64,000 nucleotides of DNA from Macrostomum hystrix (taxonomy: Eukaryota; Animalia; Platyhelminthes). Of the stretch, positions 1 through 64,000 are shown one piece after another; the first letter of the stretch is position 1, and each line of letters opens with the position of its first letter. Under the pieces are notes generated by a model, which did no database searches, was not told the origin of the DNA, and saw only the letters and a list, made by a program, of their open reading frames with translations. The translations under genes were made by a program, and so were the position numbers. Location of the stretch: positions 1,860,001-1,924,000 of the forward strand of contig CATNEN010000024.1 of the NCBI GenBank assembly GCA_950097015.1, given 5' to 3'.

Positions 1-83
1 TCAGGGGGGGTGACCACCCAACCACCGCCCCCCAGCTGGCGGTCCTGCGCCGCCACTGGAATCACCACACAGAATGTGGGCAT

Positions 84-405
84 CAGGAGGGATGTGGGCA
101 TCATTTGGTGACACTAGACCCGCAGCCAGCGAGGAGGCAATGCTGCCCATTTCGCTGACTCCTGAGCACACACGCACACAAATACTGTACGCAGGCGTGC
201 ACTCCAACAGGTGTGTACATCTGCCCTGACTTTCTCATAGTCAGACAGTGTACAATATTCACTGTGCCAAGAAAGTTTGCCCTCAAGGGCGTAAATTGCA
301 CAAAGCCTTCTCTCCGGAGCAGCGCCCCACATAAATGTTGCCTCACCACGGAATCGAGCTCAGGGACCTCGGTGAGACCGGCAAACTCATTAACTGCCCC
401 GCCAC
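84..405 (+). repeat. Dispersed ~320-bp repeat family, copy 1 (tandem twin at 738-1059)
   Basis: Shared cores CATCATTTGGTGACACTAGACCC, GTGTACATCTGCC and CGGAATCGAGCTCAGG recur, diverged, near 25890, 48260 (minus) and 51466. Confidence 0.8.
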
Positions 406-486
406 TCACCCTCCAATAAAACGCCATACAGATAAATAAACGCAAGGCTTAGAAGCTGTGTAAATTTAACTCATGTGTGAATCACC

Positions 487-712
487 CTGTGGCGGCGCAG
501 GGGGGGGGGGGCAGGGGGGGGCGGGCTGCCCCCGGGTGACCACCCCTCACCACCCTCAGGGGGTGACCACCCACTTAAAAAAATTTGGTACTTTACCATA
601 TTTGTTCAAAAGTGTGGTCACCCCATGGGGCATGGGGGGTGGTCACCTGAGACCTCAGGGGGGGTGACCACCCAACCACCGCCCCCCAGCTGGCGGTCCT
701 GCGCCGCCACTG
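487..712. mobile_element. hAT-type MITE, 226 bp (second copy 1141-1365; 3' end of a third copy at 1-58)
   Basis: 15-bp TIR CTGTGGCGGCGCAGG / CCTGCGCCGCCACTG (1 mismatch) flanked by the 8-bp direct repeat GAATCACC (479-486 and 713-720; 1133-1140 and 1366-1373). An 8-bp TSD with a short CAG-type TIR is characteristic of hAT. Confidence 0.85.
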
Positions 713-1140
713 GAATCACCACACAGAATGTGGGCATCAGGAGGGATGTGGGCATCATTTGGTGACACTAGACCCGCAGCCAGCGAGGAGGCAATGCTGC
801 CCATTTCGCTGACTCCTGAGCACACACGCACACAAATACTGTACGCAGGCGTGCACTCCAACAGGTGTGTACATCTGCCCTGACTTTCTCATAGTCAGAC
901 AGTGTACAATATTCACTGTGCCAAGAAAGTTTGCCCTCAAGGGCGTAAATTGCACAAAGCCTTCTCTCCGGAGCAGCGCCCCACATAAATGTTGCCTCAC
1001 CACGGAATCGAGCTCAGGGACCTCGGTGAGACCGGCAAACTCATTAACTGCCCCGCCACTCACCCTCCAATAAAACGCCATACAGATAAATAAACGCAAG
1101 GCTTAGAAGCTGTGTAAATTTAACTCATGTGTGAATCACC

Positions 1141-1365
1141 CTGTGGCGGCGCAGGGGGGGGGGGGCAGGGGGGGCGGGCTGCCCCCGGGTGACCACCCCT
1201 CACCACCCTCAGGGGGTGACCACCCACTTAAAAAAATTTGGTACTTTACCATATTTGTTCAAAAGTGTGGTCACCCCATGGGGCATGGGGGGTGGTCACC
1301 TGAGACCTCAGGGGGGGTGACCACCCAACCACCGCCCCCCAGCTGGCGGTCCTGCGCCGCCACTG
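1141..1365. mobile_element. hAT-type MITE, second copy (inside the 654-bp tandem unit)
   Basis: Same TIRs and the same GAATCACC TSD as 487-712, so it was copied with its flank rather than inserted independently. Confidence 0.85.
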
Positions 1366-1712
1366 GAATCACCACACAGAATTATTATCAAATACTGACT
1401 ACTCAATATCTGTTGTAGGATTTAATTCATGACTCTACTGCCAAATTATCTAAAATCCAAGTACAGCTTAGGTTAGCAACGAATTAAATTAAGATCCATT
1501 ATACACTTTTACCATGTAGTTGCACTTGCTGGCTCAACAATATCATGCCACACTCGCAAATAGATAGACAATATGGTGTTGCTTATGCGGCTTGAATCTG
1601 AATGCCGCCATTTGAGTGCAAGTGTACCGGGCGCGCTGTGATTGGCGATACCATATGGGGGTATATATCTATAATCAAGCATACTAACTATGGGCCTCAG
1701 GGCAGTGGCTTT

Positions 1713-2060
1713 TTATCTAGCTTTAAGTATGCTTTCTATGAAGTACACAAAAATTTCTGTTAATTCTGTGCTTTCCTGTGTCAATAAATACACCATTTTG
1801 TCATCAACGGCTAGGCTTTCAAAATTTCGAACAGTACCTGCCACTTTCTCTATGAATTTATTTCTACGAGTAATTGGAATATGAACAGACCAATCGCATC
1901 TAAAGAGAATATGAATTTCGTTCTCAACCCCGACTCTACATTTTGGACATGTTCTGTTTTCATAAGCGATTTTCGGTCCTACAGTGCGCAATGTCTGACA
2001 GGCCAGTTTATGGTTTCCTAGACGAAATCGGAACATTGTGCGCCTTTGTTCTGCTATAGT
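1713..2060 (-). mobile_element. 5'-truncated non-LTR retrotransposon (LINE), C-terminal end of ORF2
   Basis: Translation RRTMFRFRLGNHKLACQT...RTCPKCRVGVENEIHILFRC matches the R-x-GNHxL plus C-x2-C...E-x-E-x-H-x4-C zinc-knuckle tail typical of LINE ORF2; no RT domain upstream. Confidence 0.8.
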
Positions 2061-3148
2061 TTGCTATTATTTTTTATGCTACCATCAACTCAAGATTTTC
2101 CAGCTTTGCCAGTCGAAAAGCAGGAAAATGTAAAAAATGAAACCGGTTTAAAGTCTAGAAAATTTCAGAAATGAATTGAATAGAAAAAAATATGTCTTAG
2201 GGAATTAAAAAGTACAAGTATATTTCCCGTTCCGTTCATTTTTACGATTCAGATATACTGTATTGTTCGTTACTAAATTATTCGCTCACTTAGATTTGGA
2301 TGAACATCTTTGAAAACTTTGAAAAGCTGCCTAAGCTTTCTTATTCCGTAAAAGTAGGTAATTGCTGACTAAAATAAAGAATGCCGATTAATCACAATTA
2401 CGCAATGTTCACTCATTTTAAAATATACTTTAACTGCCAAATACTGCACGGTAGGCGCAATCACTTTGCATATAAGAAAGACTAAATGATCCCATTTTAC
2501 TTTTTTGTGTTCCGCACCCCGCGTGGCGGCTCTCTCTCTCACGGACAATGCTGCTAAAGCATTTTTTTCATTCATTTATTTCGAATATACTGGAATAGTA
2601 ATGAAGGATGCGTTTACAATTAGAGAGCACAACAATAGAGGCATCGCTTAAAACAGAAAATGTTTAATGTTTCAAAGTGGAAGCTAAAATCACGGGCCCG
2701 CCATGCATAGAGTGAGATGTGAAACAGTCAGAAGCTTATTATCTAACCCTACCTGCTTGTTGCTTTTCGCTGATTCATTGTAATATGGGGGCTGAGCGAT
2801 GGCAGGTGATGATATGGCCATCACAGCTGCTACGAGCTGTAGCGATATGATCGCGAATGTGATTCTAAGTGAAAAGAGACTCTCTTCTTTGTCATCGTTG
2901 CATTGTGCGCATGAATATCCGTTCAGTGCTCACTGGTCGTCATAGAGACCGGGTGACAAACAAAAGCACGTCTGTCCAGAGAAACTGCTAGATATATTGG
3001 CCTGTTTCGCTCGCCCTCCGGTTCTTTTTCGCCGTCTCGCTGCTAGAAAATTTCATTCGATCGTCTCAATTATCGTAAATTTGGACATTTTCTTGACAAT
3101 TTTTCTCTACGAGTGCACGGATAATTTTTTTAAGATTCCGCCGCCAAT

Positions 3149-6100
3149 ATGGCTCTTGTGCAGCCGTCTAAGTATACGCAGCTTGTTCTGTTGCTTCTTT
3201 GCGCGTGGCTAGCACAAACGACAGGTATGTTCCACATCAATACAATATGCGAGCTACAATACAATCAATACAAGCCCAACGGTCAAAAGTTGTGAGAAAG
3301 TATGGGGTATTTAAAAAAAGCGCGCTTAGTCACGCCATCCCTGATGAAGGCTGCACCATGAAGTCTAACCAGGCTTTAGCGCTTACTGAGTCCGCGCTCT
3401 GGTAGGACTCGGTGCGGATGACGAGACGGGTCAGCTTCATTCAGCGCTCTAGCAGTGATAGCTATTGCGGGAGTTCTGCCTACGCAAGACCTCTAAGACG
3501 CCGCAGATTCTCTTGGACGCAGGGCATCAGATCCCCACTCACAGTTCCCCAATGTCGACCATTTCACATCGCTTGTAAAAAACTTGCCTATGAGCAATGA
3601 TGCCTCATTAGGTAATAGCACGGCTAATTTATGCCCTGTCGAGCTCATCTAGCTCACCTGTCAGCACATACACGGACACCTACTCATGCAGGCATGCAGA
3701 TATGTACAAGCAAGTCTCACTGTGCGGAACAGCTCAACAGGGAGCTATGAAATCCGAGTAGCCCAAGCCTTAACCCTCATAAGTCACAAATTATTGGGGC
3801 CTCAACGAGGAACTCAGATCAGGCGAAAAAGCACTGAAACGTCGAGTTTAAGCATATAAGCATAGCTCTAATACTAAGATTATCGTAATTTCTTTGACAA
3901 TTTGACAGCCGCCGACCGGTACCCGTGCAAGCAGCTGCACCAGCCGGGCAGCGCCAGGCGGGAGTTCCGGGTCAACCCAGGCGTGGTTCCGGTGGAAACC
4001 ACTGACCCGACTGACAACTGCCTGATGACCTGCCGACAGATGGACTACAGGTGAGCCAAAGTTCTGAGTAGTTTTACTAGCATTTTTAAACACAAAATCA
4101 AGTCCAGCAGCAATCCATGCAAGTCTTGTCATGGGGTAGTACGATCGACCTATTTTATTGATTTTGAATCTCTAAATTTGACCAAATGAAGAGGGAAACC
4201 AGTCTAAAATACTAGTATAATTTTTATTTAACAAAACTGCTTTCGTTTAGCTACGCCGTGTACACGAACCAGAGCTGCCAGTGCAGCAACGCCTCTGTAG
4301 CCGCCCTGGGCAATGCCACCTCCGAGTTCTGCCTACCCGGCACCTGCGAAGTGACCACCTGGTCCCAGACTGCCGCCTGCTTCGTCAACTGGACCTTCGT
4401 CGGCACCGTCCGCTCTGTGCCCACCTACAAGAAGGCTGCCATGCGTGTCTCTGGGGGTAGGTGGTATAGAGCCTCAAATCCCCGTCATCTCATATACTTA
4501 CCGTTTCACATCATCACAATCCCACTCCCATTGTCTCGCATCCTCATCATCTCACATCCTCACTGTTTCACAACCTCACAATCTCACATAAAATCATCTC
4601 ACATAAAATCATCTCACATCCCATCATCTCACATCCCTACCGTTTCCCATCATCACAATCCCACTCCCATTGTCTCGCATCCTCATCATCTCACATCCTC
4701 ACTGTTTCACAACCTCACAATCTCACATAAAATAATCTCACATCTCATCATCTCACATCCCATCATCTCACATCCCTACCGTTTCCCATCATCACAATCC
4801 CACTCCCATTGTCTCGCATCCTCATCATCTCACATCCTCACTGTTTCACAACCTCACAATCTCACATAAAATAATCTCACATCTCATCATCTCACATCCC
4901 ATCATCTCACATCCCATCATCTCACATCCCATCATCTCACATCCCATCATCTCACATCCCATCATCTCACATCCCATCATCTCACATCCCATCATCTCAC
5001 ATCCCATCATCTCACATCCCATCATCTCACATCCCATCATCTCACATCCCATCATCTGACATCCCATCATCGCTCATCCCATCATCTCACATCCCATCAT
5101 CTCACATCACATCATCTCACATCACATCATCTCACATCACATCATCTCACATCCCATCATCTCACATCCCATCATCTCACATCCCATCATCTCACATCCC
5201 ATCATCTCACATCCCATCATCTCACATCCCATCATCTCACATCCCATCATCTCACATCCCATCATCTCACATCCCATCATCTTACATCCCATCATCTCAC
5301 ATCCCATCATCTCACATCCCATCATCTCACATCCCATCATCTCACATCCCATCATCTCACATCCCATCATCTCACATTCCATAATCTCACATCCCATCAT
5401 CTCACATCCCATAATCTTACATAAAATTATCTCAATCCTCATCACCCCGCATGTCCTGCAGCTCCCTCTGCACTGGTCACTAGCGGGGACACTGTGGACA
5501 TCACCATCGACATCAACGACGGCACAGCCACCGTGCTGGACCATTCTGTGTGGACCGACTGGCAGCAGGAACTCAGGCAGCGGACTCAGCAGGGCATGGA
5601 GACCGGCGTCCCGGTTCGAGAGAACTTTCCGAGTGAGCGGCTTCATTGCTTTCTGCTTTTCTGTGTTGAACGTGGCCACAAAGTAAAACAAAAAATTCAG
5701 GGAAGGCCCAACACGGGGCGCAGGAAAGTTTTTAAAATATTTAGTTGAGCAATTTAAGAAGAGTTTTCTATACTAAGTTAAATAAAATTTGTTATTATGC
5801 GGAGTTATTCATATCCTTATCTATTTATCTAAAAGATAATTATTGCAACAACAACAATAACCAGAAAGTTATTCAGATATTTGTCTATTTTTAATGTTGA
5901 CTTAGAACTGTGTGCTTGATGTATCACAAATGTATTGTCAAAAAGCTTATAATCGTTCAAAAGACAACGGAATCGTAGTGGCTAAGGGTTTTCAGGTCAT
6001 ATCTCGGCAGAGTAAATTTCAGCGTTAAAGTTTAAACTTAAGAAAACACATATGCCTTATTAAACGGGGTCAAAGCTTTTACAAATATTTATTGGGCTGC

Positions 6101-9100
6101 TAAAAAAGACCTAGTCTGATTGTCGAGGTCAGGTCAATACTTGAAATTCAACAGTTTTCTTCTTTGAGTCATCATTAGAAGACTAAATCCCTTTGACAAA
6201 CCGGCCTTCTCCGCAGAGCAAAAGGCTCTGCTGAACACAGAGGTCAAGCAGCCGAAGCTGCTCAGCTCTCCCGTCCAGCTGACCGCCGTGCTTCGAGTGC
6301 AGCAGCGACTCAGGGCTGTCGGCAGCGTCCAAGTTTCTGCAGACGGCTTCACCGATGGCAACGCCACCTGGGGCAGCGAGGTGACAATCACTGCGCCCTT
6401 CCAGCTTGGCTCGAATGTGACTGCGGAGGTCGACTTCAAGATCGGCAAGACTGTGGTCATCAGCGGCGTCAGTGAGTTCGAACTCCGCAGCTCGATATTT
6501 TTCTAGATTGATGCACTTTGGTTCAAGTCAAGTCAAATAGTCAAAATAACAGCTGCTTCTTTAGGCTTGTATGGTGGACGCATTGGCTCCTAAAATGGTT
6601 TGTCGAAAAAAATGCTGCTCACAACTTCTACAGATGCGGTGCCCGTGAACTTCCGACAGCCGGAGAGTCAGCAGCCGTACACAGCCGACAGCAGCTCAGC
6701 CGGGCTGCTGCTGCTCAACTATGACGTCAGCGTCGCGTGCACCATCACCAGCGTCGCATTTCACGCCAACGTGTCTTCAGGCGCCAGCTTTGAAGTTCAG
6801 GTGAAGCTTGCGGCAAAGTGGACAGGACTGAGTTCGTAGATGAGGCTTTGTGTTGGCTCATTCGTTTCCGACTTAGGAGCAGTTTAAATTAATTCTTCAT
6901 CAAACAGCAAAGCGGTGAAACGGAGGGCACATGGGTAGTTGACTGCACATCCATACCATCTCACATCCCCCTCATCCCAAATCCAATAAGATGTCTCATT
7001 ATGATCCAATGGTCGTATATGTCTCGTTGATGTGGGCGACGACTAGCTGACAGGGACAGAAAATCAAGTCCGTGAAGTTATTCAGATGATTCTTAGTCGT
7101 TCGGTCAGCCAAGGTGAAAAAGCAAGAAAATAAAAGGGGGTGCAGCAATTATACCAAGGGTTAGGGGAAGTTTAGAGGAAAGAGGTAAAGCAACCATTGT
7201 TCTAAGTGAGTACAGCATAAGCATTGAAAACTAAAAAAAACTGCTTCTGCGTATCGCCACAGGTGCTGCGCCCCCAGTGCACGGCTGGAAGTACCTACTG
7301 CTATGTGAGCAACACCTGTATTCCGACTGGCCAGTCCTGTGGTCTCCAGCCCAGCGTTCGGACATTCGCCTGCAGCGGTGACCGCTGGAGCCTTCAAAAG
7401 CGCCAATGCTCCAGCGCCACCGGACCCGCGAGCCAGTTTCCGATGTTCGCAGGCCAGCTGTCAACGGTTCAACGCGTGACTCTGACAGTCGCCACCGTCG
7501 GCTTCAACTCGCTGCAGCTGAACGCCAGTCACGAGTACATTGTGCTCCAACCAGGCGACATTCTGGCTGTTTCGGATCCGAGCCGCGCCGTCTCGGTTCG
7601 CGCACTGCAGCCACGACCGGACTACTTCGTGCCCGCTTCCGGCGTCACCAGCGGCATCACTAGCCTGTCGGCCACCGCGGCGCCGCCCTCGTCTCCTGGT
7701 GTTGCCAAAGCTGTGGAGTTCTTTGGCTACCGCAGCGGAAGCGTTCGAGCCAGCGCCGTACTCGGAAACAACACCTGCTCTGGTGGGACCCACCTGGACT
7801 GCTCAGATGAGTACCTGTACAACGTGAGCGTAAAGCTGACCAACAATCTGGCCGACACGTCAATGCAAAACAAGCTGGTCCGAGTCCAAGTGCCAATATT
7901 GGGCGTCAGAATCGCCTCCAACGCAACGCACTGTAAGTTAACTCATATTTTTGCTGAAAGAAGTTTCTCTAAGCGTCAATGACGTTCCGGCGGAAATAAT
8001 TCGATGCCACGACAATAACTTGCAGATAAGACCCATTCCGTCGTGAGCTTCGATGTACTGCAACACCAGGGCAGCAAGCCAGTGTACACTTGGAACTTCA
8101 CCGATGGCAGCCGCATCGGTCCAGAGTTGACGCAGCAGTGGAACTTCAGCACCGCTGGAGCTTGGACAGTACAGGCTGAAGCTGTCAACTTCGTTTCACG
8201 GTTCTGGTCAAACAATTTGGTGAGGCTACAGGATTTTCTAGAAAATCTAGGCTACGTGATTTGAAGATTTACCTAGTTTATTATGTTTGAGAAGCTGTGT
8301 ATATAGATTTTTAACTTTACGATTTGTTCCAGACAATATATGTTCAAAACCCAGTCACATCAGACAAGGTCGTTTTGAACGTGAGCCAGTTGCTGGAGCT
8401 GACACAGGCGGGTCCTGTGAATGGCACTGCAACGTTTTTCTGCGACAACGAAGCTGCTTATCTGCCCACCAACGCTTCAGTCGTTGTGGACTTTGGAGAC
8501 GGTACACCAGTACAACCGAAAACACTCGCTTCCTGGGACTCGACCACCAACAGTGCGGCCTACGTTCATCCGTACGTTAGACGAGGCACATACAATGTGA
8601 CGGCAGTAGTTGAAAACCAGGTGTCGCAGATTCAACTTCAGCAGTCGCTAGTTGTCCAGGAACGCATTGTCGGAGCCCAGATTGTGACACTCAGCTCGAC
8701 GTTCGTTAAAGCACCCTTGCAGACCCTCGCTCAGTTCAATGTGAGCGTCGTGTTTGGATCAGACTTCACAGCCGATGTCGACTTTGGTGACGGACGGACA
8801 GAATCAATCCCCGATCAAGGCGGAAGTCGATGGTTCACGATCACTCACAACTTCACCATGCCAGGGAACTTCACAGTCACCGTTCGACTGCAGAATCGAG
8901 TGAGCTCAGCCAGCTGTTCTACTGTGATCAGTGTCGTGATCGGAGATCCTCGTGAGTTTCTACTAGCTCTGCGCGATCCGCCACCGCTGATTCTGCCACA
9001 ACCCACATACCAGCAGCTGGTACCATTTCTGCTGTGTCGAAACCGGACTGTTGAGAGCACGCAGCCCCTGTTCGACATCAATCTCACGCTCACAGTAAAC

Positions 9101-12100
9101 ACGACGACTGTTTCGACCAGAGCTGATCATTTGATCCATTGCTCAGCCGGAACTAGTGCTCAGAACACTGCGTGCACAGCAATGAGCTCTGACTTCCATT
9201 TCTGCTCGGCCCTTGATCTGACGGTCGGAGATGCTGGACAAATTAGTGCACTGCTCAGCATTCCGAGTCGGCTCTCAGATCAAACTTCTCGGCTAAACTT
9301 TTTACTTTTGCCTGATCTGTCAGCCACAACCATCCATGCCAGTCTGCATCCGGACTTTGCACTTGACTCTGTGAAAGTCGCGGCAGCAGCGAATCGAGTG
9401 TTTCCACTCGAGAAGGCCGTCACATTTATCCTGACAGTTCCGTTTAGCGACAAGTGTCCAGTCACCTGCCAGTGGAACTTTGGTGACAGCAGCATGGTGA
9501 CAAACTCTCTCACCGAAATGTCGCACTCGTATGTACTACCCGGAGCTTTCTCCATCTCTGTGAATGTATCGAACGCCGTCAGTTGGAAGCTTGTGACGAT
9601 GCAGATCAAGGTGCACAAGTCCATATTTGGAATCTCGCTGAATGCTGAGGCGTCCAACGGAATCGATGCAACGAACCCGATTTCAGTAGATCTGGGTACA
9701 CCCGGCACTGATGCATGCTACCAGATCGACTTCACTGCTTGGGGCTCAGCGCTCAGCGACTCGATCAGCTACCACGTTTTCGGCAATCGGTCCTTTTGTG
9801 AGTCCAGCGGTCTCTTCCAAATGGGAGCGAACAGCGTCTGGGTGTCTGATCTCACTGATCTGTACAACCGACTGTACAATTTTTCTCTGTTCGGCTACAC
9901 TCCGACTCAGAGGGGAACCCTGAGCAAAAAAGTGACAGCGGAAGGTTCTAAGAATGTCAGCTTCTTTGCTGCCAACCTAGTATCTCGATTGGAGGTTCAG
10001 TGGTTGATGGTAATCGGCAAGGGCCGCTGCGTCTTCCCAAAGTCTCAGTTATCACGCAGGACTTCAACCAGATACATGCTAAACACAGCGATCCAGCTGG
10101 AGAGCAACCTCGTTATCAACTGCTTCAGCACAAGGGTTACAGTTCACTGGATCGTCGAGATCTACAACAGCTCACAGAACAGGTGGAGGAGCTACGCACA
10201 AGAGCTCACTGCATTCTACAATAAATTCCCCGAGCTGGTGGGCAACAAGACGTTCTATTTCAACACAGATGGCACAATGTTCGACAACCAAAACCTACAC
10301 CTGCGCAGCTTGAAGCTGCCAGCTTTCAGCCTCCAGGCGATGCGAACCTACCGTGTGACCCTACAAGCGTTCATGACTGACCTTCCACTGTTGAAGGTGG
10401 AGGAATCGGTGGTATTCGAGGTCATCACTGGCGCCCTGCAGCCGTGCCTGAAAACTGCAGTGTACGACGAAGATCAGAAAAGGTGGTTCCGAGCGGGAAG
10501 CCTGGTGCAGACAATGTGGGGCAATCCGGTGACTTTGGATCCGACCTGCAGCTCCAACCCGAACCTGTTCGTGGAGGGAGGTGAGGTCAGCGACCTGAAG
10601 TACGAGTTTTACTGCTACCGAGCATGCGAGTCGCGCATCATGCTGGATGCCAACCTACGGTACGATGTCAACTGGCAGGGCCGCGGCTGTCCGGATAGTG
10701 CAGCCAGTGGAGGCTACCTTCGCGGCTGCTTCCTGGCCAACATCTGGAGCACCTATGTACACCAGCTGAAGTCGCTGAACTTGTCCAGTTGGCGTGTGAA
10801 TCTGACAGCCTCACAATTCAACGATCCAGGCATACAGGCGATCTACGAAAGCGCGGCGTTTGCAAGCTGGCGCACGGACAGCATGAAAGGAACTTTTAAC
10901 TATCTTTACTACATGGACGCTGGTGTGCTGCGCCTCAACACGCACTACATGTTCGAGCTTGACGACCACGTGCTGCTAATGGTAGTTCGAGACGCGGCGC
11001 ATCCAGAGGTTCCTCCAGTCATGTCACAGATTCAGCTCAGCCTCACAAAGGGACCGTGCCCGTTACTGAGTGTTCAGTGAGTTTTTTATTGAATAGAAAT
11101 GTGCTAGAGCTGCTTTCGACAATTAGACTAACCAAACCGAATTTTTGACGAATAAAGCCCAGTATTATAACTTTTATTTAGCATAAACTTAGTGCCTTCT
11201 ATCTGTCAGAGGAGAATATCTTGGAATAACTGAAACACTAAGCCACAGTTTCCTTGAAATTCATAGCTGTTGAGGCTATGCAGCTGAAAGCTGCATTAAA
11301 ATTTTTAAGCTACCTATTTCGTTGCTAAAATTATATGTGCCTTCCTCTTCATTCTGTTAGGTGCGTCAGCAACTGCATGACTCGACTCTTCGGCAACTCG
11401 TGCTCCTCAGACACAATAATTGTGAACCAGGAGATTCCCCTTAAGTTCCAGTCTCTCATTGCTAACTACGTGCCCAGTGTTCGATATCACTTCCGATGGC
11501 AGTTGTCTCGACTTGAGACGCCGTTCGCCACCTGCCCGACGGACCTCAGCATGGTGAACATCACCGCATACTTGGACGGACTTGAGACTTCCGGTGGCTT
11601 GAATCAATGGAACATTGTTGGTACGAATTAGGATTAGCTATTTCAGATTGCAAACAATTTCAGTGACTTTCCTTCACAAAATCAAACAGATAATATTGCT
11701 TCTTTTCATTTATTTACTAAGCTAGTCTTGGGGTTTGTTTCCATTTGTAAATGCGACTTCCTGACTAAATTGATTAGTTAACTAATGTATTTCAGGTAGC
11801 AATACAAATGATTGGTTCCGTTTTCGGTCGCCTAGTGACGTGGCAGAGGAAAATCAATCTCATTTGTTTATTATCTCTCAAATCAATAGTTCTTTCACTT
11901 GAAGCTTTCTTTCTTTCTTGTATTTTAATGAAAATAACTCCACTGGAATCTACGAAGATCAATTAGATCCACTAGATGCAATCGATCGAGATCAATTTAT
12001 TCTCTACACTGTGCTAAAAGTTTTAAACATATTTTACGCTGGTTTTCGAATTCCACAGTCTTGTGATTTTGAGAATTATTTCCAGTGGTTGCTGCTAGCA

Positions 12101-15100
12101 AAATGTCCTAAAATGGATGACCTAAGGCCTAACAAATTACACGTTCTTTCCTACCCATTCGCAGGCGGTCGAGACTACACACAAACGGGTAAGAAGCAAT
12201 GCATTAAGAATTGAAATGGCCCTAATGAGCAGCCATGGTGCACATCTACTCACTCCGATTGTGGCCTTAATTCCCAGGCATCGAGTCGTCTGGCATTTCG
12301 CTGTCCTGCAAGGGCTTCTTCATGCCTGGCAGTGGCTACTACATTCTGCGTGTCAAGTCCTGGCGCGGTGACACACCTGAGAACTACGGCTTCCGCATGG
12401 TCTACCTGGCAATCAACGACGTACCAAGTGTGTCCTCGCTAACGGTGACTGTGACGCCGAGTCAGGGCATGGCACTGCGAGACAGATTCCAGATCGAGTG
12501 CTCGGGTGCCTCGGACTCGGACGCTCCCCTCACTTACACCATCGGCTACTCACAGCTGCCCAGCCCTAGCAACATGCAGGAGTGCTCGCCAGTCGCGATC
12601 TGTGAGTTTTCCATGAACATTGAAGCTCCCAGTGAGTCGTATGTCAGATCAGTCCCTCGTTGGTCTCGTTTTCAGCTACTTTAGCGCTCAACTCCTCCAT
12701 TCCAGCTGAGACCGCGTGCCGACTACCCGATACGAAGCTCTTGCCACCTGGTCTCGCTTTCATTGGCTACCGCCTGTCCATTTGCATCCTCGTGACCGAT
12801 TCCAGTCAGGCCTCCAGCTTTGCCACATTCCAGTCTGTGACGGTACATCCAAACACCATCCCATCGATGAGCGCACTGAACAATGACCTCACTGAGATTG
12901 AGAGCTCCAGCGCTCTTGGAAATGTCAATCAACTCACTGGTGCAGTCCTTCCGATTCTGGCCGTTCTCAACTCAGCCTCAGCTGGAACGACTTCTACATC
13001 TGCCGGCACAACAACTAGCGCAACCATGGCAACCTCTATCAGTGAGGCTTCGAGTCTAGCTGAAAAGAGTACTTTCAGCACAATGACAACTACTGCAACA
13101 ACTGGGGCCTCTACTGTCAGTACTGCCTCATTGGAGACATCAGCGAGCTTTGGCAACATCACGGCGACAGTCAGTTCAGCCACTGTTATCACAGCTTCTG
13201 ATGGTCTCACTCTGACTGAGCGTGTGACCTTGCGCAACAAGCTGGTGGATTACATCACTACTACCGTGGAGAACATGCTAAATACTGTGCCAGCTGCAAC
13301 ACAGCTGAACAACATCATTCAGGCGACGGCAATGTACAGCTACGCAACCGCAGTGGAGAAGGAGCTTACGCCTCAGGGAATCGATCGAACGTCAAAAGGC
13401 CTCTCACTCATCAGCCAGGGTCTTCAGTCTGCAGTCAAGGAGGAGACGGTCACATTTGACAGTGTGGAATCGGCTACGATAAATTTCATGCGAGTTGCCA
13501 GAAATATCTTGAAGCCGGCGGTCAGCAACCTGAAGGAGATCAGCGTCTCAGATCCCTTCAACGGAACATCAACAGAAACAAAGAAGCAGCTCTCACAATC
13601 CGCTCTTGACGTGATGAAGTCGATCGAGGACTGTGGGAAGGCGGTGGCTCAAAAGATGGTCAATCGTGAGGGTGACACAGTGATGCAGGCCGAATCCCTG
13701 GTGTTGAACGTCCGACGAAACCAGTCGAAAGACATGGGAGACTGTGAGTCCGTTGCTCATGCACTGGATTAAGCATTTGCAATATTCAGCCTTTTTCCTC
13801 CTGATGTCTAACATGATTTTGATTTCACTTAAAGAAATCGAATACACCCAGGTATAAAAAAATACTAAAAGCGAACAATACTGGTAGGCTATGTTTTTCA
13901 TGCCGATACTTGTAATTATCTGTTCTGGTGCTTTGTTTTGCAAACCATTTAAGAAATAACTTTCATTTGTGCAGTGAAAATGACGATTCGCGATGGAAGC
14001 AGCAGCGAATGCAGCTACTTTCGAACCGGTCAAAACGCTAATTCCCAGGGCGACACAGTTTTTCAGGAGCCTGATCCAACATATCCCGGTAGGACTAGGG
14101 CCGCTCAGACTGTTGTGACGACGGTGCGTAAGACATTGTGTACTTTCACAAACTACCTTTGATGGAATTCCAAAATATTTCCCAACGAAATTTCTACGAT
14201 GAGAAAATAGCTCGTAAATAAATAAAGTGTGGATCTTGCGTGTGCACTTCTTCTAGTTGACGTAGAACTCGCAAGAACTCGCATGAAGTTCTTCCAGCGC
14301 CATAAAGACTGAGACACTGCATACGAGAAAGAAATACGAGTAAATGAAAAATATTTCACAAGTAAACACTGCCTTTTTTAATTGTCAACACGGAAACTAT
14401 GACCCATTTAAAATCTTGAGTCAGGCAGTAGAAATTTTATGTCACGAAAACCAAACGAAGCAAACGTTTTTTCGCACAGATGATCAAGAGCGACCTGAAC
14501 GCTTACCAACTGGTCACTCCAAGTGACGCGAGTCCCAGCTACTCCTACTCGATGAGCATGATGAACGAGAACTCGCAGGAGTTCAACGTCACAGACCTGA
14601 ACGACAATTCTTGGGTGGAGATGCGGATGCTTCGCAAGGTCAGCGCCAGCGCACTCACTGAGGTCTACCTGCAGGCCGGACCGAAGTCGGACAACATGAG
14701 GAAGCACGTCATCACGATCAGTAAGGGCTCGTCCCTCTTTGTCAAGGCGGAGCGCTACGTCAACTACCGCAGTCTCGCTAGCAGCAGCAGCGTACCAACC
14801 GACGCGTTCGAGATTCTGATTTTCCTGCGGAAGGATGGTACACCGTCCGAGAAAAACTATGACCACCTGTGCCAGCTGCCCCCTCTCCGGCCCCGAGTGG
14901 CCTGCGGTCCGCCCAGTCGGACTGTTGATCAAGCCATCGACTCGAACTACACAATGCGGCTGTGCAACTGCACTAAAGCTGCTGATGGACGCTTCACCAA
15001 CTGCGTGTCCGTAGGAGAAGCTTCTGGGCTGTCACTGAGGTCTGAGGCTGGCTGGGAGACGGCCCACTGTCAGTGCATGTCCGGTCACTGCTTTCGTCTT

Positions 15101-18100
15101 GGTTCCTGCTCAAGTGCTGAGCAGTTGCTACCGGATCCGTGGACCTGCTTCTTCCCGAGTGACACGCTCGGCTCGTAAGTGCCTCGCGCGTCAGTCCACT
15201 TGTGATTTGCGCTGAGTGTTGGCTTGCGTATAAACTCGAGCATGCTTTGTGAGATGTTAAGAAAACAAACACCTCTTAATTTAGAAGTAACTCTGTAGTA
15301 GAGTTGATTGGCTCAATGCTAATTCGAAGATGATCGGAAATTTCACAGGCGCGAAGCAAGGCAGAAGTGGCGCTTCGGGGTTCGGATGCTGCGGATTCCC
15401 GCCAGCGGCAGAGTGAAGTTCAGCGACACGTCCGTCGGCAATCCGACTGGGAAGCTGGAAATCAAAAAGAATCTCTACATTCAAGCTGAAGTGAAGCTGT
15501 CCCACTTCCTGTCGGCATGTAACTACGTCAATCTGAAGGCGTTTCAGTTGGATAAAACCGGCTTGTATGTGAGTTGGCTAGCAAGCGCAGGGCTGGATCG
15601 AAACAGAGTGACTTCTGTGAATACTCCAATGAAATCAATAGATTTAAATAAGTAAATCGGTGACCCACCGCTTCAGGAGGGCCAGTGCTCGACTCCGACC
15701 ATGCTGCACTGCTACTCGCGTCACCTGACCTCCTTCATGGCGAACTTCTACGTGCCGCCGATCGATTTCGACCCAGCTGACTCGAGCTGGCTGCGGCTGG
15801 ACACAAATCCCATCGCGTTTGCGCTGGCCATCGCAGTCGTCTGCCTGTACCTGATCATCCTGGTCTGGGCTCGGCGCAAGGATGAGCGTGACCTCATCCA
15901 GGTCGGCATTGTGCCGCTCATCGACAACTACCCAGCTGATCCGTACAGGTATTGCCACTGCTCATTCTCAGTAGAGCATGTTTTTCTGTAACTCTGGACG
16001 ATTTTTCATAAAAGCATCTTTCAAAATGTCTAATGCACCAGCCCTCGATATAATTTGAGAATACAATGGGACCTCTTCAAGTAGTCTATCTTATTTGATT
16101 GTTGACATTGATTGTCTGCAGATTGCATTAAGTCGCTATGATATTGTCCAGATACGAGCTGACATTCTGGACGGGCAACCAGAGAGGCGCCGGCACCACG
16201 GCGAACGTCTGCTTCATTCTGACGGGCGAGAACTGCGAGTCCGGACGACGGCCGCTCAACACGCCCTTGCGACCCGTCCTGTCAAAGGGCAGCGTTGACA
16301 CCTTCTACATGACCACACCGCATGGTCTGGGACGCCTCACCCACCTGAGGATCTGGCACGACAACAGCGGCTCGGATCCCTGCTGGTACTTGAGCCGGGC
16401 CATGGTTGTGGACCAGCAGACTGGGGACAAGTACCACTTCCTGTGCAACAGGTGGCTCTCCTGCGTGGAGGACGATGGCATGGTGCGGAGGGGCTGTTGT
16501 TACTTCTTGCGTTGGGAAATTAGCTTGGAACTGAAACTCGTCGATTCAGACATTTAGAGAATACGTAGAGAACTCGTAGAGAAAACGCGGGTAGAGTTGT
16601 CGATGTCGATGAAATTCCCTTGATCCATCATTCAATTTGTCACCGTTCCAAATATTTCCTCCAGGTAGAGCGCGTGTTCTCAGTGGCCTCTCCAGAGGAG
16701 CTGCGCGCATTCAATGTCGTGTTTTGGAGCAAGGCCCACGCCGGTATGCGTGACGGCCACCTGTGGCTGTCAGTGGTGACCAGGCCGGTGCGAAGCCGCT
16801 TCACACGAGTGCAAAGAGCCACGGCCTGCTTGGTGCTGCTCATGAGCACAATGATGGCTAACATGATGTACTATGACCAGAGTCAGTACGTCGAGAGCCC
16901 TCGGATTGTCGAGATCGGCCCTGTACGACTCACACTACACAGCCTCTACGTTGCCACGGTGTCAACGCTGATCATTTTGCCGATAAACCTGCTGATCATA
17001 GTGCTGTTTAAGCACCGCAGGGTTCGACACAGCGTCAAGAGCAGCGCGGCCTCATCCGCACCGACTGCAAGAGCTCTGCGAGAGCAGTCTGCGGGCCAGC
17101 AGAGCCTCAGACGTGAGCTGCTACTGGCCATGTACATCGAATTCGACGCAGGCGACGACTACTGGAAGCCCGACGTGCCACCAGTCGATCCGACGAAGCC
17201 TTTGACGCCGGCTTCCGCTCGATCAGCGGCCGAGACTGCGGCATTCCCGCAGACGGAGGAACTGACGCTCAGCGAGTCTCAAGAGGAGGCTGTGGAACAA
17301 CCTGAGCAGTCGTCCAGTTGCTGTAATCGTGTCATCTCCGTTGTCTGGCCGCTGCCTTGGTGGTCGCACTTTGTTGGCTACTTTCTGTCGTTCGCCAGTG
17401 TCGCAGTGTGCGTCTACCTCATGGTGGAGTTCGGCGGCGTCCTTGGAGAGAAAAAGACATGCGAGTGGCTTGCAGCCATGGCGGTCACGGTGCTGGAGTC
17501 CGTGCTTCTGGTCCAGCCAATCAAAATCGTCTTGGCCATCCTGTTCTACGCTCTGATCTTTGGCCGCGTCAGCGAGGACGAGGACGAGATGATGCAGGAG
17601 CTGGAGGAGCGCGGCGTGCCGAAGGTCCATGAGGTGGTGCCGCTGCGAGACGTCACAGACCTGCAGGCGATGAGGCAATTCCTGAAGTCACTGGCAGTTC
17701 CGGCTGCACCAAAGCCGCACATTCTAGAGCAAATGCGGAAGCAGAGGTGAGTGGTATTGCTGCTCAGGAGGCATTGCGTTTAAGATGCATTGAACATTGC
17801 TATGAGCGTAGATTAGCTCGAAGGTACAAGTGTATATATTGCAGTTACTCAGCTTGATCATAAACGAATTTTTAGCTCCTTTTCGTTTTCAATACGATAG
17901 CAGCATGCAAATATTATTTCCGATTTTCACTCCTGCATGATCCAGACTGAGAGAGAAGCAGCTGGACGCCATGCTCAGGGACGCAGCTTTCTATCTCATC
18001 TTTCTGATAATTATCGTCCTGATGGCCTACACCAACCTAGACGAGAGAGCCTACCTGCAGAACTCCAGCTTGCAGGGCATGCTGCTCAACGGGAGTCACC

Positions 18101-21100
18101 TGGCCACTTCGAGGATGCACAGAAATGAGATTTACTCGGCTGACCAGGTAAAAATCAGCGCCGACTTCTGGAAGTACCTGAACAACACCGTCCTTCTGAC
18201 GCTTTACCCTTCGGAGTGTTACAACGGCAAGGCCTGTGCAATGCTGACTGCGGGGCTGGCCGCAGATTTTGCCGGCTTTTTGTTGCGGCAGCCGCGTCTG
18301 CGGCAGCTGCGTTTGAAGCCTGAGGCCACGTGCCACGCGCCCAAGGTGTTTGCGGATATGGTGCCGAGCTGCATAAAGGATTACGAGATGCTGGAAGATG
18401 ACGAGCGCTCATATCTGCCAGGTTGGGTGCTTCGCAACGGAACAGGTAGGTGCAGCAAGCAAAACCTTTGTATCTGTTATTTCAGGAATCGAACCCGCAT
18501 CCCACTGTACGGAACATCAAACGCCACCCAATCCGATCACCGACCGCAGCGGATGCCGCCTACCCGGAGTGGAACTACACAAGCGCCCTGGAGTCTCTTG
18601 GCGTTCCGTTGTCGGGTCTGCTCGCCACCTACGCAGGTGGCGGCTACAGCGCCTACCTTGGTGACTCGCGCCTGAGCGCTGCCAGCGTCATCGCAAACTT
18701 GTCCTCGCAGAACTGGCTTGATCGGCAGACGCGCGGCCTGTTCTTGGAGCTTCTGCTGTACAACCCGGGCAGCAACTTGTACACCTACGTCAGCGTGCTG
18801 TTCGAGGCTTTCCGAGGCGGTGGCTTCGTGGCAAACCCAAGCGTCCACACTTTGCGGCTGGACCGATATGGTGGACCAGAGGCGCTGCTCTACGCTCTGC
18901 TCGACATCGTCACTCTCCTGCTGGTGATCGCCTTCATCATCAAGGAACTTCGGTCTCTGTATCGTCAGCGCTGGGGCTACTTTCAGGTCAGGGGCTCTGA
19001 ATATTTCAACTCATTCTCGACAAAAGTTTGCTTGCAGTTTGCTTTAGTAAAGTTAGTTTCTAACAGTCGATAGTCAAATTTGGCATGTACCTTCTTTCAA
19101 ATGCTTGACTTAATGCAGCTTTCACCGAATTCTGATTGCAGAGCTCATTCAAGTATCTGGACCTGTGCCTGATGCTGTTCTGTACAGCGGAGGTGGTTTT
19201 ATACCTGGTGAAGATCGCAGTACAGCAGGCTCTAATCAGCTTCATGCAGGCCAACCCCGTCAAGTTCATCGACTTCCAGTGGCTGGTGCTGTACGAAGAG
19301 GTTTGTGCCGTTTGTACCTGTTAGCACGCTGCTTATTCATGACTATGTGCTCTTGTGCCTGACAAACTGAGACAGCATCTTTAGTCCGCATACCTGTCTG
19401 CCCCCGGTGACACATTGACCAGTCCACGATACGCACCAAATTCTCATATTTAAATGTCCAAGTACTTTACAACTGTGTCAGGTGATGTACTGATCTATTA
19501 GAAAACTAGCTATTATCCAGCAATGTGTTTTTTACATTTGTTTGTGCAGCAAGATGCGCTTGAGATGCTGTGAGATGCCAGATGCTTCTAACTGCAGTTT
19601 TTCATTGAGAATTTGTTCATCACTTTAATCCCCAGATCAACCAGGTGTTCATCGGTGTGATCGTGTTCATCTTCACCGTTCGCTTCCTGCGCGTGCTGAG
19701 CTTCAGCCGCCGCATGGTGCTGCTGGTTGAGGTGCTGAGGACTGCCGCAAAGCCACTGCTGACCTTCGCAGTGATGTTCGGCCTGCTGTTCCTGGCATTC
19801 GTGCAGGCCGGCTACCTAATGTTCTACGGCACCGTCCGCGAGTTCCGCAGCTTCGCCACGGCTGTGGAGGCCCTCAGCATTCTGGCCACCAGTGAGGAGA
19901 CGTGGGAGAGGCTTTAGCTAAATACTGAAGTATGATCCAGACATCACAGAATTTTTTAGCGGGAAGACCGAATGGCAAAGTCGATAGGCTTGAAATAGCC
20001 AGTTTACAAATCCTGTTCACCTGCAGACTGCATGCAGTTTATAAATCCTGTTCACCTGCAGACAGCATGCAGTTTACCAATCCAGTTCACCAGCAGACAG
20101 CATGCCAATCCAGTTCACCTGCAGACAGCATGCAGTTTACAAATCCTGTTCACCTGCAGACAGCATGTAGTTTACAAATCCTGTTCACCTGCAGACAGCA
20201 TGCAGTTTACCAATCCTGTTCACCTGCAGACAGCATGCAGTTTACAAATCCTGTTCACCTGCAGACAGCATGCAGTTTACAAATCCTGTTCACCTGCAGA
20301 CAGCATGCAGTTTACAAATCCTGTTCACCTGCAGACAGCATGCAGTTTACAAATCCTGTTCACCTGCAGACAGCATGCAGTTTACAAATCCTGTTCACCT
20401 GCAGACAGCATGCAGTTTACAAATCCTGTTCACCTGCAGACAGCATGCAGTTTACCAATCCTGTTCACCTGCAGACAGCATGCAGTTTACAAATCCTGTT
20501 CACCTGCAGACAGCATGCAGTTTACAAATCCTGTTCACCTGCAGACAGCATGGAGTTCAAGAATCTGTTCTCGCACGGAGGGGACGGTCTGGCCAAACTG
20601 TTTTTCTTCGCCTTCATGTTGTTCGTGTGTTTCATCATGGTCAACGTGTTCGTGGCCATCATGATCAACTCGTTCCGCTGCGTCCGACAGAACTGGCACT
20701 CGGACCCGGAGAAGTTCGAGCTGGTGGAGCACGTGTCCCGCCGAGTCCGCTGGCTGCTCGGCTGCTCGGCCAGGCACGGCCACCTGCGCCACGTGGACGC
20801 CGACTTTCACTACCGCGAAGGTTATTATAGTTATATTGCTTTGATTATTATTGCTTTTATTATAGTTATATTGCTTAAGGCAATATTCGTGGATTCGCTT
20901 GAACCAGACAGAAATGTACAAGATGCTTGCACATGAGTCTTTTTTTATATTTAGCTAGACTTTTAAAATACCACTTTTTTTAAAGCGATCGATATTTCAA
21001 CCAACGAGGAGCCCAGCCAATCAGACGCAAGAAAAGTACGTACATGTCAATCAGCCTTCTCACAGAGTTGCTAAATCTATACAGTAGAGTGTATAATGAA

Positions 21101-21395
21101 AATGTCAAGAGCCTATTTTCACGAAAACGGCCCTTTTAGGGGCCACCAATAGAACGACATAACGATTATCATATTTGATGATGTCGATTTGCGGCTGTGC
21201 GCGTGAAGAATGATATGATAAACTTTTTTTTCAATTCACTGCATGCTAACAGGCAACGAACAAGTTGACGAGGACTTCGAGGAGCTGAAACTGCGCATCC
21301 TGCAGATGGAGGTCATTCTTGGCACAGCCAACGCGCAGTGGAAGGGCCACGTCAATGACGATGGCACGGAGCCGCGGCGCAAGATCTACATATGA
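3149..21395 (+). CDS. PKD1L: Polycystin-1-like (PKD1/REJ family) 11-TM receptor/channel subunit, 24 exons, about 3610 aa
   Basis: Phase-consistent GT-AG exons: 3149-3224, 3909-4050, 4251-4456, 5462-5632, 6217-6471, 6634-6800, 7263-7932, 8026-8255, 8333-11076, 11361-11620, 12278-12601, 12676-13743, 13975-14123, 14480-15174, 15349-15568, 15677-15948, 16152-16482, 16665-17746, 17946-18445, 18550-18986, 19142-19300, 19636-19891, 20545-20820, 21253-21395 (sum 10833 nt = 3611 codons). Domains: signal peptide MALVQPSKYTQLVLLLLCAWLAQTTA; WSC-like CLMTCRQMDYSYAVYTNQSCQCS; PKD repeats (VDFGDG, WNFTDG, WNFGD, YNVTAVVENQVS); REJ; GPS with HLTSF; TM1; PLAT (TGNQRGAGTTANV, RIWHDNSG, FLCNRWLS); RFTRVQRATAC; TOP (YAGGGY, NWLDRQTRGLFLE); channel TMs; C-terminal coiled coil. 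A few splice choices (exon 5 start, exon 8 end, exon 20 start) are ambiguous. Confidence 0.93.
4480..5430. repeat. Intronic minisatellite, 15-bp unit CATCCCATCATCTCA (4870-5430), preceded by three degenerate ~140-bp copies
   Basis: Direct inspection; produces the spurious (MGCEM)n ORFs on the minus strand; lies in intron 3 of the PKD gene. Confidence 0.95.
20000..20552 (+). repeat. 35-bp minisatellite (CCTGTTCACCTGCAGACAGCATGCAGTTTACAAAT), about 16 copies, overlapping the 3' splice site of PKD exon 23
   Basis: Period 35 (CACCTGCAG at 20221 and 20256); the last copy supplies the acceptor CCTGCAG|ACAGCATG at 20544/20545 and the first bases of exon 23. Confidence 0.92.
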
Positions 21396-21566
21396 GCGAG
21401 CTTGGCAAAACGATTACAATTTTCGGAACGGCACAATTTATCTGCTTTGCAGAGTAGCCCGATGAACTTAGAGGATAGGCTCCTGTCGTTTTATTCTTAT
21501 TTAACTAGACCTATCAAAACCAAATACCAGCCGGCAACCTTTGATTGATCTTTATTCGTTAATCTA

Positions 21567-21572
21567 AATAAA
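21567..21572 (+). promoter_or_regulatory. Candidate polyadenylation signal of the PKD gene
   Basis: AATAAA about 170 nt downstream of the TGA at 21393-21395. Confidence 0.4.
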
Positions 21573-23079
21573 AAATATATAATCTTCGAAATCTATGTCA
21601 TGAGGTACTAATAACCCATGGAAGTCTTTTTGTAGTTTTCACAGTTAGAACCTATATAGCATCGAAGCTAAATAAACAAAAAAGACTGAACACACTAGTT
21701 AAGATAGAGTTATTTACTCTGTTAGCACCAAATACGAGCGTAAGAACTGGCTTGCAGCCAATAGCAACCAAAACTACGCTCGTACATGGTCAGCTAGCTT
21801 CTGCTAGTCTTCAAACTTAAAAAATTACTACTTTTTTTCTAGTTTTCTCTCCATTTCTGTTAGTTTCTGTTAGGTTATTTACTGATATCGTGCAAATATA
21901 AGGTTTATTTTCTATCCTAATATTCTCTATCCCAGCATTGAAAAACTTATCCCTGTCGCGACTTAATTTAGTCTTTTATAAACTACGGGGGCTGTTGCCA
22001 ATAAGAGAGAGGTGATGACTGCTTTGCGCAGATACCAACTTATTCCTAAGACTTCGGCTGTTATGTAGAGCCATTTAAGTCTAATTAAAATAGCTCTAGA
22101 ACCGTCACAAAGTCTATTGTTGAAAAACTGTTTTAAAAAGCTATAAACACATGTCAGATGTCACTACTTAAAGCATGAAACAACGAAACTCTACCTAATG
22201 ACTCGGGTTATTTTTAGATACGCATAAGTGGTGAATAAGGCGATCTACGGCTATAACACCGCTAGTCACAAAACCGACCTTATCGATTATGGACTTAATA
22301 GATGGATTCAAACACACCATTGATTGATTGAGTGACTAGAACTCTCTTTCTGAATTAAGTAAAACACACAATTTAAATATAATGTAATATTTAAATGAGT
22401 ATTATTGAAATCACAAATTTTGAGGACAACAAGAATAATGAAAGTCGTATAATTGTATAATATATTTACTTGAAAAAATCAACCACCAAAAATGTAATCA
22501 AAGCAATTGAAACCGTCGAGGGAAGATATTGATAATACAGAGTCTATAAAGCGTAACGAGGCGTAACAAAACTGGTACTGACGCTGGACAAAGGAAGACG
22601 GCAATATAGAGCCTCACTGAGTAACATGAGTGGGCAGTTAATAATATGCAGGTTAATAAAAGGTCGAAATGGCGAATACGTAGATGAGTAACGCATTAGC
22701 AAAATGTTCTCGATGCATCGCTAAGTAGAAATAAAACCAAAAACGTTGACCGCCACCAGAGCGCTATATTAAGAATCTCTACACAAACTGACTAGACTGA
22801 ACTGGCAAAGATACTGATAAAAAATATTGCTAGGTGTAAAAACAGTTGCACAAAATGCTTTGTATAAAAAATCACTAATTACAACTTCGCGCATGTTAGT
22901 TAGATTGAAGAAAATGTGAGGAACAATAAATATCGACTAGATAAAATTCCGACAATTAACTCTCAACCAACAGCTGATTGTGTGTACAATTCAAGCGCAA
23001 TGCCTGGATGTCTGGTTCGCTATGATGCTACAATGAGTAGATTATCATTTGTTTAGTTGCTTGAATGTTAATTTTATAA

Positions 23080-23085
23080 TTTATT
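23080..23085 (-). promoter_or_regulatory. Candidate polyadenylation signal of the TMEM45 gene
   Basis: AATAAA on the minus strand about 60 nt downstream of the stop at 23147. Confidence 0.45.
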
Positions 23086-23146
23086 TAAACTAATTGGTCA
23101 AGCTGCAATTCATGTCAAAATGTTATTGTTTAGCAGACATTTCCAT

Positions 23147-26100
23147 TTACGAATCGCTATCCTCGTCATCGACACTGCCACCGCCTCCGCTGGCGCCGCC
23201 ACGCTGACCACCGTCGGCTTTGATCAGTCGCTCCATGCTGACTTCGCGACGATCGACACCGTCCAGCGGACCGCGTCTGGCGTGATAGCGACCGAGTATG
23301 AGGGCCAGGCTGAGGGCGAACACAACTATGGCAAAGCCGTGCCAGGCGAATATAACAGTGGCCAGCATTATGCTGTCGTGCTCGGCGCTGGCGACTTGAA
23401 AGCGGCGCAGCCAGGGCAGCGGAGGATACAGCATGGCGCCCACCTGCGGAATTGTTAGCAGAGTTTACTGGTGTGCATTGCAGATCGGATATTACAGGTG
23501 TTAATTACAGATGGGATATTACAGGTGTGCATTACAGTTAGGATATTGCAGGTGTGGATTGCAATTAGGATATTACAGGTGTGCATTACAGATTGGATAT
23601 TACAGGTGTGTATTGCAGATCGGATATTACAGGTGTGCATTACAGTTGGGATATTACAGGTGTGCATTACAGTTAGGATATTAAAGGTGTGCATTACAGT
23701 TGGGATATTACAGGTGTGCATTACAGATAGGATATTACAGGTGTGCATTACAGATAGGATATTACAGGTGTGCATTACAGTTAGGATATTAAAGGTGTGC
23801 ATTACAGTTAGGATATTACAGGTGTGCATTACAGATAGGATATTACAGGTGTGCATTACAGATAGGATATTACAGGTGTGCATTACAGTTAGGATATTAA
23901 AGGTGTGCATTACAGTTAGGATATTAAAGGTGTGCATTACAGTTAGGATATTAAAGGTGTGCATTACAGTTAGGATATTACAGGTGTGCATTACAGATAG
24001 GATATTACAGGTGTGCATTACAGATAGGATATTACAGGTGTGTATTACAGATAGGATATTACAGGTGTGCATTACAGATAGGACATTACAGGTGTGCATT
24101 ACAATTAGGATATTACAGGTGTGCATTACAATTAGGATATTACAGGTGTGCATTACAATTAGGATATTACAGGTGTGCATTACAGATAGGATGTTACAAG
24201 TTTGCATTACAGATGGGACATTACAGGTGTGCATTACAGATAGGATATTACAGGTGTGTATTACAGATAGGATATTACAGGTGTGCATTACAGATAGGAT
24301 ATTACAGGTGTGCATTACAGATAGGATATTACAGGTGTGCATTACAGATAGGATATTACAGGTGTGCATTACAGATAGGATATTACAGGTGTGCATTACA
24401 GTTAGAATATTACAGGTGTGCATTACAGATAGGATATTACAGGTGTGCATTACAGATAGGATATTACAGGTGTGCATTACAGATAGGATATTACAGGTGT
24501 GCATTACAATTAGGATATTGCAGGTGTGCATTACAGATAGGATATTACAGGTGTGTATTGCAGATCGGATACTACAGGTGTGCATTACAGTTAGGATATT
24601 ACAGGTGTGCATTACAGTTAGGATATTAAAGGTGTGCATTACAGTTAGGATATTACAGGTGTGCATTACAGTTAGGATATTGCAGGTGTGCATTACAGTT
24701 AGGATATTGCAGGTGTGCATTACAATTAGGACATTACAGGTGTGCATTACAGATAGGATATTACAGGTGTGCATTACAATTAGGATATTGCAGGTGTGCA
24801 TTACAGATAGGATATTACAGGTGTGTATTGCAGATCGGATATTACAGGTGTGCATTACAGTTAGGATATTACAGGTGTGCATTACAGTTAGGATATTAAA
24901 GGTGTGCATTACAGTTAGGATATTACAGGTGTGCATTACAGATAGGATATTACAGGTGTGCATTACAGATAGGATGTTACAAGTTTGCATTACAGATGGG
25001 ACATTACAGGTGTGCATTACAGATGGGATATTACAGGTGTGCATTACAGATAGGATATTACAGGTGTGCATTACAGATAGGATATTACAGGTGTGCATTA
25101 CAGATAGGATATTACAGGTGTGCATTACAGATAGGATATTACAGGTGTGCATTACAGATAGGATATTACAGGTGTGCATTACAGATAAGATATTACAGGT
25201 GTGCATTACAGTTAGGATATTAAAGGTGTGCATTACAGTTAGAATATTACAGGTGTGCATTACAGATAGGATATTACAGGTGTGCATTACAGATAGGATG
25301 TTACAAGTTTGCATTACAGATGGGACATTACAGGTGTGCATTACAGATAGGATATTACAGGTGTGTATTACAGATAGGATATTACAGGTGTGCATTACAG
25401 ATAGGATATTACAGGTGTGCATTACAATTAAGATATTGCAGGTGTGCATTACAGATAGGATATTACAGGTGTGCATTACAGATAGGATATGACAGGTGTG
25501 CATTACAGTTAGGATATTACAGGTGTGCATTACAGTTAGGATATTACAGGTGTGCATTACAGTTAGGATAATAGGCAGTCAAGCAGTCGGCTACTGAAAT
25601 TTAAATATTTGCCTTCAATTCAGTGGCCCACCGTGGCATCAATTAGCCTCACCTGTATAAACCAGGTGCCCTGCAGAGTGGTGAAGAAGCAGCGAGCCAG
25701 AGCCGGCAATGGGTTCCGCGGACTGCGCAGTTCAAGCAGCAGGGCCAGGACGCAGCTCCAGACTGCGTACACCAGCAGCGTGTGCAGCACCACGTCGATC
25801 TAGACAGCGCAGTAAAACAATTACAAATTGAAAAATGTAATTGGGATCTATGAATTTGCCGCATACTACTAATAATAATATTTTCAAGAGGGCTGCTGGC
25901 AAAATGGCATATCATTTTGGTGACACTAGACCCTCAGCCAGCGATGAGGCAATTCTGCCAATTCCGCTGACTCCTGAGAACACACGCACACAGACACTGT
26001 ACGCAGGCACACACTCACGCAGGTGTGTACATCTGCCATGACTATCTCGTCGTCGGGTAGTGTACAATCACTGTACCTTGGAGATTGGCCCTTAAATTGC

Positions 26101-26730
26101 ACGACAAGCCCCCTCTCTGCGGCTGTGCCGCAAATAAATGTGGCCTCGCCGCGGAATCGAGCTCAGGAAAATGGGTGCGAGGAGCGAACGCGTCAGACCG
26201 CTCTGCCACCGACCCCCTGAATTTACCGCAACGTTTATATGACCACTAAACCAAGATTATAAGTAAAGATTAACCATCTAATAGCTTCAGAACCAGCCAA
26301 CCTGGGTCCTGCTATGCAGATGAAAGGTGAACAGAATGCCTTCAACACAGAAGGCCAGCAGGCAGACGGCATAGTCGGCACCAGGCGGCAGCGGGGCCTT
26401 GCAGTGGGCGGCAATGTCGATAATGCCAGACAGGCCAAAGCAGGCGTACATTGTGGCGTGCTGGCCATTGCCAAAGAATGTGAACCGGTGGTCCTCAAAG
26501 GCGGTGACAATCTCGGCTATCATGCCAATGCCGCAGCAGACCACCTTAATTAGGCCTTCCATTGGCAGGCGAACGCAGCAGCAGCAGCAGGCATAGACCA
26601 GGGTGGATCGGTAGGCTGGGCCGCGCCTGTACTTGGCCCGATAGTAGCGGCTCAGCACAGAATGGAACCACCAGAGACCGAACAATAGGAAGAAGGAGCC
26701 AGGCAGTAGGTGGCCAAGAAATGTACCCAT
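23147..26730 (-). CDS. TMEM45: TMEM45-family membrane protein, 3 exons, 290 aa
   Basis: Exons 26730-26302, 25799-25653 and 23443-23147, all phase 0 with GT-AG. Motifs MGTFLGHLLPGSFFLLFGLWW, NGQHATMYACFGLSGIID, FTFHLHSR, DVVLHTLL, LQGTWFIQVGAMLYPP and IFAWH are characteristic of TMEM45A/B (DUF716). Confidence 0.92.
23470..25570. repeat. 27-bp intronic minisatellite (ACAGGTGTGCATTACAGATAGGATATT), about 78 copies, in TMEM45 intron 2
   Basis: Direct inspection; explains the 700-aa and 673-aa nine-residue-periodic ORFs. Confidence 0.97.
25889..26219 (+). repeat. Dispersed ~320-bp repeat family, copy in TMEM45 intron 1
   Basis: CATATCATTTTGGTGACACTAGACCC...GTGTGTACATCTGCC...CGGAATCGAGCTCAGG aligns by eye with 84-405. 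Confidence 0.8.
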
Positions 26731-27896
26731 GACTGCTGTTTGGCTGGCTGAAAACCATAAGTCAAATTTCCATGTGCACTAAAAAGTAAAAGCATGTGCT
26801 ATTTTTAATCACTAGCAACTTTAATGTTATTTGCTTAACCCTGCTAAACAAATCTTTTTTTACTGAAAGGATATAAATAACCCTAATGGAGCCAATTTAA
26901 AAAAGCTGCGGACACTCCTGCTAGGCGCGCAGGTGCACAGTTGTTTTCAAGAAAAAGAGTGCAAATCCGCAATTGCTATATATCTTCAGTCTGACTCAAT
27001 GTAGTAATTGATTTCTAAAAAATGTTGAAAGACCTTTTTTTGATTGCCGTAGTGTATTTCTATAATTAGAACAGCTAAGGTTGTCTTTTCACACTCGGGC
27101 ACTGCGGAGCATGTATATGTGTAGGGGCACAAGGGTGCACTGTTTGTTATACATCTACATACTTCCGACAACTTTACACACACAAGGCGCAGCCGCGTGG
27201 ACAGGAAATTCTTTCTGCGCATCCAATTTTTCACAAGTGCGCCGGACGCTGTCCACAAAAACCCTTATTGGCTCCAATAGGGATCAATCACCTCTATTTG
27301 CAGTATGAGTTTTATGATTAGATAAGCTTTTTAATGTACACTTACAAAAAACAAAGAACAAACAAGTAGCAAGAAATGATGAGGTTTTATACTATCTCAG
27401 CAATATCATAATTGATAATTTTTTTAAAGTTTTAGTTGGCCTAAATAACTAATAAACTAGCAAAAAAAGTTGCATTTTATCTACTTTACAACCAAAAAAT
27501 GTTCTGATAAGCTTTAACTTAAAGTAGCTAATCTACATTAAGAAAATGATCATTCTTAGCAGCTGGCTAACTAAACTAGCCTAGAAAAAAATATATAGAG
27601 CCTATAACAGTAGCTATAAAGCAAGATAGTATAAGACTATAATCTATATTTAAGGGTATGTGCAACAAGGACTTATATGTTGATTTATATATATAAAGGC
27701 CAATTTCTAACCCTATTGAAATAATTTGACAAATTGCATCCGACCATTTGTTGAATTTTCTGACTTTTTTGTGTCAGTTGAGTTGCAGAGTGTCGCAACC
27801 ACATCGCTACACAGTGTTGCATTGTTAGGTTAGGCTAAAACACTGGTTAGGATAATATTAGCATTCTATGTAGTGTCCCAGTTTCAAGCCATATTT

Positions 27897-28367
27897 ACGT
27901 CTATACTTCCAGTACCAGAACCAGTACCAGAACCAGTACCAGAAAAAAATTATGTTATAGCCAACAAAAAATCGACAAGCAACTAATAAAAAGACTTCTA
28001 ACAGATGAAATACTTATATATCGGTCCGAAAATATCATTATTGAGAATAAAATTAATAAATATCGACGGACTTGCGCACAACACACAAAGAATCGTTTAC
28101 TTTCACAAAACGTTTTCTAATATATGTTTTTCATAGAATAAAACAAATTTGCTCAACCAACTAAGTAAACGAATACAAAAAGCGGTTTACTAAATATCGC
28201 AACTACTAAAATAACAACTCAAAACTCACCTCATTAAATGTGTTTGTATAATTTATTATTTTTATAATCATCGTAAACTTCATCAAAAAAACTAAAAATA
28301 TAACCTCACTTTTGCGCTTCGCAGGATTATTACTCGTACATGATATACAGCTGAGAGCAATGATAAG
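27897..28367 (+). repeat. Left TIR, unique outer part (~470 bp) with three 12-bp subterminal repeats CCAGTACCAGAA (27909-27944)
   Basis: Reverse complement of about 43037-43506, with only a few substitutions or indels seen. Confidence 0.95.
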
Positions 28368-31300
28368 GAAGGAAACATTATCTGTGAACACGGCTGTAAA
28401 ATTTCAGAGCCCTGACTAGTCGCGTCTCGGAGTTGTAGACCCTCGAGTCCCCCCCACTCTGATATCTCCCATTTTAAAAGTACTTTTCGTCACCTCACTG
28501 AATCTGGTGGTCAGACGAGGCTGAAAACTCAGATCTGGAAGGAAACATTATCTGTGAATACGGCTGTAAAATTTCAGAGCCCTGACTAGTCGCGTCTCGA
28601 AGTTGTAGACCCTCGAGTCCCCCCCACTCTGATATCTCCCATTTTAAAAGTACTTTTCGTCACCTCACTGAATCTGGTGGTCAAAAAAAGCTGAAATCTC
28701 AGATCTGGAAGGAAACATTATCTGTGAACACGGCTGTAAAATTTCAGAGCCCTGACTAGTCGCGTCTCGGAGTTGTAGACCCTCGAGTCCCCCCCACTCT
28801 GATATCTCCCATTTTAAAAGTACTTTTCGTCACCTCACTGAATCTGGTGGTCAGACGAGGCTAAAAACTCAGATCTGGAAGGAAACATTATCTGTAAACA
28901 CGGCTGTAAAATTTCAGAGCCCTGACTAGTCGCGTCTCGGAGTTGTAGACCCTCGAGTCCCCCCCACTCTGATATCTCCCATTTTAAAAGTACTTTTCGT
29001 CACCTCACTGAATCTGGTGGTCAGACGAGGCTGAAAACTCAGATCTGGAAGGAAACATTATCTGTGAATACGGCTGTAAAATTTCAGAGCCCTGACTAGT
29101 CGCGTCTCGGAGTTGTAGACCCTCGAGTCCCCCCCACTCTGATATCTCCCATTTTAAAAGTACTTTTCGTCACCTCACTGAATCTGGTGGTCAGACGAGG
29201 CTGAAAACTCAGATCTGGAAGGAAACATTATCTGTGAATACGGCTGTAAAATTTCAGAGCCCTGACTAGTCGCGTCTCGAAGTTGTAGACCCTCGAGTCC
29301 CCCCCACTCTGATATCTCCCATTTTTAAAGTACTTTTCGTCACCTCACTGAATCTGGTGGTCAAAAAAAGCTGAAATCTCAGATCTGGAAGGAAACATTA
29401 TCTGTGAACACGGCTGTAAAATTTCAGAGCCCTGACTAGTCGCGTCTCGGAGTTGTAGACCCTCGAGTCCCCCCCACTCTGATATCTCCCATTTTAAAAG
29501 TACTTTTCGTCACCTCACTGAATCTGGTGGTCAAAAAAAGCTGAAAACTCAGATCTGAAAGGAAACATTATCTGTGAACACGGCTGTAAAATTTCAGAGC
29601 CCTGACTAGTCGCGTCTCGGAGTTGTAGACCCTCGAGTCCCCCCCACTCTGATATCTCCCATTTTAAAAGTACTTTTCGTCACCTCACTGAATCTGGTGG
29701 TCAGACGAGGCTGAAAACTCAGATCTGGAAGGAAACATTATCTGTGAACACGGCTGTAAAATTTCAGAGCCCTGACTAGTCGCGTCTCGGAGTTGTAGAC
29801 CCTCGAGTCCCCCCCACTCTGATATCTCCCATTTTAAAAGTACTTTTCGTCACCTCACTGAATCTGGTGGTCAGACGAGGCTGAAAACTCAAATCTGGAA
29901 GGAAACATTATCTGTGAACACGGCTGTAAAATTTCAGAGCCCTGACTAGTCGCGTCTCGGAGTTGTAGACCCTCGAGTCCCCCCCACTCTGATATCTCCC
30001 ATTTTAAAAGTACTTTTCGTCACCTCACTGAATCTGGTGGTCAAAAAAAGCTGAAATCTCAGATCTGGAAGGAAACATTATCTGTGAATAACGTTCTAAA
30101 ATTTCAGAGCCCTGACTAGTCGCGTCTCGAAGTTGTAGACCCTCGAGTCCCCCCCACTCTGATATCTCCCATTTTAAAAGTACTTTTCGTCACCTCACTG
30201 AATCTGGTGGTCAAAAAAAGCTGAAATCTCAGATCTGGAAGGAAACATTATCTGTGAACACGGCTGTAAAATTTCAGAGCCCTGACTAGTCGCGTCTCGG
30301 AGTTGTAGACCCTCGAGTCCCCCCCACTCTGATATCTCCCATTTTAAAAGTACTTTTCGTCACCTCACTGAATCTGGTGGTCAGACGAGGCTGAAAACTC
30401 AGATCTGGAAGGAAACATTATCTGTGAATACGGCTGTAAAATTTCAGAGCCCTGACTAGTCGCGTCTCGAAGTTGTAGACCCTCGAGTCCCCCCCACTCT
30501 GATATCTCCCATTTTAAAAGTACTTTTCGTCACCTCACTGAATCTGGTGGTCAAAAAAAGCTGAAATCTCAGATCTGGAAGGAAACATTATCTGTGAACA
30601 CGGCTGTAAAATTTCAGAGCCCTGACTAGTCGCGTCTCGGAGTTGTAGACCCTCGAGTCCCCCCCACTCTGATATCTCCCATTTTAAAAGTACTTTTCGT
30701 CACCTCACTGAATCTGGTGGTCAAAAAAAGCTGAAATCTCAGATCTGGAAGGAAACATTATCTGTGAACACGGCTGTAAAATTTCAGAGCCCTGACTAGT
30801 CGCGTCTCGGAGTTGTAGACCCTCGAGTCCCCCCCACTCTGATATCTCCCATTTTAAAAGTACTTTTCGTCACCTCACTGAATCTGGTGGTCAGACGAGG
30901 CTGAAAACTCAGATCTGGAAGGAAACATTATCTGTGAATACGGCTGTAAAATTTCAGAGCCCTGACTAGTCGCGTCTCGAAGTTGTAGACCCTCGAGTCC
31001 CCCCCACTCTGATATCTCCCATTTTAAAAGTACTTTTCGTCACCTCACTGAATCTGGTGGTCAAAAAAAGCTGAAATCTCAGATCTGGAAGGAAACATTA
31101 TCTGTGAACACGGCTGTAAAATTTCAGAGCCCTGACTAGTCGCGTCTCGGAGTTGTAGACCCTCGAGTCCCCCCCACTCTGATATCTCCCATTTTAAAAG
31201 TACTTTTCGTCACCTCACTGAATCTGGTGGTCAGACGAGGCTAAAAACTCAGATCTGGAAGGAAACATTATCTGTAAACACGGCTGTAAAATTTCAGAGC

Positions 31301-34014
31301 CCTGACTAGTCGCGTCTCGGAGTTGTAGACCCTCGAGTCCCCCCCACTCTGATATCTCCCATTTTAAAAGTACTTTTCGTCACCTCACTGAATCTGGTGG
31401 TCAGACGAGGCTAAAAACTCAGATCTGGAAGGAAACATTATCTGTAAACACGGCTGTAAAATTTCAGAGCCCTGACTAGTCGCGTCTCGGAGTTGTAGAC
31501 CCTCGAGTCCCCCCCACTCTGATATCTCCCATTTTAAAAGTACTTTTCGTCACCTCACTGAATCTGGTGGTCAGACGAGGCTGAAAACTCAGATCTGGAA
31601 GGAAACATTATCTGTGAATACGGCTGTAAAATTTCAGAGCCCTGACTAGTCGCGTCTCGAAGTTGTAGACCCTCGAGTCCCCCCCACTCTGATATCTCCC
31701 ATTTTAAAAGTACTTTTCGTCACCTCACTGAATCTGGTGGTCAAAAAAAGCTGAAATCTCAGATCTGGAAGGAAACATTATCTGTGAACACGGCTGTAAA
31801 ATTTCAGAGCCCTGACTAGTCGCGTCTCGGAGTTGTAGACCCTCGAGTCCCCCCCACTCTGATATCTCCCATTTTAAAAGTACTTTTCGTCACCTCACTG
31901 AATCTGGTGGTCAGACGAGGCTAAAAACTCAGATCTGGAAGGAAACATTATCTGTAAACACGGCTGTAAAATTTCAGAGCCCTGACTAGTCGCGTCTCGG
32001 AGTTGTAGACCCTCGAGTCCCCCCCACTCTGATATCTCCCATTTTAAAAGTACTTTTCGTCACCTCACTGAATCTGGTGGTCAGACGAGGCTGAAAACTC
32101 AGATCTGGAAGGAAACATTATCTGTGAATACGGCTGTAAAATTTCAGAGCCCTGACTAGTCGCGTCTCGGAGTTGTAGACCCTCGAGTCCCCCCCACTCT
32201 GATATCTCCCATTTTAAAAGTACTTTTCGTCACCTCACTGAATCTGGTGGTCAGACGAGGCTGAAAACTCAGATCTGGAAGGAAACATTATCTGTGAATA
32301 CGGCTGTAAAATTTCAGAGCCCTGACTAGTCGCGTCTCGAAGTTGTAGACCCTCGAGTCCCCCCCACTCTGATATCTCCCATTTTTAAAGTACTTTTCGT
32401 CACCTCACTGAATCTGGTGGTCAAAAAAAGCTGAAATCTCAGATCTGGAAGGAAACATTATCTGTGAACACGGCTGTAAAATTTCAGAGCCCTGACTAGT
32501 CGCGTCTCGGAGTTGTAGACCCTCGAGTCCCCCCCACTCTGATATCTCCCATTTTAAAAGTACTTTTCGTCACCTCACTGAATCTGGTGGTCAGACGAGG
32601 CTGAAAACTCAAATCTGGAAGGAAACATTATCTGTGAACACGGCTGTAAAATTTCAGAGCCCTGACTAGTCGCGTCTCGGAGTTGTAGACCCTCGAGTCC
32701 CCCCCACTCTGATATCTCCCATTTTAAAAGTACTTTTCGTCACCTCACTGAATCTGGTGGTCAAAAAAAGCTGAAATCTCAGATCTGGAAGGAAACATTA
32801 TCTGTGAATAACGTTCTAAAATTTCAGAGCCCTGACTAGTCGCGTCTCGAAGTTGTAGACCCTCGAGTCCCCCCCACTCTGATATCTCCCATTTTAAAAG
32901 TACTTTTCGTCACCTCACTGAATCTGGTGGTCAAAAAAAGCTGAAATCTCAGATCTGGAAGGAAACATTATCTGTGAACACGGCTGTAAAATTTCAGAGC
33001 CCTGACTAGTCGCGTCTCGGAGTTGTAGACCCTCGAGTCCCCCCCACTCTGATATCTCCCATTTTAAAAGTACTTTTCGTCACCTCACTGAATCTGGTGG
33101 TCAGACGAGGCTGAAAACTCAGATCTGGAAGGAAACATTATCTGTGAATACGGCTGTAAAATTTCAGAGCCCTGACTAGTCGCGTCTCGAAGTTGTAGAC
33201 CCTCGAGTCCCCCCCACTCTGATATCTCCCATTTTAAAAGTACTTTTCGTCACCTCACTGAATCTGGTGGTCAAAAAAAGCTGAAATCTCAGATCTGGAA
33301 GGAAACATTATCTGTGAACACGGCTGTAAAATTTCAGAGCCCTGACTAGTCGCGTCTCGGAGTTGTAGACCCTCGAGTCCCCCCCACTCTGATATCTCCC
33401 ATTTTAAAAGTACTTTTCGTCACCTCACTGAATCTGGTGGTCAGACGAGGCTGAAAACTCAAATCTGGAAGGAAACATTATCTGTGAACACGGCTGTAAA
33501 ATTTCAGAGCCCTGACTAGTCGCGTCTCGGAGTTGTAGACCCTCGAGTCCCCCCCACTCTGATATCTCCCATTTTAAAAGTACTTTTCGTCACCTCACTG
33601 AATCTGGTGGTCAAAAAAAGCTGAAATCTCAGATCTGGAAGGAAACATTATCTGTGAATAACGTTCTAAAATTTCAGAGCCCTGACTAGTCGCGTCTCGA
33701 AGTTGTAGACCCTCGAGTCCCCCCCACTCTGATATCTCCCATTTTAAAAGTACTTTTCGTCACCTCACTGAATCTGGTGGTCAAAAAAAGCTGAAATCTC
33801 AGATCTGGAAGGAAACATTATCTGTGAACACGGCTGTAAAATTTCAGAGACCTGACTAGTCGCGTCTCGGAGTTGTAGACCCTCGAGTCCCCCCCACTCT
33901 GATATCTCCCATTTTAAAAGTACTTTTCGTCACCTCACTGAATCTGGTGGTCAGACGAGGCTGAAAACTCAGATCTGGAAGGAAACATTATCTGTGAACA
34001 CGACTGTAAAATTT
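28368..34014 (+). repeat. Left-arm satellite array, 170-bp unit, 33 full copies plus a partial
   Basis: GGAAACATTA recurs every 170 nt from 28371 to 33981. Confidence 0.98.
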
Positions 34015-34496
34015 TTCAAGTTTGTGGAAGAATCTGAAAAAGGAGGTTTTGAAGGAGCTATTGTTTCTGTAGTTTTTTTTTCGTTTTTTCAGTTTGTTTC
34101 GATTTAGCCTAATATAATATAAGTTTTTCTTTTGGTATATTTTTCGTGAGCCCTCCTCTTTTTGAAACCAGGCTTGGGACTGGCTTAGGCAGAGTTTTTC
34201 ACAAAGTCTTTAATACATTTTTAGTTTTAGTTTTTTGTAAGATTTTTGTTTTTTTAAGCGTTTTGTTGGTTTTAGTGTTTTTGTTTCACACAAAAGCCAA
34301 TATTTACGAGTAGATAAGTCTTACAATATTTTGCAGCTTAGATTATTCACAGTTTTACATGCAAACCGGTGGTATAATTTTTTACAGAATTGACTTGTCC
34401 TTATTAAAAAACTACAGATTTGACATTTCATTTTTAAGCAAGTAGCTTTTAGTAATTAGTTTATTTTTTCACTGCACTCTTGGTGCATCCATCCAG

Positions 34497-36020
34497 CTAT
34501 CGCGTTGCTGCGTACTCGGCGCAGCAGCAGACGTAGCCGTTGGACGCGTGGCGCTGGTGCATATCTTTCGATGCACACTCATGGTGCAGCCATGAATCAC
34601 AAAGATCACATTGCAGCCAAGTTCCAGTCGCACTGGGTTCAGCTTCATGACAGCGAACGCACGAGTTGGTGGATTCTTCATTTTCTCTTTCCAAGTCTTT
34701 CCAGATGCAGATTCGAGCTCTGTTAAGAAATCCCTCCGTCGTTGGAAAGCACAAAGCTCGGAACTCGGTATCAACGGATGTTACTAGAACTTTCGCGTAC
34801 AGACAGACAAATACACCACAGCTATGACCATCAAACTGCAATGATCTCAACATTGATTTATTTTTATACGTACCTAAAATTTCTGGCATGTCTTCGCGAA
34901 TACTGGCGGTGCTTTGGATTAGGTTTTGCCATAGTTTTATAAAATGTTTTGGTATCGACTTATCTGAGATAGGTTTTGTGTCTAGGACAGCTAATTCTTT
35001 GCGTGTTGTGTCAATATAGACTAAGTAGAAGTGGTCGTTCTGAAGGATCGGACAGATCAAACGGGTGCATTTGTTTGAAACTGTCGCTCTTAGCATTTCA
35101 ATTGCAGCGCTCGAATCTCCTTTGCGAATGCAGCTAAAGAAGCTAGATGGTAGGTGGCCCGCTTTGCTGTTTGGGTTGCATACGCAAAGTAGATGTATGA
35201 ATGAATTTACTACTCCGACAGAAAGCCACTTTCCGGGTTCCAATGATTGTCTATCAAACTCAGTTAGGAAATCTCCAGCGCGGGTGCACCACACCTGTTC
35301 CCGTTCTGCTGTGCCTTGCTGCTTTCTATTCTTTGTCGCTGATTCTGTTCTCTGTCGCTTGTACTTTGAACGACTAACCCGCTCGGCCCTTCGCCACTCC
35401 TCGCGAGAAAAAGAAATATCTTCGTGCTTTCTCTTCCTTCCAGATAAAGTTGCTTTTCCCACTTTGTTGATTATGTCAAAGGCTGTTAATCTTGTTTTTA
35501 AATATTTTAACCGTCCGCAAATAAAACTCGACACGTTCACCCTGGAAGCCTTGCCGAACCTTGTTTTTCGAGATTTAACGTCAGAAAAGTACGATTCTAC
35601 ATAAGAGTTTGAAAACCAACTTTTATTCTTTCTGAAGCTCTTGATACTCCCGATGAAATGGCAGAACAATGGAGCTAAACTACACCAGTGCTTCAGCAAG
35701 TAAACCAGAAGTTTTGGTGAGTAATAGCTTTTAAATGGCCCGGCTGGCTCGTCGGTTGCATCAATACTTGCCTGTCGGGACTTAAAAAGAAAAATGTACG
35801 GAGAGCTTTCGCGCAGAGAAGCAAATCGAGAACTTTCGGCCTGCTCTTCCTTATTGTTATTTATTTCATCGTCGTTGTAGAGCAAATATTCTTCGTCCAC
35901 GGGCTCAGTTTCCCAATTGTTAATCGCTGATCTTAATTCTTTCGGATCTCGCTGCCCTAAAAATGTATCTACAGTCAGACTCAAGGTAGTTTCAAACGCT
36001 TCAAAAGTCTCCTGATGCAA
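34497..36020 (-). CDS. C-terminal part of the transposase polyprotein: third catalytic Glu, Ulp1/SENP (C48)-type cysteine protease and PHD finger
   Basis: FSNSYVESYFSDVK (MULE N-x2-E motif); WLSVGVVNSFIHLL, ILQNDHFYLVYID, VLDT and LQFDGHSCGVFVC (His-Asp-Gln-Cys of C48 proteases); CVRC...WLQCDLCDSWLHHEC...YVCCC (PHD-like C4HC3). Confidence 0.9.
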   Translation of the reverse strand: MHQETFEAFETTLSLTVDTFLGQRDPKELRSAINNWETEPVDEEYLLYNDDEINNNKEEQAESSRFASLRESSPYIFLFKSRQASIDATDEPAGPFKSYYSPKLLVYLLKHWCSLAPLFCHFIGSIKSFRKNKSWFSNSYVESYFSDVKSRKTRFGKASRVNVSSFICGRLKYLKTRLTAFDIINKVGKATLSGRKRKHEDISFSREEWRRAERVSRSKYKRQRTESATKNRKQQGTAEREQVWCTRAGDFLTEFDRQSLEPGKWLSVGVVNSFIHLLCVCNPNSKAGHLPSSFFSCIRKGDSSAAIEMLRATVSNKCTRLICPILQNDHFYLVYIDTTRKELAVLDTKPISDKSIPKHFIKLWQNLIQSTASIREDMPEILGTYKNKSMLRSLQFDGHSCGVFVCLYAKVLVTSVDTEFRALCFPTTEGFLNRARICIWKDLERENEESTNSCVRCHEAEPSATGTWLQCDLCDSWLHHECASKDMHQRHASNGYVCCCAEYAATR

Positions 36021-39000
36021 TAAAAAACGAATGCGCTAATAAATAATTCCCGCATAGCTTTACCTTCCGCAGTTTTAGACTTTAGTTGTATGCCATTAAT
36101 GAACGCACGGATTACGTGATTTGTGCAAATGAATGGAATCGTGTACTTGATTTGTTTCCCCATGCGTAACGCACAATGCGTATCAATAAGGTATTGCTCT
36201 AAGCTAGTGCCAAATGACTGGCATACCGAATGTAACATAGCCCAAGAGAAGTCCGTGACGATGACAGCGGGTAAATAGTCATGCGACATAATTGTACTGC
36301 TTGCTAGTGTGCCCAAATCTGCGCGGACAGAAAACAAAAAGTGTTGGATTGATTTGGTCCTATGCTCACTTGTTATCATTTCGGCCACAGGCACACCACG
36401 CGTCTGACCGTTATCGGAGGGCATTGTCAGCGAGTAAAGAAATATTTGGCTACCTGCGAAATTCATTCTCTTGAAAATGCTTCCAGTGGCATCTAGATGT
36501 AAAACACACTGCGGCCTACTTGTAACAAGTCTAAGCTGTCTTTCGAGGTACAGATGTACATGAAATGGATGGCGAGACACAGCTTGAATGTATCCGCGTA
36601 TACTCTTACTCTCTGTGTCTGTTTCGCTCAGTATTCGTTGCAAAGCAGCAATTTCGACTTCAACATTTTTATGCAGCCGTTCTTCTGCGGCCACCAACCG
36701 CTTCGCGTTTACCCGCCGAATGGCATCCAAATTTTTCGATCGAGAAAAATCATTTTCCTTTATCTCTTTATCTGTCATTTCCGAGAGTAGTCTATCATGT
36801 ACATCAGTTGGTGCTTCAGTTTCAAGTAGTTTTGCTATCCTTTCTGATTCTAATGGCGTCATTCTAGACATCGTTGGATGATTATGATTCTTCTCACCTT
36901 TAGAATTAACAACTACCTCCACAGGCTCATTTTCAGTTGGAAAATCTATAATTCTAAAATCGTGTACTATTTTGCATGCGGGATGCTGGCATAATGCGAC
37001 CTGTTTTACGAAATATTTTGGCTTTAGTGCTCTGAGATTTGGAAAGTTCACATATCGATTTTTAAATTTTAGAACACAGTTACTTGCTTCCACATTCAAA
37101 GAGCAATATTGTCGATAATTTTCACGAATGCAGTTTAGCCACCAAAGAGCGGTTCTCTGACATATCGAATGCATTTTTTCTCCCCGCCTGATAAAAAAGT
37201 TACTTTTCCACTGTCTCCAAGCTATTCGAAAATGAAAAATTAAATTAGTCATTGATTCGCTTTCACCACTCTCGAAATCAGCACCAACTTCAGCATTAGT
37301 AAAATCCCTTACTTCTGAATCATCACTCCCAGCATCATCACTCCCAGAAGCACTCATATCATCACTCCCAGCATCATCACTCACAGCATCATCTCTCCCA
37401 GCATCAACACTCCCAGCGTCATCACTCCCAGCATCAACACTCCCAGCGTCATCACTCCCAGCATCAACACTCCCAGCGTCATCACTCCCAGCTTCAACAC
37501 TCCCAGCGTCATCACTCCCAGCTTCAACACTCCCAGCGTCATCACTCCCAGCTTCAACACTCCCAGCTTCAACACTCCCAGCGTCATCACTCCCAGCATC
37601 AACACTCCCAGCGTCATCACTCCCAGCATCAACACTCCCAGCGTCATCACTCCCAGCTTCAACACTCCCAGCGTCATCACTCCCAGCTTCAACACTCCCA
37701 GCGTCATCACTCCCAGCATCAACACTCCCAGCGTCATCACTCCCGGCATCAACACTCCCAGCGTCATCACTCCCAGCATCAACACTCCCAGCGTCATCAC
37801 TCTCAGCGTCATCACTCTCAGCGTCATCACTCTCAGCGTCATCACTCCCAGCTTCAACACTCCCAGCATCATTACTCCCAGAATCACTCATATCATCACC
37901 ACCAGCATCATCACTTCCACGAGCAGGCCCCACAGAAGCAGCAACAGCACCACGGGCAGGCACAGCAGAAGCAGCAACAGCACGACGGGCAGGCACAGCA
38001 GAAGCAGCAACAGCACGACGGGCAGGCAGAACAGAAGCAGCAACAGCACGACGGGCAGGCACAGCAGAAGCAGCAACAGCACCACGGGCAGGCACAGCAG
38101 AAGCAGCAACAGCACCACGGGCAGGCACTGCAGAAGCAGCAACAGCACGACGGGCAGGCACAGCAGAAGCAGCAACAGCACCACGGGCAGGCACAGCAGA
38201 AGCAGCAACAGCACCACGGGCAGGCACAGCAGAAGCAGCAACAGCACCACGGGCAGGCACAGCAGAAGCAGCAACAGCACGACGGGCAGGCAGAACAGAA
38301 GCAGCAACAGCACGACGGGCAGGCACAGCAGAAGCAGCAACAGCACCACGGGCAGGCACTGCAGAAGCAGCAACAGCACGACGGGCAGGCACAGCAGAAG
38401 CAGCAACAGCACCACGGGCAGGCACAGCAGAAGCAGCAACAGCACCAGGGGCAGGCACAGCAGAAGCAGCAACAGCACGACGGGCAGGCACACCAGAAGC
38501 AGCAACAGCACCAGGGGCAGGCACAGCAGAAGCAGCAACAGCACGACGGGCAGGCACAGCAGAAGCAGCAACAGCACGACGGGCAGGCACAGCAGAAGCA
38601 GCAACAGCACCACGGGCATGCACAGCAGAAGCAGCAACAGCACCACGGGCAGGCACAACAGAAGCAGCAACAGCACGACGGGCAGGCACAACAGAAGCAG
38701 CAACAGCACCACGGGCAGGCACAGCAGAAGCAGCAACAGCACCACGGGCAGGCACAACAGAAGCAGCAACAGCACGACGGGCAGGCACAACAGAAGCAGC
38801 AACAGCACCTCGAGTGGATCTTACGACAGCAGATTTATGATAAGCAGTATTCTTACTTTTCGAAACAGAAGATTTTGACTTACCGAATATTTTACGCTGA
38901 TAATACAGCCAGACAACTCGACGGTTTTCAATAGTGTTCTTTGCTGAAAGCTTGCTCAGAATTTGCCCGCAAGCACCATAGGGACAGCGAAATGATTTGC

Positions 39001-39130
39001 GAAGGCACTCATCACTATAGTCTTCAAAATATTCAGGCGACAGTTCAAAAAAAGAAATGCGTCGATTGTGGGTTGCTTTGCAAATGCAGAAAATTGAAAG
39101 TAAAGCAATGATGCGAAGACTGAAAATCAT
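35981..39130 (-). CDS. N-terminal part of the MULE/NOF-type DDE transposase (Zn-finger-like DNA-binding domain, first two catalytic Asp, CxxH)
   Basis: CQHPAC...KNHNH (WRKY/GCM1-like finger); LHLDATGSIFK; FLYSL; PVAEMITSEH; IVTDFSWAML; FICTNH. Overlaps the downstream ORF by 40 nt in the -1 frame. Confidence 0.9.
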   Translation of the reverse strand: MIFSLRIIALLSIFCICKATHNRRISFFELSPEYFEDYSDECLRKSFRCPYGACGQILSKLSAKNTIENRRVVWLYYQRKIFGKSKSSVSKSKNTAYHKSAVVRSTRGAVAASVVPARRAVAASVVPARGAVAASAVPARGAVAASVVPARRAVAASVVPARGAVAASAVHARGAVAASAVPARRAVAASAVPARRAVAASAVPAPGAVAASGVPARRAVAASAVPAPGAVAASAVPARGAVAASAVPARRAVAASAVPARGAVAASAVPARRAVAASVLPARRAVAASAVPARGAVAASAVPARGAVAASAVPARGAVAASAVPARRAVAASAVPARGAVAASAVPARGAVAASAVPARRAVAASVLPARRAVAASAVPARRAVAASAVPARGAVAASVGPARGSDDAGGDDMSDSGSNDAGSVEAGSDDAESDDAESDDAESDDAGSVDAGSDDAGSVDAGSDDAGSVDAGSDDAGSVEAGSDDAGSVEAGSDDAGSVDAGSDDAGSVDAGSDDAGSVEAGSVEAGSDDAGSVEAGSDDAGSVEAGSDDAGSVDAGSDDAGSVDAGSDDAGSVDAGRDDAVSDDAGSDDMSASGSDDAGSDDSEVRDFTNAEVGADFESGESESMTNLIFHFRIAWRQWKSNFFIRRGEKMHSICQRTALWWLNCIRENYRQYCSLNVEASNCVLKFKNRYVNFPNLRALKPKYFVKQVALCQHPACKIVHDFRIIDFPTENEPVEVVVNSKGEKNHNHPTMSRMTPLESERIAKLLETEAPTDVHDRLLSEMTDKEIKENDFSRSKNLDAIRRVNAKRLVAAEERLHKNVEVEIAALQRILSETDTESKSIRGYIQAVSRHPFHVHLYLERQLRLVTSRPQCVLHLDATGSIFKRMNFAGSQIFLYSLTMPSDNGQTRGVPVAEMITSEHRTKSIQHFLFSVRADLGTLASSTIMSHDYLPAVIVTDFSWAMLHSVCQSFGTSLEQYLIDTHCALRMGKQIKYTIPFICTNHVIRAFINGIQLKSKTAEGKAMRELFISAFVFYCIRRLLKRLKLP
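37320..37910 (-). repeat. 15-bp minisatellite (reads GSDDA/GSVDA/GSVEA in the transposase frame)
   Basis: Plus-strand unit ACTCCCAGCGTCATC / ACTCCCAGCATCAAC. Confidence 0.95.
37920..38810 (-). repeat. 33-bp minisatellite, about 27 copies (reads AVAASAVPARR/G in the transposase frame)
   Basis: Plus-strand unit CACAGCAGAAGCAGCAACAGCACCACGGGCAGG. Confidence 0.95.
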
Positions 39131-39695
39131 GGTTAAAAATACGCTCGTATATTGATATACTAGCAGACGATTGAAATCAGCTTTTCTGAAGGCTTTATAC
39201 TCGAGAATTTATGCATGGCTTGTTCGGATAGGGATATGAGATAGCAAGCAAAAAGCATATAAAGCAGCTGATTGGATAGCCCAGCTACTAGTGTAAAACA
39301 GAGCACGGTACACACCCAAGTACACTTATTTTGTCAGGCATTAAATTAGCAATAAAGCATAAGGACAAAGCACTAATAACTAAATGCAATAGAGGATAAG
39401 CAATCGACACTATAAAATTCGAAGCAACATGCACACATGAGGCTTGAAATCTCAACACTCAACTTCAAACGCTAAAGCCTCAAAAGCCGACAAACATAAG
39501 AGGGCATTAGTACTTCAAAGAATAAAAAACAATAGCAAAAACCAGATCCAACATGCAAAATAAAGACCTATGTGCACGACAAGGCAAAAAATTATCCTGC
39601 ATTACCAATTGCGCAATACATCTCAACACTTCACGCAACTCAACGCTGACAATACGCAGGCATCTCAGAGTGAGGGTGTTGTATTGTGCCCACTA

Positions 39696-42600
39696 TAAAA
39701 TGGGAGATATCAGAGTGGGGGGGACTCGAGGGTCTACAACTCCGAAACGCGACTAGTTAGGGCTCTGAAATTTTACAGCCGTGTTCACAGATAATGTTTC
39801 CTTCCAGATCTGAGTTTTCAGCCTCGTCTGACCACCAGATTCAGTGAGGTGACGAAAAGTACTTTTAAAATGGGAGATATCAGAGTGGGGGGGACTCGAG
39901 GGTCTACAACTCCGAGACGCGACTAGTCAGGGCTCTGAAATTTTACAGCCGTGTTCACAGATAATGTTTCCTTCCAGATCTGAGTTTTCAGCCTCGTCTG
40001 ACCACCAGATTCAGTGAGGTGACGAAAAGTACTTTTAAAATGGGAGATATCAGAGTGGGGGGGGACTCGAGGGTCTACAACTCCGAGACGCGACTAGTCA
40101 GGTCTCTGAAATTTTACAGCCGTGTTCACAGATAATGTTTCCTTCCAGATCTGAGTTGTCAGCCTCGTCTGACCACCAGATTCAGTGAGGTGACGAAAAG
40201 TACTTTTAAAATGGGAGATATCAGAGTGGGGGGGACTCGAGGGTCTACAACTCCGAGACGCGACTAGTTAGGGCTCTGAAATTTTACAGCCGTGTTCACA
40301 GATAATGTTTCCTTCCAGATCTGAGTTTTCAGCCTCGTCTGACCACCAGATTCAGTGAGGTGACGAAAAGTACTTTTAAAATGGGAGATATCAGAGTGGG
40401 GGGGACTCGAGGGTCTACAACTCCGAGACGCGACTAGTCGGGGCTCTGAAATTTTACAGCCGTGTTCACAGATAATGTTTCCTTCCAGATCTGAGATTTC
40501 AGCTTTTTTTGACCACCAGATTCAGTGAGGTGACGAAAAGTACTTTTAAAATGGGAGATATCAGAGTGGGGGGGACTCGAGGGTCTACAACTCCGAGACG
40601 CGACTAGTCAGGGCTCTGAAATTTTACAGCCGTGTTCACAGATAATGTTTCCTTCCAGATCTGAGTTTTCAGCTTTTTTTGACCACCAGATTCAGTGAGG
40701 TGACGAAAAGTACTTTTAAAATGGGAGATATCAGAGTGGGGGGGACTCGAGGGTCTACAACTCCGAGACGCGACTAGTTAGGGCTCTGAAATTTTACAGC
40801 CGTGTTCACAGATAATGTTTCCTTCCAGATCTGAGTTTTCAGCCTCGTCTGACCACCAGATTCAGTGAGGTGACGAAAAGTACTTTTAAAATGGGAGATA
40901 TCAGAGTGGGGGGGACTCGAGGGTCTACAACTTCGAGACGCGACTAGTCAGGGCTCTGAAATTTTACAGCCGTATTCACAGATAATGTTTCCTTCCAGAT
41001 TTAAGTTTTCAGCCTCGTCTGACCACCAGATTCAGTGAGGTGACGAAAAGTACTTTTAAAATGGGAGATATCAGAGTGGGGGGGACTCGAGGGTCTACAA
41101 CTCCGAGACGCGACTAGTCAGGGCTCTGAAATTTTACAGCCGTGTTCACAGATAATGTTTCCTTCCAGATCTGAGATTTCAGCTTTTTTTGACCACCAGA
41201 TTCAGTGAGGTGACGAAAAGTACTTTTAAAATGGGAGATATCAGAGTGGGGGGGACTCGAGGGTCTACAACTCCGAGACGCGACTAGTCAGGGCTCTGAA
41301 ATTTTACAGCCGTGTTCACAGATAATGTTTCCTTCCAGATTTGAGTTTTCAGCCTCGTCTGACCACCAGATTCAGTGAGGTGACGAAAAGTACTTTTAAA
41401 ATGGGAGATATCAGAGTGGGGGGGACTCGAGGGTCTACAACTCCGAGACGCGACTAGTCAGGGCTCTGAAATTTTACAGCCGTGTTCACAGATAATGTTT
41501 CCTTCCAGATCTGAGTTTTCAGCCTCGTCTGACCACCAGATTCAGTGAGGTGACGAAAAGTACTTTTAAAATGGGAGATATCAGAGTGGGGGGGACTCGA
41601 GGGTCTACAACTCCGAGACGCGACTAGTCGGGGCTCTGAAATTTTACAGCCGTGTTCACAGATAATGTTTCCTTCCAGATCTGAGTTTTCAGCTTTTTTT
41701 GACCACCAGATTCAGTGAGGTGACGAAAAGTACTTTTAAAATGGGAGATATCAGAGTGGGGGGGACTCGAGGGTCTACAACTTCGAGACGCGACTAGTTA
41801 GGGCTCTGAAATTTTACAGCCGTGTTCACAGATAATGTTTCCTTCCAGATCTGAGTTTTCAGCCTCGTCTGACCACCAGATTCAGTGAGGTGACGAAAAG
41901 TACTTTTAAAATGGGAGATATCAGAGTGGGGGGGACTCGAGGGTCTACAACTCCGAGACGCGACTAGTCAGGTCTCTGAAATTTTACAGCCGTGTTCACA
42001 GATAATGTTTCCTTCCAGATCTGAGTTGTCAGCCTCGTCTGACCACCAGATTCAGTGAGGTGACGAAAAGTACTTTTAAAATGGGAGATATCAGAGTGGG
42101 GGGGACTCGAGGGTCTACAACTCCGAGACGCGACTAGTCAGGGCTCTGAAATTTTACAGCCGTGTTCACAGATAATGTTTCCTTCCAGATTTGAGTTTTC
42201 AGCCTCGTCTGACCACCAGATTCAGTGAGGTGACGAAAAGTACTTTTAAAATGGGAGATATCAGAGTGGGGGGGACTCGAGGGTCTACAACTCCGAGACG
42301 CGACTAGTCAGGGCTCTGAAATTTTACAGCCGTGTTCACAGATAATGTTTCCTTCCAGATCTGAGTTTTCAGCCTCGTCTGACCACCAGATTCAGTGAGG
42401 TGACGAAAAGTACTTTTAAAATGGGAGATATCAGAGTGGGGGGGACTCGAGGGTCTACAACTCCGAGACGCGACTAGTCGGGGCTCTGAAATTTTACAGC
42501 CGTGTTCACAGATAATGTTTCCTTCCAGATCTGAGTTTTCAGCTTTTTTTGACCACCAGATTCAGTGAGGTGACGAAAAGTACTTTTAAAATGGGAGATA

Positions 42601-43037
42601 TCAGAGTGGGGGGGACTCGAGGGTCTACAACTCCGAGACGCGACTAGTCAGGGCTCTGAAATTTTACAGCCGTGTTCACAGATAATGTTTCCTTCCAGAT
42701 CTGAGTTTTCAGCTTTTTTTGACCACCAGATTCAGTGAGGTGACGAAAAGTACTTTTAAAATGGGAGATATCAGAGTGGGGGGGACTCGAGGGTCTACAA
42801 CTTCGAGACGCGACTAGTCAGGGCTCTGAAATTTTACAGCCGTATTCACAGATAATGTTTCCTTCCAGATCTGAGTTTTCAGCCTCGTCTGACCACCAGA
42901 TTCAGTGAGGTGACGAAAAGTACTTTTAAAATGGGAGATATCAGAGTGGGGGGGACTCGAGGGTCTACAACTCCGAGACGCGACTAGTCAGGGCTCTGAA
43001 ATTTTACAGCCGTGTTCACAGATAATGTTTCCTTCCT
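39696..43037 (-). repeat. Right-arm satellite array, same 170-bp unit inverted, about 19.6 copies
   Basis: TAATGTTTCC recurs from 39792 to 43023 (19 x 170 + 1 nt from one extra G). Confidence 0.98.
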
Positions 43038-43506
43038 TATCATTGCTCTCAGCTGTATATCATGTACGAGTAATAATCCTGCGAAGCGCAAAAGTGAGGT
43101 TATATTTTTAGTTTTTTTGATGAAGTTTACGATGATTATAAAAATAATAAATTATACAAACACATTTAATGAGGTGAGTTTTGAGTTGTGATTTTAGTAG
43201 TTGCGATATTTAGTAAACCGCTTTTTGTATTCGTTTACTTAGTTGGTTGAGCAAATTTGTTTTATTCTATGAAAAACATATATTAGAAAACGTTTTGTGA
43301 AAGTAAACGATTTTTTGTGTGTTGTGCGCAAGTCCGTCGATATTTATTAATTTTATTCTCAATAATGATATTTTCGGACCGATATATAAGTATTTCATCT
43401 GTTAGAAGTCTTTTTATTAGTTGCTTGTCGATTTTTTGTTGGCTATAACATAATTTTTTTCTGGTACTGGTTCTGGTACTGGTTCTGGTACTGGAAGTAT
43501 AGACGT
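43037..43506 (-). repeat. Right TIR, unique outer part with three inverted 12-bp subterminal repeats
   Basis: Reverse complement of 27897-28367. Confidence 0.95.
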
Positions 43507-45394
43507 CCATATTTTTATACCCATGTTGCATGTCCACAGGTTTTTGACATTTATTCCAAAAGGGATTTCTAAAAATGAGCCATCATAAATTTTATTAGCT
43601 CTTTAAGCAATAATTCATATGATAGGCTTCCCTTTTAACCTTTTAGTAAGCCTATAGCTAGCTATAGCATAATTAATAGCCATCTTATCTTCTGTTCTAC
43701 TCTAGGGCCTATATCATTGCCATTGTAAATAAGATTTAAGAAATGCTTTAGGGTTAGTATAGAGCTACACAAAAACAATGAGCTTTCCTTTGCAAAGCAA
43801 TCACATTAGGCCTAGAATTCTATTTGCTAAAGAAATAGAGCAGATATACTGACAATAGCTAGGCCCTAGTATAGCAGCCAGCTTAGGTTAGCTAGGGCCT
43901 AGCTAGCTACATAGGTCCAATTCATGTAGCCTGTAGCTGACTAGCTGTAGTTGTAGCTAGAAAAGTTGATTTCTAGAGTTCACTTCATAATCACTTTAAT
44001 CAATTGACAATTGGTCACGACAGAATGCCGCATCTTCAAGAACCAAGTAGTGCCTCATATTAAGGGATACATTTTTGCCAATAGGCCTAGGCTAACTGCC
44101 GTTTTAATTTGTCCTTGTGCTAGGTTTAGTACAAAGATTAGGCCTACCCTATTTAATTATTATTTGTACTAGTGAATTGGATCATTGGAGACATGAATCA
44201 AATTCATTGCCAATTGAAATACATTAAGCCTACAGAGATGGCGATCACCATGTACAGGTGATTATCTCTGAAACTACTAGTCCAATTTGGTAGGAATTTG
44301 ACACGGTATCATATCTCGGCTGCTGTATGGAGAATATAAAGTTTCGACACTCCGAGTTTGTTTAATTTTATAGAGTTTTTGATTCATCGAATATCAATCT
44401 GAATATCCATGGGGAAACATTATATTTTACAATACGAAGCCTTATAAATAAAAAAGAACATGTTCTCGGAACAAAGAACATGTTCGGAGTTGCCTATTAG
44501 GCGACCGTCGCGCATGTTCGATGTAGCCTAAAGTCGTTAATACTGATCTTCAGGCAAGTCCGGATATTTTTGTGAAATGTTTTGACTCTGCGCTAAAATT
44601 ATCACAGCGATTGCCTACCTTGATTAAAAGATGCGGATTAATTTTTCGTCTCAACAAAAAAATGCTTTTCTGCGAAAGCTAGATTTAAAATTCCGTGCTT
44701 AACCGGGACTATTCTTCGTTAAACTGTTAGATTCTTTTTTCCCTTTTTACTTTTAACAGCCTTAGTTGAAGCTAAGCACGTGAGTCCCAAACGTTGGATA
44801 AGGTCACAGATGAGAAGCTATAGCATGTGTTTCTGAACAGGCAATCAATTACCCCGCTCCCAATCCTGCATTGTCAAGTGAAATATTTTCAAACAATTTT
44901 TTTGCCCTAAATTTCTTAGAAATTCAAACAATGTTATTCATTGTTACCCATTGGACACATTTTCAAAAAATAAGTATTGTCTATAGGAACCGCTCTGGTT
45001 TTCTGACAAATTTTTTTAAACCGACAACAAAGAACATACACACAAGCCGACTGGGATATCTTTTGTGACACCTGGGCGAAAAATCCTAAAAGTACTCTGT
45101 ATTCAGCTTGCATTCCAATGTGTTTTTTCCTAGAAATATCACTTTATTTCTAAAAATCGTGACTTTTCACAGAGGGTCAAAACATTTTTTTCATTTATGC
45201 TAACGTCTGAGTAATATCAATAATAATAATAATAACTATTGTGCAAGAACTTTTTTCTTCTTAATGAATGATTCCGCATTGGTGTGTTTCACAACCCCAT
45301 TTCCAGGCATCCAAGTATAAATTGTACTTTGTTAACTCAACTTGACTTACTTATCGTCATTTTGATGCCTTTACTACAAAAATATTTGAACCCT

Positions 45395-45655
45395 CAGGTG
45401 CTTCACAACCAACTCTCATGTGCTACAAGACCTTAACTCTCAGGTGTTTCAAAACCCCAATTCTCAGGTGTTTCAAAACCCCAATTCTCAGGTGTTTCAC
45501 AACCCCCAATTCTCTGGTGTTTCACAACCCCAGTTCTCAGGTGTTTCACAACCCCAGTTCTCAGGTGTTTCACAACCCCAGTTCTCAGGTGTTTCAAAAC
45601 CCCAATTCTCAGGTGTTTCAAAACCCCAATTCTCATGGTGTTTCACAACCCCAAC
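45395..45655. repeat. 24-bp minisatellite GGTGTTTCACAACCCCAGTTCTCA
   Basis: About 10 copies visible; gives the VFHNPSSQ-type pseudo-ORFs. Confidence 0.9.
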
Positions 45656-45799
45656 TCTTGATGAATCTTAAGATATTTCTCAATACAGTTTGGTTAGTGG
45701 CAGCCGCAGGGCCTTGGCCAGCAGTAATAAAGGTTGTCCAAGCGTTACACGCCGCGGGCATGCTGCAGGAGTAAAACGTCGCGCGCTCCCGCTTTTAAT

Positions 45800-46310
45800 G
45801 ATTTATGCCGCAGCAGCTGGTAGGCATTAAGGGCACGGGGGGAGTTTCGCAACCAGCTTTACTCTCTCAAAATCTTTTTGCACGCAATGCGATCGTGTCT
45901 TCCTCATTGCCGCACCGTGCACACACTCTAAACCCAGACTGCCATCATGCCCCACTGCGTCCCACGGAGGGGGTCTCAGATGACACCAATCCCACCCTTT
46001 ATCGGAATTGCACAAACGCTCACTGAAATGTGCCAGGCGAGGAGCCCCATGCAGAACATAACTCGGTAGACGCAATGGGATAAAAATGGCGCAGCCACTG
46101 ATGCCCGCCCGCTAGATTGGCCCGGACAGTGGCCATCTATATAGCGATCCTCAAGTCTGCGCAGAGCCAATTGGGAAGAAGGCCAAAGTCGCCGCTCGCT
46201 TTCCTGATCCCTTCTTGCCTCAGTTGGGGCAATCAGGCAGTGGGAGGCTGGGCAGATTACCAGAAGCGGCTTAGATCGCTGGCTTTGACTCTGGCGGGAC
46301 CTAGCTAGCC
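45800..46310 (-). pseudogene. Possible decayed LINE ORF2 C-terminus
   Basis: Minus-strand pieces in different frames read RVCARCGNEEDT and HDRIAC, resembling a C-x2-C...H-x4-C knuckle; several stops and frameshifts. Confidence 0.25.
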
Positions 46311-46824
46311 TATACTATAGTGCTGCGTCTGCAGCCTGCCTGCCAGCGTTTGGAAAGCATTAATCCAATCGTTCGATGCCAGGATGAAGTCGATGGAGAG
46401 CAAGGATTTCTGCGACTACCGTGCGTAAGACGCGTGTAATTTTGCATTGCATGACTGCATGCATGGATCTCTCTATGAGCTGAACCAGCAATTGGTTGGA
46501 AGTATGCACAGGTCCGATATGATCCGATATTTGATTTGAATATGATATGAGTCTAGTGGTATTAGGAACTCAAATCCGGCCGTTTTATTTGTACTCTGTA
46601 GTGCGTCGTATATTCGCGACGCTATTACAAGCTATAATGACCAGCAGGTGGGGTGCTAAAATGTTCTTCTTAGCTGGGAAGCCAAGCATTGCTGATTTAA
46701 AGTAATTCGTTATGTTTCTCTTCGCAAAAAGCACTTTAAATTCGCGGAAAAAAGGCTGTAAGGTTTCTCGTGCTCAGGGTTTCCAATAAATACCTTTCTA
46801 CTTACGCTCGTGTATTAAGGCCTA

Positions 46825-47095
46825 CTGAGCTGACTCAGTAGGAGTGACAGGGTCTCCCGCTGACTCAGTGGGAGTGACAGGGTCTCCCGCTGACTCAGTG
46901 TAAGTGTCAGGGTCTCCCGCTGACTCAGTGGGAGTGACAGGGTCTCCCGCTGACTCCGTGTGTCAGGGTCTCCCGCTGACTCAGTGTAAGTGTCAGGGTC
47001 TCCCGCTGACTCAGTGGGAGTGACAGGGTCTCCCGCTGACTCAGTGTGAGTGTCAGGGTCTCCCGCTGACTCAGTGTGAGTGTCAGGGTCTCCCA
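46825..47095. repeat. 30-bp minisatellite CTGACTCAGTGGGAGTGACAGGGTCTCCCG, about 9 copies
   Basis: Direct inspection. Confidence 0.92.
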
Positions 47096-48259
47096 GGGAC
47101 TACTAGTAAATACGAAGTACTCAGTATTATTATTATCAGTAGTATTTAGTTGTCCCTTGGGTCTCCAGTTTAATTTCCACTACATTACTTCGAGCCATGT
47201 CTACAGTTTTGTATATATCTTATCTTGGTTCACCGTGCATTGCTTCCGTTACTTAAGTTAAAAAAATGCGCAGCCCTGCAAATAGTGATTGCGCTTCTGC
47301 ACGCACACTCCGTTCAGCTTAACAAATGTCAGCAGCGATACTCGGTTAGTTCATATAGCGTTCCTGTCTTCCAAGCTTGCCGAACATCCCCAGTAGACAC
47401 ACTGTCTGCCTGACCTCTCGGCCGTGCATTGTAACCGATGGTCATCAGGAAGTGTCCCAGCAGAAGTAATATCTGTCCTCGCTTCTAGCGAATGAAGAAA
47501 AGCGAAATTTTCTTCATTTAAAGTGCAATCTTATGCGAATCTTTGCTCCCGTCCCAGCCGGCCTTCTATAAGTGAAAAAAGAAAGCAGATGCGAAAAGGC
47601 TTGGTTGACACAGAGGCCACACACTTCGATCCGTGTGGCTAAGACCCGAGCCTTCCGCGAGCCTGCGGAATGCAGGCGGCAATTATAGAAGGGAGTCAGC
47701 TGCTTTTCTGGGGGATTAAGGGGGCTTTCTACGATTATTTTCTTATCATTTGAACCTCCAGTGCATCTCTAAGTCACTATCAGGCTGCGGCAGTTCAGCA
47801 CAGAAACAGTTTTGTCAGTTCGATTGGCAGGTCGGGCTTGGCATCGATTTACATATTCTTTTCCACCAGTTCAGCTACCGTTCTGTTCAAAGTTTCATTG
47901 TGGTAGCTCAGCTAGCTGCCTAATATTGGTAAGACTTTAAACTCGTCTTAGACGTTAAAACGCCTAGACGAGCTAACCCTTGACGTTGTAGAAATATGTG
48001 TCGCCAGGTTAAAAAATGTCCAGTCACATTATCATCTGAACGCTTTGTCTGTAGCAGATTGCTTTGGTTTCCTAAAATTCGCTCGTAGCTACCATGAATA
48101 TAGGTAGTGTTCAGTCTTAGGGCTCTAAACATATAGACAAAGCGGTTTTGACTTCTGTTAGAAATGTACTCATACGAGTACATTAGAACCACCTCGTAAA
48201 AACCACCTGGTTCTGAATTAACAAATAACTTTCCAAAGCTGTTAATTAGCGCACATTTA

Positions 48260-48545
48260 GCGAACAAAGGTCCCTGAGCTCGATTCCGAGGCCACATTCA
48301 TTTGGGGCGCAGCCACATATAGAAGGCTGGGGGGCTTGTCGTGCAATTTACGCCCTTGAGAGCCAACCCCCAAGCATAGTGAAGTGTACACCGCCTGACG
48401 ATGTAAGTCACGGCAAATGTACACACCTGCGTGTGTGCCTGCGTATCCGGTATCTGTATGCGTGTGTGCTCAGGAGCCAATCAGGGCAGAATTGCCTCCT
48501 CTCTGGCTGCGGGTCTAGGGTCACCAAAATGATGTGCGATTGGCG
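48260..48545 (-). repeat. Dispersed ~320-bp repeat family, inverted copy
   Basis: CCTGAGCTCGATTCCG...GGCAAATGTACACAC...GGGTCTAGGGTCACCAAAATGATG is the reverse complement of the family cores. Confidence 0.8.
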
Positions 48546-49206
48546 ATTGCCTGCAAGTACTTCTTATATTAATAATAGTTTCCTTTTTTCGATCATTTTA
48601 TTCCTTAATTTTTAGGTTGTTTCTTTAATTCATCAGTTCGACCCCCTCATGCCAAAATTTATGAAAAGTAGGTAAGCGAAATAGAATTGACCAGAGTTTT
48701 CATAAAAGTACATATGTAGCATTAGTATTTTGGTGTTTGTGGTGAGTTTTCTGCTTAGCCTCTAAGGGTATTCTTCGATCCATGTCTCCCATTTAACTCG
48801 GAGCTTGTCGTGCACAAAAATAGGATACGAATGTTGTGAACGCAATCGGCCTTGAACAATATCGGTCCAGAATCACCGATCCCATCATGGGGTATCTTGA
48901 CTCGCAATTTGCACGCATCGTTGGCTGAACAAAAAGACAAGGCAAGCACAAGCTGACGACGCCATAGTTTTGTCCTGCAGTTCAGGAAGCCTTCATCAGT
49001 CGCGTGTCTAATCCGCTGCTGCTTCTAATCCTTCAAAAGGGAACACGCTTTGACAGGTGCTTCACTCCCATCACGCGCCTGAAATGCAAAGTTCCAGAGC
49101 TGTCTGGAAGTCGTATATAAATAGACCGGACTATAGACTGGCGTGTTACCTGAGGCGCTAAAGCGTTTGTCATCTAGCCAAATAATTTCAAAGCTTTTGG
49201 CGAACA

Positions 49207-49207
49207 T

Positions 49208-49238
<31 letters not shown>
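49207..49238 (+). repeat. (CAG)n microsatellite
   Basis: About 10 CAG units after an ATG. Confidence 0.9.
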
Positions 49239-49240
<2 letters not shown>

Positions 49241-49656
49241 AACTCAGCAGGAGTATCCTCGAATTGGCAAGTTCCTTCCTTGAATCGCAAGCAGCTTAAA
49301 TACCTAAACATGTCATATACGAGCGACCAAATAGCTATTCAATGAAGTGCATTCTTAACATACATTTCATTTGATTCTTCAAACCGGCCAAGTATAGTCA
49401 ATCAGTTCGTAGTTCATTGGAATATAATGTTACTCATTTACTAAACTGAGAAGCTCTAGTTCTCGATTGAGTACTGTTCTAAACGATGCGGATTAAAATT
49501 GCCTCTTTTTGGCACTAGTTCTTGGCTTTCTGTGTGGCTTTCAGTTGGAGCTGAGCTACATTTTAAATCAAACAAAAAAATCGTAATTGTTTTCGAATTG
49601 CGCGATAATTTTGTTTCCAACTGACTGCAAACCGCTAGGCTAATTGCATTGGCTAG

Positions 49657-49657
<1 letters not shown>

Positions 49658-49690
<33 letters not shown>
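49658..49690 (+). repeat. (AC)n microsatellite
   Basis: Direct inspection. Confidence 0.9.
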
Positions 49691-49693
<3 letters not shown>

Positions 49694-50318
49694 CGTACAG
49701 ATCCTATATCGACTAAATTACCCTTGGTGGAAGCAAGTGGCAGATCTGAACTGCTGCAGTGAGGGGGAATCTATAGTGCACCAACATTACTATTGCAGGC
49801 TCTTTTTAGCACAGCTGGTTAAGCACTACTGCAACTTTGTTATTCATGCTACTATAAAACAGTAGTATGAAAGGATTCTCGCCAAAAAATCATCAAATAG
49901 TTTGAAATCCTACACGGCTTTTCACAATGGCCCCGTGCGGATTGGTCGTCGGTCCGTGCTCTGGGTTGGACACGATCGACTCGGCTCAGTAGTCTGAGAT
50001 TGGCAGCCCCTGCTGCTGATGAAAGATGATTGGGAGCCACGGCCCTCGGACGGGTAGAAAGGGAGAAAATAGTGAGGGAGATATTTGAACCGGCCGCGAC
50101 TGGTTGAATTCTGCGTCAGTCATTAGTTGCAAAGCATCCAATTCGAGTCCAATGTTCATTCACACTGAGACAACAATCGAACAAGCGGATCCGTCTTTTG
50201 TCTTCGATCCGCTGATAAATTGAAAATCAAACAGCCATTCGGGCCATTGAGCTAGTTCCGACTTCGGACAGTGATAACTCAAATTCAAATCAACTAGCTA
50301 ATCAAACTATTCGCTGTC

Positions 50319-53110
50319 ATGGCAGCAGAGGGAAAGCCTGCTCACACGCGACTCAGAAAATACTCTGTCGTGGATCCACAGATCGACCTACTAAGTGAGT
50401 CCTAATCTTTGCTAATCTTCTATCTCAACCTTATCCTCGAACTTCAAGAATCAGCAGAGACCGTTGAAATGCGAAACCCGTCCGTCAACGCTTGTTGTCA
50501 GCCACCCTTTGCAATGACAGGATTGCAATGGCAGCAAAGTTGCTGCCGGCCCGTTGATTCCCAAAGTTTGAATGGATAAGTCTCACACAACGATGGACAG
50601 GAGCACACTCTCTCAGAGCACACCACGCACTCAGGAACGCGGGCGCATGTACAACTCAAATGAAGTGTTGCTGCCTTTGAAAAAAGGAACGCTTCTGCAT
50701 AATTTATTTCCAGCCAACAACGCATGCAATCCCTACTGAGTCTGTTCAGCCTCTGCGTGCTCACAAACTGAGCTACGTGGAGTGTGCAAAATCCACACAG
50801 AGCTCAGAATCCACGCAGGGACCCCGCGTGCCACCTTCCGCTCCACCCCGCCTTTTTTCTTTCTCCTTCTCTCCCCGTTTGGAATCCAATGTCAAAGGAA
50901 AACTACGACCCAAACCCTTGTGTCCTTGTGTCCCGCCGCAAACAACACATCCCGACCTCCTTTTGTGCGCCATAGCTTGCCCCGACCACTCCGATCTTAG
51001 CCTAATGTCCAAGAATTCAAGAATTCAACAAAAATTGTGCTTGTTAAAAATCGCGTTCCACGCGGTGCTTCTCAAAGGGCGAGATGGCCTGCGAGAATGC
51101 ATTTTTTATTGTTATTGTGGCACTTTCAGCCTCGTTTTTATACTTTCCACCTGGGTCCTGAGCATCCACAAAATAGCGGGGCTGTAAAGCTGCATGGAAG
51201 ATCAGCCAACGACTCATGCTCAATGCAGCAGCTATTGATTTTGGATTCTCGAGGAGGAGGATCATTGTTTTCAGGGGGTACCATTATTCTGAATGTTTTT
51301 ACTGCATTGTCGCACTGCTTTCCCTAATTAGGGAGTTCGGGGGCTGTAGAAACGAGAGGGATGTCAGAAGAATTGTAAAAATGCAAGGGAAGAAAGGAAA
51401 GAGGATAAATGGAATAATACATAGTAACATAGAATGAAACTAAAAAAATATTTAAATGCTGGAGGGCTGCAGCCACTGGGACATTATTTGGTGACAATAG
51501 ACCCACAGACAGCAAGGAGGCAACTCTGCCCGTTTCGTTGACTCCTAAACACACTCACACAAGAGTTGTACATCTGCTATGACTTGTTCATTGTCAGGCA
51601 GTGTGCACTCTGCCTTGGAGGTTTGCTCTCAAAGGTGTAAATTGTACGACAAGCCCACAAGCCTTCTTTACGCGTCTCGCCGCGGAATTGAGCTCAAGGA
51701 CATTGGTGCGAGAGGCAAACGCGTTAGACCGTTCGACATCCGAATGAGAGATAATGGAAAGAAAAATAAATAACTTCATGAAAAAAGAGAAGATTTTGAA
51801 TGGGATTATAGCTTTCCTAGAGTCGGAAATCGAATGTAAGAAATTGCTTGCAATCCTAAAATTGCTTCCGCAAATTTTCGTTCGGTCTTACTTGTACACA
51901 ATTGGTGAGATTAGCTGTACTGTACATGAGCCGAGTTAGTGGTCCATCCCATCTCTTCTATGTGCACGCGATGCAGGATTCATAAAGAATCATGAATTTA
52001 GTTCCTATTCCACTGACAGGATATGCAGCGATGCAGGATTCATAAAAAATCATGAATTTAGTTCCCATTCCACTGACAGGACGTGCAGCGATGCAGGATT
52101 CATAAAGAATCATGAATTTAGTTCCCATTCCACTGACAGGACGTGCAGCGATGCAGGATTCATAAAGAATCATGAATTTAGTTCCCATTCCACTGACAGG
52201 ACGTGCAGCGATGCAGGATTCATAAATAAGCATGAATTTTGTTCCCATTCCACTGACAGGACGTGCAGCGATGCAGGATTCATAAAGAATCATGAATTTA
52301 GTTCCCATTCCACTGACAGGACGTGCAGCGATGCAGGATTCATAAAGAATCATGAATTTAGTTCCCATTCCACTGACAGGGCGTGCAGCGATGCAGGATT
52401 CATAAAGAATCATGAATTTAGTTCCCATTCCACTGACAGGACGTGCAGCGATGCAGGATTCATAAAGAATCATGAATTTAGTTCCCATTCCACTGACAGG
52501 ACGTGCAGCGATGCAGGATTCATAAAGAATCATGAATTTAGTTCCCATTCCACTGACAGGACGTGCAGCGATGCAGGATTCATAAAGAATCATGATTTTA
52601 GTTCCCATTCCACTGACAGGACGTGCAGCGATGCAGGATTCATAAAGAATCATGAATTTAGTTCCCATTCCACTGACAGGGCGTGCAGCGATGCAGGATT
52701 CATAAAGAATCATGAATTTAGTTCCCATTCCACTGACAGGACGTGCAGCGATGCAGGATTCATAAAGAATCATGAATTTAGTTCCTATTCCACTGACAGG
52801 ACGTGCAGCGATGCAGGATTCATAAAGAATCATGAATTTAGTTCCCATTCCACTGACAGGACGTGCAGCGATGCAGGATTCATAAAGAATCATGAATTTA
52901 GTTCCCATTCCACTGACAGGACGTGCAGCGATGCAGGATTCATAAAGAATCATGAATTTAGTTCCCATTCCACTGACAGGACGTGCAGCGATGTGTTTTC
53001 TCAGGAAATTGGCGGCCTCGAAAACAGATACGGCCAGATTCGATTTGAACACCGATTTTAGGGCAGAGCAGCTGCGCCTCATCTCTCCCGAGTATTTTAT
53101 ACATCCTTGA
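50319..53110 (+). CDS. Tentative small 3-exon gene (50319-50394, 51821-51904, 52980-53110), about 97 aa, unknown product
   Basis: ATG downstream of several GATTGG (reverse CCAAT) boxes. Phase-1 donors A|GTGAGT and G|GTGAGA join phase-compatible acceptors to give MAAEGKPAHTRLRKYSVVDPQIDLLKSEIECKKLL...TIGRAAMCFLRKLAASKTD...YFIHP. No recognised domain. Confidence 0.3.
51466..51735 (+). repeat. Dispersed ~320-bp repeat family, diverged copy
   Basis: ACATTATTTGGTGACAATAGACCC...TGTACATCTGCT...CGGAATTGAGCTCAAGG. Confidence 0.75.
51960..52993. repeat. 60-bp minisatellite, 17 copies
   Basis: CACTGACAGG recurs every 60 nt from 52011 to 52971; explains the 388-aa periodic minus-strand ORF. Confidence 0.97.
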
Positions 53111-53894
53111 TGCCGCTTCTTCAAAGCCTTCTCTCTATTCTCATTTTATTAGTGAAGGGAGGTCTGGGCTAGGTTGAGACTCGAGTCAGTCCTCCCGCGT
53201 CTCTGCACTAGATTTAGTATCCACGCTGAGTAGGGAAGGAAGGGATTGGTAAATGATGAGCCCAGCTGCTCCACTTCAATCGGCCCTGTCCCTCTTCCTT
53301 CGCTCTGCGTGTCCTCCTCACCCCCAGCATTTCAGCTGCAGCAGCTGCAAGGGAGGCACCAATGAATGCGGTGGCACTTTTCATATTTTGAAGAATGGGA
53401 CGACCCGGTGCATCAGGAGGGTCATTAGGCCAATTTTTTAGTGCTTCTCCTTTAGGCGGGGTAGGCGTGCGGGGAAGAATGAAGTGGGTAGTGAGGCGAA
53501 CGACTTTTCCCCCTGGAGTTTGAGCCGCTCTGGTATGGCTGGGGCTATTTGCTTATTGCAACCATTTCCAAAACTGGACTCAAGAAGGGATCAACTTTTA
53601 GACTGCAGAAATGATAGTAGTGGAATCGAGATGCCGTATTCTTCCATAGCCAGGGCGATGGAAACCAATCCGGAGTTTGAAACTGAAGTGTTCCCCTAAA
53701 TCCCTACTCAGAATACACACTATTCCGATCACTTCTCGCAGTTACTTCCTGTACTGAGGGGCTGTAGCTCTCTCTCCGCATGTCTTCCAGAAGAAAAACT
53801 TGAGCCTATTCAGAATTAAACTGGCAATTTAAAGCTAAACTTAAAGTTGGAACTAAACAATGAAAAATCTAGCAAACTCAATTTAGCAACCTCC

Positions 53895-54366
53895 TTAATC
53901 TAGCTACCTGTTCAATCTAGCTACCTGTTCAATCGAGCTACCTGTTCAATCTAGCTACCTGTTCAATCGAGCGACCTGTTCAATCTAGCTACCTGTTCAA
54001 TCTAGCTACCTGTTCAATCTAGCTACCTGTTCAATCTAGCTACCTGTTCAATCTAGCTACCTGTTCAATCTAGCTACCTGTTCAGTCTAGCTACCTGTTC
54101 AATCTAGCTACCTGTTCAGTCTAGCTACCTGTTCAATCTAGCTACCTGTTCAATCTAGCTACCTGTTCAATCTAGCTACCTGTTCAATCTAGCTACCTGT
54201 TCAATCTAGCTGCCTGTTCAATCTACAGTAGTTACCTCTTCAATCTAGCTACCTGTTCAATCTACAGTAGTTACCTCTTCAATCTAGCTACCTGTTCAAT
54301 CTAGCTACCTGTTCAATCTAGCTGCCTGTTCAATCTACAGTAGTTACCTCTTCAATCTAGCTACCT
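53895..54366. repeat. 17-bp minisatellite TCAATCTAGCTACCTGT
   Basis: Direct inspection; a variant unit with ACAGTAGTTACCTC appears near the right end. Confidence 0.95.
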
Positions 54367-55316
54367 GCGTCAGTAGCAAATAATTCAATGACTTAAGAAT
54401 TGCAATGCCTTCTGTTCCAAGGGTTGATAGTCCTGCGAAGTGAGAAAAGTTGTTTAACCCCAGCTGACAGCACAGTTAATATCCTCTTAAAAATATTTGA
54501 GCGCCCTTTTCTATTTCCAATACAAACTAAACTTTTGTTTCGTTTTAAAGTTAAAGAAATATTGCCATGTCGACCTCAACACTGCTAGATCCAACCCCTG
54601 ATTTCGCTTTGGTGTCAGTCTATGTAGGTTTATAGTTGGCCAGTACTCAAGTGTCTGGCGAACCGGCGTTAATCGAAAAAAATAAAAGACTGTACGCAGC
54701 AACCTTTGCCGATTTATCGGAAATGACAGCCGAAGCCGCCCAAGATTTGCATAGTAACTATGCTGCATGGCCGCCTTGAGGCACCACCCAGATGCCGCAG
54801 TCCACTAGAGTCTCTTTCTCTCTGTCTCGTTTATTTTGAATTATTCAAGTTTATTAGAGCCGCCTGGGTGGGCCCGAGCGGTTGGCTGGGGTCGGGTGTC
54901 CCCTCAGCCCACCCGCATCATCCCCCCGTCGCGTGGAGGATGGGAGACGAGCAGCAGCTGAACTTGCAGCAACAGCAGCAGCAGAGTCGAGATGCCATAC
55001 TACTGAGGAGAAAAAGCAGACTGATAAGAAGTTCGCATTCGCAGAGCCGCTTTCGCAGGCCCTCTATAACATCCCTAACACTGGCCTTTCTCCGCCCGCC
55101 TGCTGTGTCTCTATCAGTCTCGGGAGCAGAACGCGAAAACCAATATAAAGCCATTCAGGCACTCGCACAGGGGTAGGTTATTTTTCCCTTCTGTTTTTAT
55201 TTGCCGAAACTCGACGAGGCTAGAATAGAAGGAATCTCGTAGAATTTGTCTGGAATTTCCTGTAGAGCGAAGAAAAATGGCAGCTTATTGTCTATAGTAT
55301 ATTATACTCGTATTAA

Positions 55317-55417
55317 CCAGTCCATGGACTGAACAGCCGTACGCAGCCGTCAGATGCGCCGCGCAATAGCTGCGGCTGTGCAGTCGGCTGCGCATGTGGC
55401 CCAATTAGTGCAGGTGC
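55317..55417 (+). mobile_element. 3' fragment of the same SINE family as 57792-58115
   Basis: CCAGTCCATGGACTGAACAGCCGTACGCAGCCGTCAGATGCGCCGCGC...GCAGGTG closely matches 57982-58081. Confidence 0.85.
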
Positions 55418-56329
55418 AGCTGCACATAAAGCAGCAACATTATTTAAAGAATTCATTAACACAAATTTAGGTCAAATCCAAGCCGGTGATAAAAATCTTC
55501 AAAAGAAATTATGCTGTAGAAATTTTTTTGTCGAGTTGCATCATTCCTCTAGCCAGCCCCGAGATTGAGCTTCGAGCTGCGATCAGCAACGGTAGAAAAT
55601 TGCCGGCCTCAAGAATAAGGCGAGGGACGTCCTCTGCTCAGGGAGGGGGGCGGCGATTTAATCCCGCCGTGTGATGAAAATCCCCAATAGGATTAAGGAA
55701 GGGGCAAAGAGGCAAAAATTGCCAGCCGTGAACAAGCGGAAAGAAGGAAGGCGGTTCTTTGACGCGAACCTGGCAACCGGGAGCTTGGCGTGCTCCCCTT
55801 ATCTCACCTCCAACTCCCTTATCGTCGATTTGAGAAAAGGCTGCGCAACCTGGAGGATTCAAACCTGCTGGGGATTCGCCGCCCTCCCCATCCTCCATCG
55901 CCACCCCCGCACCACTGGTGCCGAGTGCCATTTCTGGCGCGTTAAAAGAAGAAAAAAGATGGACAGAGAAAGCGACAGACAGGCCCGGGAGCAGTGGCAT
56001 TCGAGATGCGTCACCAGGCATGGGAATGCGGCTCAGACTAGATAGGTAAAGTGGGATTTTCGGGAAGTAATCAAAGGTAGTTAAAAATGGCGAAGAGCTC
56101 ATTGCCACGGGGATCATTAGCTGCTGCAGGTGCCTCTAACTGCATATTGCTCTAATTTTGTCCAAGATCTGACTGACATAAAGACCTGATTATGCCATGA
56201 GCATTGCCTGAGCCACATCTCAAATACAGATTCTCTAATCCCGAATCCCCAAATTACTCATAGTATCCATAAGTTCAGAAAACAAGAATTAAGGAAAAAC
56301 GGTAAGAATAACGAAAGGCTATTTCCGAA

Positions 56330-56860
56330 TCAATCCATTTCCGAATCGCGACTAATCCATTTCCGAATCTTGATAACCCGCTTCCGAATCTCGAGAAAAC
56401 CATTTCCGAATCGCGACAATCCATTTCCGAATCTCAAGAAATCCAATTCCGAATCTCGACAATCCATATCCGAATTTCAACAATCCATTTCCGAATCTCG
56501 ACAATTCATTTCCGAATCTCGATAATCCGTTTCCAAATCTCGATAAGCCGTTTCCGAATCTCGATAATCCGTTTCCGAATCTCGAAAATCCATTTCCGAA
56601 TCTCGATAATCCGTTTCCAAATCTCGATAAGCCGTTTCCGAATCTCGATAATCCGTTTCCGAATCTTGATAATCCATTTCCGAATCTCGATAATCCGTTT
56701 CCAAATCTCGATAAGCCGTTTCCTAAACTCGAGAAAACCATTTCCGAATCTCGAGAAAACCATTTCTGAATCTCGAGAAAACCATTTCTGAATCTCGAGA
56801 AAACCATTTCTGAATCTTGAGAAAACCATTTCTGAATCTTGATAATCCATTTCCAAATCC
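56330..56860. repeat. 21-bp minisatellite TTTCCGAATCTCGATAATCC(A/G)
   Basis: Direct inspection; gives the GNGLSRF / DYRDSET seven-residue pseudo-ORFs. Confidence 0.93.
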
Positions 56861-57791
56861 TGTACACAGGTTTCCGATTCCTGAACGCGCATTTCCGAAT
56901 CCTTAATTTAAAAATGTAACTCCTGAAAATCAAATCCCAGCTATGAATTTGCAAGTTTCGTGATTTCGGAACAGTGATAGCCCACTCGAGGTGCAATTTT
57001 GCAGCTTTCGTTCTGGCCACTTTCATTGGTCCGGTTTGCCGTCACAGAAGCTGGCCAAAGGCCATTCATTTTGCCGCGCATACATCAGACGATCTCGCAA
57101 TCATATTACTGCCATTATTACGAGTATTATTATTTGTATTTTATTATCGTAGCTCATATTAATGCGTCCCCGAATCTTATTCGCAGTTATTATTTTTCGA
57201 TTTATGAGTAGCGTCAAGCCAAACCTGATCAGGGCGAGTGCAGTCTGTGTTCGGGCTGGGGGAAAAATCATTTTCATGATGAAATGAAGTCGTTCTGACT
57301 GGCAGAAGAGGAAGAGTTAGCGGAGCGGAGGGAGGCATAGAACCACAGGGCCAGCCACATGCGGGTGTATCTGCATCGAGGCCAGCTCGGAAGCTCTCTT
57401 CGTCTTGTTCGGTCTGAAATAAATTTTTATTCGCCAGTGCAGCAACTATGGGACCGAAGTGGGCGGTCTGAGACCACTGCTCACAGATGATTGATGGCTT
57501 GCCGTACAAGCTGGGCCCACGAGTTTAGTCAGCTTGGCACCCTCTCAACATCTGTCTCAGTTTCTGTACCACTTTCCGCATACTCTGAACTCACTCTCAT
57601 TTGCTCTGAAGCAACAGCAGCAGCTACCGAATGCCGAAAATGCTATTGACAAGCTCTGGCCATAACCACAGTACGATTTGAAGTTGATTAATTAACTCGA
57701 TTTTTAATACACTGAATGAGAATGAGATTGGCTCCAAGAGAGTGATCAGTAGGAGAGAGAGCGATCAGTAGGAGAGAGAGAGTGATCAGTA

Positions 57792-58115
57792 TTACAGAGG
57801 TTGCAGCCTAGTGGTTAGGGCGTCGGACTCACGACTTGAAGGTCGGGGGTTCGATTCCCGACTCCCCTGAACAATTTGTGTCCTTTAGCAAGACACTTAA
57901 CTCTGCATTGCTTCAGTTCACCCATCTGTTAAATCGGTACCAGCATCAGCTGGGATAATTGAAGGTGGGTGTGGCGTCCCCCCAGTCCGTGGACTGAACA
58001 GCTGTACGCAGCCTTCAGATGCGCCGCGCATTAGCTGCGGCTGTGCTGTCGGCTGCACATCTGACCCAATTGGGGCAGGTGTAATAAATTATTATTATTA
58101 TTTATTATTAATTAA
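57792..58115 (+). mobile_element. tRNA-derived SINE with a CORE(MIR)-like central domain and (ATT)n tail
   Basis: A-box GCAGCCTAGTGG and B-box GGTTCGATTCC; central GTGTCCTTTAGCAAGACACTTAACTC...CAGTTCACCCATCTGTTAAAT resembles the CORE-SINE consensus; AT-rich tail; flanking direct repeat AGAGTGATCAGTA (57779-57791 and 58116-58128). Confidence 0.85.
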
Positions 58116-58825
58116 AGAGTGATCAGTAGGAAAGAGTGATCCGTAGGAGAGTGATCAGTAGGAAAGAGTGATCCGTAGGAGAGTGATCAGTAGGAAAGAG
58201 TGATCAGTAGGAAAGAGTGATAAGTAGGAAAGAGTGATCCGTAGGAGAGTGACCAGTAGGAAAGAGTGATCCGTAGGAGAGTGATCAGTAGAAAAGAGTG
58301 ACCAGTAGGAAAGAGTGATCCGTAGGAGAGTGATCAGTAGGAAAGAGTGATCCGTAGGAAAGAGTGATCAGTAGGAAAGAGTGACCAGTAGGAGAGTGAT
58401 CAGTAGAAAAGAGTGATCAGTAGAAAAGAGTGATCAGTAGGAAAGAGTGATCAGTAGGAAAGAGTGATCCGTAGGAGAGTGATCAGTAGAAAAGAGTGAT
58501 CAGTAGAAAAGAGTGATCAGTAGGAAAGAGTGATCAGTAGGAAAGAGTGATCCGTAGGAGAGTGATCAGTAGGAAAGAGTGATCAGTAGGAAAGAGTGAT
58601 CAGTAGGAAAGAGTGATCAGTAGGAAAGAGTGATCAGTAGGAAAGAGTGACCAGTAGGAGAGTGATCAGTAGGAAAGAGTGATCAGTAGGAGAGTGATCA
58701 GTAGGAAAGAGTGATCAGTAGGAAAGAGTGATCAGTAGGAAAGAGTGATCAGTAGAAAAGAGTGATCAGTAGGAAAGAGTGATCAGTAGGAGAGTGATCA
58801 GTAGGAACGAGTGATCAGTAGGAGA
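58116..58825. repeat. 16-17-bp minisatellite AGAGTGATCAGTAGGA(A), about 40 copies; three degenerate copies also at 57737-57791
   Basis: Direct inspection. Confidence 0.95.
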
Positions 58826-59759
58826 CTGATTGCGAGGCAATCATCAGATTATTTTTTTATTGGAAATCCAGCAGACTTTAGCTACTAGCATTCTCTATTC
58901 GGATCGATAGTTTCGTTATCTACTTATGATACTACTTACGGCAGTATTAAGAGCAGCAAAAGAAGCAATATTGAAAAATAAATGCTACTTAAGTGCAGAA
59001 TTTGTAGAAAAGCAGCGATAAATAATTGAAATGCAACGTGCCTGACTTGACGAACCCTATAAAAATGCTCAGATAATCGAATTCGAGGCAGCTGACTTAA
59101 AAACTGGCTTCCAATTTGTGAGTGAGTAAGGATAGCGCATCCACTGCGCGGCTCAGAAAATACTTCGTTGGTGCCACAGCCCTGGAAGTGGACACCGCCG
59201 GGCTGGCGCTGTCCCTGAAGTCCCCAGGTGGTCATATTTCCAGGACTTCAATTGGGTATAAAAGTCGATGCGCAGTCGGAAAGAAACTAATGATCAGACC
59301 AACGAGCAGACGATATTGACCAAAGAGCGAGCTTGAAAGTGTTGTTCTTGTGTTAGCAGCTCCCCAGCAAATTCTGACTCACTCCTGAGTGTCTCAAGTG
59401 CTCTTTAGACTACTCTCTTTAGAATAGCAAGTGCTGCTAAAGAACTCGCGCCAGATATCTGAGTCAGCCTGTCATGCAGGACCACAGCGGTAAGCAGGCG
59501 CTTCACTTTCGGATCTAATGACGATTGGGCCAAACATGAAGGTTAAGGGCATTGTTGCTATGAATCGTAATAATCATCTGAATGGGATTTGGAATCCCAT
59601 TCCCTTTTTGTAGCTTGTAGCTACCGAGACTCCACATGGAGGCTTTGGGTTCCACAAGTTCCTTTTGGGATATTCGGAATATTGTTGTCTAGAAATATCT
59701 TTAATTTTCGGGGCACAGACTTTCTTTGAGAAAACGAAGTTACTTTGGCACGTAAAAGT

Positions 59760-61485
59760 TCATATGGTGGCATTGCGTTCCAAAGAGAGACATTGGGTTC
59801 CGTAAGGAGGCATTGGGTTTCACCAAACCACCAGGAGGCATTGGGTTCCATTGGATTTCTTAGGGATTTTATTGGATTCCACATGGAGGCATTGGGTTCC
59901 ATATGGAGGCATTGGATTCCCATTTGGAGGCAATGGATTCCACTAGGAGGCAATAGGTTCCACATGGAGGCATGGGGTTCCATATGGAGGCATTGGTTTC
60001 CATAGAGAGGCTTTGCGTTCCATAGAGAGGCTTTGTGTTCCATAGTGAGGCTTTGTGTTCCATAGTGAGGCTTTGTGTTCCATAGTGAGGCTTTGTGTTC
60101 CATAGTGAGGCTTTGTGTTCCATAGTGAGGCTTTGTGTTCCATAGTGAGGCTTTGTGTTCCATAGAGAGGCTTTGTGTTCCATAGTGAGGCTTTGTGTTC
60201 CATAGTGAGGCTTTGTGTTCCATAGTGAGGCTTTGTGTTCCATAGTGAGGCTTTGTGTTCCATAGTGAGGCTTTGTGTTCCATAGTGAGGCTTTGTGTTC
60301 CATAGTGAGGCTTTGTGTTCCATAGAGAGGCTTTGTGTTCCATAGTGAGGCTTTGTGTTCCATAGTGAGGCTTTGTGTTCCATAGTGAGGCTTTGTGTTC
60401 CATAGTGAGGCTTTGTGTTCCATAGTGAGGCTTTGTGTTCCATAGTGAGGCTTTGTGTTCCATAGTGAGGCTTTGTGTTCCATAGTGAGGCTTTGTGTTC
60501 CATAGTGAGGCTTTGTATTCCATAGTGAGGCTTTGTGTTCCATAGTGAGGCTTTGCGTTCCATAGAGAGGCTTTGTGTTCCAATTGGAGGCATTGGGTTC
60601 CAATTGGAGGCTTTGGGTTCCATTTGGAGGCACTGGGTTCCACAAGGAGGCATTGGCTTCCATATGGAGGCATTGGGTTTCACCAAACTACCAGGAGGCA
60701 TTCTGTTCCATAGGATTTCTTAGGGATTTCTTTGGATTCCATAGGGAGGCATTGAGTTTCATAAGGAGGCATTGGATTCCATTTGGAGGCATTGCATTGG
60801 GTTCCATAGAGTGGCTTTGTGTTCCATAGAGAGGCAATTCGTTCCATTTAGAGGCATTGGGTTCCATTTGAAGGCATCGGGTTCTACATGGAGACATTGG
60901 GTTCCACATAGAGACATTGGGTTCCACATGGAGACATTGGGTTCCACATAGAGACATTGGGTTCCACATGGAGACATTGGGTTCCACATAGAGACATTGG
61001 GTTCCACATGGAGACATTGGGTTCCACATGGAGACATTGGGTTCCACATGAAGACATTGGGTTCCACATGGAGACATTGGGTTCCACATGAAGACATTGG
61101 GTTCCACATGGAGACATTGGGTTCCACATGGAGACATTGGGTTCCACATAGAGACATTGGGTTCCACATGGAGACATTGGGTTCCACATGGAGACATTGG
61201 GTTCCACATGAAGACATTGGGTTCCACATGGAGACATTGGGTTCCACATGGAGACATTGGATTCCACATGGAGACATTGGGTTCCACATGGAGACATTGG
61301 GTTCCACATGGAGACATTGGGTTCCACATAGAGACATTGGGTTCCACATGGAGACATTGGGTTCCACATGGAGACATTGGGTTCCACATAGAGACATTGG
61401 GTTCCACATGGAGACATTGGGTTCCACATGGAGACATTGGGTTCCACACGGAGACATTGGGTTCCACATGGAGACATTGGGTTCC
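59760..61485. repeat. Compound 20-bp minisatellite: array A CATAGTGAGGCTTTGTGTTC (60001-60580) and array B CACATGGAGACATTGGGTTC (60885-61484), with degenerate flanks
   Basis: Both arrays have period 20 and share a core with the degenerate flanking units; they explain the many overlapping periodic ORFs. Confidence 0.95.
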
Positions 61486-61640
61486 TCTATTAAAAGCGCA
61501 ACATGAGGCAGAAAGTAACGCAAAGCTTGGCGCAGCAAGATCTGTAAACTCTCACTATTCTAAAAGCTCACATGCCCCTCTTACCCCGGCTCTCCTTCTC
61601 ACTCTTCTAATTTAGCCTCATCAGCTTAGCCAGCCGCTTG

Positions 61641-61644
<4 letters not shown>

Positions 61645-61671
<27 letters not shown>

Positions 61672-61673
61672 CT
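61645..61673 (+). repeat. (GATT)n microsatellite
   Basis: Direct inspection. Confidence 0.9.
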
Positions 61674-63429
61674 GACAGGAGGCAGTAAACGGCGAGCGAT
61701 CTTCGATCCCTATCAGTATCTCCTCGTGCGCTTGATGGCGCCACTTGAGGAGGCCAGTGGGCAGCGGAGGATAATTTTTAGCAGCCAAAAAGATGAAGCA
61801 GGAAAAGAGAAAGGCGTCAGCTGAGGCGCCTAAACTCTGAGCAGACTGAGAGCACGATCATGAGCAAGCTGCGGACGGCTGATATTCCCCAAGTGCAATT
61901 CAAGCACACAGCACTTCGCTTGTGAAGCCTAATGCGGATAGAGAAGGAAGAGACAGGAAACGGTCGCATTCATTTAGTGCTTTGGTGAGTGGGATAGATA
62001 GGGGAAAGTGGCCAGGCCACTGAATATGTGTGTCTCCATGCTCACGAAAGCGCAGACCTAAATTTGCTCAATTTCTCTAGCGAAGATCCGGCTCTATGGG
62101 AGGATTAGTGAGAATTAATATTACTCTGAATTGAACTGAAACTGAATTCAATTCAACTCAATAGAATGGCTGTCCAGTCACAACTAGTCACAGGTGAAGC
62201 ATTGACTGCGGCTCCAGTTCATTATTATGGTCTTTTTTCAATCTCCATGAATGCAACTCCTGTTGACTCTAGCTGGCCGACCTAATTAGTCATAGAATTA
62301 ATTTGCAGTTGCTTATTGTGGAAACTATAATTCTGTTTACCCCAAAGACACCGTCGCATGCGGGTAGCGGAGAGGAACATTATGGGTGAGAAGAGTGGAG
62401 GAAAGGAGAGCAATCGGGAAAATAGGTGAGAGATGTGAGTACACAGTAGAAGGGGGAGCATTAAAGAACAGTGGACATATTCTCCAAAATGCTGAAACAA
62501 TTTGCCAGCAGAGAAGTTGAAGCTTTTGTCGACGTAGGAGGGGAGAGCAAGCCGCTGACAACCTGAATTTTTTGCGTGGGAATGCGGGGAACACATGGTT
62601 GAAGCGGATTGTGTCACGTGACAGGAAGTCAGTGAGCAGTGCCAGTGCAGGTGGGGAGGACTTTGGAATGGGACTGATGCTCTCTGCTCTCTTGTCTCTG
62701 TTTCCTTTGTTCCTCTGTCCGTAGCCGGTAGCAGCGCAGCGCAGCACTCGCTCCTGTGCTCGGGTGCTCTAGTCCGAGCTGAGGGGCGCGAAATAAAATG
62801 CCTGAAAAAATATAGCTCCGCATTCCCCAATTCCCCAGTCTACTACCTGCTCCTGCCCCCACTTGAAGCAGCTCCAACCAGCCCAACCTCCTCCCCACTG
62901 CCTGCGCTGCCATTCAGAGTTCCCGCTGGTCCCAGCCAACTGGGTGGCCGGGACGGCCCTGCGCCTGTACCTACCACCGCCTCATTCCTGTTATGTAGTG
63001 CTGGCCGTAATGCACTCTCATTTGGCAGTACCAGCAGTAAGAGTTGGATTAAAGCCAGTGTGACAGTCGATCGCTCAAGTCTAACCTACTAAAGAAACTG
63101 TTGGTAGCCTGCAGAGCTGGGCTGCTAGGAGTAAATAGGATTCAGCTGCAATTATCCTATAGTCCACTCAATAATATAGTTCAAAGTTTTCACGCTAGAC
63201 ATGGCGAGCGTAGAGTCGAGAGATTTGCCGCATCACCCGGTGCCAGTGATGGGCCCAATGCGGGTCGGCAGCATGCGCAAGCAGCAGGGCAGTCCGCGAG
63301 ACTATGGTAAGAGCCGCCATGCAGTCTGCTTCATGCGGTGGAGTCCATCTTGGTATTGTTCTGTCTGACCAGATACTTCCGTTACATTCGTTACATTCCA
63401 GCCGATAGTTTAAAATCTTATTCTGGGTA

Positions 63430-64000
63430 AATACACTCCAGCCTCATGCCTAGAAGAGTGTCATCACACCCCAGCCTCTTGTCTAGCAATGCGTCATTAC
63501 ACCCCAGCCTCATGCCTAGCCCAGTGTCATTGGAATCATTACAGCCCAGCCTCTTGTCTAGCAATGCGTCAGTATACCCCAGCCTCGTGCCTAGCCCAGT
63601 GTCATTGGAATCATTACATCCCAGCCTCTTGTCTAGCACAGTGTCATCACACCCCAGCCTCTTGTCTAGCAATGCGTCATTACACCCCAGCCTCATGCCT
63701 AGCCCAGTGTCATTAGAATCATTACATCCCAGCCTCCTGCCTAGCACAGTGTCATTGGAATCATTACATCCCAGCCTCTTGCCTAGCACAGTGTCATCAC
63801 ACCCCAGCCTCTTGTCTAGCAATGCATCATTACACCCCAGCCTCATGCCTAGCCCGGTGTCATTGGAATCATTACATCCCAGCCTCTTGTCTAGCACAGT
63901 GTCATCACACCCCAGCCTCTTGTCTAGCAATGCGTCATTACACCCCAGCCTCATGCCTAGCCCAGTGTCATTGGAATCATTACATCCCAGCCTCTTGCCT
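63430..64000. repeat. Composite 30-42-bp minisatellite built on CCCAGCCTC(T/A)TG(T/C)CTAGC, running off the window
   Basis: A constant core alternates with only a few recurring linker variants. Confidence 0.92.

Follow-up and report, generated by a model that had tools for sequence, protein, structure and literature searches.

The 64-kb stretch of Macrostomum hystrix DNA analysed here (the window) contains at positions 27897-43506 a structurally complete transposon of 15,610 bp. The element starts at 27897 with ACGTCTATACTTCC, and the reverse complement of this sequence ends at 43506; the 22-nt terminus is present in only two places in the window, with 0 expected by chance. Directly outside the termini are two unstranded 8-bp copies of CCATATTT (27889-27896 on the left and 43507-43514 on the right), a target site duplication (TSD) which is exact over eight bases and to which a 9-bp reading does not fit in this one insertion (n = 1). 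The insertion site is probably intergenic, 3' of a polycystin-like gene. Each end carries a unique terminal inverted repeat (TIR) of 470 bp (27897-28366 on the plus strand and 43037-43506 on the minus strand), and the two TIRs are identical at 468 of 470 positions (99.6%, 2 mismatches). The left TIR includes a 14-bp terminus and three 12-bp repeats; this subterminal repeat, CCAGTACCAGAA, is found three times at 27909-27944 and three times at 43459-43494, and it likely represents a transposase-binding site. Between the unique TIRs and the middle domain lie two tandem arrays of a 170-bp unit, with 33.2 units in the left arm (28367-34014, plus strand) and 19.65 inverted units in the right arm (39696-43036, minus strand), so that the whole arms are rich in tandem repeats and unequal in length (6,118 bp on the left versus 3,811 bp on the right). 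The core between the arrays is 5,681 bp. In it, two unique minus-strand spacers flank the coding region, an AT-rich one on its 3' side (34015-34496) and a 5' one towards the right arm (39131-39695), the presumed promoter and 5' UTR. No Rfam family was found in 27000-44500. The extent proposed in the initial annotation was thus recovered together with all the structural features on which it had been based, namely the perfect inverted termini, the 8-bp TSD on both sides, the near-identical unique TIRs of about 470 bp and the three subterminal repeats at each end.

Encoded in the core is a single ancestral protein of roughly 1,550 amino acids, which is now divided between two overlapping minus-strand reading frames, an upstream frame of 1049 amino acids (35981-39130) and a downstream frame of 507 amino acids (34497-36020). 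The order along the protein is low-complexity repeats, a zinc-finger region, a DDE domain, a protease of the Ulp1/SENP fold and a PHD-like finger. In the upstream frame are an N-terminal region, the in-frame minisatellites (27 copies of 33 bp and 41 copies of 15 bp, 37319-38809), the Cys/His zinc-finger beta-sheet region (bounded by a C at 37076-37078 and an H at 36884-36886), the first and second D of the DDE triad (36491-36493 and 36251-36253) and a CxxH motif (36116-36127). The downstream frame contains the SNSYVE motif with its catalytic E (35595-35597), the protease residues (H within 35016-35039, D within 34971-34991 and Q..C within 34809-34841) and the PHD-like finger (34512-34661). The frames meet at an A6/T6 homopolymer run (36022-36027; T6 on the coding strand), where a 1-base shift separates the second D from the E, so that the full enzyme cannot be made from the sequence as read. 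Apart from this break, there are no stops across the approximately 1,550 codons. In long relatives, a single polypeptide aligns colinearly with both frames (local phmmer search of protein relatives from the database search), which indicates that the frame of the M. hystrix copy has been broken by one base. A 28-nt GT..AG intron joining both frames was ruled out, as it gives the wrong frame. A putative splice is proposed at 37222-38883. The break therefore reflects either a just-inactivated copy which would be mobilised in trans or a homopolymer error in the assembly. The description of a 5.7-kb coding core holds for its size but not for a single intact ORF; likewise, "near-intact" is apt for the structure and the TIRs but not for the frame between the second D and the E. 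No contig matching the exact product of either frame was found, and the RNA runs gave no convincing expression (0.07 of the words in one run).

A search of 1.84 billion representative proteins returned 796 relatives, the best of them at 33-37% identity. The downstream frame gave no match in a word-indexed search. In the family alignment of the upstream frame, D276 and D356 are invariant and C398/H401 nearly so; in that of the downstream frame, N138/E142 are invariant within an SNxxVE motif. A CxxH between the second D and the E, together with SNxxVE, is a signature of the MULE and IS256 transposases. The AF2 model of the transposase (pLDDT 80.8) has the strand order of the RNase-H type, with the two Ds on beta1 and after beta4. 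When this model was compared with Swiss-Prot by Foldseek, the best match was Drosophila NOF (P16320; E 5e-18 over 429 aligned positions), which leads the other matches by ten orders of magnitude; it is followed by the MULE-derived FAR1/FRS and ZSWIM proteins, K. lactis alpha3 and IS1201, which we take to be an IS256-family transposase and a relative of Mutator. Identity to NOF is 17%. The TM score by query is just 0.41, as the models compared are predicted and multi-domain. Matches to PDB structures were weak and confined to integrases and transposases, and a profile search against PDB sequences gave no match. The ESM leads were MULE and "NOF-FB 120.7 kDa" clusters. The Pfam MULE model PF10551 did not match this protein at the curated threshold and matched 2 of 32 family members weakly (E 0.039); since Rehavkus serves as an outgroup to the MULEs (PMC6446971), such a miss is expected for the Rehavkus group. 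A Pfam Pentapeptide_2 match on the low-complexity repeats was dismissed as a composition artefact. The 8-bp TSD, from one insertion (n = 1), lies within the MULE range of 8-11 bp (PMC6446971). The NOF match, the D..D..CxxH and SNxxVE motifs and the TSD bear out the initial assignment to the Foldback-type Mutator elements, and we consider the element to be a Mutator-like cut-and-paste DNA transposon of the Foldback/NOF-Rehavkus group with a probability of roughly 0.85.

The C-terminal part of the protein is a predicted CE-clan Ulp1/SENP (C48) fold with catalytic His, Asp and Cys and an oxyanion Gln. Its model (pLDDT 79.8) matches SENP5, SENP1 and Ulp1 (TMt 0.65-0.81, E down to 6e-10); the family alignment shows no variation at H, Q and C, and the M. 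hystrix copy has these three residues as well as the D. The Pfam C48 match on the M. hystrix protein was below the cut-off. Pfam domains in the relatives are PHD, C48, OTU and UCH, and the ESM cluster named after NOF holds C48 and PHD domains. At the C-terminus, a C4HC3-like pattern aligns with the PHD finger of the relatives; its Pfam score in the M. hystrix copy (E 0.15) is below the cut-off, and its last Cys pair is irregular, being CxC-like rather than Cx2C in a part of the model with low pLDDT.

The arrays make up 8,989 of the 15,610 bp of the transposon (57.6%), close to the 9 kb and 58% first estimated, and the measured 33.2 units in one orientation and 19.65 in the other match the initial counts of 33 and about 19.6. 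Within the arrays, units show 96-97% matches, with copy numbers as in the assembly. The variant order is ABCDEFGHIJKABJABCLDBCDEFIJKABIJKM in the left arm and ANGOIPMQOIJRSTJOUVA in the right arm; the arms have unit variants in common but not their order, they are in register at the outermost unit alone, and variant A adjoins the unique TIR in both arms. The left arm contains multi-unit block duplications, with exact repeats of 1,147 bp and 1,006 bp at offsets of 18 and 16 units, and the two arms stop at different phases of the 170-bp unit. The block duplications and the shared variants in differing order suggest that the array of each arm would grow and shrink independently, via unequal exchange or replication slippage. 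An origin of the 170-mer in the unique TIR, of the kind seen in Tetris, was ruled out, since local alignment scores were equal to those of shuffled controls. The 170-mer core was absent from viral contigs.

Sequencing runs were used for a read check which covered ten right-arm units, the TIR and the flank in short-read contigs. Contigs of two independent runs cross the right junction at 43506/43507 with 0 differences (X6, spanning 43423-44373, and X2, spanning 43478-44410). In a contig of run X5, the TIR ends exactly at the base corresponding to 43506 and continues into a different flank, which shows that further copies exist in the genome. Summed word depth in run X1, a rough guide only, was about 25-70x that of the flank for the TIR and about 2,000x for the 170-mer, which by rough arithmetic corresponds to about 5,000 units versus about 24-69 TIR ends. 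The empty allele (...CAAGCCATATTT joined straight to TTATACCC...) was not seen in the contigs, which cannot show its absence.

Foldback elements are mostly Mutator (PMC4079207). Among them, the Rehavkus transposons have tandem repeats in their inverted termini, with up to 50 monomers and termini of more than 11 kb (10.1101/2024.12.02.626372), and carry a PHD finger and a minisatellite (PMC6446971). The comparison set comprised Rehavkus-1_TC and Rehavkus-3_TC of Tribolium and the satellites TCsat23, TCsat12 and TfSat06/15/23/25. As judged from published descriptions, the M. hystrix element resembles Rehavkus in having a single transposase with a MULE-related DDE domain, internal minisatellites, long TIRs that contain subterminal tandem repeats (or a minisatellite, by the Rehavkus definition), and arm units of similar length (170 bp versus 154 and 164 bp in Tribolium); it may also share the PHD finger. 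It differs in its flatworm host, the hosts in print being arthropods and annelids (PMC6446971), in a TSD of 8 rather than 9 bp (n = 1 insertion), in a unique TIR of 470 bp, slightly longer than the 26-400 bp tabulated, and in its Ulp1-fold protease, which the cited Rehavkus descriptions do not mention. No match of the transposase bore the name Rehavkus. Compared with the canonical MULEs (MuDR, Jittery and Hop, and the derived FAR1/FHY3 and ZSWIM), the element shares the RNase-H-fold DDE domain with CxxH and N..E motifs, preceded by a zinc-finger beta-sheet domain; its TIRs are likewise long, and its TSD falls in the range of 8-11 bp. In contrast, its transposase has diverged too far to be recognised by the Pfam MULE model and is without a SWIM finger, and the C-terminal fusion of Ulp1 and PHD-like domains and the satellite-filled arms set it apart.

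The arm repeats of the FB elements are shorter units, and their TSD is 9 bp. FB-NOF of D. melanogaster supplies the best structural match among reviewed proteins (the 120.7-kDa NOF protein, P16320) and likewise has foldback arms that are built of tandem repeats and differ in length, although its protein is only 17% identical to the M. hystrix transposase over the structural alignment. FB-NOF was reported as non-autonomous (Badal et al. 2013, cited in PMC4079207). In Tetris of Drosophila virilis, each arm is composed of a terminal unique domain, tandem repeats of about 220 bp and an inner domain, the TSD is 8-10 bp, and arm repeats have been amplified into satellite DNA (PMC4079207). Unlike the M. 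hystrix element, Tetris has no coding capacity and no known transposase (PMC4079207), and its TIR-220 repeats share 37 bp with the terminal domain, whereas the 170-mer and the TIR show no similarity.

Several other readings of the locus were weighed. Inverted duplication of tandem repeats is a known long-read artefact, and the array interiors are beyond the reach of short-read contigs; the inverted layout could on these grounds be an assembly fold-back from mis-joined long reads of satellite. This is extremely improbable, since the arms differ in copy number, unit order and end phase, they are separated by a unique coding core of 5.7 kb, the whole transposon is bounded by an exact TSD of 8 bp, and contigs from other runs support the right junction without differences. 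The arrays might instead be a free 170-bp satellite of the host, in or beside which a transposase gene landed without forming a mobile unit. The very high depth of the 170-mer suggests that free arrays may exist, and the lack of similarity between the 170-mer and the unique TIR would fit an independent origin of this kind. Against it, the arrays sit in opposite orientation within the TIR termini and TSD, variant A adjoins the unique TIR on either side, and the TIR is itself multi-copy, with tens of ends estimated alongside the thousands of units, which makes a pre-existing satellite a very unlikely explanation.

Ulp1 domains are also found in KDZ-type transposases. The element might belong to a different superfamily (KDZ/Zisupton, or P-like as is Galileo) and only resemble FB in its foldback structure, and the failure of the Pfam MULE model to score, as well as the origin of foldback architecture in more than one superfamily (PMC4079207), would be compatible with this. 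It is highly improbable given that Foldseek places NOF first and then just MULE-derived proteins and IS1201, that the CxxH and SNxxVE motifs point to MULE/IS256, and that an 8-bp TSD suits a MULE. Harder to judge is whether the copy is autonomous and active, with the break at 36022-36027 being a homopolymer sequencing error or bypassed. The T6 run is a typical spot for long-read indel errors, the remaining codons are without further stops, the TIRs are 99.6% identical, and the four protease residues are all retained; on the other hand, the sequence as given is frame-shifted and the RNA evidence is negligible. We regard autonomy as a real possibility, slightly disfavoured at present.

Under the preferred reading, a Foldback-type Mutator element, the arrays would be cargo of the arms. 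The transposase would bind the terminus and the three 12-bp repeats, excise the entire 15.6-kb unit and reinsert it via a staggered 8-bp cut. Because the arrays are carried in the arms, every insertion would lay down a ready-made satellite locus; the idea of satellite seeding by transposition is already in print for Tetris and Rehavkus. Arm or flanking arrays with units of 174 bp and 186/187 bp are found in two relatives (from environmental and other assemblies) whose transposases are about 30% identical and whose repeat-unit sequences are unrelated; kinship of their 174- and 187-bp units with the 170-mer was ruled out by comparison. Unit lengths nevertheless cluster among these lineages, with 170 bp in M. 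hystrix, 174 and 186/187 bp in the two relatives and 154 and 164 bp in Tribolium Rehavkus. The loci of the relatives P0008 (L006) and P0006 (L004) showed no foldback architecture. It is conceivable, though unlikely, that the arrays are a selected part of the transposon, with a nucleosome-scale period kept by selection, and not passive cargo. If so, the chromatin of the arrays (SUMO or histone marks) could be a target of the Ulp1-type protease and PHD-like finger fused to the transposase, and this action could permit excision or evasion of silencing.

Satellite-armed Foldback/Rehavkus transposons are already known from Tribolium and Drosophila, and the M. hystrix transposon adds a new, clean case to a known route of satellite spreading; it is not a new element type. 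It extends the NOF/Rehavkus-type foldback elements to a flatworm and provides a compact, fully delimited reference copy in which exact termini, the TSD, the two arms and the complete coding region are all present, and which supplies the terminus and the TSD length for a census of the family. For annotation, it means that about 9 kb of "satellite" and a "hypothetical protein" are parts of one mobile unit. In this single element, the arm arrays turn over by block duplication far faster than the unique ends diverge, which gives direct support to the published model of transposon arms as nurseries and vehicles of satellite DNA.

The transposon spans 27897-43506 (15,610 bp), as determined by reading both ends and by scripted comparison. 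The outer 470 bp of both ends are inverted copies with two mismatches in the scripted comparison, and each end opens with ACGTCTATACTTCC, followed by three exact copies of the 12-bp CCAGTACCAGAA. The 22-nt terminus has two sites in the window, which are the two element ends, with none expected by chance. CCATATTT is present in both flanks as the target-site duplication (TSD), and the match is 8 bp only; a 9-bp TSD reading was tried at both flanks, and only 8 bp agree. Inside the ends lie arms of 33.2 and 19.65 copies of one 170-bp repeat (the 170-mer) in opposite orientation, as measured by Tandem Repeats Finder and an anchor-based split. The coding core is 5,681 bp long, and 57.6% of the element consists of 170-bp arrays. 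The initial annotation had described inverted termini with ~470-bp near-identical inverted ends (TIRs), an 8-bp TSD, three 12-bp subterminal repeats, 33 versus ~19.6 units in opposite orientation and a 5.7-kb core with roughly 58% satellite, and the measurements bear out each of these. The element is real and well delimited, and is a NOF/Rehavkus-type foldback MULE with satellite arms.

When each distinct 170-bp unit variant is given a letter, the order from outer to inner is ABCDEFGHIJKABJABCLDBCDEFIJKABIJKM in the left arm and ANGOIPMQOIJRSTJOUVA in the right arm. Variants A, G, I, J and M are common to both arms, but no unit other than the outermost is in register. Within the left arm, one stretch of 1,147 bp recurs exactly at an 18-unit offset and one of 1,006 bp at a 16-unit offset; these are multi-unit block duplications. 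The inner ends of the two arrays differ in unit phase (38 and 110 nt into the unit). The variant orders, block duplications and inner-end phases therefore show that each arm's array turns over independently, far outpacing the divergence of the unique ends (2/470). Change by unequal exchange or slippage fits this independent turnover. The same turnover argues against the inverted arrangement being an assembly fold-back, since both the unit order and the inner-end phase differ between the arms.

As independent data, assembler contigs of four sequencing runs were compared with the window over 41400-45300. In run X6, from a different study with the same organism code, a 951-nt contig covers 43423-44373 with no difference, and since it matches both sides, the right junction is bridged. 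A 933-nt contig of run X2 covers 43478-44410, also with no difference, and has 29 nt in the TIR, just below the 31-nt bridging rule. In run X5, which has another organism code, a contig is exact over 43312-43506, beyond which its sequence differs; this departure fixes the element end at 43506 and shows that a copy exists at another site. The final 195 nt of the TIR are identical in this different-organism run beside another flank, and the local flank has no coverage there. The X5 copy, seen at low coverage, may come from a close relative or strain, or the element may have been shared between species very recently. The contigs of the four runs showed no empty site over this interval. Word depth in run X1 was about 57-80 in the flank, about 1,460-4,140 in the TIR and up to about 120,000 in the 170-mer; as word depths in contig data are not copy numbers, these values indicate, as an order of magnitude only, TIR ends in the tens and 170-bp units in the thousands. 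After ~640 bp of single-copy flank, a short stretch within 44150-44540 reaches up to ~200x the flank depth in X1 with many loose ends, and is probably another interspersed repeat.

In the core, two frames of 1049 aa (upstream, 35981-39130) and 507 aa (downstream, 34497-36020) overlap on the minus strand at 35981-36020, and a T6 run at plus-strand 36022-36027, read on the minus coding strand, links them by a one-base shift. The upstream frame without its repeats served as query in a full HMMER search of 1.84 billion representatives, which found 796 relatives, the best at 33-37% identity; the few named ones come from sea cucumber, mussel and barnacle. The long relatives P0002, P0004 and P0003 are one polypeptide each, colinear with both frames. 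Since they join both frames, the ancestral gene was one ORF of some 1,550 codons; the window copy is frame-broken as sequenced, barring a homopolymer error at the shift. In the family alignments, the upstream part has a four-stranded beta region with an invariant set of Cys and His residues, a first D of LDATG type, a second D of TDFS type and a nearly invariant CxxH, and the downstream frame has an invariant SNxxVE..F..VK motif. As the catalytic E lies in the downstream frame and both Ds lie upstream, the frame break parts the Ds from the E. The element can be called near-intact only with the reservation that, as sequenced, its transposase frame is interrupted between the second D and the E. 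The transposase ORF also carries two in-frame minisatellites at 37319-38809 (15 bp x41 and 33 bp x27), encoding ~500 aa of low-complexity repeats. A search of RNA was almost blank.

In its AF2 model (pLDDT 80.8), the upstream domain has an RNase-H-type fold with the Ds on beta1 and after beta4. Among Swiss-Prot models, Drosophila FB-NOF supplies the best match, its 120.7-kDa NOF protein (E 5e-18), followed by K. lactis alpha3, FAR1/FRS/FHY3, ZSWIM3/9 and the IS1201 transposase, which we take to be MULE-derived or Mutator-related; PDB matches were weak and fell on integrases of retroviruses and on DDE transposases. For the last 268 residues, the model (pLDDT 79.8) matches SENP5, SENP1, SENP2 and Ulp1 with a target TM of 0.65-0.81. 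In this protease-like domain, H, Q and C are invariant across the family alignment, and the window copy keeps H, D, Q and C. A C4HC3-like PHD pattern after the Ulp1-fold domain aligns with the relatives' PHD, with a weak Pfam score and an irregular last Cys pair; the relatives vary in carrying PHD, C48, OTU or UCH domains. Atlas look-ups by features, which serve as leads only, point in the same direction as the fold matches, the upstream part leading to MULE clusters and the downstream part to a 'NOF-FB' cluster with C48 and PHD. The NOF and SENP/Ulp1 matches support the proposed Foldback-type Mutator with an Ulp1-containing transposase.

DNA around the genes of four relatives was fetched and inspected. 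In the P0004 lineage, two contigs (L002:8599-11476 and L001:14208-17143) show a 186/187-bp array of about 15 units that begins ~570 bp 3' of the gene, and in the P0006 lineage, a 174-bp array of 32 units lies 3.2 kb 5' of the gene (L003:1-5582). These array-bearing relatives, from environmental and other assemblies, have transposases about 30% identical to the one in the window. No inverted partner array was visible inside these contigs, and no comparable array was found at the second P0006 contig or at the P0008 locus. Neither array unit is related in sequence to the 170-mer. Rehavkus-linked satellites in Tribolium have units of 154 and 164 bp, so that a unit length of ~150-190 bp recurs across the relatives and Tribolium and the sequence does not; because satellites in general favour this length, we treat the recurrence as a lead, not a finding.

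The element lies ~7 kb downstream of a polycystin-like gene (1-21000, plus strand), whose PKD domains map to 8324-11077 and whose PKD-channel/ion-transport exon maps to 19932-20933. At 70% identity, a Macrostomum lignano protein is the best match of the 918-aa PKD-domain ORF (8324-11077), and the next matches stand at 22%, which places the genome in a macrostomid flatworm; the host is possibly not M. lignano itself, or the matched protein is a paralogue. A 35-bp x16 minisatellite lies within the gene stretch (20000-20557). At 23465-25570, a 27-bp unit is repeated 78 times and leaves both strands open, in frames of 700 and 673 codons, for which a Pfam match was sought and none was found. Further unrelated minisatellites, each built of tens of copies of a unit 15-258 bp long, lie at 4526-5422, 51962-52993, 53878-54367, 56332-56859, 58114-58823, 59871-61485 and 63432-64000. 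The window is unusually rich in such unrelated arrays, which suggests a genome-wide tendency of tandem arrays to expand.

Rehavkus elements are foldback DNA transposons; their inverted termini are long and their subterminal tandem repeats variable. In Tribolium they have up to 50 monomers and termini of over 11 kb, and are the source of an 80-kb satellite (bioRxiv 10.1101/2024.12.02.626372). They are MULE-related, with a PHD finger and a minisatellite, and their listed TSD is 9 bp and their listed hosts are arthropods and annelids; MULE TSDs range from 8 to 11 bp (PMC6446971). The transposon-to-satellite route was shown for Tetris in Drosophila, which has TSDs of 8-10 bp (PMC4079207); here, in contrast to the Tetris case, no similarity between the 170-mer and the unique TIR was detectable. 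The window element differs from the known kind in its flatworm host, in its 8-bp TSD, read at one insertion, in arm size and in its Ulp1-fold domain, which the atlas lead places in NOF-like proteins too. Classification and host were tested independently here, and the element fits the known NOF/Rehavkus foldback kind.

Follow-up and report, generated by a model that had tools for sequence, protein, structure and literature searches.

Foldback transposons of the Rehavkus/NOF-FB type (Repbase Rehavkus, Drosophila FB-NOF and Tribolium Rehavkus elements with satellite-filled ends) have long inverted ends full of tandem repeats (PMC6446971; bioRxiv 10.1101/2024.12.02.626372), and the element described here, from the flatworm Macrostomum hystrix, shares this architecture with them. 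Also in common are one large gene for a transposase that bears a PHD finger, a domain listed among the features of Rehavkus elements (PMC6446971), an internal minisatellite and a MULE-related DDE core. Similar ends have been described in Muta1 of Aedes aegypti, Tetris and Galileo, where, as in the present element, the TIR consists of a terminal motif with subterminal tandem repeats, and these repeats have been viewed as sites where the transposase binds and also as sources from which satellite DNA arises (PMC5225508, PMC4079207). Muta1 is also alike in having TSDs of 8-9 bp, but it possesses 12-bp repeats only and a 504-aa transposase with neither protease nor PHD, while Galileo is an element of the P superfamily.

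Another set of comparable systems is found among transposases with a protease at their C-terminus. The order transposase-Ulp1-PHD was published in 2010 for Ginger1-9_HM of hydra, with Mutator transposases in the same figure, and both Ginger1 and the hydra and lancelet Mutator proteins resemble the present protein as cut-and-paste transposases with an Ulp1 domain at the C-terminus, followed by a PHD finger (Bao, Kapitonov and Jurka, 2010; PMC2836005). They differ from it in that the Ginger1 core is integrase-like and the Ginger1 TIRs are short (44-270 bp), while the lancelet proteins, like those of a crinoid, are canonical MULE transposases with FAR1/SWIM-type parts. In plants, the KAONASHI (KIU) genes of VANDAL MULEs likewise place an Ulp1-like domain in a Mutator-superfamily element, and there the domain has been linked to a sequence-specific anti-silencing factor that acts on motifs in the element's own non-coding DNA (PMC13317346, PMC5735166, PMC10398659). 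The plant Ulp1 domain, however, is located on a separate VANC-type gene rather than being fused to the transposase, has no PHD finger beside it, and belongs to a system in which the mark removed is DNA methylation.

The window, meaning the whole stretch of 64,000 nucleotides that was analysed (GCA_950097015.1 CATNEN010000024.1:1860001-1924000), contains a foldback transposon whose borders, ends and coding parts are listed in Table 1. Its gene, which runs from 39130 to 34497 on the minus strand and encodes one long protein, is placed between two 170-bp arrays that form most of the terminal inverted repeats, as the repeats of other foldback elements do. The arrays comprise 5.6 and 3.3 kb, jointly 57% of the element, and are very large compared with those of Rehavkus. 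The foldback element is a young, recent insertion. The inverted arms are 97-98% complementary, the left and right unique subterminal parts differ at 2 of 468 compared positions (27899-28366 and its partner; 99.6% identity), and the array units, all exactly 170 bp long, are 97.8% identical to their consensus.

Table 1. Features of the foldback transposon, in coordinates of the window.
Feature	Coordinates	Strand	Details
Whole foldback transposon	27897..43506	.	15,610 bp; termini ACGTCTATAC.../...GTATAGACGT
Left TSD copy	27889..27896	.	8 bp, CCATATTT; identical octamer abuts each element end
Right TSD copy	43507..43514	.	CCATATTT; direct flank of the element's right end
Left unique subterminal TIR part	27897..28366	+	12-bp repeat CCAGTACCAGAA x3 at 27909-27944
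Left 170-bp tandem array	28367..34014	+	33.2 copies (TRF)
Right 170-bp tandem array	39696..43036	-	19.6 copies; inverted relative to left array
Right unique subterminal TIR part	43037..43506	-	12-bp repeat x3 at 43459-43494
ORF1	35981..39130	-	1049 aa; zinc finger and D, D, C(2)H downstream of the repeat linker; N-terminal family motif at 38891-38992
In-frame minisatellites	37319..38809	-	15 bp x41 (DAGSD/DAGSV), 33 bp x27 (AVAASAVPARG); low-complexity linker
WRKY/FLYWCH-like zinc finger, predicted DNA-binding domain	36878..37081	-	CVLKF strand, then C-x4-C-x29-H-x-H; ligands CQHPAC 36974-36991, HNH 36878-36886
DDE catalytic core, first part	36113..36502	-	D880 (LDATGS, 36479-36502), D960 (TDFSW, 36227-36259), C1002-x2-H1005 (CTNH, 36113-36133); from family alignment
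Frame break, T6 run	36021..36034	-	One base missing after 36021 relative to dominant contigs of runs X1, X2, X3
ORF2	34497..36020	-	507 aa; transposase end including E of DDE (VESYF, inside 35574-35612), basic NLS-like linker, C48, PHD, stop codon
Ulp1/SENP-type C48 cysteine protease domain	34686..35273	-	His330, Asp347, Gln395, Cys401 of ORF2; WL..VN 35187-35231, NDHFY (His) 35013-35039, AVLDTKP (Asp) 34971-34991, LQFDGHSCG (Gln, Cys) 34803-34841
C-terminal PHD finger	34521..34661	-	C-x2-C ... C-x2-C-x4-H-x2-C ... CCC

The first-pass annotation had described all the protein motifs as lying in one reading direction, and this is true of the strand, while the frame is broken once in the window copy, at a T6 run between 36034 and 35981. 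The window copy is split there by the loss of one T-run base near 36021, a point at which the dominant contigs from three public runs read on without a break. A programmed -1 frameshift in the T-run was weighed and dismissed, as the U UUU UUA heptamer is phased with the downstream and not the upstream frame, and the dominant contigs of the three runs carry one extra base. The repaired protein, which had been put at about 985 aa, is probably about 1,540 aa long, because ORF1 begins at 39130 with an N-terminal motif common to its relatives and continues in frame across the 33-bp and 15-bp minisatellites, so that both the motif and the minisatellites belong to ORF1. Differences between minisatellite units number 4 synonymous against 26 non-synonymous, and it is therefore the reading frame alone that is conserved there and not the sequence. 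From N- to C-terminus, the protein comprises the motif specific to the family, the disordered linker encoded by the repeats, the predicted WRKY/FLYWCH-like zinc finger, the RNase-H-like DDE core with C(2)H, the C48 domain and the PHD finger. Cleavage of a polyprotein by its own protease was also considered and rejected; between transposase and protease there is neither a Gly-Gly site nor a ubiquitin-like domain. A search for RNA evidence of the gene found none, the only candidate being a 232-nt contig from a run merely guessed to be RNA, which proves nothing.

The transposase is a member of the Mutator superfamily, as the earlier reading had it, and the motifs named there (the zinc finger CQHPAC...HNH, D(ATG), D(FSW), CxxH and E(SYF)) are all present on the minus strand. 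The zinc-finger, D, D, C(2)H and E motifs are conserved among 19 relatives, and every one of them is kept in the window protein. When the family core was aligned by hhalign with five proteins that pass Pfam PF10551, a probability of 94.9% was obtained (E 4.8e-8, 137 columns), with D1, D2 and C(2)H aligned. The ten best Pfam-bearing matches by language-model features are all MULE, and FLYWCH+MULE and FAR1+MULE clusters of the Atlas align over residues 1-412 of the model (TM 0.48-0.54), in which the zinc-finger region, itself without a Pfam match, is predicted as a four-stranded sheet. Other searches returned little: Pfam recognized no transposase family, PF10551 included, in either the complete ORFs or pieces of them, a word-based homologue search with ORF2 gave no match within the length range searched, and a Foldseek search of the PDB with the transposase model gave weak RNase-H-like matches only, the best being the P element transposase (E 3e-3), with no Mutator transposase among them. 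Of the profile searches that had been proposed for this protein, direct Pfam scans thus yielded no MULE match and sub-threshold scores for C48 and PHD, whereas the predicted C48 fold, the PHD profile and the hhalign comparison support all three assignments.

Zisupton elements have been described with both an 8-bp TSD and an Ulp1 tail, and the present element, with an 8-bp TSD and a C-terminal Ulp1 domain, could on these two features be taken for a Zisupton/KDZ-type element instead of a Mutator. This is most improbable, because the assignment to MULE/NOF is positive: D, D and C(2)H of the core line up with those of MULE-domain proteins, and the named feature and structure neighbours are all MULE, FLYWCH, FAR1 or NOF. 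A TSD of 8 bp is also inside the Mutator range (PMC5225508), and together with the highly complementary arms it agrees with the long TIRs and 8-11 bp TSDs by which Mutator elements are recognized.

Within the superfamily, the best structural cluster is one automatically named '120.7 kDa protein in NOF-FB transposable element' (TM by query 0.59), in which 45% of members have a C48 domain and 34% a PHD finger. The inverted ends with subterminal tandem repeats that mark Rehavkus/NOF elements are found here as the 12-bp repeat (x3) and the inverted 170-bp arrays (x33 and x19.6), and the PHD finger in the transposase is found at 34521-34661, with a Pfam score under the cut-off. The TSD differs, being 8 bp here and listed as 9 bp for Rehavkus; this is a weak criterion, since active MULEs such as Muta1 produce TSDs of both 8 and 9 bp (PMC5225508). 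The minisatellites differ in position as well, since here they lie in frame within the gene's 5' half and in Rehavkus ahead of the 3' TIR, a comparison made by description. On the strength of the automatically named cluster and the published descriptions of Rehavkus, the element would be placed in a NOF/Rehavkus-like branch, and the explanation that we regard as reasonably probable as a whole is that the locus is the one gene of a recent 15.6-kb foldback Mutator of this kind, with a protein of about 1,540 aa that ends in a conserved C48-PHD cassette. The element represents a transposon design that is already known, here in good preservation, and its main use lies in annotating the repeats of this genome and its 170-bp satellite.

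The catalytic set of the C48 domain had been reported as an intact His-Asp-Gln-Cys, and all four residues are indeed in place, although the residue that follows the catalytic His is Phe where Trp is usual. The Pfam PF02902 score of the window domain is sub-threshold (15.6 bits against a cut-off of 20.7), while relatives with the same cassette pass with up to 65.7 bits. In an AlphaFold model (pLDDT 83), the domain is predicted to adopt the Ulp1/SENP fold with the catalytic set in conserved order and motifs, and the top Foldseek matches in the PDB are SENP3, SENP5, SENP2, SENP1 and Ulp1 (E 2e-11 to 3e-9), which rank above DEN1/NEDP1 and XopD. Fold and family suggest that the substrate would be SUMO, NEDD8 or ubiquitin, with the ranking of folds favouring the SENPs.

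A PHD-like finger at the C-terminus had likewise been noted. It is present, and its profile matches solved PHD fingers (KAT6A, DPF3, ALFIN-like, BPTF and TAF3; E down to 1e-13), but its last ligand pair departs from the usual pattern, being CCC here and ACC in the closest relative, P0021, rather than C-x2-C. Its first six ligands follow the canonical pattern and do not vary among relatives, and Pfam PHD scores the window copy at 15.3 bits against a cut-off of 24 (E 0.021). Two positions of the cassette PHD are occupied by Trp, which, from the alignment, we take to be the methyl-lysine cage positions of H3K4me3 readers such as BPTF and TAF3. These two residues, the presence of H3K4me3 readers among the PDB matches, and the fold and family point to the tail of histone H3 as the putative ligand.

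The PHD finger had been regarded as a potentially new addition to the Ulp1-bearing transposases, but it is not new, because Ulp1 with PHD has been published for hydra Ginger1 and for Mutator transposases (PMC2836005), PHD fingers are recorded for Rehavkus (PMC6446971), and the C48-PHD cassette also stands at the C-terminus of canonical MULE proteins of Branchiostoma (lancelet) and Antedon (crinoid) and of NOF-like proteins. A search with the cassette gave 144 matches, many of which span ORF2 residues 250-500 as one block, and the lancelet MULE protein XP_035667341 aligns with the window cassette end to end. Other members of the transposase family carry the deubiquitinase-type domains OTU or UCH. 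The cassette is an accessory module of ancient origin that has been conserved and is shared by several transposase types, rather than a feature of this element in particular. More broadly, several unrelated animal transposase families carry a conserved SUMO-type protease linked to a chromatin reader.

Could the protease and PHD be a mere passenger, a captured host fragment that lacks a present function? The sub-threshold Pfam scores of the window copy would fit such an origin, as would the 7 of 13 substitutions in C48 that are non-synonymous in the comparison of the window copy with the dominant contig of run X1. We regard it as very improbable, as the cassette recurs on several transposase types, and in an alignment of 26 cassette sequences the catalytic Gln, Cys and Gly and six zinc ligands of the PHD finger do not vary, and the catalytic His hardly does, among relatives from different phyla that are only about 20% identical. 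In total, the same comparison gives 25 synonymous and 12 non-synonymous substitutions (pN/pS ~0.13; binomial P below 1e-6), with pN/pS of 0 for the PHD alone and ~0.33 for C48 alone. An estimate of dN/dS for the protease had been proposed in the first-pass annotation, and the value obtained speaks against neutral evolution of the domain, although weakly, with 13 substitutions and P of 0.05-0.13. The function of the cassette is directly testable, because the family has young, nearly intact copies under purifying selection.

What the cassette does can be described as a possible mechanism, to which we give somewhat less than an even chance, in which a transposase bound to the element ends keeps the chromatin of the element permissive by PHD docking and SUMO removal. 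In this mechanism, the predicted zinc-finger domain would bind repeats in the element ends, the PHD finger would dock on H3 tails of adjacent nucleosomes, and the protease would strip SUMO, or a modifier related to it, from proteins of the chromatin around the bound transposase, with the outcome that the element remains open to expression and excision. A different role, which we hold to be unlikely, is in the mechanics of transposition, where the PHD finger would steer integration, for example to H3K4me3 near genes, and the protease would deSUMOylate the transposase or repair factors at the break. The two Trp residues retained at the presumed cage positions, as in BPTF and TAF3, are consistent with this role, as are the H3K4me3 readers among the PDB matches of the PHD finger. 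Reinsertions of Muta1 are mostly in gene-rich regions (PMC5225508, table 3), and a role in transposition and DNA repair has been proposed for the Ulp1 and OTU domains of transposases (PMC2836005). Some members of the same family, however, have an N-terminal PHD and no protease, from which it follows that the two domains are able to act apart.

A more specific version, put forward in the first-pass annotation, is that the 170-bp arrays would offer the DNA-binding domain encoded by the element a landing pad of high valency, concentrating a deSUMOylase and histone reader that would reverse silencing dependent on SUMO, in the manner of VANDAL/VANC but in an animal. We think it improbable. The invariance of the catalytic and zinc-ligand residues among such distant relatives, and the non-neutral evolution of the cassette, would agree with it, and in plants some VANC anti-silencing genes have an Ulp1 domain (KIU) and act on related elements that bear the motifs (review PMC13317346). 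When the 170-mer was compared with the 12-mers at the termini and with the unique end part for a common motif, however, only 8-mers at chance level emerged, and the array units of different elements have no sequence in common. In addition, Ginger1-9_HM has Ulp1 and PHD and yet a TIR of just 120 bp (PMC2836005), and foldback elements without any known cassette of this type also have arrays, for which the simpler and accepted explanation is that tandem repeats in foldback ends are extra transposase-binding sites (PMC4079207; bioRxiv 10.1101/2024.12.02.626372).

The same low standing is given to a general form of this idea, in which C48-PHD foldback Mutators would build end arrays of about nucleosome length as multivalent transposase platforms, from which a histone-tethered deSUMOylase would block SUMO-dependent heterochromatin, and the co-occurrence of arrays with C48 would be the genomic footprint. 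Should the cassette prove able to lift SUMO-dependent silencing from its own element, it would rank as the first animal case of an anti-silencing enzyme encoded by a transposon, and the growth of satellite arrays would be tied to an arms race with host silencing. As a small lead in favour of the landing-pad model, tandem arrays lie beside the gene in 5 of 5 C48-bearing loci (the window, L001, L004, L005 and L008; units of 69-186 bp), as opposed to arrays in the ends of 0 of 3 loci without C48 (L002, L006 and L007; Fisher P ~0.02), in a sample that is tiny, picked by availability and phylogenetically non-independent. A scan of metagenomes gave 10 further loci, all on contigs of 6.9 kb or less and uninformative on arrays, and none was added to the sample. 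The arrays form inverted pairs in three of the five C48-bearing loci, and in four NOF-like loci the unit lengths are 169-186 bp, close to nucleosome spacing.

All of the motifs listed in the first-pass annotation are found where it had placed them, in a single reading direction: a zinc finger of the pattern C-x4-C-x29-H-x-H, the transposase motifs LDATGS, TDFSW, CTNH and VESYF, the protease His, Asp, Gln and Cys, and a Cys/His-rich C-terminus. In the Pfam scan of the window copy no transposase family was detected, and both C48 (15.6 bits, cut-off 20.7) and PHD (15.3, cut-off 24) scored below threshold; since Pfam by itself is unconvincing for this copy, each domain was tested independently. 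A word-based search with the core recovered 19 relatives (best 29% identity, E 1e-26), whose alignment has a conserved zinc-finger block (CVLKF...SRK...C-x4-C...H) and the further blocks GYIQ..PF, LDATGS, PVAEMIS, DFSWA.IHS, HLC.AH and NA.VENWF..VK, all of them retained in the window copy, where the E-block extends across the frame break into ORF2. When this NOF-like family was compared with five proteins that pass Pfam for MULE, a profile-profile probability of 94.9% (E 4.8e-8) was obtained, with the two Asp and the C(2)H aligned, and among the hits with an assigned Pfam family in a protein-language-model search, the best ten were all MULE clusters. For the 412 N-terminal residues of the core, modelled with AlphaFold (pLDDT 79.7), the top structural cluster is '120.7 kDa protein in NOF-FB transposable element', with Peptidase_C48 present in 45% of its members and PHD in 34%; clusters of FLYWCH+MULE, FAR1+MULE and SWIM rank after it, and RNase-H-like transposases in the PDB are matched weakly. 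This evidence bears out the earlier domain calls and Mutator assignment and, as far as profiles and models can tell, the protein is a member of the Mutator superfamily on its NOF/Foldback side.

Membership in Rehavkus/NOF is a putative assignment, based on the element's architecture and on a structural cluster whose name was given automatically. Repbase uses the name Rehavkus for the NOF/Foldback side, and a PHD finger is listed among its features, together with a minisatellite and with long TIRs that contain subterminal tandem repeats (PMC6446971; bioRxiv 10.1101/2024.12.02.626372). Rehavkus is listed with a 9-bp target-site duplication, whereas that of the window element is 8 bp, still inside the Mutator range; Muta1 produces duplications of both 8 and 9 bp (PMC5225508).

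The C48-PHD cassette has been found well beyond this family. ORF2 had 144 hits in an exhaustive HMMER search, a large share of them spanning residues ~250-500 as one block, and Pfam scans of the long hits place this block at the C-terminus of several protein types: canonical MULE proteins (PF10551, PF21056, FAR1), including Branchiostoma floridae XP_035667341 and Antedon mediterranea XP_071952734; a protein of the NOF-like family itself (P0022); and P0032, P0097 and P0124, whose N-terminal family is unrecognised by Pfam. In three proteins of ~1,450-1,610 aa (P0073, P0078, P0089) Pfam recognises a YqaJ-type nuclease domain and an internal PHD finger but, in the C-terminal ~230-250 residues, no C48 and no PHD; these tails nevertheless align to the window C48-PHD region, which suggests that another, third type of mobile element has the cassette. 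A 26-sequence alignment (~20% identity) shows no variation at six PHD ligands or at the Gln, Cys and Gly of QxDxxxCG, and almost none at the catalytic His; the window copy deviates in having Phe, not Trp, after that His and CCC, not C-x2-C, as its last ligand pair (ACC in the closest relative, P0021). Structure prediction, one of the checks named in the first-pass annotation, was run for the cassette (pLDDT 83, pTM 0.76) and places its fold nearest SENP/Ulp1: the best matches are SENP3, SENP5, SENP2, SENP1 and Ulp1 (E 2e-11 to 3e-9), with a NEDD8 protease and bacterial CE-clan enzymes ranking below. A finger-only profile matches the solved PHD fingers of KAT6A, DPF3, ALFIN-like, KMT2D, BPTF, KDM5B, PHF2 and TAF3 (E 1e-13 to 1e-8). 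From fold and family, a SUMO-type substrate and histone binding are predicted for the window cassette. Among the other NOF-like members are some with OTU, UCH or a PHD at the N-terminus in place of the cassette, so that the recurring theme is a transposase joined to a histone reader, to a protease for ubiquitin-like modifiers, or to both.

The combination of transposase, Ulp1 and PHD is not new. The added PHD had been put forward as potentially new, which does not hold: Bao, Kapitonov and Jurka (2010) described hydra Ginger1 transposases with Ulp1 and 'Ulp1, PHD' tails (PMC2836005), the PHD finger characterises Rehavkus (PMC6446971), and the NOF cluster of Atlas, a protein-cluster resource, combines C48 and PHD as the window protein does.

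The two reading frames overlap at a T6 run. Contigs from four public runs were placed on window 34400-37300, and the dominant contigs of three runs, under two organism labels (X1 depth 528), carry one extra base after 36021, which restores a continuous frame from ORF1 into ORF2; the break is therefore either a peculiarity of the window copy or a homopolymer assembly error. Programmed frameshifting at this run is unlikely, the slippery-looking heptamer being phased with the downstream, not the upstream, frame. ORF1 residues 47-80 align to the N-terminal motif of the relatives (S.WG...N....R..Y..W), and the in-frame minisatellites that follow encode DAGSD/DAGSV and AVAASAVPARG repeats. Because their units are exactly in frame and differ from each other by 26 non-synonymous against 4 synonymous changes, they look like a disordered linker in which the frame is kept and the sequence is unconstrained; relatives have acidic low-complexity stretches at this position. 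Counted from the ORF1 start at 39130 across the break, the full protein is probably ~1,540 aa, and not the ~985 aa first claimed.

Selection was assessed in a single comparison, between the window copy and the dominant contig of run X1, which differ by 38 substitutions in 2.7 kb (1.4%). The 37 coding changes comprise 25 synonymous and 12 non-synonymous (pN/pS ~0.13; binomial P <1e-6), with 11 and 2, respectively, in ORF2 residues 1-240, the C-terminal part of the transposase (pN/pS 0.05), 18 and 5 in the whole transposase including its ORF1 part, 6 and 7 in the C48 domain (pN/pS 0.33; P 0.05-0.13) and 1 and 0 in the PHD (pN/pS 0); no catalytic residue is hit by a non-synonymous change. The whole gene has been under purifying selection between the lineages, which implies that the transposon family is active now or was recently. 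The dN/dS of the protease had been proposed as a test, and in this one comparison the domain looks less constrained than the transposase yet not neutral, the numbers being small. Over window 34400-37300, X1 and X2, runs with different organism labels, show 38 and 47 differences in ~2.7 kb, mostly shared, so that two or more closely related taxa or strains have the family.

Features of the window element and of the loci examined for comparison
Locus	Feature	Position	Strand	Description
Window	Foldback element	27897-43506		15,610 bp; gene ORFs mid-element
Window	Target-site duplication, CCATATTT	27889-27896 and 43507-43514		8 bp; flanks element
Window	Left array, beside NOF-like + C48 + PHD gene	28367-34014		170 bp; inverted pair with right array
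Window	ORF1	39130-35981	minus	1049 aa
Window	ORF2	36020-34497	minus	507 aa; overlaps ORF1
Window	In-frame minisatellites	37319-38809	minus	15 bp x41 + 33 bp x27; between N-terminal motif and zinc finger
L004 (Antedon mediterranea OZ206125.1)	MULE + C48 + PHD	4287-17510		69 bp x9 and x10, inverted
L008 (barnacle Amphibalanus amphitrite JAHNUP010001072.1)	NOF-like + C48	453-21255		71 bp x~29 and x40+11, inverted
L001	NOF-like + C48 + PHD	14208-17143 (array)		186 bp x15, single side
L005	Transposase C-terminal part (family unrecognised by Pfam) + C48 + PHD	6103-6594 (array)		175 bp, contig end
L002	NOF-like, N-terminal PHD only			no array found
L006	NOF-like + OTU			plain TIRs ~890 bp, array-free
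L007	NOF-like without accessory domain			no array in ends
L016	NOF-like transposase fragments	2159-3278 (array)		169-bp array unit

The window element has the termini ACGTCTATAC.../...GTATAGACGT, and each arm begins with a unique part of 470 bp (2 mismatches in 468 compared positions between arms) that contains three 12-bp subterminal repeats per end. Inside lie the mutually inverted arrays of an exactly 170-bp unit, with 33.2 copies on the left (97.8% identity to consensus) and 19.6 on the right (98.6%), separated from the gene by 482 bp and 565 bp. Neither the gene nor the 170-mer recurs elsewhere within the window. Satellite-filled foldback ends are also known from Tribolium Rehavkus, in which an end can hold as many as 50 monomers and expansion has produced satellites of 80 kb, and from Tetris in Drosophila, and the accepted reading of such repeats is that they are extra transposase-binding sites that raise transposition efficiency (bioRxiv 10.1101/2024.12.02.626372; PMC4079207).

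Tandem arrays were found at 5/5 C48-bearing against 0/3 C48-less loci (Fisher P ~0.02), in a tiny, availability-chosen and phylogenetically non-independent sample; a metagenome scan for more loci gave short contigs only. The pairing of tandem arrays with Ubl-protease tails among foldback elements of the Mutator type is thus far a comparative lead. The canonical MULE gene of L004 is split by introns, with its arrays inside long inverted repeats, and the foldback-like L008 element, of ~21 kb, is a barnacle parallel to the window element.

SUMO has a well-established role in the formation of transposon heterochromatin in animals, which counts for an anti-silencing function of the cassette: a chromatin-tethered deSUMOylase would hold the element's chromatin permissive. 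Such a function is also favoured by the deep conservation of the cassette, by the physical coupling of a histone reader to a SUMO-type protease, which suggests chromatin-bound substrates, by the unexpected, small-sample association with arrays, and by a plant precedent, the Ulp1 domain present in some of the VANC anti-silencing genes that VANDAL Mutator elements have (PMC13317346). Against it, or neutral towards it, stand the limits of the locus sample, the arrays of foldback elements without any known protease, and Ginger1-9_HM, which carries the cassette yet has a TIR of 120 bp (PMC2836005). Furthermore, array units of different elements have no sequence in common, and comparing the 170-mer with the unique end and with the terminal 12-mers turned up only chance-level 8-mers. 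Weighing these points, we tentatively prefer the general idea of a chromatin-tethered deSUMOylase, whereas the version in which the arrays serve as its landing pad appears improbable. Alternatively, the cassette could act in the mechanics of transposition, as suggested by Bao et al. (PMC2836005), the PHD choosing targets and the protease deSUMOylating transposase or repair factors, which is conceivable but rather unlikely.

The array units of the window (170 bp), L001 (186 bp), L005 (175 bp) and L016 (169 bp) are near nucleosome repeat length, although unrelated in sequence; those of L004 and L008 are shorter (69-71 bp). Outside the window element, minisatellites unrelated to the 170-mer occur at 25003-25570 (27 bp x21), 45393-45658 (24 bp x11) and 46829-47094 (30 bp x9), and GC skew in 2-kb windows is locally strong (-0.45 at 4001-6000, +0.29 at 58001-60000).
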